This document shows, one piece after another, positions 1 to 38,496 of a stretch of 38,496 nt of DNA. The DNA lies in contig CAYTUX010000145.1 in the NCBI GenBank assembly GCA_964441455.1, forward strand, positions 1-38,496, written 5' to 3'. How positions within the stretch are numbered: position 1 is the first letter of the stretch; the number at the start of each line of letters is the position of its first letter. Source of the DNA: an uncultured Victivallales bacterium. GTDB taxonomy: Bacteria > Verrucomicrobiota > Kiritimatiellia > JAQICX01. The notes under the pieces are model-generated. The model did not search any database. It saw nothing but the letters and a program-made list of their open reading frames with translations, and was not told where the DNA came from. The translations under genes and the position numbers were made by a program.

Positions 1-50
1 ACCCCTCCGTCCTCGCAAGCTCGGACACCTCCCCTAAACAGGGGAGGAGC
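1..50 (-). repeat. Palindromic intergenic repeat module (CCCCTCCGTCCTCGCAAGC...CCTCCCCTAAACAGGGGAGG), possibly truncated by the window edge
   Basis: Its reverse complement matches 33812-33861 nearly base for base, and also the split copy at 26405-26420/26501-26530. It contains an internal hairpin CCTCCCCT-AAAC-AGGGGAGG. Confidence 0.85.
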
Positions 51-159
51 ACTTTGGATCTGGTGGTGAGCGGGGGGGATAGGAAGAAGGAAAGAGGAAG
101 GGGAGATTTTTTGTTTTTCGGGAAAGAATTTTTTAAATATAAAATAAAGGAATTAAACA

Positions 160-1836
160 ATGAATAGTGATATAATTACAAAAGGATTAGAGCGGGCACC
201 TCATAGAAGTTTATTTAGAGCTACAGGTATGAAAGATGAAGATTTCAAGAAGCCGTTGATTGGAGTTTGCAACTCATTTAATCAGGTAATCCCGGGCCAT
301 GTACATCTTGATAAAGTTGCAAAAGTTATAAAGAAAGCAATTATTAAAGCCGGCGGGTATCCACTAGAATTTAACATGCCAGGTGTATGTGATGGTATTG
401 CAATGGGGCATGGAGGGATGAAGTTTTCTCTTCCAAGTCGCGAGTTGATTGCAGACAGTGTTGAAACAGTAGTCAAGGCTCATCCGTTTGACGCATTGGT
501 ATGTATTCCAAATTGTGACAAGATTGTACCGGGAATGTTGATGGGAGCATTGCGTTGTAACATACCTGCAATAATGGTCAGCGGCGGACCAATGGCTGCG
601 GGTCACACTAAAAGCGGGAAGGCAATAGATCTGGTCAGTGTTTTTGAAGCCGTTGCAGAGCGTAATGATGGAAAGATTTCAGAAAAGCAACTGTATGAGA
701 TTGAGTGTGCAGCCTGTCCGAGTGCAGGATCTTGTTCCGGAATGTTTACCGCAAACTCAATGAATTGTCTTTGTGAAGCACTTGGCATGGCGCTTCCCGG
801 CAATGGAACGACTTTGGCACTAACGGAAGAGAGAGATGATTTGTATAAAAAAGCCGGTCGAATAATTGTCAAGATGGCAAAAGAGGGCGGTCCTTTACCC
901 AAAGATGTTGTTACATTGAAGTCTTTAGATAATGCATTTGCCACAGATATGGCTATGGGTGGGAGTACGAACACAGTTTTGCATGCATTAGCAATTGCAG
1001 ATGAAGCAGGAGTCAAATATGATCTAAATAGAATCAATGAAATTTCCAAGAAATGTCCCAACATCTGTAAAGTAGCACCGTCGAGTTCTTATCATATTGA
1101 AGATGTTCATAAAGCAGGAGGAATCAGTGCGATTATGAATGAAATTTCAAAGATTCCCGGAATTATTAATTTAAGCTGTAAAACCGTATCGGGCAAAACA
1201 ATTGGAAAGACAATTAAAGAAGCCCGGATTTTAGATGACAAAGTTATTCACAGGTTAGATAATGCTTATTCCAAAGATGGCGGTTTAACTATTTTATTCG
1301 GCAATCTTGCTGAAGAGGGAGCTGTTGTTAAGAAGGCCGGAGTTGCCAAGAGCATGCTTGAGTTTACCGGAACTGCAATTATATATGATTCACAGGATGA
1401 TGCCTGCAAAGGGATTCTTGCAGGGGAAGTTAAGTCCGGCAACGTTGTTGTAATCCGTTATGAGGGTCCAAAGGGTGGTCCGGGAATGCAGGAAATGCTT
1501 GCTCCTACATCATATATAATGGGGCAGGGGCTTGGTGAATCAGTTGCACTAATTACAGATGGTCGTTTTTCAGGGGGAACGCATGGTGCATGTATCGGTC
1601 ATGTTTCACCTGAAGCAGCAGAAGGCGGTATGATTGGATTGCTCAAGAATGGTGATAAGATTTCCATCAACATCAATCAGCGTTCAATCAAAGTTCTTGG
1701 TTTGTCTGAAGAAGAGTTGGCGGACCGTAGAGCAGCTCTTAAACCATTTGTTCCAAACAATCCAAGTCGTTGGCTGCGTAGATATTCAAAGTTTGTTCAG
1801 AATGCATCCACAGGTGCAGTTCTTTGTGAAGAGTAG
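160..1836 (+). CDS. ilvD: Dihydroxy-acid dehydratase
   Basis: 558 aa. Motifs [64 protein letters not shown]-like AAGGAA upstream. Confidence 0.97.
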
Positions 1837-1990
1837 TCGAGCAGAATTAGGTTAATTTAAACATTTTCTGGTTCTTGTTTTTAAATCAGGGCAGTGTAGG
1901 GGGGGGGCTATCAGCCGAAAAAACTTCCTTTCACAGAACAGACACTGCATTGCGAAAGATTCATGGCTGAAGTTGTTTGATTGGAATAGT

Positions 1991-2018
1991 GTAGAGGCGA
2001 CACATGTGTCGCCCGTAC
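1991..2018 (+). repeat. GTAG-type REP element
   Basis: GTAG followed by the palindrome GGCGACACATGTGTCGCC. Near-identical copies at 8312, 31062 and 33715. Confidence 0.85.
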
Positions 2019-2042
2019 AAGAAGATTTTTTGTAATAATAGA

Positions 2043-3320
2043 ATGAAGAAAGTTACATTTAAAACATTTGGTTGCCGACTCAATCAGGCAGAGACAGCCT
2101 TAATGCAATCTCAATTCAAGTCATTCGACTACGAAATTGTTGATGATTTCAGAGCATATGCTGATGTATATGTGATTCACACATGTACAATAACAGGAAA
2201 TGCGGAAAAATCCTGTATTCAGGTTGCACGATCCAAAAAGCGTAAGCATCCGGATTCCATAGTTGTTCTTGCGGGGTGTGCAGTTGAGGTAAATCGAGAT
2301 GAGATACTTCAAAAGACAGGAGCAGACTTTGTATTTGATCAATCCGAAAAATATATGATGCCTCAACTGATAGAGTCATTGCCTTTGGAAGAGAACAGAG
2401 TTCTTCCATATTTTCTTTCAACTCGTGCATCAATAAAAGTTCAGGATGGATGTAATTTCTTTTGTTCATACTGCATTGTTCCATATACACGAGGGAAGCC
2501 CAGAAGCAGAGCGATTTCTGAGATTATTGATGAAGCAAGGTTCTTTGCCGATAGTGGTTTCAAAGAGATTGTTATTACCGGTGCGAATATTGGCTGCTAT
2601 AACGATGGAGGCAAAAAGCTTGCTGATATAATTCAGGAGATTGAGAAGATTGATTTAATAAAGCGGATTCGTATAAGTTCCATTGAATTATCTACCACCG
2701 AGAAAGATATTATAGACCTTATGGCTGATTCAGAAAAACTTTGTAATTACTTACATTTTCCGCTTCAATCCGGAGATAATAATATTTTAAGATCCATGCA
2801 TCGTCACTACACCAGAGAAGAGTATTGCAGTATGGTTGAGTATGCACTGAAAAAAATACCTATGATCGGTTTAGGTGCAGATGTGATTACAGGATTGCCC
2901 GGAGAAGATAAAAATGCATTTTTTAACACTTATGACTTGATTAATTCTTTCCCATTTAGTAATTTACATGTTTTCCCATACAGTATGAGAAGAGGAACCA
3001 AAGCGGCAGAAATGCCGAATCAGGTTCCGGGAAATATTTCAAAAGAGAGAACCTTGAAGCTAATTGAGCTTGGTGATAAAAAACAATTGCAATATGCAGG
3101 AAATTTGGTATCATCAGGAAGAGATGTTGAAGTTCTGATTGAAGAGTTTGACAAAGACGGCAATGGTATTGGTTGGACAGGGGAGTATAATAAGGCTAAA
3201 GTATTGAAAAACATAGGTTTTATGCCGGAGAAGAATACTATTATAAAAGGGAATGTTGATAAATTTGAAGATTCAAAACTTATAATTAATTCAGGAGTTA
3301 AAATAGATGAAGTGGAGTAA
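2043..3320 (+). CDS. mtaB: tRNA t6A37 methylthiotransferase (radical SAM, MtaB type)
   Basis: UPF0004 N-terminus TFGCRLNQAE/HTCTIT/AGC, radical SAM motif QDGCNFFCSYC, HVFPYS, C-terminal TRAM-like region. Start placed at ATG 2043 (MKKVTFKTFGC) because the track start at 2004 lies inside the REP. Confidence 0.88.
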   Translation: MKKVTFKTFGCRLNQAETALMQSQFKSFDYEIVDDFRAYADVYVIHTCTITGNAEKSCIQVARSKKRKHPDSIVVLAGCAVEVNRDEILQKTGADFVFDQSEKYMMPQLIESLPLEENRVLPYFLSTRASIKVQDGCNFFCSYCIVPYTRGKPRSRAISEIIDEARFFADSGFKEIVITGANIGCYNDGGKKLADIIQEIEKIDLIKRIRISSIELSTTEKDIIDLMADSEKLCNYLHFPLQSGDNNILRSMHRHYTREEYCSMVEYALKKIPMIGLGADVITGLPGEDKNAFFNTYDLINSFPFSNLHVFPYSMRRGTKAAEMPNQVPGNISKERTLKLIELGDKKQLQYAGNLVSSGRDVEVLIEEFDKDGNGIGWTGEYNKAKVLKNIGFMPEKNTIIKGNVDKFEDSKLIINSGVKIDEVE

Positions 3321-5019
3321 TACAATTGTTCCCACACTACGAGATAATCCTCAGGAAGCAGAGATTCCGAGTCATCAGCTGATGTTGAGAGCGGGTTTAT
3401 TGAGAAAGCTTTCCGGGGGGTTATATACATTTATGCCATTAGGATTCAAGGCATTAAAGAAAGTAGAAAAGATTGTCAGAGAAGAGATGGATGCAGCCGG
3501 GGCATTAGAGATTCTTATGCCGGCACTTCAGCCGAAAGAAATCTGGGAGCAGTCAGGTCGCTACGAGAAGATGTCTAAGGCGATGTACAGTGTTCATGAC
3601 AGGCAGGGAAGAGAGATGGAGTTAGGTCCTACACATGAAGAAGTTATTACAGATTTAGTTTCGAGAGAGATAAGCTCTTACAAACAGATGCCTATAACAT
3701 TTTATCAGATTCAGACAAAATTCAGAGATGAGATTCGTCCACGTTTCGGTTTAATGAGAGCCAAAGAATTTATAATGAAAGATGCCTATAGTTTTGATTC
3801 GAGCTGGGATGAAGCAGACAGCAGTTACAAAAAAATGTATGATGCATACACAAGAATTTTTCAAAGATGCGGTCTTGTTGTCAAGCCGGTAGAGGCAGAT
3901 ACGGGGGATATGGGAGGTAGCTGGTCGCACGAATTTATGGTTCTTGCGGATTCGGGGGAAGATGGGATTATTGAATGTTCCAGCTGTACATATGCAGCCA
4001 ATGCAGAGAGAGCAACATTCAGATACATTCAAGCTGAGCAGTATGAGGGTTCGGATAAGGCATTAGAAGAAGTTCATACGCCCGGAGTAAAGACAATTAA
4101 AGAAGTTGCATCATTTTTGAATTGTGAAGAGCGGCGTTTAATAAAAACACTGATTTACAAAGCAGATGAAGAAACTGTTGCAGTTCTTCTTCCCGGAGAC
4201 CGGGAGATTAACGAGACCAAGCTTGGTCATCTTTTAGAAGCAAATGAATTTGCATTGGCAGATGATGCGACAATTGAGGCGGTTACAGGTGCAGAGACAG
4301 GTTTTGCCGGACCAATTGGTTTGGACATTCCAATTTATGCAGATGTTGCGCTTAAAGGAGTTTCAGGAGCATATACAGGAGCCAACAAGAGTAATTTTCA
4401 TTATGCAAATGTTAATTTAGAGCGGGATGCCAAAGTTGATAAGTACGAAGATTTATGTTTGGCGACATCAGGGGACAAGTGTCCTGAATGTGGCGAGTCA
4501 TTAAACGAATGTCGTGGTATTGAGGTTGGTCATGTTTTCAAGCTTGGTGACAAATATTGCAGGAGTTTTAACGCGACTTTTTCTGATGAAAACGGCAAAG
4601 AGCAAGTGATAACAATGGGGTGTTACGGGATTGGTGTTACCAGGACACTTCAGGCAATAATTGAGCAGAGTCATGATGAAGATGGAATTATCTGGCCTAT
4701 GTCTGTTGCACCATATGCAGTTGATATTGTTATTGTTAATTTAAAGCATGAAGAGAGTATAAAAATTGCAGAAGAGCTTGAGAGACAACTTCAGGAAGAT
4801 GGAATTGATACAATTGTTGACGACAGAAGAGATAGAGCCGGGGTAAAATTCAAAGATGCAGATTTGTTAGGATTTCCAATAAGAGTAGTTATTGGTCAAA
4901 AATCATTAGATAATGGAAAAATAGAGATAAAGGTTCGAAATCAGGAAGATTCCGAATTAATAGATATTGATCAGGCGTTGTTAAAAATAAAAAAAATATA
5001 TAGGAGTTATATACAATGA
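3307..5019 (+). CDS. proS: Proline--tRNA ligase (bacterial type with editing insertion)
   Basis: PTLRDNPQEAEIPSHQLMLRAG, GPTHEE, KFRDEIRPRFGLMR, GIEVGHVFKLG, MGCYGIG, anticodon domain GVKFKDADLLG. Overlaps the end of mtaB. Confidence 0.97.
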   Translation: MKWSNTIVPTLRDNPQEAEIPSHQLMLRAGLLRKLSGGLYTFMPLGFKALKKVEKIVREEMDAAGALEILMPALQPKEIWEQSGRYEKMSKAMYSVHDRQGREMELGPTHEEVITDLVSREISSYKQMPITFYQIQTKFRDEIRPRFGLMRAKEFIMKDAYSFDSSWDEADSSYKKMYDAYTRIFQRCGLVVKPVEADTGDMGGSWSHEFMVLADSGEDGIIECSSCTYAANAERATFRYIQAEQYEGSDKALEEVHTPGVKTIKEVASFLNCEERRLIKTLIYKADEETVAVLLPGDREINETKLGHLLEANEFALADDATIEAVTGAETGFAGPIGLDIPIYADVALKGVSGAYTGANKSNFHYANVNLERDAKVDKYEDLCLATSGDKCPECGESLNECRGIEVGHVFKLGDKYCRSFNATFSDENGKEQVITMGCYGIGVTRTLQAIIEQSHDEDGIIWPMSVAPYAVDIVIVNLKHEESIKIAEELERQLQEDGIDTIVDDRRDRAGVKFKDADLLGFPIRVVIGQKSLDNGKIEIKVRNQEDSELIDIDQALLKIKKIYRSYIQ

Positions 5020-5297
5020 CAAAAAGAGATATAGTGGTGAAAATCGCAAAAGATACCGGGTTGATTCAGGAAGATGTACAATTAGTTGTCCAGCAGCTGC
5101 TTGACAATATTACAGCTGCTCTTGTTGATGGAGAGCATATTGAATTTAGAGATTTCGGTGTATTTGAAGTTGCAGTAAGAAAATCAAGAGTTGGTCGTAA
5201 TCCACGCAAGCCGGATTCAGAAGTAGTAATTCCGGATCGTAAAGTTGTTAAGTTCAAGCCCGGCAAAAAGATGAAAGAGCTTGTAGTAAAAAGCTAG
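5016..5297 (+). CDS. HU/IHF family DNA-binding protein
   Basis: MTKRDIV..., FGVFEV, GRNPR, VVKFKPGK. ATGA-type 4-nt overlap with proS. Confidence 0.93.
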   Translation: MTKRDIVVKIAKDTGLIQEDVQLVVQQLLDNITAALVDGEHIEFRDFGVFEVAVRKSRVGRNPRKPDSEVVIPDRKVVKFKPGKKMKELVVKS

Positions 5298-5299
5298 AG

Positions 5300-6571
5300 A
5301 TGGGCAATACTATATCATACAATCCACCGCGCGGCATGCGAGATTTTTATCCTGAAGAGATGGCAGTAAGAAATTATATTTTTGATGCCTGGCGTCAAGC
5401 AGCCACCGAATTTGGTTTTTTACAATACGATTCATGTGTTGTAGAGTCACTTGATTTACTTACACGTAAATCAGGTGAAGAGATTATAGACCAGATTTAT
5501 GCATTTAAAGACAAAAGTGATCGTAATTTAGCTTTACGTCCGGAGATGACTCCAACGCTTGCAAGGATGATAGTGAACAGACAAGGTTCACTATCCTTTC
5601 CTGTAAAATGGTTTGCATTAGCACAATGTTTCAGATACGAACGCATGACTAGAGGTAGAAAGCGTGAACATTATCAGTGGAATCTTGATATAATAGGCGA
5701 AGAGAGTGTATCAGCAGAAGCAGAAGTGATTGCAGCTGCAGTAAGAGGACTTGAGCTGCTTGGTTTATCTTCCGCAGAAGTTAAGATTCATTTCAGTTCC
5801 AGAAGATTACTAAGTGAGCTTTTAGCTGCGTTAGGTATTGACGAGAAATTTCATCAGGCGGCATTTTTAGCATTAGATAAAAGGGGAAAGATTTCGGATG
5901 AAGAGATTGTCAAGTTACTTCTTCATGAGGGAGTTTCCAGGGAAGGGACAGAACTGGTATTTGGTTTATTGAATATAGAGTCACTTTCAGATGTAGAGGC
6001 AATACTCAAAGAAGAGACCCCCGGACTTCTTAACTTAAAAGAGTTTATTAAATTGGCTAAAATATATAATCTTGATGATATTTTACAGTTTGATATTTCT
6101 GTTATCAGAGGATTGTCATACTACACCGGAATAGTTTTTGAAGGATTTGATGCAGCACATGATTTCAGAGCCATTTTTGGCGGGGGGCGTTACGACAATC
6201 TGTTAACTTCTATTGGAGGAAAGCCTCAGACAGCAGTCGGCTTAGGTTTTGGTGATGTTGTTATTACTGAAATTTTGTCAGATTCAGGTCGTTTTGCTCA
6301 TATATATCAGTCCGCAGATTATGCAGTTTCTTATATGGATGACGAGCAAAAAGATACAGCGGTGGAAGTTGCAATCAAACTTAGAACAAAAGGGAACACT
6401 GTTGACCTGGCACTTCATGCGGAAAAGCCAAAGAAATTTTTCAAGAGGTGCTCACAAGATTCTTTCAGCAAAGCAATTTTTATTGGATCTGATGATGTTG
6501 CGAGTCGGATTGTAAGGGTCAAAGAGCTTTCGACAAGGGAGCAAGTTGAAGTTAGAATAGAAGAATTATAG
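5300..6571 (+). CDS. hisS: Histidine--tRNA ligase
   Basis: PRGMRDF, LRPEMT, FRYER, RGLSYYTG, GGGRYD, C-terminal anticodon-binding domain. Confidence 0.96.
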   Translation: MGNTISYNPPRGMRDFYPEEMAVRNYIFDAWRQAATEFGFLQYDSCVVESLDLLTRKSGEEIIDQIYAFKDKSDRNLALRPEMTPTLARMIVNRQGSLSFPVKWFALAQCFRYERMTRGRKREHYQWNLDIIGEESVSAEAEVIAAAVRGLELLGLSSAEVKIHFSSRRLLSELLAALGIDEKFHQAAFLALDKRGKISDEEIVKLLLHEGVSREGTELVFGLLNIESLSDVEAILKEETPGLLNLKEFIKLAKIYNLDDILQFDISVIRGLSYYTGIVFEGFDAAHDFRAIFGGGRYDNLLTSIGGKPQTAVGLGFGDVVITEILSDSGRFAHIYQSADYAVSYMDDEQKDTAVEVAIKLRTKGNTVDLALHAEKPKKFFKRCSQDSFSKAIFIGSDDVASRIVRVKELSTREQVEVRIEEL

Positions 6572-6573
6572 TT

Positions 6574-6843
6574 ATGGCAGAGAAGAAACAGAAATTTGAA
6601 GATGCGATGAAAGAGTTGCAGAAAGTTACATCCGAGATGGAGAGTGGCGAGCTTTCCCTAGAAGAGATGATTCAGCATTTTGAGAGAGGTCAGAAACTTA
6701 TTAAAAGTTGTTCCAGCCAACTGAATGATATTCAGAAGAAGATTGAAATCATTACAAAAAAGAGTGATGGCAGTATTGTTTTAGAAGATTTTGAATATAA
6801 CGACAGTTCTGATGAAGGTCCCAGACAGGATACGTCGAAATAA
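6574..6843 (+). CDS. xseB: Exodeoxyribonuclease VII small subunit
   Basis: Pattern KFEDAMKELQKVTSEMESGELSLEEMIQHFERGQKL..C...L. Confidence 0.92.
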   Translation: MAEKKQKFEDAMKELQKVTSEMESGELSLEEMIQHFERGQKLIKSCSSQLNDIQKKIEIITKKSDGSIVLEDFEYNDSSDEGPRQDTSK

Positions 6844-6911
6844 TGGTTGCCGTTTAAATATGCGAAAATGAGAAAGATTTTTTTGCACTTACGGGAAGAA
6901 GAATTTAGAAT

Positions 6912-8300
6912 ATGAAATATATAAGTACATGCGGCGGCATTGAGCCTGTAAATTTTAAAGAAGCGGTTATGATGGGACTTGCCAGTGATGGAGGTTTACT
7001 TCTACCTGAAAACATTCCCTCGTTATCAGACAAACTGAATGATCTTTCAACGTTGTCATATTCAGATTTAGCGTATGAGGTTATAAGTCTTTATGCAACT
7101 GATATCCCGGCAGTGGATTTAAAACGCATCATTGACAGGAGTTATTCAACTTTTAGAGATGAAGAGGTAACTCCGGTAAGAGATGTGGCAGGGCTGCATA
7201 TTTTAGAACTATTTCATGGACCTACATTAGCATTTAAAGATGTTGCTCTGCAATTTTTAGGAAACCTTTTTGAATATATTCTGGAAGAGCAGGGGGGAGA
7301 GCTTAATATTATTGGTGCCACAAGCGGCGACACAGGCAGTGCGGCAATTCATGGTGTAAGAGGAAAAGATAGAATAAAGATTTTCATAATGCATCCTGAT
7401 AACCGAGTTAGTTCCGTTCAGAAACAGCAAATGACCTCGGTGCTTGATGATAATGTATATAATCTTGCTGTTGATGGAACTTTTGATGATTGTCAGGCAA
7501 TTTTAAAAGAGATTTTTGCTGATGTTGAATTCAAGTTGGAGAATTCACTTGGAGCAATAAACTCAATTAATTGGGCAAGAGTTCTGGCACAGGTTGTATA
7601 TTACTTTTACGCATATTTCCGGGTTAAAGAGAGTTCCGGTAAAGATATTGTGAGTTTTACAGTTCCCACCGGCAACTTCGGAGATATTTTTGCTGGCTGG
7701 ATTGCAGCTTCAATGGGACTGCCTGTTAAGAATTTAATTTTGGCATCAAACTCTAACGATATACTGTCAAGGTTTTTTAATACAGGAGAGTATAGAAGCG
7801 GAGAAGTCTGTTTCACACATAGTCCTTCAATGGATATACAGGTTGCAAGTAACTTTGAACGTTATCTATATTATCTTTTAGAACAAGATTCAGATAAACT
7901 TAAATTTTTTATGAATCAGTTTTCAGAAACAAGATCAATTAAGATTGACTATAATTGCATAGAAAAAAATGGTAAAATATTCCAAGCCGGTTGCGGTTCA
8001 AACGAAAACACGCTTGAAACAATAAAAAGTTTTTATGAAGTTACCGGTTATTTACTGGATCCTCATACAGCAGTTGGTGTTTATGTTGCGAGACAGTTTG
8101 ATGACGGTGAGACACCAATGATTTGTCTGTCTACTGCACATCCGGCGAAATTTCCTGAAGCAATAATTGAGGCTACAGGCAAGGATATTGCAACGCATCC
8201 TGAGATTGAAAAAATTAAAGACTATCCAACCGACTACACAGTTGTTGACAATGATACATTTGTTGTTAAGAATTTTGTGAAACGCAATATTAGGGCATAA
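6912..8300 (+). CDS. thrC: Threonine synthase
   Basis: MKYIST, GLASDGGL, PLP-lysine motif LELFHGPTLAFKD, ATSGDTG, NSINWAR, PTGNFG, SPSMDI, DPHTA, TAHPAKF. Confidence 0.96.
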   Translation: MKYISTCGGIEPVNFKEAVMMGLASDGGLLLPENIPSLSDKLNDLSTLSYSDLAYEVISLYATDIPAVDLKRIIDRSYSTFRDEEVTPVRDVAGLHILELFHGPTLAFKDVALQFLGNLFEYILEEQGGELNIIGATSGDTGSAAIHGVRGKDRIKIFIMHPDNRVSSVQKQQMTSVLDDNVYNLAVDGTFDDCQAILKEIFADVEFKLENSLGAINSINWARVLAQVVYYFYAYFRVKESSGKDIVSFTVPTGNFGDIFAGWIAASMGLPVKNLILASNSNDILSRFFNTGEYRSGEVCFTHSPSMDIQVASNFERYLYYLLEQDSDKLKFFMNQFSETRSIKIDYNCIEKNGKIFQAGCGSNENTLETIKSFYEVTGYLLDPHTAVGVYVARQFDDGETPMICLSTAHPAKFPEAIIEATGKDIATHPEIEKIKDYPTDYTVVDNDTFVVKNFVKRNIRA

Positions 8301-8311
8301 ATTTAAAAATG

Positions 8312-8339
8312 GTAGGGGCGACACATGTGTCGTCCGTAC
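8312..8339 (+). repeat. GTAG-type REP element
   Basis: GTAGGGGCGACACATGTGTCGTCCGTAC, 11 nt after the thrC stop. Confidence 0.85.
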
Positions 8340-8343
8340 GGGA

Positions 8344-8373
8344 ATGGGAATTATGGGATATATGGGAATTATG
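8344..8373. repeat. Short 9-bp tandem repeat (ATGGGAWWT x3.3)
   Basis: ATGGGAATT ATGGGATAT ATGGGAATT ATG directly after the REP. Confidence 0.7.
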
Positions 8374-8489
8374 TACCGCCTTAGCGGAAGAGAACAGGTT
8401 TTATTCTATAATTGTTTTGATTAAAATATTCATTGTCGAATGAAAATATTCTTCATCCTTAAAAAAAAAGAAATTTATAAAAAAATGTC

Positions 8490-8518
8490 TTGTTTCTAAC
8501 ATTGAATTTCAGTATACT
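8490..8518 (+). promoter_or_regulatory. Putative sigma70 promoter of the transporter operon
   Basis: TTGTTT (8490-8495), 17-nt spacer, TATACT (8513-8518), preceded by an A-rich UP-like tract at 8461-8485. Confidence 0.55.
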
Positions 8519-8694
8519 GCAAAGTTTAAATTAGCGAGAAATATTGTTTTTATTTAATTGTCTGATGGGTAGAAGGTTATGATGTATAACCGGTAATCAA
8601 ATGTTTGGATATAAACGTTTTTTTAAGTATGTAAAAGATTTTGATGTGTAAGGATTTTATTTTTGGGAATAGTAGAATAGGGAGTAGCAATTGT

Positions 8695-10740
8695 ATGTCG
8701 TTTAGATCAATCGTTTTAGGTTTAGTTTTAGCATTTTTGTTAGTGTTAGGAGGTCATTTTAATGATGTCTATATAGGTCAGACCTATATGGTCGGCAATC
8801 ATTTTCCTATTTTTATTATTGGGGCACTTCTTCTTTTTGTACTTTTTATAAATCCTATTTTAGGTTTGATAAAGAAAAGCTTATGTTTTTCTAAAGCAGA
8901 GCTTGCAATACTTGTAGTTTTACCATTAAGTGTAGCCGTTGTACCCGGTTCCGGTTTTTTAAGGACTTTCACACCGACTATTATTCTGCCGACAAATTAT
9001 TATAATATGACCCCTGCCTGGCAGAAGAACGACGCAATTTCATATTTACCGGAGAACTTAACAGTTAAGCTTACACCTCAAAATGAAGAAGCAGTTTTGG
9101 GAGGATTTCTTCAAGGTTCTGGTGATAAAGCATCGTTTAATGCAGTTCCATGGCAGGATTGGATTACACCGCTAAAAATATGGCTGCCTCTATTTTTTAT
9201 TGTAATGGTTGCTTTAATATGTTTTTCGATGGTGCTTCATCGGCAGTGGTCATCACATGAGCATTTAGTTTATCCTGTTGCCGAATTTGTGCAGTATATT
9301 ACAGTTGAAGATGATTCTTCCAAGCGAAAGTTTTTCAGAGGTATTACAGCTCAGAAGCTTTTCTGGTACGGGGTCATTCCTGTTTTATTGTTTCATGTTG
9401 TAAATGGTATACATGTTTGGTATCCGAATTTCATTCAAATTCCTCGCAGCCTTAATCTTAACGCCCTTCGCGAACTTTTTCCTAATTTAGCAGTTGTTAA
9501 AGACAACTGGACGATTTTCAAACCTGAAATATTCTTTACAGTAATAGCATTTGCATATTTTTTACCTTCAGATATCACACTTAGTCTTGGTACGACTCAG
9601 CTTATCGGAGCCTGGTTTTCAATTTTTCTGACCACTTATGGTATAACAGTTACAAACAAGTATTTTGGTGCCGGAGAGTATCAGGGATTAGCATTTGGTG
9701 CTTATATTGGTCTGTTCGGGATGATTTTGTTTAATGGCAGGGCATATTATTCCAGGGTAGCAATGGCTGCATTCGGTAAAAAGGATAAAGAAGAAAAGCC
9801 CTTAGAGAAATCATCGGTATGGGGATTCAGGATTTTCCTTATTGCGTCCTTTATTTCAATTGCACTTTTATCCAGCATTGGACTTGGTTGGTTTTATGCT
9901 GCCATATTAATGTTTTTATTTGTTCTTATATTCACGGTAATGAGCAGAATTTGTGCAGAGACAGGTCTATTTTTTATTCAGCCCAACTGGTTGCCTGCGG
10001 GTATACTTGTCGGATTTATCGGAGCTGCGGCAATTGGTCCAACCTGTCTTGTTGTCATGACACTAGTATCTATTATTCTTTGTGTTGATCCTAGAGAGTC
10101 ATTAATGCCATTTATTATTAATGCATTTAAGATTTCAGATAATGTTAAAGTTAAGCGATGTCCTTTGGGAGGAATTTTCATTGCACTTTTAGCAATTTCG
10201 TTGATTGCCGGAACAGTAGTTGTTTTATCTTTGCAATATGGTAAAGGAGCAGGTTTACAGGATGCATGGGCAACGCGAATTGTTCCACAAGAGGTTTTCA
10301 AACAATTTTCATCAGCACTTCAGAATATTTCTGCAGATGGAGTTCTTGATAAATCTATTAATATGGGTACATTTGAACGATTATCACTAATAAAGCCCAA
10401 CAAAACTTTTGTTGGTTTTGCAATTACCGGTCTGACATTCTTCCTTATATTTGCATTTTTGAGGATTCGGTTTTCAAAATGGCCATTTCATCCAATCATA
10501 TTCCTTGTATGGTTTTCTTTTCCTATTGCCATGTTTGGTTTCAGTTTTTTTGTTGGATGGCTTATCAAGACAATGATTGTAAAGCTTGGGGGCGGGGATA
10601 CATATCAGCGCAACAAAGCATTTATGGTCGGTATGGTTGCGGGTGATCTTCTTGGTGGATTAATTTTCATGTTAGTTGGTTACATTTATTATCTGGTAAC
10701 AGGTGACTCACCAATGAGATTTCAGATTTTTCCGGGTTAG
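8695..10740 (+). CDS. Polytopic membrane protein, DUF6785/DUF6784-like (OPT-related putative peptide transporter)
   Basis: About 680 aa with roughly 15 or more hydrophobic segments. Motifs VPWQDWITPLKIW, RQW...EHLVYP, WPFHPI, GWLIK..IVKLGG...Y....FMVGMVAGD recalled for this family. Start placed at ATG 8695 (AGGGAG upstream) rather than TTG 8641. Confidence 0.75.
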   Translation: MSFRSIVLGLVLAFLLVLGGHFNDVYIGQTYMVGNHFPIFIIGALLLFVLFINPILGLIKKSLCFSKAELAILVVLPLSVAVVPGSGFLRTFTPTIILPTNYYNMTPAWQKNDAISYLPENLTVKLTPQNEEAVLGGFLQGSGDKASFNAVPWQDWITPLKIWLPLFFIVMVALICFSMVLHRQWSSHEHLVYPVAEFVQYITVEDDSSKRKFFRGITAQKLFWYGVIPVLLFHVVNGIHVWYPNFIQIPRSLNLNALRELFPNLAVVKDNWTIFKPEIFFTVIAFAYFLPSDITLSLGTTQLIGAWFSIFLTTYGITVTNKYFGAGEYQGLAFGAYIGLFGMILFNGRAYYSRVAMAAFGKKDKEEKPLEKSSVWGFRIFLIASFISIALLSSIGLGWFYAAILMFLFVLIFTVMSRICAETGLFFIQPNWLPAGILVGFIGAAAIGPTCLVVMTLVSIILCVDPRESLMPFIINAFKISDNVKVKRCPLGGIFIALLAISLIAGTVVVLSLQYGKGAGLQDAWATRIVPQEVFKQFSSALQNISADGVLDKSINMGTFERLSLIKPNKTFVGFAITGLTFFLIFAFLRIRFSKWPFHPIIFLVWFSFPIAMFGFSFFVGWLIKTMIVKLGGGDTYQRNKAFMVGMVAGDLLGGLIFMLVGYIYYLVTGDSPMRFQIFPG

Positions 10741-10757
10741 AGTAATCGACATAAAAT

Positions 10758-11162
10758 ATGGAATCATTAGCAAAAAACTGGTTTAAGAAGAAGAGTGTTG
10801 AAGGTCTCACTATAGACCAGATTTATGCGGGCATTCCATTTAAGAATGAGAAAGCAAGGATTACCAAGGTTTCAGATGGAACAGTATTGGATATACCCTT
10901 AAGGAAGCCTAAGGGTGGTTGGAAGATATTGGCTTTGGTTATGCCTTTATCAGATGAACATAGAATATTTTTAGATAAGATAGGTTCTTTGATATATGAA
11001 AGAATAGATGGTATTACTGATGTGGAGCATATTATACGCGATTTTGCAGTTGCTCATCATATCAGTCTGATTGAATCGAGGGAACTTGTTGTTGAATTTT
11101 TGAAAAAATTGTTAAAGCGTGGAGCAATTGTAATTGCTCTTGAGGAAAAGGGTCATGAATAG
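10758..11162 (+). CDS. PqqD/RRE-like small protein
   Basis: 134 aa. C-terminal half LDKIGSLIYERIDG..DVEHII..FA......E....V.EFLKKLLKRGAI fits the PqqD-family winged-helix pattern. Confidence 0.75.
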   Translation: MESLAKNWFKKKSVEGLTIDQIYAGIPFKNEKARITKVSDGTVLDIPLRKPKGGWKILALVMPLSDEHRIFLDKIGSLIYERIDGITDVEHIIRDFAVAHHISLIESRELVVEFLKKLLKRGAIVIALEEKGHE

Positions 11163-12636
11163 AGATAAAGATAAAATTGTCATTGCTAATCAGGTTCGTT
11201 TGAGCACGAAGCGAACCTTACAGATTTCTATAAATGGTATATATTATAGATTGTTCAGGTCATTAGTTACGGTTGCAATTGTTGCCGTCGCCGTTGCCTT
11301 TATGATGTATATGCTTGCCAACAGTCTTATTGGTCGTGCTGTTTATGTGGATTCTCATCAAAATTCTGTTGAGTATAAAGTTTATGATCGGTGGTTAAGC
11401 TGGATTGATCAGGATCTTACCAATGTAGATATCTTTAGAATTTTAGGAAGTTCACCAAAGGATGATTACAGAGTAGAGGCAATTGCCAAATGGGGCAATA
11501 TTGATGACGAAACACTTCAGAAGATTATGCAATTATCTAAGCGTAGCGAACCATATTTTGTCTATTATGACGAACTTTCCCCCGGCAAGAAATTTTTAAT
11601 GGCGGGAGGTATTCCGACCAAAGAATTTTTGAACTACATTGATGATGAAACAAATGCTGCAACATTTAAGGAACGTTTAGAGAAAAGCGGTGGTCTAACT
11701 TTTCCGGGGGAATTTGATGAGCTGGTTCAGCTGTCACACTTTTATGTATCACAGGACGATATATGGCAAAGAATTGCTGTTGGCAGGGCTGAGGCAGCTA
11801 GGTTGCTGAAATCCAAATATAAAGACAAATCTTTTCCTGATTATCTTGCAGATCCTCCGGATGATTTGACATCTGATTTTATTAAGCTCAGTTTTGCGGA
11901 TGAGAATGTTGATTTAGACCAAATTTATGAAAGAGCTAAGATTGCACAGGATTTAAGAGTTTTGAATGATTTATTAAGGCAAGTAAATTTCAGAAAAGAT
12001 TTAGCTCAGGCGATGCAAATTGACAATCTTAATTTAGATCTTGATGCATTTGTGAAGTTTTATGACAACAAAAAAAATCAGAAGAAATTTGCGGAATTAA
12101 TTAAAAAAAATGATATTGATTTTAATATGACTCCGGAACGAGTTTTAGAAATTTTAGAGGATTCACAGCTGAAGAGGAAAGTGATGGAGACAGAGATCAA
12201 GACAGTTAGTTATTCACGAGGGAAGTTTGGATTTAGTATAAGTGTTTTATGGCTGATTGGTGTATCATTTATTGTTTGTATTGTAGGAATTACAAACGCC
12301 ATGTTGATGTCTGTTATGGAACGTTTCAGAGAGATTGCCACAATGAAATGTTTGGGGGCAACGGATTCACTTGTGATGTCAATGTTTGTTTTCGAGTCTT
12401 GTATTCAGGGTGTTGTGGGCGGTTTTTTAGGAGCTTTACTTGCGTTAATTTTAAGTATATCCGTTGCAATGTTTCAGTATGGAGTTTCTGTATTATCCAT
12501 TTTGCCTTATGGTAACTTGGGTTTTTCCACACTGATTGCGATGGCTATTGGAGTGATTTTGGCAGCTTTGGCATCGGTTTATCCGGCATATGTGGCATCA
12601 AGACTTGCCCCTATGGAAGCAATGAGATTAGAATAA
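11155..12636 (+). CDS. MacB/FtsX-family ABC transporter permease with large extracytoplasmic domain
   Basis: N-terminal TM (RSLVTVAIVAVAVAFMM), ~300-aa soluble domain, then the FtsX signature GITNAMLMSVMERFREIATMKCLGA, 3 TMs and YPAYVASRLAPMEAMR. ATG 11155 overlaps the upstream stop. Confidence 0.9.
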   Translation: MNRDKDKIVIANQVRLSTKRTLQISINGIYYRLFRSLVTVAIVAVAVAFMMYMLANSLIGRAVYVDSHQNSVEYKVYDRWLSWIDQDLTNVDIFRILGSSPKDDYRVEAIAKWGNIDDETLQKIMQLSKRSEPYFVYYDELSPGKKFLMAGGIPTKEFLNYIDDETNAATFKERLEKSGGLTFPGEFDELVQLSHFYVSQDDIWQRIAVGRAEAARLLKSKYKDKSFPDYLADPPDDLTSDFIKLSFADENVDLDQIYERAKIAQDLRVLNDLLRQVNFRKDLAQAMQIDNLNLDLDAFVKFYDNKKNQKKFAELIKKNDIDFNMTPERVLEILEDSQLKRKVMETEIKTVSYSRGKFGFSISVLWLIGVSFIVCIVGITNAMLMSVMERFREIATMKCLGATDSLVMSMFVFESCIQGVVGGFLGALLALILSISVAMFQYGVSVLSILPYGNLGFSTLIAMAIGVILAALASVYPAYVASRLAPMEAMRLE

Positions 12637-12651
12637 TATTTAAGGTGTTTT

Positions 12652-13440
12652 ATGAGTAGTGAAATAGATAAAATAGAATATAGTGCGGCTGCCAAGACAG
12701 AAGAGGAACGTGCAGTAATTGTCAGGACTTTACGTCTGATTAAAGAGTATCATATAGGTAGTGTTACTACACAAGCATTACGTGGTGTTGATATGGTTAT
12801 ATATCGCGGAGAGATGATTGCAGTTATGGGACCTTCAGGTTCAGGCAAGTCAACCTTTTTTAATATGATTGGGGGTTTAGATTCTCCGTCTAAAGGAAGA
12901 GTATTTATCGATGAAGTTGATGTAGCCCAGTTAAGTGCAGTGGAGCTTGCATTTTTGAGATGCCATAAGATTGGTTATATTTTTCAGAGTTATAACTTGT
13001 TAAGATATATGACAGCTCTTGAAAATGTTACGGCTCCAATGGTATTTGCGGGTGTAACCGAAAAAGAAGCTCAAGAGCGTGGCATGGATTTGTTAGGGTT
13101 AGTAGGTTTGGCAGATCGCTGGCATCACAAACCAATCCAGATGTCCGGTGGACAGCAGCAGCGTGTCGCAATTGCAAGAAGTATGGCAAACAATCCGACA
13201 ATTCTTCTTTGTGATGAGCCTACAGCCAATCTTGACCTGAAAACCGGCAGGGAAATTTTAGATGTTTTAGTGAAGCTTAATAAAGAGCGCTATGTAACAG
13301 TTATATGTGCCACGCATGATCACAGAATGCTTAACATTTGTGATAGAATGATGTGGATTCGTGATGGTCAGATTGACAGAATTAAGACAAGAAATGAAGT
13401 TAAAATTGAAGTTGGTTCTATTGATGGGGAGTTAGAGTAA
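12652..13440 (+). CDS. ABC transporter ATP-binding protein (LolD/MacB-type)
   Basis: Walker A GPSGSGKS, Q-loop FQSYNL, MSGGQQQRVAIAR, Walker B LLCDEPTANLD, H-loop ATHD. Confidence 0.95.
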   Translation: MSSEIDKIEYSAAAKTEEERAVIVRTLRLIKEYHIGSVTTQALRGVDMVIYRGEMIAVMGPSGSGKSTFFNMIGGLDSPSKGRVFIDEVDVAQLSAVELAFLRCHKIGYIFQSYNLLRYMTALENVTAPMVFAGVTEKEAQERGMDLLGLVGLADRWHHKPIQMSGGQQQRVAIARSMANNPTILLCDEPTANLDLKTGREILDVLVKLNKERYVTVICATHDHRMLNICDRMMWIRDGQIDRIKTRNEVKIEVGSIDGELE

Positions 13441-13442
13441 GA

Positions 13443-16400
13443 ATGATAAAATATTTAAACAAAATTTTCAGTAAGTTTATTGTGATAGGGATATTATTTG
13501 GTCTATCTTCTTTTGCACAGGAAGTAACTGTTGATGAAGACAAAAGTAATTTTTTGGAGGGAATTCAAGTATTAACCTCCACACCTCATCGCCTTGGTGG
13601 AACCGAAGAGTTTAATTCAGCAGCAGATTATATTGTTGCAGAGCTGAAGAAAGGCGGATATACGGATGCAAACATAATTGAACAGACATTCTTTTTGCCG
13701 CAAATGCTGACGGAAGCGTCAATTACAGTTGGAGGCAAAGAGTTACCTCTCTATGGTGTACGAGCAAACTTATGGCAGGGATCTTCTTTGGAAAACAATC
13801 AGGTTGAGGCTGAATTGTTTTATGCAGGAGATGGTTCGCCGGAAGCATATGGAGACATTGATCCATTGGGGAAAATAGTATGTTTAAATTATGCTACAGC
13901 ACGAAGATGGCGTGATGCATTTGCTATGGGAGCCAAGGCAGTTATTTTTGTTGATCAGGGTGATACCCCACAGGAATTTGCACGTTATTCACCAATTACA
14001 GCTAATCTTCCGCGTTTTTATTTAACCCGTGATGATTTCAATGCTTTAGGGCTTGAAGATGGAGTTAATAAGGCAACATTGAAATCAAAGCCTGCATGGA
14101 AACGTTTGACTTCAAGAAATATTATTGCATGGTTACCCGGAACCGACCCTGTCTTTGATTTGGAAAAAGAAGAGGTAGCAATTCTGACAGCACAGCTGGA
14201 TAGTTTTGGTGATGTTCCTGAACTTGCAAATGGAGCAACCGGTGCAGCCAACAGCATAGCATTATTGGATTTAGCAAAGAAATTTCAGAATGATAAACCA
14301 AAAAGAAGCATAATGTTTGTTTTTCTTGGCGGAGAGGGGCGTCTTCTTACAGGTTCTCAAAATCTTTATAATGCAATTTTTAGAGATGAGACATTTAAAG
14401 GTTCCAGAATAACACACTCTGAATATTTAGAAAACTATATTAAGGAACAAGAGTTTATAACACAGATGAGAAAAGTTTTGAGGGCAAAGACTTTCTTTGA
14501 TGAATTTACATCTGTTTCCAGACAGGTACTATCTAAACTACGTGATTATACCCAATCTGAAAGTGGTGAGTATACAGATTTAATTAGTGAAGCCAATCTT
14601 TTGAAGATTCGTCTTGAAAAACAGGGAGATGAAGCCAATGCGGCAAAACTGGAGAATATTGAGAATCAGATTGAAGAGTGGAATACTGAAAAGGGAAAAT
14701 GGGACTCTTTAAGAAGAGCAATTGGTAAGCAGAAGCTTGATGAATCTGTTTCAGAGCAGTTAGATACTGTTATTGAGATGATTGATGAGAATCTTGAAGC
14801 CAGATATTATGAAATAGAAAAACTTATAGCTCAGAAAAAGCAGGCAAAACAAATTGCAGAACTTTTAAAAGACAAACATATTATATTCAATCTGTCTATG
14901 GATTTTTCAGGAGACGGACCACTTTGGGGATTCTCCCAGTGGGACTCTGAAGATTATCTTCCTCAGGCGTATTACAACACAGTGGGATATTATGTTAGTG
15001 TGTTTTCCGCGATAGAGAAGACTGCAGATGAACTAGGCTCCAACATAAAATATCTTCAGAAAGGCACAACAAAGATTCGTCTTGGACCTGATATGTTCTT
15101 TCCTGGAAAGAAGATGTATTCCGGCATGATTGCAGCTCGATTCGGTTTGTACGGGCTTCGGGTCGGAACATGTAGTGATGCACTTGTTTATCAGGGACAC
15201 CCTGACGACACATATCTGAACTGTAATGTTGACAAAATTTATGATTTCAGTCAGGATTTTTATACATATGCGAAAACTATGTTTTCAAGTCCAGAGTTCT
15301 CATTACGTCACAGAGTACGTAGAATGGTATCATTTTTAGATTATAAATGGGATGGAGAGCGAGTAAGCGGCAGTACCGCAATGACACGTTCAAAGGGAAG
15401 TGCAATTGCCAACACACCTGCTGCTGGAGCCATGCTCGGTATTGCTTCCCCTAAGATGTACATGGCCGGTTATGATTTGGCGGTCAGAACAGTTGTAGAA
15501 CAGAATGGTTCCTTTGTTCTCGGTCCGGTAGATTACACTAAGCTGCCCAAATCAGATTGGAATATTGTTTTGTTTGACGACGATGGTAAAGTTAATAGTT
15601 GTAATGAGCTTTTAACAACTTTTAATCGAGTTGATATGTTCCCTTGCATATTTAAATCTGTAGTTACAATGTCGCCCCCAAGTTTGACAGGTGCAAAGAC
15701 ATTAATTCTCAATGCAGCAAATGACGGAGGTTTCAGGAGTCAGGATAGTTTTGCGATGGAGACACCTTTTGTGACCTCATCGTTTATGCCTGACTCAGCA
15801 CATGGGGTGAAATATGTTAACAAATTTGGAATGCTGTTGATTAATTCCACAGAAAAAAAACCTTTGGGAGCAGGTTTTCCCGTTGCCGGAAATTTTAATT
15901 TTTCAACCACAAAAGCAACTGCACAAGATAAATTTTCAATAGATGAAAGTCGTTTAGATATTCTAAGAAAGAAAAGAATAACCAATGACTCACTAGAGTG
16001 GCTGCAGGGATTGGCTTCGACAGCACTTGAAAAGGCAGATACTGCAAAAAATATTGCCGCAAAATATGCAGAATATAATACTGCAAATCTTCTTAACAAG
16101 AGGATTTACGCACCGGTTCTTACATCAATGAACGATCTGGTTAAGGCTGTTGTTATTCTTATGATACTTATGATACCATTTGCTTATGCCCTAGAGCGAT
16201 TACTTATTGGTACACCGCATATATATAAACAGATTGGATGGTACTGTTTCTTCTTTATCGTGACATTTGTAATTCTATATAATGTTCATCCGGCCTTTGC
16301 AATTGCGACCGAGCCAATTGTTATTTTTCTGGCATTTTTGATTATAATTCTGTCTTCAATGGTTATTTTTATTTTGTTGAGTCGATTTAAGCAGGAAATC

Positions 16401-18236
16401 AAAGCAGTTCAGGGTATGGAGGTTACAGTACATACAGCAGATGTTTCAAGGTTTAGTACTATTGTTGCGGCAATTGGAATGGGTATCAGTACTATGCGTC
16501 GACGTCCGATGAGAACATTTCTGACAACAATAACAGTTATTTTATTAACATTCAGTATTTTAAGTTTTGCGAGTTTTGATGCACAGGGTGGTATTTTCAA
16601 GCGTCATGTAGGTTCATCTTCAAGTGTTAAGAGTATATTTCTGCATCATCCGGTTTGGAAAACTCTTTCAAACAGAGTTACCGACATTTCCAAGCATATA
16701 ATGAGGGGTATGGGAACAGTTACTGAAAGATATTGGCTTTCAGCGATTGATGCAGCCAGTGCACAGATTTTTTGTGTTCCAATTGCAGACCAATCAGGCG
16801 AGAAGGTTGTTAAACTTGATGCACTGGTCGGACTTGAAACGATGGATGTTTTGGGTCAGCCACAGCTTTTGGCGGCTTTTAAAGGTGATTCTTCATTTGA
16901 GATGGCGGAAGATGCGATATATTTTACAGAGACTACAGTTGAAGCTTTAGGTGTTAGCCCGGGAGACAAGGTTAATGTTATGGGATACACATTCACCTTT
17001 GCCGGAGTATTAGACCAAAACAAGCTAATCAGATTTATTCAGATTGATGATACACCTATATATCCAATTGACTACAATGATGAGTCAATGCAGAAGGATA
17101 CAGGAATGAAACTTTCAGATGAGGGTGATAATGAAGATCTTGACGCTGATTCATCTTTTTTGCCTTACCTGAACTCCTCTGTTGTTGCTTTCGTAAGCTC
17201 AAAAAGAGCAAAAGAACTGAATGGGCGTTTAGTTGCCATTAGTGTGTATCCGAATAAAGGAGTTGATATTGCACCTATTGCCGAAGAGCTTGCAAGACTG
17301 GCTCCTGCACCGGTTTATGCAACACTTGATGATGGAATATATAGACTGTATTTTACAACAATGCTTGCTACTTCCGGGCTGCAGAATATAATTATACCAA
17401 TTATTCTTGGCGGATTAATTATTTTCGGTACAATGTTAGGTTCTGTTACGGATAGAGAAAAAGAGATTTACACATTTAGTGCACTTGGTCTTGCACCGGC
17501 ACATATTGGTATGTTATTTTTTGCCGAGTCATCTGTTTACGCCGTAATAGGTGGTCTTGGCGGCTATATATTTGCCCAGTTAGTGGCAATTTTCGCCTCA
17601 TGGCTGGCCACTTTCACATCAATTCAGATTCCGGAAATGAACTACTCTTCGACAAATGCAATTTTTGCGATTTTAGTTGTTATGGCAACAGTTTTATTGA
17701 GTACAATATACCCTGCATATAGAGGAGCCAAAAGTGCTAATCCCGGAGTTGCCAGAAGTTGGAAAACACCAAAGCCTGACGGTGACAGATGGATATTTAC
17801 ATTCCCATTCACCGTTAGTGAATATGATATAACAGGTGTTATGAGTTTTCTGCTTGAACATTTCAACAACTTCAGTGATTGTTCTCTAGGAATATTTCTT
17901 GCAGAGAACAACAAAGTTACAGCAGATGGAAAACAGCTTACCTTGCAGAGCAATATTGCAACAGCACCATTTGACTTGGGAGTTACACAAGAGTTTAGAA
18001 TTACAAGTGTGCCAAGTGAAATTGAAGGTGTTGATGAAGTGCATATTTCAATTATAAGAGTAAGTGGTACACAAGGAGATTGGCGCAGAACAAACCGGCC
18101 TTTCATTAATGATTTGCGGAAACAGTTTTTGATATGGAGGTCTTTGCCTCCTGAAACAATGGAAGATTACAGAAAGAAAACCCTTGTCATGCTTGGAAGG
18201 GCAAAAGCAGATAAGGAGGTAACAAATAATGGTTAA
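13443..18236 (+). CDS. Fusion protein: signal peptide + PA/M28 peptidase-fold ectodomain + multi-TM region + FtsX-like permease + soluble C-terminal domain
   Basis: Signal-like N-terminus (...SSFA|QE). M28-like HRLGGTEE..AADYI, RNIIAWLPG, TAQLDS, KRSIMFVF. PA-like GKIV...GAKAVIF. FtsX signature GTMLGSVTDREKEIYTFSALGLAP and STIYPA. Confidence 0.82.
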   Translation: MIKYLNKIFSKFIVIGILFGLSSFAQEVTVDEDKSNFLEGIQVLTSTPHRLGGTEEFNSAADYIVAELKKGGYTDANIIEQTFFLPQMLTEASITVGGKELPLYGVRANLWQGSSLENNQVEAELFYAGDGSPEAYGDIDPLGKIVCLNYATARRWRDAFAMGAKAVIFVDQGDTPQEFARYSPITANLPRFYLTRDDFNALGLEDGVNKATLKSKPAWKRLTSRNIIAWLPGTDPVFDLEKEEVAILTAQLDSFGDVPELANGATGAANSIALLDLAKKFQNDKPKRSIMFVFLGGEGRLLTGSQNLYNAIFRDETFKGSRITHSEYLENYIKEQEFITQMRKVLRAKTFFDEFTSVSRQVLSKLRDYTQSESGEYTDLISEANLLKIRLEKQGDEANAAKLENIENQIEEWNTEKGKWDSLRRAIGKQKLDESVSEQLDTVIEMIDENLEARYYEIEKLIAQKKQAKQIAELLKDKHIIFNLSMDFSGDGPLWGFSQWDSEDYLPQAYYNTVGYYVSVFSAIEKTADELGSNIKYLQKGTTKIRLGPDMFFPGKKMYSGMIAARFGLYGLRVGTCSDALVYQGHPDDTYLNCNVDKIYDFSQDFYTYAKTMFSSPEFSLRHRVRRMVSFLDYKWDGERVSGSTAMTRSKGSAIANTPAAGAMLGIASPKMYMAGYDLAVRTVVEQNGSFVLGPVDYTKLPKSDWNIVLFDDDGKVNSCNELLTTFNRVDMFPCIFKSVVTMSPPSLTGAKTLILNAANDGGFRSQDSFAMETPFVTSSFMPDSAHGVKYVNKFGMLLINSTEKKPLGAGFPVAGNFNFSTTKATAQDKFSIDESRLDILRKKRITNDSLEWLQGLASTALEKADTAKNIAAKYAEYNTANLLNKRIYAPVLTSMNDLVKAVVILMILMIPFAYALERLLIGTPHIYKQIGWYCFFFIVTFVILYNVHPAFAIATEPIVIFLAFLIIILSSMVIFILLSRFKQEIKAVQGMEVTVHTADVSRFSTIVAAIGMGISTMRRRPMRTFLTTITVILLTFSILSFASFDAQGGIFKRHVGSSSSVKSIFLHHPVWKTLSNRVTDISKHIMRGMGTVTERYWLSAIDAASAQIFCVPIADQSGEKVVKLDALVGLETMDVLGQPQLLAAFKGDSSFEMAEDAIYFTETTVEALGVSPGDKVNVMGYTFTFAGVLDQNKLIRFIQIDDTPIYPIDYNDESMQKDTGMKLSDEGDNEDLDADSSFLPYLNSSVVAFVSSKRAKELNGRLVAISVYPNKGVDIAPIAEELARLAPAPVYATLDDGIYRLYFTTMLATSGLQNIIIPIILGGLIIFGTMLGSVTDREKEIYTFSALGLAPAHIGMLFFAESSVYAVIGGLGGYIFAQLVAIFASWLATFTSIQIPEMNYSSTNAIFAILVVMATVLLSTIYPAYRGAKSANPGVARSWKTPKPDGDRWIFTFPFTVSEYDITGVMSFLLEHFNNFSDCSLGIFLAENNKVTADGKQLTLQSNIATAPFDLGVTQEFRITSVPSEIEGVDEVHISIIRVSGTQGDWRRTNRPFINDLRKQFLIWRSLPPETMEDYRKKTLVMLGRAKADKEVTNNG

Positions 18237-20232
18237 GAATATGTTAAAAAGACCACGTAAGGATGATCTCGCAGAATATAGAAACCTAATGGATGTTCCG
18301 GATACATTTATTGATGGTTTCAACATCAGATCTTTACTTGGAGCAGTTTTTGTTGGTATGATTATGGTTCCTGGTGCAATGTATATGAGTTTACTTGCAG
18401 GTCAGGGTATTGGTCCTGCAGCACAGTGGGTGACAGTAATTCTGTTTATAGAAGTTGCACGAAGAGCACATAAGACATTACATAGAGCAGAACTGTATGT
18501 TTTATTTTATCTGGCCGGTGCTGTTATGGCTGTACCATTTTCCGGATTGTTGTGGAATCAGTTTTTTGTTCAGAGTAATGCAGCAAAGGCAGCGGGGATT
18601 GCAGATTCATTACCTTTATGGTTTGCACCTCAAGATCCTGATGTTCTTGCACAGAGAACGTTTTTTAATCTACATTGGGTTGCACCTATTGCAATTATCA
18701 TCTTTGGTCTTATAATGGGTCGTATAAATCAGTTGATTCTCGGATATGGTCTTTTCCATTTAACAAGTGATCTTGAAAATCTTCCATTTCCAATGGCCTC
18801 AGTTGGTGCTTCAGGTATTGTCGCTTTGGCAGAAGAGTCAGAGCATTCTGTTGATGCTGGAGAGAAGGAGGTTGGCTGGCGATGGCGAGTTTTCTCAATG
18901 GGCTCAGGTATTGGTATGTTATTTGGTCTTATATATATGGGATTACCGACAATATCAGGAGCCTTTCTTTCCAAACCATTGATGGCTTTTCCAATTCCTT
19001 TTCTTGATTGGACACATAAGACCGGAGCTTTTCTCCCTGCAGTTGCAACAGGTATTTCATTTGATCTCGGACAGTTTGTTATTGGTATGGTTATGCCTTT
19101 CTATGCAATGGTCGGTAGTTTCTTTGGTTTGATTGTAACTTTTGTATTGAATCCGATTCTTTATAAGCTAGGTTATCTGCCAAGTTGGAATCTTGGTGAC
19201 AACACAATAACAACATTGTTTAAAGACAACATGGATTTTTATTTCAGTTTTACTATGGGCTTGTCATTTGCAATTGCTATTGTCGGTATTATTCAGGTTG
19301 TTATTGCAATGAGAAATGCCAAGAAAAAAGGTGACGTAATGATATCAGTCAGGGAAGAACTGGCTTCAAAGGATTTGAAATCGCGTGGTGACTTCAGAAT
19401 GATTTGGGTTGTTATTGCATATATTCTGACGACATCATCATATATTCTTGTTTCCGGTTATCTTTTGAACTGGCATAAAGGTGCAATTATTGCATTTTCT
19501 GTTATCGGTTTTGTTTATTCTCCAATTATGACATATGTTCGAACAAGGCTTGAAGGTGTCATTGGTCAGACATTTGCAGTTCCGATGGTACTGCAGGCTG
19601 CACGTATTCTTAGTGGTTTTCAGGGAGCAGAAATCTGGTTTGTTCCCGTTCCTCAAGCTGAAGTTCAGACATTTGCAGTTAAGTATCGGGAGGCCGAGCT
19701 TACGGGTACAAGTTTTAAAAGTATATGGAAAGCACAGATTTTCTTGATTCCTATTATCATTGTCGGGTCAATTTTCTTTTCTAACTTTATCTGGGGTATG
19801 GCACCGATTCCATCTCCACGTTTCCCGTTCACAGAAATGATGTGGGAGTTTACAGCCATGAACGATTGTATTATGTTTTCATCTACAATGGGTGGTTATT
19901 CACAGTTTGAAGCTGCATTTAAGCCATTGCTTATTTTTAGCGGCATAGGTATCGGAGTCGTTACATTTGCTCTTTTCTCGGGGTTAGGACTGCCTCTGGT
20001 ATTTGTTTATGGTGCCGTTCGTGGTCTGGGGCAGACGTGGCCGCATACAGTTATACCTCAATTTTTAGGTGCTTTAGTCGGTCGTTTTTACTTTCAGCCT
20101 CGTTTCAAAGAAAACTGGCGAAAATATATAACAGTAGGTGCAGCCGGATTTAGTTGCGGAGCTGGGTTAATTACTATTTTAGGTGTTGGTTTTACATTTT
20201 TGAAGAATGCTGTTATTCAATTACCATTTTAG
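18229..20232 (+). CDS. OPT-superfamily-like polytopic membrane protein (putative peptide transporter)
   Basis: 667 aa with about 15 hydrophobic segments and an OPT-like motif ENLPFPMA. Strong RBS AAGGAGG at 18213-18219. Overlaps the upstream gene. Confidence 0.72.
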   Translation: MVKNMLKRPRKDDLAEYRNLMDVPDTFIDGFNIRSLLGAVFVGMIMVPGAMYMSLLAGQGIGPAAQWVTVILFIEVARRAHKTLHRAELYVLFYLAGAVMAVPFSGLLWNQFFVQSNAAKAAGIADSLPLWFAPQDPDVLAQRTFFNLHWVAPIAIIIFGLIMGRINQLILGYGLFHLTSDLENLPFPMASVGASGIVALAEESEHSVDAGEKEVGWRWRVFSMGSGIGMLFGLIYMGLPTISGAFLSKPLMAFPIPFLDWTHKTGAFLPAVATGISFDLGQFVIGMVMPFYAMVGSFFGLIVTFVLNPILYKLGYLPSWNLGDNTITTLFKDNMDFYFSFTMGLSFAIAIVGIIQVVIAMRNAKKKGDVMISVREELASKDLKSRGDFRMIWVVIAYILTTSSYILVSGYLLNWHKGAIIAFSVIGFVYSPIMTYVRTRLEGVIGQTFAVPMVLQAARILSGFQGAEIWFVPVPQAEVQTFAVKYREAELTGTSFKSIWKAQIFLIPIIIVGSIFFSNFIWGMAPIPSPRFPFTEMMWEFTAMNDCIMFSSTMGGYSQFEAAFKPLLIFSGIGIGVVTFALFSGLGLPLVFVYGAVRGLGQTWPHTVIPQFLGALVGRFYFQPRFKENWRKYITVGAAGFSCGAGLITILGVGFTFLKNAVIQLPF

Positions 20233-20275
20233 AAATTTAAAGATAAGGAGTAAGGGTTTCACCTTATAATATACT

Positions 20276-21013
20276 ATGAAAGAACAAGATACAATAATCT
20301 CTATAAAGGATGTGAACAAACAATTTAATCTACAGGGTAATACTGTATATGCTCTGAAAGATATATGTCTTGATATTTTTCAGGGAGAATATATTAGTGT
20401 TATGGGACCATCAGGTTCTGGTAAATCAACTTTGTTCAATATGATTGGAGCTTTAGATAAACCGACTTCAGGCTCTGTAAGTATTAAAGATGTCGAACTT
20501 ACGAGTTTATCAAGTTCACAGCTTTCATATTTCAGGAACAACTACATTGGTTATGTGTTTCAGTCCTTTAATCTTCTTCCTGCCATGTCAGCACTGCATA
20601 ATGTTTCACTTCCAATTCTTCTGACAGGAGTTTCACCGGCAGAAGCAGAACATAGGGCAAAAGAGGTTTTGGATCAGGTTGGATTGGCAGATCGAGTCTA
20701 TCATAGACCTGATGAGCTTTCCGGCGGGCAGCAGCAGCGTGTTGCCATTGCAAGAGCTCTTGCAAATGAACCTATGATTATTCTTGCAGATGAGCCTACA
20801 GCCAACCTTGACTTGAAAACAGGTGAGCAGATTATTGAGATTCTATCTTCATTAAGTCGGGAGAAGGGTGTTACAGTTGTGACAGCTACTCATGACCATA
20901 AGATGCTTGCATCAAGCGACAGAGTTGTCTGGATTAGTGACGGAAAAATTGCTCGTGTTGAAAGACGAGAAGACCTTAATATCAAGGTTGGTACAATTGA
21001 TGGTGAAGAGTAG
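20276..21013 (+). CDS. ABC transporter ATP-binding protein (LolD/MacB-type), second paralogue
   Basis: GPSGSGKS, FQSFNL, LSGGQQQRVAIAR, ILADEPTANLD, ATHD. Confidence 0.95.
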   Translation: MKEQDTIISIKDVNKQFNLQGNTVYALKDICLDIFQGEYISVMGPSGSGKSTLFNMIGALDKPTSGSVSIKDVELTSLSSSQLSYFRNNYIGYVFQSFNLLPAMSALHNVSLPILLTGVSPAEAEHRAKEVLDQVGLADRVYHRPDELSGGQQQRVAIARALANEPMIILADEPTANLDLKTGEQIIEILSSLSREKGVTVVTATHDHKMLASSDRVVWISDGKIARVERREDLNIKVGTIDGEE

Positions 21014-21029
21014 TTCGTTTATTGCTCAT

Positions 21030-21053
21030 AAACGGGCTATGCCCGTTTTTTTT
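21030..21053 (+). terminator. Rho-independent terminator closing the transporter operon
   Basis: AAACGGGC-TAT-GCCCGTTT hairpin running into a T8 tract. Confidence 0.8.
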
Positions 21054-21125
21054 GTGACCAAATAAAAGAGATAAATAGGAACGAGAAATATATTGCTCAA
21101 AACAGATGTGATTTGAAAGGAAAAT

Positions 21126-22013
21126 ATGAGAGCTAGTTTAGAGTGTATTCCCTGCTTAATAAGACAGTCACTTGATGCTTGTAAATTAGTTGTTGAGGAT
21201 GCCGAGCTGCAGTCTGAAATAATGAAAAAAGTGCTTCGTAGTGTTGCAGAATTTGATATGAATCTTACACCTCCTGAAATGGCACAGAAAATTCACCGCA
21301 TTATTAAAAAAGAGACAGGATGTGATGACTTATATTTTAAAATTAAAGAAAATTCTACAGATATAGCATTGAGAATCAGCAAAGATTTTGATATAGTTAA
21401 ATCTGAATATCCTTTTGAAAAGGCTGTCAGATTTGCAATTGCCGGTAATATTATTGATTTTGGAGTAAAGTCCACATGTAGTGACGAATATATAAAAGCA
21501 TCTTTTGATAAAGCAGAGCATATTGATATTGACTCAGTTATGATAAGAAAACTTTATGATGAAATTGCTGAAGCTGAAACAGTTTTAGTACTTGCAGATA
21601 ATGCAGGAGAAGCTGTTTTTGACAAACTTCTTATTGAAACTTTTCCGGGAAATGCAGAAGTCATTTATGCTGTTAAGGGCAAGCCGATTTTAAATGATGT
21701 CACACAATATGAGGCAGAAAAGTCTCAAATTAATTCAGTTGCAACAATTATTTCCAATGGTACAGATGTTCCCGGAACAGCTTTAAATCAATGCACGCCT
21801 GAATTTGTTGAACAATTTAATAATGCCGATGTAATAATTGCAAAAGGTCAGGGGAATTTTGAATCGCTTAATGAAAATGAGAAAAAAGTATACTTTCTTT
21901 TTCAGGTGAAATGTTCAGTCATTGCAGATCATTATAATTATAAACTTGGCGACTGGATGGTTACAAATAGTGAGGTAACGAGAAGTTTTTATGAAAATAA
22001 CAATTTTAGTTGA
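21126..22013 (+). CDS. DUF89/ARMT1-like damage-control metal-dependent phosphatase
   Basis: ECIPCL, AIAGNIID, DNAGE, LNDVT, KGQGNFESL, KC motifs. Confidence 0.88.
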   Translation: MRASLECIPCLIRQSLDACKLVVEDAELQSEIMKKVLRSVAEFDMNLTPPEMAQKIHRIIKKETGCDDLYFKIKENSTDIALRISKDFDIVKSEYPFEKAVRFAIAGNIIDFGVKSTCSDEYIKASFDKAEHIDIDSVMIRKLYDEIAEAETVLVLADNAGEAVFDKLLIETFPGNAEVIYAVKGKPILNDVTQYEAEKSQINSVATIISNGTDVPGTALNQCTPEFVEQFNNADVIIAKGQGNFESLNENEKKVYFLFQVKCSVIADHYNYKLGDWMVTNSEVTRSFYENNNFS

Positions 22014-22812
22014 TAATCATGCATTAGAAGGATTAAGCTGTGAACATGGTTTTTCGATGTTTATTGAAAACGGCAATAATAAAATATTATTTGACACAGG
22101 TCAGCTTGATTCTCTTCAAAAGAATGCTGACAAACTAGGAGTAGATTTATCTTGTATTGATACGCTGGTTCTTAGTCATGGTCATTATGATCATACAGGC
22201 GGGGTCTGTTATGTATTGTCAAAGTCTCCTAATGCAAAAGTTTTTATTAATAAAAGTGGTTTTGCCGATCGCTATAGTATACGCAATAATATTCCAAAGA
22301 ATATAAATATTCAGTCTAGTTCCTTGGAAGCATTGCAGTCACTTGATAATGAACAATTAGTTGATACAAAGAGACCGACAATGATTGATGAAAACATTGG
22401 TGTAACCGGTTATGTGCCGAGAAAAAACAATTTTGAAGATACCGGTGGTCCGTTTTTTCTTGATAAAGAGGGATTAATTGAAGATTCAATTGAAGATGAT
22501 ATGGCGATGTGGATAGAGACAGACAAAGGTCTTGTGATCTGTGTTGGATGTTCTCATTCGGGAATTATTAATATTATAAACTATATTATAGAGATTACCG
22601 GTGAGAGCAATATTCATACATTAATTGGAGGTTTGCATTTAGTTAATGCTGATGATAATAGAATGAAGAAAACAATTGAGGGGTTGAGAACGTTTAATAT
22701 AAAACATTTAATACCTTGTCATTGTACGGGAGAAGAAGGTGTTAAGGCTCTTTTAGATGAATTGGGGTCTACTATAACACCTGGTTTTGCAGGGTTTGAG
22801 CACAATGTTTAA
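21991..22812 (+). CDS. Metallo-beta-lactamase-fold hydrolase (MJ0301/COG1237-like)
   Basis: EHGFS, FDTG, SHGHYDHTGG, GCSHSG, GGLHL, HCTG. Confidence 0.9.
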   Translation: MKITILVDNHALEGLSCEHGFSMFIENGNNKILFDTGQLDSLQKNADKLGVDLSCIDTLVLSHGHYDHTGGVCYVLSKSPNAKVFINKSGFADRYSIRNNIPKNINIQSSSLEALQSLDNEQLVDTKRPTMIDENIGVTGYVPRKNNFEDTGGPFFLDKEGLIEDSIEDDMAMWIETDKGLVICVGCSHSGIINIINYIIEITGESNIHTLIGGLHLVNADDNRMKKTIEGLRTFNIKHLIPCHCTGEEGVKALLDELGSTITPGFAGFEHNV

Positions 22813-22883
22813 TGGTTCATAAAACAACATTGATAATAATTCATTGCCATGAGTCATAAAAGGTTCTGTTGAAAATTCTATAA

Positions 22884-22965
22884 AAAAAATGTTCCGGTCT
22901 CTGCTGAGATCGGCTGCAGATGGGAAACAGCAAGATGAATGTTGTTTTGCAGATTGCCAATTGTA
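22884..22965. repeat. ~80-bp direct repeat, copy 1 (left flank of REP array)
   Basis: Identical to 23160-23241 except for one substitution (GAGATCGG vs GAGACCGG). Contains the hairpin CCGGTCTC-TGCT-GAGAYCGG. Confidence 0.92.
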
Positions 22966-23164
22966 GCTGAGTCGCTCCGGCTCGGAAAACTGTAGCTGAG
23001 TCGCTCCGGCTCGGAAAACTGTAGCTGAGTCGCTCCGGCTCGGAAAACTGTAGCCGAGTCGCTCCGGCTCGGAAAACTGTAGCCGAGTCGCTCCGGCTTG
23101 GAAAACTGTAGCCGAGTCGCTCCGGCTCGGAAAACTGTAGCCGAGTCACTCCGGCTTGGAAAAA
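22962..23164 (+). repeat. Tandem array of 7 x 29-bp GTAG-REP-like units
   Basis: Unit TGTAGCYGAGTCGCTCCGGCTYGGAAAAC starts at 22962, 22991, 23020, 23049, 23078, 23107 and 23136. There are no spacers. Each unit can form a CCGAG...CTCGG hairpin. Confidence 0.95.
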
Positions 23165-23241
23165 ATGTTCCGGTCTCTGCTGAGACCGGCTGCAGATGGG
23201 AAACAGCAAGATGAATGTTGTTTTGCAGATTGCCAATTGTA
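23160..23241. repeat. ~80-bp direct repeat, copy 2 (right flank of REP array)
   Basis: See copy 1; offset 276 bp. Confidence 0.92.
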
Positions 23242-23313
23242 AGCGAGGTCAGCCTGTCCAGCTGTCAAACCCTGCGGGTAATATTTGATGGCTGTGGCAG
23301 ACCCTGGAATATT

Positions 23314-23340
23314 GTAACCGAGGTCCGCAGACCTCGGAAA
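23314..23340 (+). repeat. REP-like palindrome related to the array unit
   Basis: GTAA-CCGAGGTC-CGCA-GACCTCGG-AAA, a perfect 8-bp stem. Confidence 0.65.
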
Positions 23341-23485
23341 GAAAAAACAGGAAAATTAAAAATTTTTATGGAATGATTAAACTGCTCCTCCAGCGTGCTG
23401 AAATTTATTTGTTATTATAATCCTAGGCTTTGTCTAGGGCTTAAATGCAGCAGCGTTGAGAACAAAAATTTAAATAAAATAAGGA

Positions 23486-24910
23486 ATGAAGAAAATGGCA
23501 AAAGCAAAAGAAGTTTCATTTGATTGGTCACCCAGGAATGGTTGGGATGGTTTAACAAAACGTGAAGAAAAAGTTTTGGAGAAATATTGTTCTGAATATA
23601 TGGAGTTTTTAAGCAAAGCAAAGACAGAACGTCTTGCATACGATGAATCTGTAAAGCTTGCTGAAGCTTATGGGTATATGAATATATCCTCAAAAAAGAA
23701 GCTTAACCCCGGCGACAAAATATATATTGGTTTCAATGGTAAGACAATCATGCTTATGAGCATCGGCAGGACACCTTTAACTGATGGTTTAAGAATTGTC
23801 GGCGGGCATACAGATGCACCTCGTTTGGACTCCAAACCTGTTCCGCTGTATGAAGACGGCGATGTTGTTCTTTTAGATACCAGTTACTATGGCGGAATCA
23901 GAAAATATCATTGGGTATCCTCAACTCTTGCAATACATGGCGTAGTTATCAAGCAGGATGGTTCAAAAGTTGATATTGCAATCGGCGAAGATATAACCGA
24001 TCCAATCTTTACAATAACAGATTTGCTTCCACATCTTGCCGCAAAGCAATCAAAAAAACCTTTAGCAACAGCAATCACAGGCGAGGGGCTAAATGTTCTT
24101 GTCGGCAGCAGACCGATTGACAAAAAATCAGATAAAAATAAACATCCTATTAAGGACAATATACTAAAGATTCTTAATGAAAAGTATGGCATTACGGAAG
24201 AGGATTTTGTAAGTTCAGAGCTTGAAATTGTTCCATCCGGACCGGCAAGAGAAGTTGGATTTGACAGATCCATGATTGGTGGATACGGACATGACGACAG
24301 GGTGTGTGCATATGCAGGATTAAGAGCAGCCCTTGATATGGAAGAGATTCCGGAATACACCTCTGTTGTGCTTATGTGTGACAAAGAAGAGATTGGTTCA
24401 GAAGGTAATACCGGTATGAACTCATTTTTCTTTGAAAATGCAGTTGCAGAAGTTCTTGCTCTTGAAAATTCAAAGTCAACCAATCTTAACGTTCGTCGCT
24501 GTCTGAGTCGCTCAAAAATGTTATCTGCAGATGTCTGCTGTCTGCATGATCCTAACTATCCTGATGTAAGTGCACCAAACGGAAATATGGCTAAAATGAA
24601 TCATGGATGTGTTTTAGTTAAATATACAGGTAGCAGAGGCAAAAATGGTGGTTCAGATGCCGGTGCAGAATTTGTCGGAGAAATACGAAAAATATTTAAT
24701 GACGCAAAAGTTTGCTGGCAGACAGGATTGATTGGCAAGGTTGATGAAGGTGGGGGTGGTACAATCTCTAAATTCATGGCAAGATATGGGATGGAAGTTA
24801 TTGATTGTGGAGTAGGGCTTTTTGGAATGCATTCGACATTTGAGGTTGCCGGTAAAATTGATATTTATATGACATACAAAGGATATAAAGCGTTTCTTGA
24901 AAACAAATGA
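23486..24910 (+). CDS. M18 family aminopeptidase (ApeA/aminopeptidase 1-like)
   Basis: KTER, GHTDAPRL, YYGGI, GHDDRVC, DKEEIGS, SADV, GGGGTI, MHS: full set of metal-ligand motifs. The start may be at 23495. Confidence 0.92.
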   Translation: MKKMAKAKEVSFDWSPRNGWDGLTKREEKVLEKYCSEYMEFLSKAKTERLAYDESVKLAEAYGYMNISSKKKLNPGDKIYIGFNGKTIMLMSIGRTPLTDGLRIVGGHTDAPRLDSKPVPLYEDGDVVLLDTSYYGGIRKYHWVSSTLAIHGVVIKQDGSKVDIAIGEDITDPIFTITDLLPHLAAKQSKKPLATAITGEGLNVLVGSRPIDKKSDKNKHPIKDNILKILNEKYGITEEDFVSSELEIVPSGPAREVGFDRSMIGGYGHDDRVCAYAGLRAALDMEEIPEYTSVVLMCDKEEIGSEGNTGMNSFFFENAVAEVLALENSKSTNLNVRRCLSRSKMLSADVCCLHDPNYPDVSAPNGNMAKMNHGCVLVKYTGSRGKNGGSDAGAEFVGEIRKIFNDAKVCWQTGLIGKVDEGGGGTISKFMARYGMEVIDCGVGLFGMHSTFEVAGKIDIYMTYKGYKAFLENK

Positions 24911-25039
24911 AATAATTAGTTTGCTGCGAAGGAGGAACGCCTTAGATTCTAAACACGAACGTAGTTTGTATCTCCCCATGGAGTGTCTTTGCTATAAACT
25001 GTTCGCTATACACTACCAGAAGAGAGAAAATTTTGAAAA

Positions 25040-26248
25040 ATGAACAGACCACATGATTTATTGGAATGGGAGTGCTTGGTTCCTGAAAAAGGAAATTTTG
25101 CATTTGGATATTATGATCGATTTGCTTGGAATCAATCGGATACTCTGCATCTTGCACTCAAAATGCCGCAGCAGATCAGACTTCCTGAAGTTGATGAAAC
25201 TGCGGAATTGGGTTACATCAAGGACAAGAAATTTGTTAAATTGACCGAGACAAAAGCCTGGTGTCATCAACAAGGATGTATGTCGGTCTTTTTAAATGAT
25301 TCCGAAATTATCTATAATGATGTTGATAATTCAACCGGAAAAGTTATTTCCAAAGTATATAATTTAGATACTCATGAAATTAAGCCATGGGGTGATATGA
25401 TTTATACAATATCCTTGGACTGCACAAAAGTTGCAACACTTGATATTGGACGTATTCCTCGTAGAGGCTACAGTTATGCTTCATCACCGTTGCCTGAAAC
25501 AGCTTTGCCTGTAAATCCAGCAAACGAAGGTCTTTTCATTGTTGATGTTGCAACAAAAGAGAAAAGGCTGATTTTAAGTTATCAGCAGTGTATTGATATG
25601 CACCCTTATCCTTGGGATAAAGAGGGGCAAATGTTCTGGATGAACCATGCAATCTTCAATTGCGATGGAAGCAAGATTCTTGTACTATTCAGGCATACTT
25701 TAAATACCTCTGAACGTTCCGGTGCATGGTGGAGAACGCATATGTTTACTCTTGATGTTGATGGTGGAAATGTCAAGTGTGTGCTTCCTGATGTTTTCTG
25801 GAAAAATGGTGGAATTACTCACCAGATCTGGGGAAGTAAGCCAAACGATGTTCTTGTTGATGCCAACTGGACACATACAGGAAATCATCAGGTGATTGTT
25901 GATGACAGAACTTTTCCTGATAGTCCTGCTCAATTAGTTTCCAAGGGGGCAAATAGGGGAGCACATCTTTTGTACTCTCCTGACGGCAAGTGGATAGCAG
26001 GGGATTCTTATCCTAATGATGGGAAACAGACGTTGACGCTGACCAAGGTTGAGACTGGTGAGTGTAAGATTATAGGTGTTTTCAATCATAATACTCCGAA
26101 TGTTGTAGGGGATATGAGGTGCGATCTGCATCCTAGATGGAATCATGCTGGTGATTACCTGACTGTTGATACCATCCATAAAGGTCCAAGAAAGATTTAT
26201 GGATTATCAATGAAGAAAGTATTCGAGTCATATTCCACACTCATATGA
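25040..26248 (+). CDS. Beta-propeller protein, TolB/oligogalacturonate-lyase-like, function unknown
   Basis: FGYYD, AW..QQG, NH..FN.DG, H..YSPDGKWI..DSYP and RCDLHPRW blade motifs. No evident signal peptide. Confidence 0.7.
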   Translation: MNRPHDLLEWECLVPEKGNFAFGYYDRFAWNQSDTLHLALKMPQQIRLPEVDETAELGYIKDKKFVKLTETKAWCHQQGCMSVFLNDSEIIYNDVDNSTGKVISKVYNLDTHEIKPWGDMIYTISLDCTKVATLDIGRIPRRGYSYASSPLPETALPVNPANEGLFIVDVATKEKRLILSYQQCIDMHPYPWDKEGQMFWMNHAIFNCDGSKILVLFRHTLNTSERSGAWWRTHMFTLDVDGGNVKCVLPDVFWKNGGITHQIWGSKPNDVLVDANWTHTGNHQVIVDDRTFPDSPAQLVSKGANRGAHLLYSPDGKWIAGDSYPNDGKQTLTLTKVETGECKIIGVFNHNTPNVVGDMRCDLHPRWNHAGDYLTVDTIHKGPRKIYGLSMKKVFESYSTLI

Positions 26249-26352
26249 TTATTTGATGGGTTTATATAAAGTTTTAGTAAATAGGTTGACATACGATAGC
26301 GAAGTGGCTTATAGAATTATGGTTTGAATTATTTTTTATCACCTTTTGGCTG

Positions 26353-26598
26353 ATCCCGTAAGGCGGGATGTAAATTAGTTGTGGCGGACGCCGAGGACGT
26401 ATTAGCTCCTACCCTGCTTACCATCAGACAAAGAGTTTGTTACTTCATACCCATGGAGAGAACCTTAACACTTAGCTCGTGCCTCTTAACACATTTTCCA
26501 GAGGTGGCCGAGCTTGCGAGGACGGAGGGGGCTTTCTCCTGTTCTTACAAGACAATATTATAACATATCGGGAGGGGCAGCGTCCTCGCTGACTGAAA
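26353..26598. repeat. Mosaic cluster of palindromic repeat modules
   Basis: ATCCCGTAAGGCGGGAT (26353-26369), GCGGACGCCGAGGAC...GAGGACGGAGGGG (26384-26530, split by an 80-bp insert) and GGGAGGGGCAGCGTCCTCGCTGACTGAAA (26570-26598). All three recur in 33791-33999. Confidence 0.8.
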
Positions 26599-26781
26599 CA
26601 TCATTTAACCATTTTTTGGAAAGAAACTGCGTGGAAATAAAAAGGTGGAAAGAAACAAAGAAAGTTCTTGCAATTGCATACTATATTTGTAATAATTCTC
26701 TGCTTTTTCAATATCGGAAGAGGTGTTGGAGATAATCGTAATAGAAAATAATAATATTAAAATAATTTAAGGAATATAATC

Positions 26782-28875
26782 ATGGCAAGAAAGATCCCTT
26801 TACAGAAGATGAGAAATATCGGCATCATGGCTCATATTGATGCAGGTAAGACAACCGTAACAGAAAGAGTTTTGTATTATTCAGGCAAGACACATAAACT
26901 TGGTGAAGTACATGATGGTGCAGCAACAATGGACTGGATGGCTCAAGAGCAGGAACGTGGTATTACAATTACCTCAGCTGCTACAACAACTACCTGGAAA
27001 GAACATCAGATCAGTATTATTGACACACCCGGGCATGTTGACTTCACAGCAGAAGTAGAACGTAGTTTGCGAGTTCTTGATGGCAGTGTTGCACTTTTCT
27101 GTGCTGTTGGAGGTGTTCAGCCTCAATCAGAACAGGTTTGGCGTCAGAGTGAGAAATATAGTGTTCCAAAGATTGCATTTATTAACAAAATGGACCGTAC
27201 TGGTGCTGATTTCTTTAGCGTAGTTAAAAGTATCAAGAATGTTCTTGGTGCTAATGCTGTGCCGGTTGTTGTTCCAATTGGAAAAGAGAGCGGTTTCAAG
27301 GGAGTTGTTGATCTGATAACTATGAAAGCCGTTGTTTACAGTGGTGATTCAGGTGTGGATTTTGACGTAACAGATATACCTGCTGATCTTCAGGAGCTGG
27401 CTAAAGAGTGGCGAGGAAATCTTGTTGAAAAAAGTGCTGAGCTTGATGATGACTTAATGGAAAAGTATTTTGCAGAAGGTGATATTTCAGAAGCTGAACT
27501 TTTAAAGGTAATCCGGAAATCCACTATTGACCGTAAAATTATTCCGGTTTTATGTGGTACTGCTTTCAAAAACAAAGGTGTTCAACCATTGCTTGATGCA
27601 ATTGTCAACTTTCTCCCATCACCAATTGATATAGATCCTATAATTCATGAAGCAGAAGAAGAAGGTGCTGAAGATATCAAAAGAGCACCATCAGATGACG
27701 AACCATTTGCAGCTTTGGCATTCAAAATTATGGCAGACAAGCATATGGGTAAAGTTACATATATCAGAATTTATTCAGGTATATTAGAGTCGGGAACAAC
27801 GGTTTTTAACAGTACGCAGGAGAAAAATCAGCGTGTTGGGCGAATTATCCGTATGCATGCTAACCGTCAGGAAGCACTTGATATGGCACGAACGGGTGAT
27901 ATTGTTGCTGTTGTTGGTTTAGGTAACACAAGAACAGGTGATACACTTTGTTGCAAAGATAACCCCATTATTCTTGAATCAATTGAGTTTCCTGCACCGG
28001 TTATGTCTATTAGTATTAAGCCTGCAAGTAGAGCTGATAATGACAAAATGGGTGAAGGGCTTCGTTCTCTTGCAGATGAGGATCCTACATTTACAGTTAA
28101 CTATGATGATGAAACAATGGAAACAATTATTGCCGGAATGGGTGAATTGCATCTTGAAATTATTGTTGATCGTCTAAAACGTGAATTTGGAGTTGAAGCA
28201 GAAGTTGGAGCACCTGAAGTTGCTTATCGAGAAACAGCGACTATAGAAGTTGAAGGACAGTACAAGCACTCCAAGCAGAGTGGTGGTAGAGGTCAATATG
28301 GTCATGTCCAATTCAGACTTAAGCCAACAGATCCCGGAAAAGGCTTTGTCTTTAAGGACGAGGTTAAGGGTGGCAACGTTCCTTCCGAGTATATTCCAGC
28401 AGTTGAAAAAGGTGTTATCAAGGCAATGCAGCATGGTCCATACGCCGGATATCCGGTTGTTGATATGGAAGTTACATTATTTGATGGTTCTTATCATGAT
28501 GTTGACTCAAGTGAATTTGCTTTCACAGAAGCTGCACGTGTATGTTTCAGACAGCTTTTCATGAAGAGTAATCCTGAATTATTAGAACCTGTTATGTCAT
28601 TGGAAGTTACTGCTCCTGAAGAATATATGGGTTCAATGACCGGTGCTATCTGTCAGCGTCGCGGTAGAATTGAAGGTATGGATGATCAGGGTGGCATCAA
28701 AATTGTTCGCGGTGTTGTACCTTTGGCAGAAATGTTTGGTTTTTCAAACACAATCAGAACATTAACCCAGGGTCGTGGCAACTTTTCAATGCATTTTGAC
28801 AAGTATGCAGCTGTTCCATATAGTGTAACAGAAGAAGTTATTGCTAAGCGTCAGGCTGAAGATAAAATCAGATAA
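26782..28875 (+). CDS. fusA: Elongation factor G
   Basis: [57 protein letters not shown]. Confidence 0.97.
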
Positions 28876-28894
28876 TTTTATTTTCAGGCTCAAG

Positions 28895-28927
28895 AAACCG
28901 GAAGATTACTCTTCCGGTTTTTTTTTT
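28895..28927 (+). terminator. Rho-independent terminator of fusA
   Basis: AAACCGGAAGA-TTAC-TCTTCCGGTTT, perfect 11-bp stem ending in a T10 tract. Confidence 0.92.
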
Positions 28928-29073
28928 GGTTTGGAAATTGAATACTATGGACAAGATAGACATAATGGACAAAATAATTTGAAGTATTAAGATTATTCTA
29001 ATGGTTGTGAAAACGAATTGTTTTCTTAGCGGCTGGGTTTCTTTTCTGACAATACCATATTAGTCTGTGGATC

Positions 29074-29102
29074 GGGAGGGTCAGTGTCCTCGCTGACCGA
29101 AA
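29074..29102. repeat. Palindromic repeat module GGGAGGGTCAG-TGTCCTCG-CTGACC
   Basis: Related copies at 26570-26598 and 33914-33942. Confidence 0.75.
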
Positions 29103-29151
29103 TTGTCTTTAACCATAAAACAGGGAGATTGAATTTATTCTTAGTTTTGAC

Positions 29152-29181
29152 TTGAGTTGGATTGAGTGTATTTGATATAAT
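29152..29181 (+). promoter_or_regulatory. Putative sigma70 promoter of dnaX
   Basis: TTGAGT (29152-29157), 18-nt spacer, TATAAT (29176-29181) with extended -10 TG. Confidence 0.55.
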
Positions 29182-29230
29182 TACAAGCCAAATTATATAT
29201 TAAAAATAATAACGAATTTATGGTGGTGAA

Positions 29231-31036
29231 ATGACATATGAAGTTTTAGCAAGAAAGTGGAGACCGCAGCGTTTTGAGGATGTGGTAGGTCAGGAGCATG
29301 TAACCAAGACATTGCAGAATGCGGTCATAAAAGATAGGATTGCACATGCTTATCTTTTTGTTGGCTCGCGTGGTATTGGCAAGACTTCTATTGCCAGAAT
29401 TTTTGCAAAGACCTTAAACTGTCAGGCAACGGAAGGTCCTAAACCTTGTTGCAAATGTGATTCATGTAAAGAAATTGCAGAAGGTAATAGTCTGGATGTT
29501 TACGAGATTGATGGAGCGTCCAACAATGGTGTTGAACAGGTTCGAGAGTTACGAGAGACAGTTGTTTATGCTCCATCAAGAGGTCCATACAAAATTTATA
29601 TTATTGATGAAGTACATATGTTAAGTTCCGGTGCTTTTAATGCCCTGCTTAAAACATTAGAAGAGCCGCCAAGACACGTAAAATTTATGTTTGCGACCAC
29701 AGAACCAGAAAAGATTCTGCCGACAATTATTTCTCGTTGTCAGCGTTTTGATCTGAGAAGGATTTCGACTCCAAAAATTGTTGAGCGATTACAGCTTATT
29801 GCCGCCGCAGATGAAATTAATGTTACACAGGATGCTTTGCTTGCCATTGCCCGAGGGGCAGAGGGGGGACTTCGTGATGCTGAATCTGCATTTGATCAGC
29901 TAATCTCATTTTGCGGAAAAGATATTAAAGAAGAAGATGTATTGGCGGTTTTTGGGTTGGTGTCAAGAGAGGCACTTGATAAGCTTGGATTTGCTGTTTT
30001 ACAGGGTGATATAAAATCAATTATATCTTTAATCAGTGGGTTAGATAATAATGGCAAGGATATGCAGCGTTTAGCAATGGAGTTAATGACATATTTCAGA
30101 GCACTTCTTATTTGTCTGAATATTGATGATCCAAGTTCAGCATTAGATCTGACAGACTCTCAACTTGACACTTTGAAATCGCATGCTTCGCATACAGATA
30201 CAAGTAAAGTTCTCAGAGTTATTACCTTTTTGGAACAGGCTATTGACAAGATGCGTTATGCATTATCACGCAGGGTGCTTCTTGAAATTGCTTTAGTTCG
30301 TTCAAGTAAAGCAGCGATTACAGTAAGTCTTGAAGAGATACTCGGTCAACTAAATGAGTTGAAAAAAAATCTTACCTCAGCTGGTATGGCTGAAATTAAA
30401 AGCTCTTCCTCTTCTGAAGAAACAAAAAAAAAAATAGCTGAGAATGAGAGGACAAAACAGGTGGAGGAAATTGAAGAGCCGGTTGAACAACCAAAATTTG
30501 GAGTTGTTCAGAGAGATGATGAATCTACCGAAGATGAAGAAGAAAATTTTGTTGAAATGTATCCATTGAAATCAGATGTAGATTCATTGGAGAGGCTTAA
30601 GAATAACTGGTCAAACATTATTTCCGATATAGGTAATGTTCGACCCTTAATGAGAGGTGCTTTGCATGATTCTATGCCGGTAGAGATAAATGATTCAACA
30701 TTGACTATTGAGGTTGACAGAGAGTTCAGGAATGATATAAATGCTTTATGTGAACCAAAACATATAAAGGCACTCGAGTATGCATTAAAAGATGAGACGG
30801 GCAATAACATTAATGTGACTTTCAAAATATCAGATGCTCCTTATAATCATAATAAGAAAATAGTTGATGAGACTATCTCTGACTTTGATAAGGTAGAGAA
30901 AAATAATGATATTGATCAGGAAGTAGTCAGTAAAAAGAAAAAACTCGAGAAAACCCCAAGGCAATGGGTGAATGAAGTTCCGGAGATCAGAAATGTTTTA
31001 GAAGTTTTTAATGGAATGATTACGGATATTAGGTAA
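29231..31036 (+). CDS. dnaX: DNA polymerase III subunit tau/gamma
   Basis: LARKWRPQ.F, GSRGIGKT, C4 zinc cluster, EIDGASN, IIDEVHML, NALLKTLEEPP, SRC, GGLRDA. Low-complexity linker then a C-terminal tau-like domain. Confidence 0.97.
   Translation: MTYEVLARKWRPQRFEDVVGQEHVTKTLQNAVIKDRIAHAYLFVGSRGIGKTSIARIFAKTLNCQATEGPKPCCKCDSCKEIAEGNSLDVYEIDGASNNGVEQVRELRETVVYAPSRGPYKIYIIDEVHMLSSGAFNALLKTLEEPPRHVKFMFATTEPEKILPTIISRCQRFDLRRISTPKIVERLQLIAAADEINVTQDALLAIARGAEGGLRDAESAFDQLISFCGKDIKEEDVLAVFGLVSREALDKLGFAVLQGDIKSIISLISGLDNNGKDMQRLAMELMTYFRALLICLNIDDPSSALDLTDSQLDTLKSHASHTDTSKVLRVITFLEQAIDKMRYALSRRVLLEIALVRSSKAAITVSLEEILGQLNELKKNLTSAGMAEIKSSSSSEETKKKIAENERTKQVEEIEEPVEQPKFGVVQRDDESTEDEEENFVEMYPLKSDVDSLERLKNNWSNIISDIGNVRPLMRGALHDSMPVEINDSTLTIEVDREFRNDINALCEPKHIKALEYALKDETGNNINVTFKISDAPYNHNKKIVDETISDFDKVEKNNDIDQEVVSKKKKLEKTPRQWVNEVPEIRNVLEVFNGMITDIR
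30424..30441 (+). other. Candidate slippage site in dnaX: A11-TAG-C-TGA
   Basis: 11 consecutive A at 30424-30434. TAG at 30435 is in the +1 frame and TGA at 30439 is in the -1 frame. The site lies just after domain III. Confidence 0.65.
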
Positions 31037-31061
31037 ATTAATAAATTCGGAAATGGCAGGT

Positions 31062-31087
31062 GTAGGGCGACACATGTATCGCCCGAA
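31062..31087 (+). repeat. GTAG-type REP element
   Basis: GTAGGGCGACACATGTATCGCCCGAA. Confidence 0.82.
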
Positions 31088-31130
31088 TAATAAGATTTAA
31101 TATAAAATATACAATAGAAAGGCAAATAAG

Positions 31131-31460
31131 ATGGCAAAAAATGTATTAAAACAGATGAGTAAAGTTAACAACATGCGTAAAGACATGAAGCAGATGCAAA
31201 AAGAACTTGCAAAAAAGACAGTTGAAGCATCTGCCGGAAATGGACTTGTAAAGGCTGTTGCAAAAGCAGATATGACTATCGAAAGTGTTACAATCGATGA
31301 AAAACTTTTGAATGTTGAAAGTGCAGAGAAACTAAATAGATTTTTAGTTATCGCAATCAATGGAGCTCTAAAGTCAGCTCAGAAAAAAGCTAGTCAGGAA
31401 ATGACAAAGATGGCAGGTGGTATTGGCGGACTTGCTGATATGCTTGGCGGAATGAAATAA
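31131..31460 (+). CDS. ybaB: YbaB/EbfC family nucleoid-associated protein
   Basis: MQKELAKKTVEASAGNGLVK...AIN.A. Conserved dnaX-ybaB-recR synteny. Confidence 0.92.
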   Translation: MAKNVLKQMSKVNNMRKDMKQMQKELAKKTVEASAGNGLVKAVAKADMTIESVTIDEKLLNVESAEKLNRFLVIAINGALKSAQKKASQEMTKMAGGIGGLADMLGGMK

Positions 31461-31472
31461 AAAATTGTTAGT

Positions 31473-32075
31473 ATGAACAAACATGCCTCATATTTAAAAT
31501 TGCAGACAGTATTTAGCAAGCTTCCAGGAGTCGGACGACGTTCGGCAGAGAGGATGGCTGTTAAGCTTCTTGCAGATGACTCAAAGCTGCTTAAGGAGCT
31601 GAAAGAAGCACTTATTGTTGTTGAAGAGCATGTTTGTTCATGCAGACTATGTGGGAGTGTCACAGTTAAATCTCAAAACCCTTGTAATATTTGTTCTTCC
31701 GATAATAGAACAAATAAAATATGTGTTGTTGAAGAGCCGTCGGATATTACCAGTATTGAAGAAACCGCCGGTTATAACGGCAAATATCATGCACTTCTCG
31801 GAAAAATATCTCCGATGCGTGGTGAAGGACCGCAGAATCTCAGAATCAGGCAATTAATTGATAGAATTCATACAGAGAGTATAGACGAAGTTATTTTAGC
31901 ATTGAGTATGGATCTTGAAGGTGAATCTACGGCTTCGTTTCTTGCAGAGCTTTTGCAGAAGCATAATGTTAAGGTAAGTAGAATTGCCTATGGAGTTCCT
32001 ACCGGTAGTGGTATTCGTTACGCAGACCCATTAACAATTGCAAGGTCAATTGAAGGAAGAAGCATAATCAATTAA
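31473..32075 (+). CDS. recR: Recombination mediator RecR
   Basis: LPGVGRRSAER, C4 zinc finger CRLC/CNIC, ICVVEE, EVILA, EGESTA, SRIAYGVP.G. Confidence 0.96.
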   Translation: MNKHASYLKLQTVFSKLPGVGRRSAERMAVKLLADDSKLLKELKEALIVVEEHVCSCRLCGSVTVKSQNPCNICSSDNRTNKICVVEEPSDITSIEETAGYNGKYHALLGKISPMRGEGPQNLRIRQLIDRIHTESIDEVILALSMDLEGESTASFLAELLQKHNVKVSRIAYGVPTGSGIRYADPLTIARSIEGRSIIN

Positions 32076-32089
32076 AAATTGATTAAATG

Positions 32090-32153
32090 AATGCGAAAGT
32101 TCGTAAATGCGGAAGTTCGAAAACTGTAGGGGGCTAGGCTTGCCTCGCCCGAA
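32090..32153 (+). repeat. Octamer tandem repeat followed by a variant GTAG REP
   Basis: AATGCGAA AGTTCGTA AATGCGGA AGTTCGAA (32090-32121), then GTAGGGGGCTAGGCTTGCCTCGCCCGAA (32126-32153). Confidence 0.7.
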
Positions 32154-32174
32154 CAATAAAAAAAGAAATAATTT

Positions 32175-32834
32175 ATGGCGATTGATATAGAAAATATTGA
32201 TATATTCTGGAAGCGGCTTGAGGAATCATGTCTTCAATGCGGGCGTGATATCAGCGAAGTCACTCCAGTTGTTGAAACAGATAAATTTGATCTGGAAGAG
32301 ATTTCTCAGTTAATTGATGGTGGTTTTGATGCTTTGCAGGAGACCAAATTATATAAAGCTGAAGCAAAAATTCTGCAGGTTAGCGGTAATATTGACTGGC
32401 ATTATATGGGCAAATTGAAAGAGAACAAGGTTGCAAAGGCGGTAAGAATTTTCTCGATGATTCATTTTGTGAATTCGATGGATCTTCTCAAAGCAATTGA
32501 TGAAGCCGCTGATGAAGCAGGGACAAATCCAATGATTGCATTAGAGGCTAATGTTGTAGGAACCGGTGGTAGTGGTTTTGATGCATCTGAACTGCATGAA
32601 GCAGCTGATTTTGCTGCCGGCAGTTTTAATGTTACATTTGCTGCGATTAGCGGTAAGCCACCTTTGTATATGAACTCTGAGACATCCATGAAGTTTTATC
32701 ATAAATTGGCACTTTTTAAAAGTCAGGTTGAAGATTCAGCCGGATTGGCATTGGGGCTTTCGATGGGCAGAACTGATAGAGATTTAGATGCAGCGGTTGC
32801 GACCGGGTGTAACTGGATTAGAGGAATCATTTAA
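32175..32834 (+). CDS. Divergent YggS/PROSC (alanine racemase N-terminal barrel) family protein
   Basis: WHYMGKLKENK (cf. WHFIG.LQ.NK), MIHFVNS, LEAN, LSMG, AVATGCNWIR align with YggS. The AVSK and GENY motifs are degenerate. Confidence 0.8.
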   Translation: MAIDIENIDIFWKRLEESCLQCGRDISEVTPVVETDKFDLEEISQLIDGGFDALQETKLYKAEAKILQVSGNIDWHYMGKLKENKVAKAVRIFSMIHFVNSMDLLKAIDEAADEAGTNPMIALEANVVGTGGSGFDASELHEAADFAAGSFNVTFAAISGKPPLYMNSETSMKFYHKLALFKSQVEDSAGLALGLSMGRTDRDLDAAVATGCNWIRGII

Positions 32835-32845
32835 ATTTGAAAATT

Positions 32846-32876
32846 GCAGGAAGGGACGAAAGATTTTTCGCCCGAA
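32846..32876 (+). repeat. Degenerate REP element
   Basis: GCAGGAAGGGACGAAAGATTTTTCGCCCGAA shares the GGG.CGAAA...TTTCGCCCGAA stem with the other REPs. Confidence 0.6.
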
Positions 32877-32884
32877 TATTGATT

Positions 32885-33703
32885 ATGAAAAAGACATTTT
32901 GTGTAATAAGTGATGACAGGGCATATAAGTCCAAATCGCCATTGATGATGAATAATGTTTTTAAAGAGACCGGAATAGATGGATATTATATTCCTGCAAA
33001 GGTTGAAAAGAGTGCTGTTTATGATGCTGTTAAAGGGTTGGTTTCTTTGGGTTTTAGAGGTGCAAATGTTACGGTTCCTTATAAAAATGATGTGATTGCT
33101 GCATTAGATTGGATTTCTGATGATGCAGAAAGTGTAAGTGCTGTTAATACAATTTTGAATAAAGATGGTCGATTAGAGGGATACAATACCGATATTGGTG
33201 GTTTCTTGGATACTTTAAAAGAGCTATCATTTTCAACATCAGGCAGAAAAGTTTTAATGTTTGGTACAGGTGGAGCATCCAGTGGATTGATTGCTGCTTT
33301 TCATAAGGGTGGATTTTCAAAGATAGTGGTTGCCGGAAGAAGTCAAAGTAAATTGCGGAAGCTTGAGGAGCGCGATGTTGAAACAGTACTGATTAAAGAT
33401 CTGGCAGGGAAAGAGCAGTCATATGATTTGGTTGTCAATGCAACTGCTGTAAGTACAAAGGAAGAATCAGAAGAATTCTGCAGTATTGCTGAACAGCTTA
33501 ATGTTGTTGACTGTTCTCTGGTTGTTGACATCAATTATGGACGTAAAAACAGTTTTTGGGAAAGTCTTGCAGACAGAATCGGGGCTGATTATGAAGATGG
33601 GTTGCTTATGCTTGCGGCACAGGCTAGATTGAGTTATGAGATATGGCTCAATATAAAACCGGATTTAGAGTTTTTTCTTAAGCCGCTGAGGGAAATGATT
33701 TAA
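32885..33703 (+). CDS. aroE: Shikimate dehydrogenase
   Basis: SKSP, GANVTVPYK, AVNTI, GYNTD, GTGGA, VNAT, DGLLML..QA. Start placed at ATG 32885 because the track start at 32837 would read through a REP. Confidence 0.93.
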   Translation: MKKTFCVISDDRAYKSKSPLMMNNVFKETGIDGYYIPAKVEKSAVYDAVKGLVSLGFRGANVTVPYKNDVIAALDWISDDAESVSAVNTILNKDGRLEGYNTDIGGFLDTLKELSFSTSGRKVLMFGTGGASSGLIAAFHKGGFSKIVVAGRSQSKLRKLEERDVETVLIKDLAGKEQSYDLVVNATAVSTKEESEEFCSIAEQLNVVDCSLVVDINYGRKNSFWESLADRIGADYEDGLLMLAAQARLSYEIWLNIKPDLEFFLKPLREMI

Positions 33704-33714
33704 ATGTGCAAATT

Positions 33715-33739
33715 GTAGGGGCGAAACATGTGTCGCCCG
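33715..33739 (+). repeat. GTAG-type REP element (target of the MITE)
   Basis: GTAGGGGCGAAACATGTGTCGCCCG. Confidence 0.82.
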
Positions 33740-33740
33740 G

Positions 33741-34061
33741 GGGTCTGTCAAAAGTTTTATAAAAAATCTGAAAACAAAAAGTTTTCTAATGCGGACGCCG
33801 AGGACATATTAGCTCCTCCACTGTTTAGGGGAGGTGGACAAGCTTGCGAGGACGGAGGGGTTTCTCCTCCCAAGTAAACCTTGCATATCAGTGTTAAATT
33901 GCAAGTTTACCCCGGGAGGGTCATCGTCCCCGATGACTAAAATAAAACAAAAAACATAGGGATAAGACAGCTAGCTTTGCTAGTCCCGCAAGGCGGGATC
34001 TGTATCTCCTTGATTTATAAAGGATTGGATGCAGGACAGCCTGCAAACTTTTGACAGAACT
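33741..34061. mobile_element. Non-autonomous MITE-like element (~320 bp), IS256-like ends
   Basis: Terminal inverted repeats GGGTCTGTCAAAAGTTT / AAACTTTTGACAGAACT, with a perfect 14-bp core at 33744-33757 and 34045-34058. TCGCCCG is duplicated on both flanks (33733-33739, 34062-34068). No ORF. Confidence 0.72.
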
Positions 34062-34083
34062 TCGCCCGAACTAAGGAATTTTT

Positions 34084-35637
34084 ATGAAAATGGAAAATAT
34101 ATATATTGTTGGCTTTATGGCTTCAGGAAAATCAACTGTGGGAAGAGCAATTGCCAAAATGACAAACAGGACTTTTGTTGATCTTGATCATATGATTGAA
34201 AAAGAGACAAATATGAAGATTCCTGATATCTTTTCTGAATTTGGGGAAAAGCATTTTAGAGATATTGAAAATAAAGTTTTACGTGATTGTGCTTCATCTG
34301 ACAATTTGATTATTGCTACCGGTGGAGGAATTGTTGAGAATCCTCAAAACATGGCTTTTATGAAGAGCAATGGAACTGTTGTATATCTTAAAGCCTCACT
34401 GGAAATTCTTTCTGCACGTTTATCTCCAATGGGAAAATCAAAGCGACCATTATGGCAGGATAAGGAGAGTCTGGAAGCTCGTTATAACTCCAGGGTTCCG
34501 GAATACGAGAAAGCTGATATTATTGAAGAGGTTGCTTTTAAAAAGTCGCACGTATATGCAGGCAGAGTATTTCAGAAATTGTTTCCTGATCAGAGTTTTA
34601 CTGTTTTGCAGGGTGGTGTTGACGTTCCTGTATCAGCAGTCTATGATGTTCATACAAAAATTTCAGAGGAAATCGGCAACAGAAAAGCATTTGTGCTGAT
34701 TGACGAAAAAGTATATCAACATCATATCGGACATTTGCCTGGCAATGAAGATAACTGCATTGTTATGCAGGTTGAAGGTGGAGAAGCTATCAAGACATTG
34801 AATTTTGCGGAAAAAGTATATTCTGAATTAATAGAGAATCATTTTAACAGAGATGATTATTTGATTGCAATTGGTGGAGGTACTGTTACTGATTTAGGAG
34901 CAATGGTTGCTGCTACTTTTAAAAGAGGTATGAAATTTATTCTGGTGAGTACTACACTGTTGGGAAGTGTAGACGCAGCTGTTGGGGGTAAATCTGCTGT
35001 TAATCTTGGTGATACCAAAAATATAATCGGCTGTTTTACAATACCTGACAGTGTATTATTAGATTATCGTTCATTTGTGACTCTTGGAGAGCAGGAAATA
35101 TCAGATGGATTGATTGAGGCATATAAAACAGGGCTGATTAAAGATTCTGATTTTGCAGATTATATTGCAAAACATTATCAATCATGTTTTGCAAAAGATA
35201 CGATTGTGCTTAAATATATTGCAACAAGAAGTGCAGAGCTTAAAGGTGAGGTTGTTTCAGTTGATTTTAAAGAGTCAGGTTTACGGGCAATATTGAATTT
35301 CGGACATACTTATGGACATGCTGTTGAAGGATGGCATAAGTACAAAGTCAGTCATGGTGCAGCAGTTGCATTGGGTATGGCTGTTGCAGTAAAGATCAGT
35401 GTTAATAGAGGATTAATATCCGGAGATATTGAAGAAAAACTGATTTCCACTATAAAGCAGATGTCATTGGTGTGGCCGACTCATCCTCCGTTTGAAGATG
35501 CACTCAGGATTATGAAGAATGACAAAAAGATTAGAGACGACAAGTTAGTTTTTGTTTTATTAGAAGGTTTAGGCAAGCCTGTTATTATTGATGATTTGTC
35601 AATGGAAGAGTTAAAATCTGCAATACAAGGAGTATAA
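34084..35637 (+). CDS. aroKB: Bifunctional shikimate kinase / 3-dehydroquinate synthase
   Basis: N-terminal GFMASGKSTVG, DLD, GE..FR..E, ATGGG, RPL. C-terminal GGE..K, GGG...D, TTLL..VDAAVGGK, LNFGHTYGHAVE, HG.AVA.G, DKK. Confidence 0.93.
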   Translation: MKMENIYIVGFMASGKSTVGRAIAKMTNRTFVDLDHMIEKETNMKIPDIFSEFGEKHFRDIENKVLRDCASSDNLIIATGGGIVENPQNMAFMKSNGTVVYLKASLEILSARLSPMGKSKRPLWQDKESLEARYNSRVPEYEKADIIEEVAFKKSHVYAGRVFQKLFPDQSFTVLQGGVDVPVSAVYDVHTKISEEIGNRKAFVLIDEKVYQHHIGHLPGNEDNCIVMQVEGGEAIKTLNFAEKVYSELIENHFNRDDYLIAIGGGTVTDLGAMVAATFKRGMKFILVSTTLLGSVDAAVGGKSAVNLGDTKNIIGCFTIPDSVLLDYRSFVTLGEQEISDGLIEAYKTGLIKDSDFADYIAKHYQSCFAKDTIVLKYIATRSAELKGEVVSVDFKESGLRAILNFGHTYGHAVEGWHKYKVSHGAAVALGMAVAVKISVNRGLISGDIEEKLISTIKQMSLVWPTHPPFEDALRIMKNDKKIRDDKLVFVLLEGLGKPVIIDDLSMEELKSAIQGV

Positions 35638-35639
35638 TT

Positions 35640-36692
35640 ATGAGCAGTTCATTTGGAAAAAACTTTGTAGTTACAACGTTTGGAGAATCCCATGGAAATG
35701 GTGTAGGAGTTATTGCAGATGGAGTACCTGCCGGAATAAAACTGAGTGAAGAAGATGTTCAGGTTGAATTGGATAAACGTCGTCCCGGAACCAGTGAATT
35801 CGTTTCTCCAAGAAATGAACCGGATAAAGTGGAAATATTATCAGGGACGTTTCAGGGTGAAACAATTGGAAGTCCTGTGGCAATGATTGTTCGAAATACT
35901 AATGCACGTTCAGGTGATTATGACAACATAAGAGACTACTTCAGACCCGGACATTCTGATTTTACATATTTCAAAAGATACGGAACCAAACCTCTTCCCG
36001 GAGGAGGTCGCTCATCTGCAAGAGAAACAATTGGTCGTGTTGCCGGAGGTGTTGTTGCCAGATTGATACTTGGAGAAAATGTTCAGTTTAACTCATGTTC
36101 CACAAGAATTGGTCAGGTTGAAGGTAAACGTATTGACTGGGAATTTGCTAAAGGGCATCCATTAAGATTTGGTGATCCTGATTTGGCTGATAAGGCAATT
36201 GAAGAAGTAAAGGCTGCAACGCAGAGACATGATAGTGTCGGTGGAAAACTCTCCATTAATATTAAAGGCGTACCTGCCGGACTTGGAGATCCTGCTTTCA
36301 GAAAACTTGATGCTCTGCTTGCAATGGGTGTTATGTCTGTTGGCGCTGTTAAAGGAATTGAAATTGGTGCAGGATTTGATGTATGTTCATCTTACGGCAG
36401 CGTGAACAACGATCCTATAACAGAAGACGGATTTTTATCAAATAATGCAGGTGGAATGCTTGGTGGAATTTCCACCGGTCAGGATATTAATTTCAATGTT
36501 GCCCTAAAACCAACATCTTCTATTATGTCAGAGCAGAATACCATATCAGCAGTAGACGGCAAAAACAAGGCGATTAAGGTTATAGGCAGACATGATCCTT
36601 GTCTTTGTCCTAGAGCATGTATTGTTATTGAAGCAATGGCTGCTATGGTTCTGGCTGACCTTTTACTTGAGGGAACAAATAATAACGGTTAG
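35640..36692 (+). CDS. aroC: Chorismate synthase
   Basis: TFGESHG, RRPG, RPGHSD, GGGRSSARET, SNNAGGMLGGIS, KPTSSI, GRHDPC. Confidence 0.97.
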   Translation: MSSSFGKNFVVTTFGESHGNGVGVIADGVPAGIKLSEEDVQVELDKRRPGTSEFVSPRNEPDKVEILSGTFQGETIGSPVAMIVRNTNARSGDYDNIRDYFRPGHSDFTYFKRYGTKPLPGGGRSSARETIGRVAGGVVARLILGENVQFNSCSTRIGQVEGKRIDWEFAKGHPLRFGDPDLADKAIEEVKAATQRHDSVGGKLSINIKGVPAGLGDPAFRKLDALLAMGVMSVGAVKGIEIGAGFDVCSSYGSVNNDPITEDGFLSNNAGGMLGGISTGQDINFNVALKPTSSIMSEQNTISAVDGKNKAIKVIGRHDPCLCPRACIVIEAMAAMVLADLLLEGTNNNG

Positions 36693-36948
36693 TTGTTATT
36701 ACAGCTTCTAACAGCTCGCCTCACTCTTCGCCGTTCAGATCAACGCCTGATAAGGCGGAGGTCTAAAAAAAATAATCAGTTGGTAAATAAAAAAACAGTA
36801 AATTCCTTGAAATATATTTGTTGTTTTACATTTCTTAGCTAATCTTTGTCTTATTGAGCGAAGCTCATTGTTTTATGCTTGCTGAGTAAAGATTAGCCAT
36901 CAGCTCATACCGAGTGTGGCTCTATAGCGGAGATAAGATATGTAGTAT

Positions 36949-37033
36949 ACCATGAAGTTTAGAAGAACCATGAAGAATATGGGATGTTTAAAATTGGCGT
37001 AGCCGCCTTCAATAACTTCAAGCCCTTCATGGT
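36949..37033. repeat. Inverted repeat built of 9-mer units (ACCATGAAG... / ...CTTCATGGT)
   Basis: Left arm CATGAAGTT TAGAAGAAC CATGAAGAA; right arm CTTCAATAA CTTCAAGCC CTTCATGGT. Confidence 0.65.
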
Positions 37034-37086
37034 GAAAATTGCTAGAGCGAAGCTCTTATTTGAGAATCTTTACGTTCCTTATATGG

Positions 37087-37200
37087 CTATATGTTACCGA
37101 CCAATTTAAAACCGACTAAAATTATCAAGTTTAACATGTACGGGCAAAGGCGGATTTCCATCCAGCTACTTTGCAAGTAGCTGGATCGTATTTTTTGCTA
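37087..37200. repeat. Imperfect direct repeat, copy 1 (left of wHTH-NTase module)
   Basis: Blocks TGTTACCGAC, TAAAAC, TGTACGG..AAAGGCGGATTTCCA and ATCGTATTTTT recur at 38259-38356. Confidence 0.8.
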
Positions 37201-37249
37201 ACAAGAGGGGGATAAATTAAGGTTTTTTGTTTATTCCTGCAAAATATTA

Positions 37250-37319
37250 TTGAATCGTATGTTATATTTGATATTATGTAAGTGTTTATCTGACATGTGT
37301 CAGATTATTTCTTACATAT
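37250..37319 (+). promoter_or_regulatory. Putative promoter plus palindromic operator of the wHTH gene
   Basis: TTGAAT, 16-nt spacer, (TG)ATATTAT. Inverted repeat ATCTGACA-TG-TGTCAGAT (37288-37305) nested within ATGTAAG/CTTACAT arms. Confidence 0.55.
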
Positions 37320-37334
37320 TAATGGAGAATTATA

Positions 37335-37664
37335 ATGATTGAATCAATAGTAGGGTCAAAAAATGCTGAAAGAGTATTGTTGTATATATTTGCTAGAGAA
37401 CAAGGCTATACAAGAGAGATTGCCAGATTTTGGGATGCTGATGCCGACTCTATACATAAACAATTGGTTAGGCTTGAGCGAGATGGTGTACTATTCAGTA
37501 AATCTCTAGGAAAAACTGTTGTTTATAGCTTTAATCCTCGTTATGCATTTTTAAAGGAGTTAAAAGCACTTTTGAATAAAGCATTATCTTTTTATCCCAA
37601 AGATGAACAGGATAGTCTTCTCATTGTCAGACGTCGTCCAAGAAGAAAGGATAAACCTTTATGA
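37335..37664 (+). CDS. Winged-HTH (ArsR-like) transcriptional regulator / putative antitoxin
   Basis: 109 aa. ERVLLYI...GYTREIAR......SIHKQLVRLERDGVL.S...GKTVVYSFNP is a wHTH pattern. RBS GGAG upstream. Confidence 0.8.
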   Translation: MIESIVGSKNAERVLLYIFAREQGYTREIARFWDADADSIHKQLVRLERDGVLFSKSLGKTVVYSFNPRYAFLKELKALLNKALSFYPKDEQDSLLIVRRRPRRKDKPL

Positions 37665-38195
37665 AACTTATTGGCAATATGACAAGACTGGAACTTGCAG
37701 CTTTTGTTTCAGATGCTTTTAGGCGGAATGGTATCAATGTTGTTCTTTCTGGAGGCTCTTGTGTGTCAATTTATAGTAAAGAACAATATGTATCCATGGA
37801 TCTTGATTTTGTTAATGCTGGTTTTGCAAAGCGTAGTGATATTATCAACGTCATGAATTCTTTAAACTTCATAGAAGAAAATCGTTATTTTAAGCATCCG
37901 GATACAGAAATTTTTATAGAATTTCCTCCGGGACCTCTTGGTGTCGGAGATGAGCCTGTCAAACAGATTGACGAACTGATAACAAAAAGTTGGAATTCTT
38001 AGAATTATTTCGCCGACCGATTGTGTAAAAGATAGACTTTCATGGTATTATCATAACAATGATACCGAATGTCTTGAGCAAGCAGTTTTAGTTGCCAAAC
38101 AAAATAGGATTGATATTCAAGAAATTAAAAGATGGTCAAGGGTTGAAGGTAAAGAGGGAGTGTTTGATAAGATAAGGAATCTCTTAGAAGGCTAA
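37661..38195 (+). pseudogene. Nucleotidyltransferase-fold protein interrupted by a +1 frameshift
   Basis: VVLSGGS...SMDLD is the NTase GG..DxD motif. The ORF stops at 38002, but removing one A from AAAAA (37984-37988) gives an open continuation VGILRIISPTDCVKDRLSWYYH...EIKRWSRVEGK...LLEG* ending at 38195. Confidence 0.75.
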
Positions 38196-38258
38196 TTTGT
38201 GAGAATTTGAGCGAATGATTTCATAATGAAATAGGAGGTATCGCTTTATTGATTTTGT

Positions 38259-38356
38259 CTATATGTGTTACCGACAACATTAAAACGGTATAGGAGTGCA
38301 GAATTAAAACTGTACGGAAAAAGGCGGATTTCCACATTGCCATCGTATTTTTACTA
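38259..38356. repeat. Imperfect direct repeat, copy 2 (right of wHTH-NTase module)
   Basis: Same blocks as 37087-37200. The TGTTACCGAC and TGTACGG blocks are both offset by exactly 1174 bp. Confidence 0.8.
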
Positions 38357-38496
38357 GCGAGCACATCATAAGATCTTAAGGTGGATATGATAATTTGGGG
38401 CAGTTTTTCATTCTAAAAGTGGTTTAACCTATTAAGAGCAGTTGATTTACTGTAAACATTGGCTATTTGTTTTGTTTCCTGTTAAAGCATAAGGTG

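Follow-up and report, generated by a model that had tools for sequence, protein, structure and literature searches.

Seven consecutive plus-strand genes (8695-21013) in a Kiritimatiellae genome almost certainly form one functional unit, as their joint inheritance suggests, and the best overall explanation that can be offered, tentatively, is that together they encode an inner-membrane system driven by an ABC engine. Comparison with other genomes confirms a self-contained block whose genes are inherited together and which only a minority of the related bacteria carry. Neither searches of the literature nor scans of the PDB, NCBIfam and PADLOC yield a characterized system of this composition, in agreement with an earlier interpretation made from the DNA letters only (hereafter the sequence-only reading); the sole prior label is that of PADLOC, 'CARF_m8 LolE_TM', on the membrane module of the giant protein g5, and the system as such is so far uncharacterized. 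The window, which is the whole stretch of DNA analyzed (38,496 nucleotides), contains the following features.

8490..8518, plus strand: promoter-like element ahead of g1, TTGTTT - 17 nt - TATACT (read from the sequence)
8695..10740, plus strand: g1, polytopic membrane protein with DUF6785 and DUF6784, 681 residues (Pfam)
10758..11162, plus strand: g2, small cytoplasmic protein of PqqD/RRE type, 134 residues, overlapping the start of g3 (Pfam PqqD)
11134..12636, plus strand, as an open reading frame: g3, FtsX/MacB-type permease with four TM segments and a loop of ~300 residues between TM1 and TM2 (Pfam FtsX, hydropathy)
12652..13440, plus strand: g4, ABC ATPase 1, lineage A1, always between the FtsX gene and the giant (ABC_tran, E 9e-33)
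13443..18236, plus strand: g5, giant of 1597 residues with eight TM segments (Pfam M28 and FtsX)
13533..14432, plus strand: g5 residues ~31-330, PA-domain M28 aminopeptidase-like scaffold lacking zinc ligands (alignment to 2ek8)
16128..16397, plus strand: g5 residues ~896-985, three extra TM helices before the FtsX module, highly conserved (hydropathy)
16509..17732, plus strand: g5 residues ~1023-1430, predicted FtsX/MacB-type module comprising TM1, a periplasmic domain and TM2-4 (AF2, Foldseek, VIA)
17745..18233, plus strand: g5 residues 1435-1597, conserved cytoplasmic C-terminal domain, CTD (conservation, AF2)
18229..20232, plus strand: g6, polytopic membrane protein of predicted OPT/YSL fold, 667 residues, sharing 8 nt with the end of g5 (AF2 and Foldseek)
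20276..21013, plus strand: g7, ABC ATPase 2, of lineage A2, with the OPT-like gene always before it (ABC_tran, E 3e-34)
21030..21056, plus strand: intrinsic terminator, hairpin AAACGGGC-TAT-GCCCGTTT with a T run behind it (terminator scan)

Gene layout and flanks

The junctions from g1 to g7 measure, in order, +17, -29, +15, +2, -8 and +43 nt, a range of -29 to +43 nt that upholds the description of seven co-directional genes with gaps of 43 nt or less given by the sequence-only reading. The list of open reading frames opens g1 at TTG 8641, and the start is placed at ATG 8695 instead because the Pfam match begins from this ATG and GGGAG precedes it; for g3, ATG 11155, with GAGGAAAAGG ahead of it, is a likelier start than 11134 and would change the g2/g3 junction from -29 to -8. 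The terminator proposed after the block is borne out by a hairpin at 21030-21048 of eight pairs (five G-C) with a loop of 3 nt, followed by TTTTTGTGAC. As for the sigma70-like promoter, both hexamers and their spacing are kept in a locus of the same genus (L034), where the remaining upstream region is poorly conserved, but the site is absent from the list of a generic promoter scan, which returns 42 promoter-like sites against 43.4 +/- 8.5 in shuffled sequence and hence no excess. The family assignments of the seven genes also hold (Pfam, NCBIfam; OPT at the level of the fold for g6), as does the claim that the window contains no binding protein, MacA/TolC component, two-component system or RiPP maturase or other RiPP enzyme. 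The flanks consist of housekeeping genes, with thrC upstream and ARMT1-like, MBL-fold, M18 aminopeptidase, fusA, dnaX, recR and aro genes downstream.

Co-inheritance and distribution

In a sample of 301 genomes of the phylum, an identical set of 44 is matched by the g6 family (E <= 1e-20), by DUF6785 (E <= 1e-10) and by the CTD of the giant (E <= 1e-5), and the other 257 have none of the three. Among 301 genomes of Planctomycetota, g6 is found in 46, DUF6785 in 46 and both in 45. Co-occurrence of the families as a block had been set beforehand as a check, and no independent assortment is seen. Gene order was followed in 35 public loci whose sequence extends 9 kb or more upstream and 0.9 kb or more downstream of g6: the succession FtsX-ATPase-giant-OPT-ATPase is kept in 33 of them, PqqD is present in 31 and DUF6785 in at least 16, this last count being a lower bound because the flanks of the loci end too early. 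The giant lies directly upstream of g6 in all of 54 loci, and a second, rearranged type of paralogous system retains the same families. The families are individually common, as would suit a chance adjacency of ordinary transporters, two of them ABC exporters and two OPT carriers; however, the identical phyletic patterns in 301 genomes, the near-identical ones in 301 more and a gene order fixed across classes and phyla make such a gathering of unrelated neighbors hardly credible, and the co-occurrence counts bring it close to refutation.

The flanks of 55 loci contain no further recurring family (maximum 4/55) except F7, an eighth conserved protein of ~300 residues that is missing from the present window but is part of the system in most genomes, and that extends the earlier list of seven genes. 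The system is patchy, being present in ~15% of sampled genomes, with one to five copies in each genome that bears it and often two to five paralogous systems; it is therefore accessory rather than housekeeping.

The ABC engine and the giant g5

The engine is very likely a type VII (MacB/LolCDE/FtsEX-fold) ABC core, given the Pfam, NCBIfam and PDB profiles, the matches of the g5 AF2 model and two intact ATPase lineages. The permease g3 (~500 residues; Pfam FtsX, E 4.6e-16) has TM segments at residues 44-62, 369-387, 427-445 and 462-480, and its profile matches 5xu1 (9e-22) and MacB (8e-19) in the PDB as well as LolC/E, LolF and YtrF, all of these matches being confined to residues ~320-500. Walker A, the signature, Walker B DE and the H-loop are all present in g4, whose nearest NCBIfam models (LolD, DarD and MacB) each score under their cut-offs, and the ATP-binding motifs of g7 are complete as well. 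In the ATPase tree, 43 of 43 A1 sequences fall within one clade of 45 leaves and none of the 48 A2 sequences does; identity is 0.49 between A1 and A2 against 0.64-0.67 within each lineage, and the two ATPases, both with intact motifs, thus represent separate orthologous lineages.

LolCDE, the type VII ABC system dedicated to lipoprotein release, likewise combines two different FtsX-fold permeases carrying periplasmic domains with cytoplasmic ATPases, but it uses two copies of one ATPase where the present system has two distinct lineages, and it lacks the pseudo-peptidase, the extra TM helices, the tail domain, the OPT partners and the RRE. MacAB-TolC and other MacB-type exporters, including those of DarBCD-type RiPP export, share a MacB-fold permease and LolD/MacB-like ATPases; however, the ATPase of MacB is fused to the permease whereas those described here are separate, and the window contains neither a MacA-type adaptor nor an outer-membrane channel, and neither of them recurs across the 55 loci.

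The giant g5 is organized as a signal/anchor, a PA-domain pseudo-M28 region, three extra TM helices, the FtsX module and a cytoplasmic CTD, and full-length homologues at E <= 1e-45 are present in 20 of 40 relatives. Pfam recognizes Peptidase_M28 (residues 226-310, 32.6 bits) and FtsX (residues 1318-1430), and the family profile matches 2ek8 (9.6e-18) and YwaD (6hc6, 1e-13) in the PDB, followed by nicastrin (1e-6) and the transferrin receptor (4e-3). The motifs HHDS, GANDDASG and GAEE of 2ek8, which we take to hold the metal-ligand residues, align with pLDs, gareAan and gear in the family consensus and are replaced by QLDS, GATGAANS and GGEG in the g5 of the window. This alignment bears out the pseudo-peptidase that had been proposed: the M28 scaffold is devoid of zinc ligands and catalytic motifs and, having lost its metal ligands, would bind rather than cut. 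Nicastrin and the transferrin receptor also reuse an M28 scaffold as a membrane-anchored binding module, but both are found in eukaryotes, in complexes unrelated to this system, and by sequence g5 is closest to the bacterial PA-domain aminopeptidases.

The extra TM helices (899-917, 936-954 and 959-977) have a mean top-residue frequency of 0.70; across g5, TM helices (0.70-0.80) and the CTD (0.60) rank highest in conservation and the periplasmic parts (0.33-0.48) lowest. An AF2 model of residues 801-1597 (pLDDT 85.7) is matched by Foldseek to LolC/E (9rld, E 2e-9) and MacB (2.5e-9) with probability 1.00, and further to Spr0695, HrtB, YbbP, YtrF and BceB (E 5.5e-5), while VIA returns YtrF (Z 17.3), FtsX (Z 15.2, rmsd 4.3, 184 residues), LolC (Z 13.6), FtsEX-EnvC entries (Z 13.5-14.4) and, for the periplasmic domain, the MacB periplasmic region 3ftj (Z 11.6, rmsd 3.8, 173 residues). 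The CTD has no sequence match in Pfam, NCBIfam, PADLOC or the PDB. A search with the CTD collects 1415 representatives at E <= 1e-3, and in all 150 of the matches listed the domain ends no more than ~40 residues from the C-terminus of host proteins mostly 1450-2100 residues long. Its modelled order is beta-alpha-beta4-alpha2-3, and VIA gives a single weak match, to the Bet v 1-like 1vjh (Z 7.7, rmsd 3.2, 112 residues), as a possible lead.

These resemblances raise the question as to whether the system serves the envelope itself, as a fused FtsEX-EnvC- or LolCDE-like device in which ATP would serve to activate a hydrolase, lipoprotein or lipid of the envelope, or to extract it, while the OPT proteins recycle fragments. 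FtsEX regulates EnvC, a catalytically dead protein of peptidase fold; g5 recalls this pairing of a type VII ABC engine with such a protein, and it has the FtsX, FtsEX-EnvC and LolC/E matches and the weak likeness of its CTD to a lipid-binding fold. However, EnvC is a LytM (M23) protein in its own right, in contrast to the PA-M28 scaffold that g5 has fused to a permease, no amidase partner is evident, no hydrolase recurs alongside the system in the 55 loci, and NCBIfam scores remain far below their cut-offs (lolCE, 48 bits against 362; FtsX, 30-37 against 225-255). A patchy system (44/301 and 46/301 genomes) of one to five copies per genome, neither universal like FtsEX-EnvC nor essential like LolCDE, misfits a core envelope function, and an envelope-maintenance role is quite unlikely.

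Resistance to antimicrobial peptides in the manner of BceAB/VraFG, with periplasmic domains recognizing the peptide and OPT proteins importing it for degradation, would suit the BceB match, the patchy, multi-copy distribution and the variable periplasmic domains; it is nevertheless distinctly improbable, as BceB has a different architecture (10 TM segments in a single chain) and the window has no two-component system or sensor kinase, nor does one recur among the 55 loci. In PADLOC, the membrane module of the giant has its nearest relatives in the group 'CARF_m8', a label reportedly originating with Makarova et al. 2020 in NAR, which would make g5 a nucleotide-gated membrane effector related to antiviral signaling. 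The model PDLC01991 ('CARF_m8--CARF_LolE_TM') matches g5 at residues 872-1475 (E 2.8e-53) and five other giants (7e-39 to 2e-60), but homology to PDLC01991/PDLC01990 is limited to the three extra TM helices and the FtsX module. The tail matches neither of these models, nor does the CTD by itself match any PADLOC model, and its predicted beta-alpha-beta4-alpha order lacks the alternating Rossmann-like pattern. The window is also free of CRISPR, CBASS and other defense genes, and none recurs in the flanks; an antiviral effector is very improbable.

Carriers, RRE protein and proposed working

The membrane protein g1 (DUF6785, E 2.2e-85; DUF6784, E 8e-20) has at least 11 strongly hydrophobic segments by hydropathy, and hhalign relates its family to that of g6 (probability 93.6%, E 2e-7), so that the two are distant paralogues. 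Pfam OPT matches g6 weakly, under its cut-off (18.8 bits against 25.8), and 24 of 43 members of the g6 family at E <= 0.01 (best 4.4e-14). The AF2 model of g6 (pLDDT 80.2, pTM 0.82) is matched by Foldseek to barley YS1 (7wsr/7wst, E 1.7e-10, probability 1.00, TM 0.63/0.69), the runner-up reaching only E 5e-3 and TM 0.11; the OPT nature attributed to g6 is borne out at fold level in this model, despite an identity to YS1 of 15%. Known OPT/YSL proteins are stand-alone proton-coupled carriers, and those characterized mediate uptake, whereas g6 is tied to the giant by gene order and phyletic pattern. YS1 operates by an elevator-type mechanism (bioRxiv 10.64898/2026.08.27.747422, citing Yamagata 2022).

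The small protein g2 (Pfam PqqD at 24.1 bits, cut-off 23.4) has no TM segment by hydropathy, and its family profile matches the lasso-peptide PqqD chaperone 9x90 (E 9.3e-6), PqqD (3g2b, 2.5e-3) and TbiB1. The usual partners of RRE domains are cytoplasmic precursor peptides; g2, however, is accompanied by neither precursor nor maturase, has a conserved N-terminal extension (AVP..N motif) and is in some genomes represented by a protein fused to F7. Nothing in Pfam, the PDB or NCBIfam matches F7, which has almost no invariant polar residue of the kind suggestive of an enzyme.

In the working that we propose, the membrane part would most likely be a heterodimer of g3 and g5 powered by one g4 and one g7, although the two permeases and two ATPases could alternatively constitute two separate homodimeric transporters. 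The giant exposes ~870 periplasmic residues built on the dead aminopeptidase scaffold, which would trap a periplasmic peptide or peptide-like chelate. Type VII ABC systems act by mechanotransmission, and ATP binding and hydrolysis may in this manner shift the periplasmic domains and offer the cargo, through a presumed contact between ABC core and carriers, to g6 and its paralogue g1, which would move it over the membrane; on the cytoplasmic side the RRE protein, with or without F7, would take up the cargo or gate the cycle. We lean towards peptides because three modules have peptide-related relatives (the OPT fold of g6, the ligand-free PA-M28 region and PqqD/RRE), but OPT substrates include metal chelates too, so the peptide nature of the cargo is not secure and stands at roughly even chances. 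ATP-driven import of this kind, from capture by the dead peptidase to handover to OPT carriers, is plausible yet doubtful: we know of no type VII ABC system that drives import or works with a secondary-carrier fold, and a role of an RRE in uptake would to our knowledge be without precedent.

The opposite direction, in which the RRE (with F7) would hold a cytoplasmic peptide, the OPT-fold proteins pass it outward and the type VII ABC expel it, draws on the fact that type VII ABC systems of known substrate act outward and that MacB-type pumps expel RiPPs and toxins. Both ATPases are near DarD, the darobactin export ATPase (NCBIfam E 6e-61 and 4e-63, under cut-off), RRE domains usually have cytoplasmic ligands, and the F7-PqqD fusions suggest a cytoplasmic processing or holding module. 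Export is nonetheless unlikely, as no precursor-like conserved small ORF lies upstream, no maturase occurs in the window and none recurs among the 55 loci, F7 hardly resembles an enzyme and characterized OPT proteins import. For the import system favored here, poorly conserved periplasmic parts and the multiplicity of paralogous systems within a genome fit a variable recognition part mounted on a constant engine.

Organization and co-inheritance of the block

Seven forward-strand genes, here g1 to g7, encode in order a DUF6785/DUF6784 membrane protein, a PqqD-like protein (RRE), an FtsX-type permease, a first ATPase, a giant protein that joins an M28-like head to an FtsX module, an OPT-like protein and a second ATPase. 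The tight, co-directional spacing described in the sequence-only reading is confirmed, the junctions lying between -29 and +43 nt (successively +17, -29, or -8 with the g3 start at ATG 11155, +15, +2, -8 and +43 nt), and the terminator that had been placed after the block is found there as well.

8490-8518, upstream of g1: promoter-like TTGTTT-17-TATACT
8695-21013, + strand: seven-gene block g1-g7, from ORF calls
17745-18233: cytoplasmic tail of the giant, g5 residues 1435-1597
21030-21048, 3' of g7: terminator, an 8-pair hairpin followed by a T run

The promoter proposed with it stands in part: the TTGTTT-17-TATACT motif is conserved in the same-genus locus L034, where the rest of the leader is poorly conserved, whereas a generic promoter scan finds no more promoter-like sites than in shuffled sequence (42 versus 43.4 +/- 8.5). 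The search for a precursor-peptide ORF or a riboswitch upstream of g1 yields chance small ORFs only, none of them common to the same-genus locus, and Rfam gives no match on the window. A short tandem repeat, ATGGGAATT x3.3, lies at window positions 8344-8373 in the 395-nt AT-rich leader of g1, just 3' of the thrC stop and of a GC-rich hairpin (about 8316-8334), and is absent from the same-genus locus.

The same families recur around full-length giant homologues in same-class relatives. HMMs built from this first set were used to map 55 loci obtained from a g6 scan with one genome per species; by label they belong to Kiritimatiellae, Lentisphaeria/Victivallales, Verrucomicrobia, Phycisphaerae, other Planctomycetota and, in one case, a Brocadiaceae MAG. 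One of them, L037, comes from the record of an isolate, "Verrucomicrobia bacterium LW23". Among the 35 well-flanked loci (at least 9 kb upstream and at least 0.9 kb downstream of g6), the order FtsX-ATPase-giant-OPT-ATPase is kept in 33, PqqD is present in 31 and F7, a conserved protein absent from the window, in 27; DUF6785 is found in at least 16 of the 35, a lower bound since its usual place is slightly beyond the 10-kb flank. In 54 of 54 loci g6 comes immediately after the giant gene, and no other family recurs near the system in more than 4 of the 55. One locus, L039 (Kiritimatiellae MAG, SLKS01000169.1), may depart from the fixed order: no FtsX, ATPase-1 or PqqD gene was found upstream of its giant gene, with almost 10 kb available upstream of g6.

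When 301 genomes of the window's phylum are sampled, three queries, the profile of g6 (E <= 1e-20), DUF6785 from Pfam (E <= 1e-10) and the isolated tail of the giant (E <= 1e-5), pick out exactly the same 44 genomes, the other 257 having none of the three. In a second sample of 301 genomes, from the phylum of a Phycisphaerae MAG (Planctomycetota), g6 and DUF6785 each occur in 46 genomes, 45 of them common to both. Co-occurrence of the families as a block, the check suggested along with the sequence-only reading, is thus observed both in phyletic pattern (44/44/44 of 301 genomes) and in gene order (33/35), and the seven-gene block is a conserved unit.

Genomes bearing the system carry one to five copies. 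A second, rearranged paralogous type keeps the same families, with giants of 1750-1900 aa and short FtsX proteins of 230-360 aa. The window's own genome has a second, rearranged copy on the 7.2-kb contig C146 (L091:1-7238), in the order giant (cut by the contig end)-OPT-like-FtsX (359-aa frame)-ATPase-ATPase-PqqD. More widely, g6 matches at least 3187 clusters at 90% identity, with source names such as "OPT/YSL family transporter" or "peptide transporter", and one matching record, labelled Chitinivibrionales, lies outside PVC. The giant's tail is found in 1415 representatives at 50% identity and occupies the C-terminal end in all of the 150 matches listed, mostly proteins of 1450-2100 aa.

The ABC core and the giant protein

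The permease g3 (500 aa) matches Pfam FtsX and has four TM helices. In PDB profile searches its C-terminal third matches MacB-type permeases (5xu1, 9e-22; MacB, 8e-19) as well as LolF, LolC/E and YtrF, and its TM1-TM2 loop of about 300 aa has no recognisable relative. The giant g5 (1597 aa), which like g3 matches Pfam FtsX, has eight TM segments. A signal/anchor and about 870 periplasmic residues come first; three extra TM helices (899-977) and a linker on the cytoplasmic side lead to the FtsX module, in which TM1 and TM2-4 flank a periplasmic domain of about 270 aa, and a 160-aa cytoplasmic tail ends the chain. Both g3 and g5 possess the features of type VII permeases, namely a four-helix FtsX-type TM domain with an extracytoplasmic domain between TM1 and TM2. 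The ATPases g4 and g7 are LolD/MacB-like (ABC_tran), with Walker A, signature, Walker B DE and H-loop all intact, and belong to two lineages: all 43 of 43 copies located between the FtsX and giant genes (A1) fall in one clade (support 0.77) that contains none of the 48 copies located after the OPT gene (A2), and identity is 0.67 and 0.64 within the lineages versus 0.49 between them.

The periplasmic head of g5 matches Pfam Peptidase_M28 (32.6 bits, cut-off 21.3), and a giant profile built from 22 sequences matches PA-domain M28 aminopeptidases in the PDB (2ek8, E 9.6e-18, positions 34-319; YwaD 6hc6, 1e-13) and, more weakly, nicastrin (1e-6) and the transferrin receptor (4e-3). The motifs HHDS, GANDDASG and GAEE of 2ek8 align to pLDs, gareAan and gear in the giant-family consensus and to QLDS, GATGAANS and GGEG in g5. 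We take these motifs to hold the zinc ligands and the catalytic Glu (His, bridging Asp, Glu-Glu). The H.D motif is kept in 2 of the 22 giants, the Asp or Glu-Glu in none. This loss, seen in g5 and across the 22-sequence alignment to 2ek8, bears out the designation "pseudo-peptidase" given earlier and supports a reading of the head as a catalytically dead M28 peptidase.

The AlphaFold2 model of g5 801-1597 (51-sequence alignment, pLDDT 85.7) matches LolC/E, MacB, Spr0695, HrtB, YbbP, YtrF and BceB in Foldseek (E 2e-9 to 1e-4) and, in VIA, YtrF (Z 17.3), FtsX (Z 15.2, rmsd 4.3, 184 residues) and the MacB periplasmic domain (Z 11.6, rmsd 3.8, 173 residues). Conservation within the giant family is 0.80 for TM1, 0.71 for TM2-4, 0.70 for the three extra helices, 0.66 for the cytoplasmic linker and 0.60 for the tail, the periplasmic parts being the most variable (0.33-0.48); such a profile fits an engine that is held constant and a recognition head that varies. 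In one genome (G011:C3:~201000-209800), a giant-like C-terminal part lies within a 3902-aa open frame, which may be a shadow frame.

How does this core compare with known type VII systems? In comparison with LolCDE, the NCBIfam lolCE model scores 48.1 bits against a cut-off of 362 and LolD 217 and 234 against 308; in comparison with FtsEX, the FtsX models score 29-37 bits against cut-offs of 225-255 and FtsE 192 and 204 against 265. None of these scores reaches equivalog level, and the NCBIfam equivalogs tried (LolC/E, LolD, FtsX, FtsE, MacB, DevC and DarD) all remain far below their cut-offs. Envelope work of the FtsEX-EnvC or Lol kind, combined with fragment recycling, is a distinctly unlikely role: LolC/E and FtsX are among the folds matched by the g5 model, but a distribution that is patchy at 15%, with multiple copies per genome, argues against a core function in the envelope or in division. 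In contrast to MacAB-TolC, no MacA-type adaptor or outer-membrane channel is present in the window or recurs in the 55 loci. BceAB combines a ten-TM BceB with a linked BceRS; g5 has eight TM segments and g3 four, and no kinase or regulator is found in the window or recurs in the 55 loci. With BceB among the folds matched by the g5 model, we still regard a Bce-like peptide-resistance module as highly improbable. Binding proteins, two-component systems, precursor peptides and maturases are likewise neither present in the window nor recurrent in the loci, and the absence of a binding protein, adaptor, outer-membrane channel, two-component system or maturase, first read from this one stretch, now extends to the 55 loci.

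The membrane module of the giant has a further set of relatives. The PADLOC model PDLC01991 covers g5 872-1475 (E 2.8e-53) and matches five other giants at 7e-39 to 2e-60; the PADLOC entries "CARF_m8--CARF_LolE_TM" and "CARF_m8--CARF_Beta-galactosidase_LolE_TM" cover the three extra TM helices and the FtsX module, not the tail. On the strength of these CARF_m8 matches, relatives of the giant's membrane module are already catalogued in a census of CARF proteins. The CARF_m8 label presumably stems from Makarova et al. 2020, NAR. Literature searches on CARF classification return type III CRISPR/CBASS papers and none on this system. The tail alone has no PADLOC match and no PDB sequence match below E 0.7. 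In the AlphaFold2 model its predicted order is beta-alpha-beta4-alpha2-3, not alternating or Rossmann-like, and its sole structural match, a weak one to the Bet v 1-like (helix-grip) 1vjh (VIA, Z 7.7, rmsd 3.2, 112/120 residues), falls below the tool's meaningful level, the whole-model VIA run having barely sampled outside model residues 16-99 and 205-635. If real, this match would point to a pocket for hydrophobic ligands on the cytoplasmic face. With CARF_m8 matches confined to the membrane module and a tail of this predicted order, a nucleotide-gated effector is barely credible.

Carriers, RRE and the proposed uptake

The first carrier candidate, g1 (681 aa), matches DUF6785 (PF20581; 287.5 bits, cut-off 25, E 2e-85) and DUF6784 (PF20580; 71.3 bits, cut-off 26.4, E 8e-20) and contains 11 or more segments of strong hydrophobicity. 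For the same-genus DUF6785 copy the true figure is 84% (family clustering and HMM search); the 45% obtained with tblastn at E 1e-5, which misses most DUF6785 homologues, is misleading. The second, g6 (667 aa), lies below the Pfam OPT (PF03169) gathering threshold (18.8 versus 25.8 bits), and 24 of 43 members of its family match Pfam OPT at E <= 0.01 (best 4.4e-14). Searching PDB sequences with the g6 and g1 profiles returns nothing at E <= 1, and the relation of g6 to Yellow-stripe 1 (YS1) surfaces by fold search only: the AlphaFold2 model of g6 (43-sequence alignment, pLDDT 80.2, pTM 0.82) matches barley YS1 (7wsr/7wst) in Foldseek at E 1.7e-10, probability 1.00 and TM 0.63/0.69, the runner-up being far behind (E 5e-3, TM 0.11). 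Because of this match, with no other fold near, g6 is assigned the OPT/YSL fold. Structure 7WSR and an elevator-like mechanism are both attributed to Yamagata et al. 2022 in bioRxiv 10.64898/2026.08.27.747422. The family of g1 is linked to that of g6 by profile comparison (hhalign probability 93.6%, E 2e-7, about 190 columns), g1 having no fold model of its own.

A complex prediction for g6 with g5 885-1050 and g5 1300-1440 scores 0.25 against a mark of 0.32, for a run with three chains, one protein split in two and no controls, unlike the calibration set, and speaks neither for nor against binding. Apparent natural giant-OPT fusions (G285, 2324 aa; G595, 1685 aa) were rejected as stop-free shadow frames overlapping the giant gene. 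DUF6785 copies often exceed those of g6 and the giant, e.g., 4 versus 2 (genomes G184, G176, G296, G500 and G562). In the Planctomycetota sample, G421 has four DUF6785 genes and no g6 at E <= 1e-20, and G327 shows a weak match to g6 and lacks DUF6785. Given the copy excess and the case of G421, DUF6785 proteins may also act outside the system.

On the cytoplasmic side, g2 (134 aa) narrowly passes Pfam PqqD (24.1 versus 23.4 bits). Its family profile (20 sequences) matches the lasso-peptide PqqD chaperone 9x90 (E 9.3e-6), PqqD 3g2b (2.5e-3) and TbiB1 (0.09) in the PDB, and g2 itself scores far below the NCBIfam lasso and PQQ equivalog cut-offs. These relatives could accord with export of an RRE-bound peptide; precursor and maturase partners of g2 were sought, and there is neither a conserved small ORF upstream nor a recurrent enzyme family in the flanks of the 55 loci, and such export appears unlikely. 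In 27 of the 35 well-flanked loci (e.g., L062:1227-2120, L035:1338-2225), the gene for F7, a soluble family of about 300 aa, lies upstream of that for PqqD. Within the 301-genome sample of the window's phylum, F7 is found in 34 of the 44 genomes with the system and in none of the 257 without it, sometimes on a separate contig; in some loci it is fused to PqqD (L025, 487 aa; L027, 478 aa). F7 has no Pfam, PDB-sequence or NCBIfam match and no similarity to the giant, and is found neither in the window's own genome (E <= 0.1; assembly 87% complete) nor in the same-genus locus.

Three modules thus have peptide-handling relatives: the putative dead aminopeptidase on the periplasmic face, the carriers of OPT fold within the membrane and the RRE in the cytoplasm. 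Together with the constant-engine/variable-head pattern they favour uptake, and we tentatively read the seven-gene system as an uptake device for a peptide or peptide-like chelate. A g3/g5 heterodimer would be powered by g4 and g7; ATP would cause the pseudo-peptidase head to close on a periplasmic peptide or peptide-like chelate, which the head would then deliver to g6 and g1; these carriers would move the cargo across the membrane, where g2, with or without F7, would take it up or gate the cycle. It is possible, if rather doubtful, that the system is a transport machine of a new class. A type VII ABC mechanotransmitter, to which a dead-aminopeptidase receptor is fused, would then be obligately coupled to OPT-fold carriers of the elevator type and to an RRE in the cytoplasm, and within one complex different folds would share the work on a peptide-like cargo, its capture being driven by ATP and its translocation coupled to ions.

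Separately, type VII ABC systems and OPT carriers have both been studied in depth; to our knowledge, no system joins the two. Literature searches return no paper on the system, on DUF6785 or DUF6784, or on FtsX+M28+OPT and FtsX+PqqD+OPT combinations, in agreement with the earlier statement that no characterised system is known to have this composition. The components are of known kinds, and we found no known counterpart for their combination. In gene order and in phyletic pattern alike, the ABC and OPT parts are locked together, accompanied by a putative dead-peptidase receptor and an element for peptide recognition; the arrangement is found in Kiritimatiellae, Lentisphaeria, Verrucomicrobia and Planctomycetota and comprises more than 1400 clusters at 50% identity. 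Should the parts form one complex, this would constitute a new coupling of ATP hydrolysis to a secondary-carrier fold and provide a first function for DUF6785/DUF6784, for a family of 1500-2000-aa proteins and for an RRE outside RiPP biosynthesis. The system is borne by abundant anaerobic bacteria that degrade polymers and of whose uptake systems little is known. In cultured carriers, the system is directly testable by genetics, pull-down and cryo-EM.

Surroundings of the block

The window lies on contig C145 of an assembly of 2.9 Mb in 298 contigs that is 87% complete; its closest public records carry the label of Kiritimatiellae MAGs. Outside the block, the rest of the 38.5 kb consists of housekeeping genes.

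Window genes outside the block: ilvD, radical-SAM methylthiotransferase-like, proS, hisS, thrC, ARMT1-like phosphatase, MBL-fold protein, M18 aminopeptidase, fusA, dnaX, ybaB, recR and aro genes

The apparently ordinary M18 aminopeptidase gene (23486-24910) lies 2.5 kb downstream of the block, an adjacency that is probably a coincidence since no M18 gene recurs beside the system in other loci. Three ORFs have no Pfam match at E <= 0.001 (25040-26248, 402 aa; 37335-37664, 109 aa; 37661-38002, 113 aa). Within a run of aroE, aroKB and aroC, an aroK-aroB fusion (34084-35637) forms a single 517-aa ORF that combines the shikimate kinase (SKI) and 3-dehydroquinate synthase domains.

Follow-up and report, generated by a model that had tools for sequence, protein, structure and literature searches.

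Introduction

Is a protein that has the fold of an M28 aminopeptidase, and that continues in the same chain into an ABC-type permease, still a peptidase, or does it bind something instead? This question is raised by a gene in a window of 38,496 nucleotides, the whole stretch of DNA analysed, from an uncultured Victivallales bacterium (contig CAYTUX010000145.1). An earlier note on the window had described a catalytically dead M28-fold ectodomain at 13443..16140. The ectodomain does lie there, but that interval covers residues 1-899 only; the open reading frame on the forward strand, 13443-18236, is one uninterrupted frame of 1597 codons, encoding a protein of 1597 residues whose two halves are both predicted confidently (Table 1). 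The gene belongs to a seven-gene operon that is conserved mainly across bacteria of the PVC group.

Table 1. Features of the operon and domains of the M28-FtsX protein (window coordinates)
Feature	Position	Strand	Basis
DUF6785 plus DUF6784 membrane protein, 699 aa, first operon gene	8641..10740	+	Pfam E 2.2e-85
PqqD-like (peptide-chaperone type) small protein, 134 aa	10758..11162	+	Pfam PqqD, 24.1 bits (cut-off 23.4)
Second FtsX-type permease, 500 aa	11134..12636	+	Pfam FtsX, 59.4 bits
LolD/MacB-type ABC ATPase, 262 aa	12652..13440	+	profile models; ends 2 nt before the M28-FtsX gene
Sec-type signal peptide or membrane anchor at the N-terminus, residues 1-26	13443..13520	+	hydropathy scan
M28-like core, part 1, residues 30-120 (approximate boundary)	13530..13802	+	AF2 model, VIA, conservation
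PA (protease-associated, apical) domain, an insertion in the M28 fold, about residues 121-215	13803..14087	+	weak Pfam PA, structural matches
M28 core, part 2, residues 216-322 (Q251, D253, G267, E298, G299)	14088..14408	+	Pfam PF04389 at 226-310, alignments, family tallies
Family-specific helical insertion, ~150 residues (323-476)	14409..14870	+	DSSP of model
M28 core, part 3, residues 477-625 (S485, G585, H586)	14871..15317	+	alignments; S485 by eye
Beta-rich domain, about residues 626-795	15318..15827	+	AF2 model
Three-helix stalk into membrane, about residues 796-890	15828..16112	+	AF2 models
Three extra transmembrane helices, residues 891-990	16113..16412	+	hydropathy, model, structural alignment limits, conservation
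MacB/LolCE/FtsX-type permease module	16413..17732	+	Pfam FtsX, Foldseek, VIA
C-terminal cytoplasmic alpha/beta domain, residues 1431-1597	17733..18236	+	conservation, model
Divergent OPT-family permease, 667 aa	18229..20232	+	start overlaps stop of the M28-FtsX gene by 8 nt
Second LolD/MacB-type ABC ATPase, 245 aa	20276..21013	+	profile models
Terminator-like hairpin, then T run	21030..21048	+	pattern match

Fold of the ectodomain

The protein begins with a Lys-rich start followed by a hydrophobic core and then SFA/QE, the cleavage site being read by eye. The AF2 model of residues 30-890 (pLDDT 94.2, pTM 0.93) has a PA-domain M28 fold. The first part of the core carries a conserved PHRLxGT motif, and the family-specific insertion consists, according to DSSP of the model, of four long helices that separate the EE strand from the NxD strand. 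The M28 fold claimed in the earlier note is supported by VIA superposition of the model on the aminopeptidases of Aeromonas (1rtq, Z 26.3, rmsd 2.8 Å, 257/291 residues aligned) and Streptomyces griseus (1cp7, Z 25.3) and on GCPII (4mcp, Z 21.2). In addition, VIA aligned 378/412 residues with 2ek8 (Foldseek E 3e-18) and 382 residues with the transferrin receptor 7zqs (Z 25.6), and gave Z 22.5-24.8 for glutaminyl cyclases and 17.8 and 17.7 for the GPI transamidase chains 7wld_G and 7w72_A, respectively.

Profile comparisons lead to the same assignment. Pfam Peptidase_M28 (PF04389) reaches 32.6 bits (cut-off 21.3), at profile positions 1-78 of 193 only, because the helical insertion splits the domain. 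The family profile finds the solved M28 aminopeptidases 2ek8 (E 1.3e-18) and BSAP (E 2.8e-15) and also nicastrin chains (E 1.7e-6), while Pfam Nicastrin (PF05450) remains below threshold (14.5 bits, cut-off 25), so nicastrin is a clan-level relative only. The Pfam match to the PA domain is weak (residues 123-201, E 0.084), and its insertion in the M28 core is seen in the structural matches to 2ek8, BSAP, PaAP and the transferrin receptor. A phmmer search of PDB sequences with residues 1-899 alone gave three spurious matches (E 0.02-0.03), all in the helical insertion, and a family profile was therefore needed for searching the PDB. Judged from sequence profiles and predicted structures together, the relationship of the ectodomain to M28 is far above chance.

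Loss of the zinc ligands

The M28 enzymes hold their metal with five ligands: the His of HxD, the bridging Asp of GAxD, the second Glu of EE, the Asp of NxD and the His of HTxxDT. The equivalent residues were taken from profile-to-PDB alignments with 2ek8, BSAP, 3iib and PaAP and, as a second source, from hhalign to an intact M28 encoded by the same genome, the motifs of which read HYD, GAGDNASG, EE, NMDD and HSPEDT. All four motif strings reported earlier are found where they were claimed, that is, QLD at 251-253 (nt 14193-14201), GATGAANS at 264-271, GGEG at 296-299 and YQGHPDDT at 583-590, and the profile alignments to solved M28 enzymes place non-ligands at four of the zinc-ligand positions, namely Q251, G267, G299 and G585. 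The reading of the last string needs correction, since the string is present but the canonical His ligand aligns with G585; H586, one residue later and next to the lost His position, occupies the canonical Thr/Ser position in the alignments. Likewise, the motifs listed as degenerate are so, but the list omitted the Asp of NxD. S485 stands at the position of this fifth ligand. It was assigned by eye, from where the strand ends and from the motif, since reliable alignments did not extend that far; the local hhalign of the third M28 segment with the genome's own M28 (E 0.031) is usable only around the P-x-D-T motif.

As to the EE motif, E298 aligns with its first Glu, the general base, in four distinct solved M28 enzymes, and one hhalign comparison with the M28 of the same genome is offset by one residue relative to these alignments. 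Whichever register is taken, GGEG leaves at most one Glu; this would be E298, the single Glu already read there. It is well supported, by the alignments and the predicted fold, that the ectodomain is an M28 pseudo-enzyme with non-ligands at all five canonical metal positions.

Distribution and conservation of the family

The suggestion that the ligand loss might be family-wide holds for the aligned relatives: none of the 162 keeps more than three of the five ligands (none kept in 100, one in 59, two in 2 and three in 1), no relative has H251 together with D267, and the EE pair occurs in 0/162. The five positions vary freely across the family, and position 585 is Gly in 121/162 relatives. Among the 115 long relatives, position 298 is Q in 39, E in 23, H in 23 and R in 12, with E298 being kept in the clade of the studied protein, and position 586 is H in 41, T in 35, Q in 19 and L in 12. 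H483 is conserved in 97/115 long relatives and is replaced by Asn in the studied protein. On the other hand, the residues of the structural motifs are kept in the long members (D253 in 112/115, G304 in 115/115 and P587 in 106/115), and structural residues kept with ligands lost is, at the level of aligned sequences, the usual signature of a pseudo-enzyme. The warning that an automatic peptidase label would mislead was apt: a relative, P0007, is named "M28 family peptidase" in public records, a name that very probably fits no member of the family.

The family comprises 130 representative clusters at E <= 1e-30 and was located at 144 genome loci, mostly in PVC phyla, the carriers being mainly Kiritimatiellae, Lentisphaerae, Verrucomicrobia and Planctomycetes; these numbers indicate a family that is maintained and not decaying. 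The length is 1600-1799 aa in 84/162 relatives. Conservation is 0.31-0.52 in the ectodomain versus 0.66-0.73 in the membrane and cytoplasmic parts. Within the ectodomain the second part of the M28 core is the best-conserved piece (14/107 columns at least 90% conserved), N270 and R288 being examples of conserved residues in the cleft, and conservation is lowest in the helical insertion (mean majority fraction 0.31). At least 90% conservation is reached by 28/100 columns in the three extra transmembrane helices and by 52/155 in the C-terminal cytoplasmic domain. Elsewhere in the genome, a weak M28 match on contig C99 (453 aa) looks by eye like an ordinary M20-type dipeptidase, so that it does not count as another copy of the ectodomain.

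The permease part

The permease module is made up of an amphipathic helix and TM1 (991-1047), a Porter/Sabre-type periplasmic domain (1048-1307) and TM2-4 (1308-1430), and in the model it has four helices with the large periplasmic domain between TM1 and TM2. Pfam FtsX (PF02687) matches residues 1318-1430 with 38 bits against a cut-off of 25.5. Foldseek matches the permease part to MacB (5gko, E 1.1e-10) and LolCDE (9rld, E 2e-10), VIA matches it to YtrF (Z 17.0) and MacB (Z 15.4), and the periplasmic domain superposes on that of MacB, 3ftj, with Z 11.5 and rmsd 4.7 Å over 175 aligned residues. Pfam, Foldseek and VIA therefore agree that the ectodomain continues covalently into a permease of the MacB/LolCE/FtsX type (type VII ABC), as the earlier note had claimed, and there is good support for describing the protein as a dead enzyme attached to a mechanotransducer. 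By analogy with the type VII ABC family to which the permease belongs, the mechanotransmission would be ATP-driven.

Two further parts set the protein apart from these permeases. The alignments to MacB-type chains start at about model residue 119-132 and leave the three extra helices unmatched, and no counterpart of these helices was found in MacB or LolC. The C-terminal cytoplasmic domain gave with VIA only marginal matches (Z 7-8) resembling helix-grip, START, AHSA1 or KA1 domains, values in the range of common arrangements, and a look-up in the Atlas returned no usable match for it.

The operon and its constant partners

The genes of the operon overlap or are separated by gaps of 2-43 nt, and the hairpin that follows the last of them is likely the operon end; a promoter scan gave no excess, with 51 sites versus 50.2 in shuffled sequence. 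A second cassette of the same gene content is present on another contig of the same genome. Among eligible loci, the OPT-like gene is directly downstream of the M28-FtsX gene in 66/66, the second FtsX permease is upstream in 56/57, the upstream ATPase is present in 57/59 and the 245-aa ATPase downstream in 55/57. The DUF6785 gene is upstream in 33/45 and downstream instead in 3 more, and the PqqD-like gene was detected by tblastn in at least 19/45. For both ATPases the best models are LolD, MacB, DarD and YbbA, though the scores lie below the equivalog cut-offs.

The window copy of the OPT-like partner scores 18.8 bits with Pfam OPT (PF03169), below the cut-off of 25.8, and the profile is matched at E <= 0.01 by 34/43 of the partner orthologues, at best with E 1.3e-16. 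The profile of the partner family found no sequence match among solved structures. Comparison of the OPT-like and DUF6785 families by hhalign gave a probability of 5% and E 0.0075 over 137 columns, and BLASTP between the two window copies was insignificant. When the OPT-like partner was modelled in complex with the stalk and three extra helices of the M28-FtsX protein (residues 815-1000), the score was 0.31 against a mark of 0.32, with 0.00 for the controls, which speaks neither for nor against an interaction. Neither a precursor-peptide gene nor a partner enzyme was found for the system.

A binding module moved by an ABC motor?

Since every zinc-binding residue is lost, the ectodomain probably binds something rather than cuts it, and the receptor role that had been proposed may be inferred on this ground. 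The reading that we prefer, and hold to be fairly probable, is that of a periplasmic pseudo-M28 ectodomain of an inner-membrane ABC permease, moved by ATPases to hold a ligand or partner. The LolD-type ATPases encoded on either side would drive mechanotransmission through the permease, and this would move the dead peptidase module, which may hold its ligand or partner by the old substrate cleft or by another surface. The molecule held would most likely be peptide-like and be handled together with the downstream OPT-family permease. A precedent is FtsEX-EnvC, in which an ATP-driven type VII ABC system acts through helices on a regulatory domain of peptidase fold, LytM (available part of PMC7668044).

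The same precedent allows another explanation, possible but on the whole unlikely, in which the dead M28 domain and the helical insertion bind, instead of a small ligand, a separate periplasmic enzyme and switch it on, or hold it, when the ABC motor fires, in the manner of EnvC. The architecture, a peptidase-fold domain with long helices on an FtsX-type permease, parallels that of FtsEX-EnvC, FtsEX acts via EnvC, by means of its coiled coil and LytM domain (PMC7668044, same part), and YbbAP-TesA is reportedly another type VII ABC system paired with a hydrolase (PMC12646458). However, the eligible loci show no conserved hydrolase gene in the operon, the constant partners being the OPT-like and DUF6785 membrane proteins, and the insertion is the least conserved region.

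That the ectodomain is less conserved than the membrane and cytoplasmic parts would be compatible with a scaffold as well, a structural module that dimerises or acts as a spacer, placing the machine in the periplasm or making contact with the cell wall or outer membrane, and has no specific ligand. The transferrin receptor, whose ectodomain dimerises, is among the best structural matches. This explanation is nevertheless quite unlikely, as the old active-site stretch is the best-conserved piece of the ectodomain and a PA-M28 module of 590 residues would be costly to maintain in several phyla as a mere spacer. It is very improbable that the protein is still an enzyme with a remodelled site, having one metal or none and using E298, H586 and others. 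E298 at the general-base position and H586 beside the lost His position would be suitable residues, and the glutaminyl cyclases indicate that the M28 fold supports more than one chemistry, but both residues vary across the family, unlike catalytic residues, and three of the ligand positions are Gly. Finally, the idea that the frame is open by chance, or that the fusion is a dying one, found no support and has practically no chance of being correct, being refuted by the size of the family, the number of loci, the uninterrupted frame, the length shared with relatives and the confident model of both halves.

Returning to the binding module, a bolder extension of it, which we regard as rather unlikely, is that the cassette is a new kind of envelope machine, in which the dead aminopeptidase, carried by a type VII ABC motor, captures peptide termini or another envelope ligand in the periplasm and feeds or gates OPT-fold permeases, while the PqqD-like protein might chaperone the peptide on the cytoplasmic side. 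If true, this would mean ATP-assisted traffic through OPT-type transporters, a family not known to run on anything but proton-motive force.

In the literature searched, no link between OPT permeases and an ABC motor is described, no paper on DUF6785/DUF6784 was found, and no description of an M28-FtsX fusion family appears in titles and the beginnings of abstracts. The operon is probably a conserved, undescribed ATP-driven envelope system, and suggests that these bacteria, which are hard to culture, have an envelope process that is yet to be characterised. The few pseudo-enzymes of M28 fold, the transferrin receptor and nicastrin among them, would be joined by a bacterial case fused to a transporter, and the type VII ABC systems would gain a new accessory module.

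Comparison with known systems

The nearest relatives of the ectodomain are the PA-domain M28 aminopeptidases of Aneurinibacillus AM-1 (2ek8), Bacillus subtilis (YwaD/BSAP, 6hc6) and Pseudomonas (PaAP, 8ac7), which are the best matches by sequence profile and by structure and have the same fold and domain order, with the PA domain inserted in the M28 core as here. The Asp of HxD, the PGA turn, the Gly of GLxGS and the P-x-D-T turn are kept. Unlike these enzymes, which are secreted, the studied protein has none of the five zinc ligands, is tethered to a membrane permease and has in addition the helical insertion of ~150 residues, the beta domain and the stalk.

Transferrin receptor 1, nicastrin and the M28-like subunit of GPI transamidase have non-catalytic roles. 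Like them, the studied protein is a membrane-anchored M28 fold that lacks the peptidase chemistry; in contrast to them, it is bacterial and fused to an ABC-type permease, and evidence of common descent goes no further than the M28 clan.

With the type VII ABC systems MacB, LolCDE, FtsEX-EnvC, YtrEF, HrtBA and YbbAP-TesA, it shares the four helices, the Porter/Sabre domain between TM1 and TM2 and the adjoining genes for LolD/MacB-type ATPases. FtsEX-EnvC likewise has a domain of peptidase fold with long helices on the periplasmic side, but here the module is fused to the permease and its fold is M28 instead of LytM. Moreover, the studied protein differs from the type VII ABC systems in its three extra conserved membrane helices and its conserved C-terminal cytoplasmic domain, and its operon differs in that the two ATPases are not alike and that a second permease and two membrane proteins, OPT-like or DUF6785, are encoded as well.

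Architecture of the protein and its gene

The ectodomain of the 1597-residue protein is a periplasmic PA-M28 fold without zinc ligands, fused to a permease of the MacB/LolCE type. The gene set to which it belongs, which also encodes two LolD-type ATPases, another permease and membrane proteins related to OPT, is conserved across phyla. The earlier note had placed an ectodomain at 13443..16140; an ectodomain does lie there, but it is only the N-terminal part of a much larger membrane protein, whose open reading frame encloses this interval and continues to 18236. The motif strings quoted in that note were found at the stated residues (QLD 251-253, GATGAANS 264-271, GGEG 296-299 and YQGHPDDT 583-590). 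PA and Nicastrin give weak Pfam matches, and after the N-terminal segment the hydropathy scan detected no hydrophobic stretch before about residue 890.

Features of the operon, of the protein and of related genes in the same genome (counts refer to eligible loci, that is, those with enough flanking DNA; HS, hydropathy scan; ligand positions, n = 115 long members)
Feature	Location	Strand	Remarks
DUF6785/DUF6784 membrane protein	8641-10740	+	DUF6785 upstream in 33/45 loci, downstream in 3 more
PqqD-like protein	10758-11162	+	19/45 loci, a lower bound, the protein being small and divergent
FtsX permease, 500 aa	11134-12636	+	second FtsX permease in 56/57 loci
LolD/MacB-type ATPase	12652-13440	+	upstream ATPase in 57/59 loci
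1597-residue protein	13443-18236	+	
OPT-like permease, 667 aa	18229-20232	+	start overlaps preceding stop by 8 nt; directly downstream in 66/66 loci
Second LolD/MacB-type ATPase	20276-21013	+	downstream ATPase in 55/57 loci
Terminator-like hairpin	21030-21048		after second ATPase
M18 aminopeptidase gene	23486-24910		Pfam E 1.1e-82; 2.5 kb downstream of hairpin
402-aa ORF	25040-26248		no Pfam match at E<=0.001
Signal-like segment	N-terminus		HS
Peptidase_M28	residues 226-310		Pfam 32.6 bits, cut-off 21.3; profile positions 1-78 of 193
His ligand	position 251		P 27, N 16, H 15, Q 11, A 11
Bridging Asp	position 267		G 39, D 19, N 10
General-base Glu	position 298		Q 39, E 23, H 23, R 12
Glu ligand	position 299		A 61, G 16, Y 11, never E
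Asp ligand	position 485		S 52, T 19, A 12, D 11
Three membrane helices	residues 890-984		HS; extra helices, window 16113-16412
FtsX TM1	residues 1023-1047		HS
260-residue loop	between TM1 and last three helices		HS
Three further helices	residues 1308-1426		HS
FtsX	residues 1318-1430		Pfam 38 bits
Tail, ~170 residues	C-terminal end		HS
C-terminal cytoplasmic domain	residues 1431-1597		window 17733-18236
Intact M28 peptidase, 403 aa	contig C290, 904-2115		HYD, GAGDNASG, EE, NMDD, HSPEDT
5'-truncated paralogue (FtsX TM2-4 + cytoplasmic domain)	contig C146		33% identity, E 4e-42
OPT-like protein, 708 aa	contig C146		
Short FtsX permease, 347 aa	contig C146		
Two ABC ATPases	contig C146		
PqqD-like protein	contig C146		second copy in genome

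Fold of the ectodomain

Residues 30-890 were modelled with AlphaFold2 from an alignment with 64 relatives, namely those of the 162 stored with good ectodomain coverage, and the model has a mean pLDDT of 94.2 and a pTM of 0.93. Its top Foldseek PDB matches are PA-domain M28 aminopeptidases (2ek8, E 3.1e-18, and BSAP 6hc7, 1.4e-16), followed by transferrin receptor, PaAP and GCPII. The VIA structure search, which is independent of Foldseek, gave the aminopeptidases of Aeromonas (1rtq, Z 26.3, rmsd 2.8 A, 257 of 291 residues aligned), Aneurinibacillus AM-1 (2ek8, Z 25.7, 378 residues) and Streptomyces griseus (1cp7, Z 25.3), transferrin receptor (7zqs, Z 25.6, 382 residues) and GCPII (4mcp, Z 21.2). 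Superposition on solved aminopeptidases, a check which the earlier note had proposed, finds an M28 core in the model as well as a PA insertion. A feature foreign to canonical M28 enzymes is a set of four long helices (about residues 323-476) between the EE-motif strand and the NxD-motif strand of the model, and the core is followed by a beta-rich domain (~626-795) and a three-helix stalk (~796-890), both of which are barely covered by the structure searches.

Loss of the canonical metal ligands

Searching PDB sequences with the ectodomain as a single sequence gave nothing useful; the profile of the 64-relative alignment matched 2ek8 (E 1.3e-18), BSAP (2.8e-15) and nicastrin (1.7e-6) as well as 3iib and PaAP. 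In the profile alignments to solved M28 enzymes the His and the Asp of HxD are matched by Q251 and D253, and in the four distinct solved enzymes whose alignments were shown the two Glu residues of EE are matched by E298 (first) and G299 (second). YHHTPNDT of 3iib stands opposite r-e-g-t-P-a-D-T of the family, so the canonical His ligand corresponds to G585 and the following Thr to H586. When the family was aligned by hhalign with the intact M28 peptidase of the same genome, Q251 again stood opposite His, G585 opposite the His of IHSPEDT, and a one-residue gap fell exactly at the bridging Asp (GAT-GAANS versus GAGDNASGT). The EE register is off by one in this alignment, and E298 is then readable as the ligand Glu, not the base; whichever register is taken, just a single Glu is left. 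No residue able to bind zinc stands at any of the five canonical ligand positions of this protein (Q251, G267, G299, G585 and S485, the last placed by position at the strand end, FNLSMD, where the alignment to the Asp of NxD is not reliable), and three of them are glycine. The organism keeps an intact-looking M28 gene in addition to the dead one.

The loss extends to the relatives. With the window's own protein counted, a word-indexed search gave 13 clusters (90% identity), all of similar length, and among their names are "M28 family peptidase [Kiritimatiellae bacterium]" and "FtsX-like permease", one each; exhaustive HMMER searching with the ectodomain gave 1177 representatives at E<=1e-3, of which 770 lie at <=1e-10 and 130 at <=1e-30. 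The 150 HMMER relatives listed, the word-search relatives not among them and the query were aligned over the first 1100 residues (162 sequences, two neighbour proteins and a self-duplicate being excluded), and 115 of them reach 1400 aa or more. Among the 162, Gly occupies position 585 in 121, and position 586 is H in 44, T in 43 and Q in 27. No canonical ligand is kept in 100 proteins, one in 59, two in 2, three in 1 and four or five in none, and the maximum is still three (2/162) if a one-residue register error is allowed. Both the lost metal-ligand motifs claimed in the earlier note and the family-wide loss about which it had asked are thus borne out, with 0/162 keeping more than three of the five. 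Structural motif residues are retained in the 115 long members (D253 in 112, G304 in 115, P587 in 106 and D589 in 101), and a scaffold that is kept while the ligand positions vary freely is the pattern of a pseudo-enzyme. Only nine H/D/E/C columns are at least 75% conserved within residues 30-890 (H49, E244, D253, E335, E457, H483, D589, D712 and D829), position 483 being His in most of the family and Asn in this protein; on the basis of conservation, not geometry, a metal site made of non-canonical residues is unlikely.

The permease half

A second model (residues 880-1597, 60 relatives; pLDDT 85.4, pTM 0.69) runs from a stalk helix into three helices, an amphipathic helix with TM1 and a mixed alpha/beta periplasmic domain, and ends in three more helices and a domain of beta-sheet plus helices. 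Its best Foldseek matches are MacB (5gko, E 1.1e-10), LolCDE (9rld) and a pneumococcal MacB-like protein (5xu1), and VIA gave YtrF (Z 17.0), 5xu1 (15.8), MacB (15.4), FtsX (15.3) and the isolated MacB periplasmic domain 3ftj (11.5). The C-terminal half is a member of the FtsX/MacB/LolCE family, every testable feature agreeing, and the FtsX-type permease said in the earlier note to be joined to the ectodomain is present.

The VIA alignments begin only at about model residue 119-132, so known type VII permeases have nothing that corresponds to the three helices before this point; the OPT-like partner might dock on these helices, or they might form a functional site inside the membrane. Charged or polar residues conserved in them are E918, R919, H926, H949 and E957. 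MacB and LolC also lack the C-terminal cytoplasmic domain, for which VIA gave only marginal helix-grip, START, AHSA1 and KA1-like matches (Z 7-8) and the Atlas look-up nothing. Few parts of the protein are as strongly conserved as this domain (52/155 columns at least 90% conserved). The mean majority fraction is highest in the membrane and cytoplasmic parts (0.66-0.73, versus 0.31-0.52 in the ectodomain), and within the ectodomain conservation is highest round the old active site (216-322).

Operon and second cassette

The gene is one of a closely packed run of genes on the same strand, whose members overlap or lie 2-43 nt apart. Scanning of species-representative genomes gave 144 loci encoding relatives, and the best 80 of these, according to record titles, are from metagenome-assembled genomes of Kiritimatiellae, Lentisphaerae, Verrucomicrobia and Planctomycetota, with one record each from Sumerlaeia, Fibrobacterota and Blastochloridaceae and several named only "uncultured bacterium". 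Neighbours were counted by tblastn with the window's neighbour proteins, using distance and score thresholds chosen for this analysis. Pfam OPT is matched at E<=0.01 by 34 of 43 OPT-like partners (best 1.3e-16). The 43 comprise the window's copy, which scores under the Pfam cut-off, and one from each of 42 filtered loci (44 before two with internal stops were removed). The PqqD-like protein is of the peptide-chaperone type known from RiPP pathways; no precursor-peptide or modifying-enzyme gene was seen near its gene.

The genome has one copy of the ectodomain. A second cassette, occupying a 7.2-kb contig (C146, 1-7238), has the same kinds of genes in a different order; the contig stops short of the paralogue's N-terminus, and any M28-like head would lie off it.

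Possible role of the dead M28 module

Type VII ABC systems bind and hydrolyse ATP on the cytoplasmic side to move periplasmic domains, and no substrate is carried through the permease. In FtsEX-EnvC this motion travels via a coiled coil to a LytM-fold domain, which then binds and activates amidases (PMC7668044), and YbbAP-TesA is described as a complex of a type VII ABC system with a hydrolase (PMC12646458). By analogy, the dead M28 module is probably the working head of such a machine: cytoplasmic ATP binding and hydrolysis would move the periplasmic domains of the protein, and the module, moved by the ABC motor, would hold a ligand or partner through its old cleft or another surface. The most specific guess is a peptide-like ligand passed to or from the OPT-family permease, because this permease is the invariable and translationally coupled neighbour.

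Activation of a separate enzyme by the module, in the manner of EnvC, is a distinctly less probable role. That it serves as a structural or dimerising scaffold, such as the ectodomain of transferrin receptor, itself among the structural matches, is rather improbable, and residual or new catalysis is very improbable. That the observations are an artefact is scarcely credible.

Comparison with known systems

The protein works like, and descends from, the PA-domain M28 aminopeptidases. The defining catalytic feature of M28 is absent, so the protein ought not to be classed among M28 peptidases, and the name "M28 family peptidase" borne by a relative is misleading in just the way foreseen in the earlier note. 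No description was found in the literature searched of a dead M28 head fused to a permease that has three additional helices and a cytoplasmic domain and that goes together with two ATPases and OPT-like partners. Transferrin receptor and nicastrin are M28-fold proteins in non-catalytic roles; they are only clan-level relatives (Pfam Nicastrin, 14.5 bits versus a cut-off of 25), but like this protein they have the M28 fold without the chemistry.
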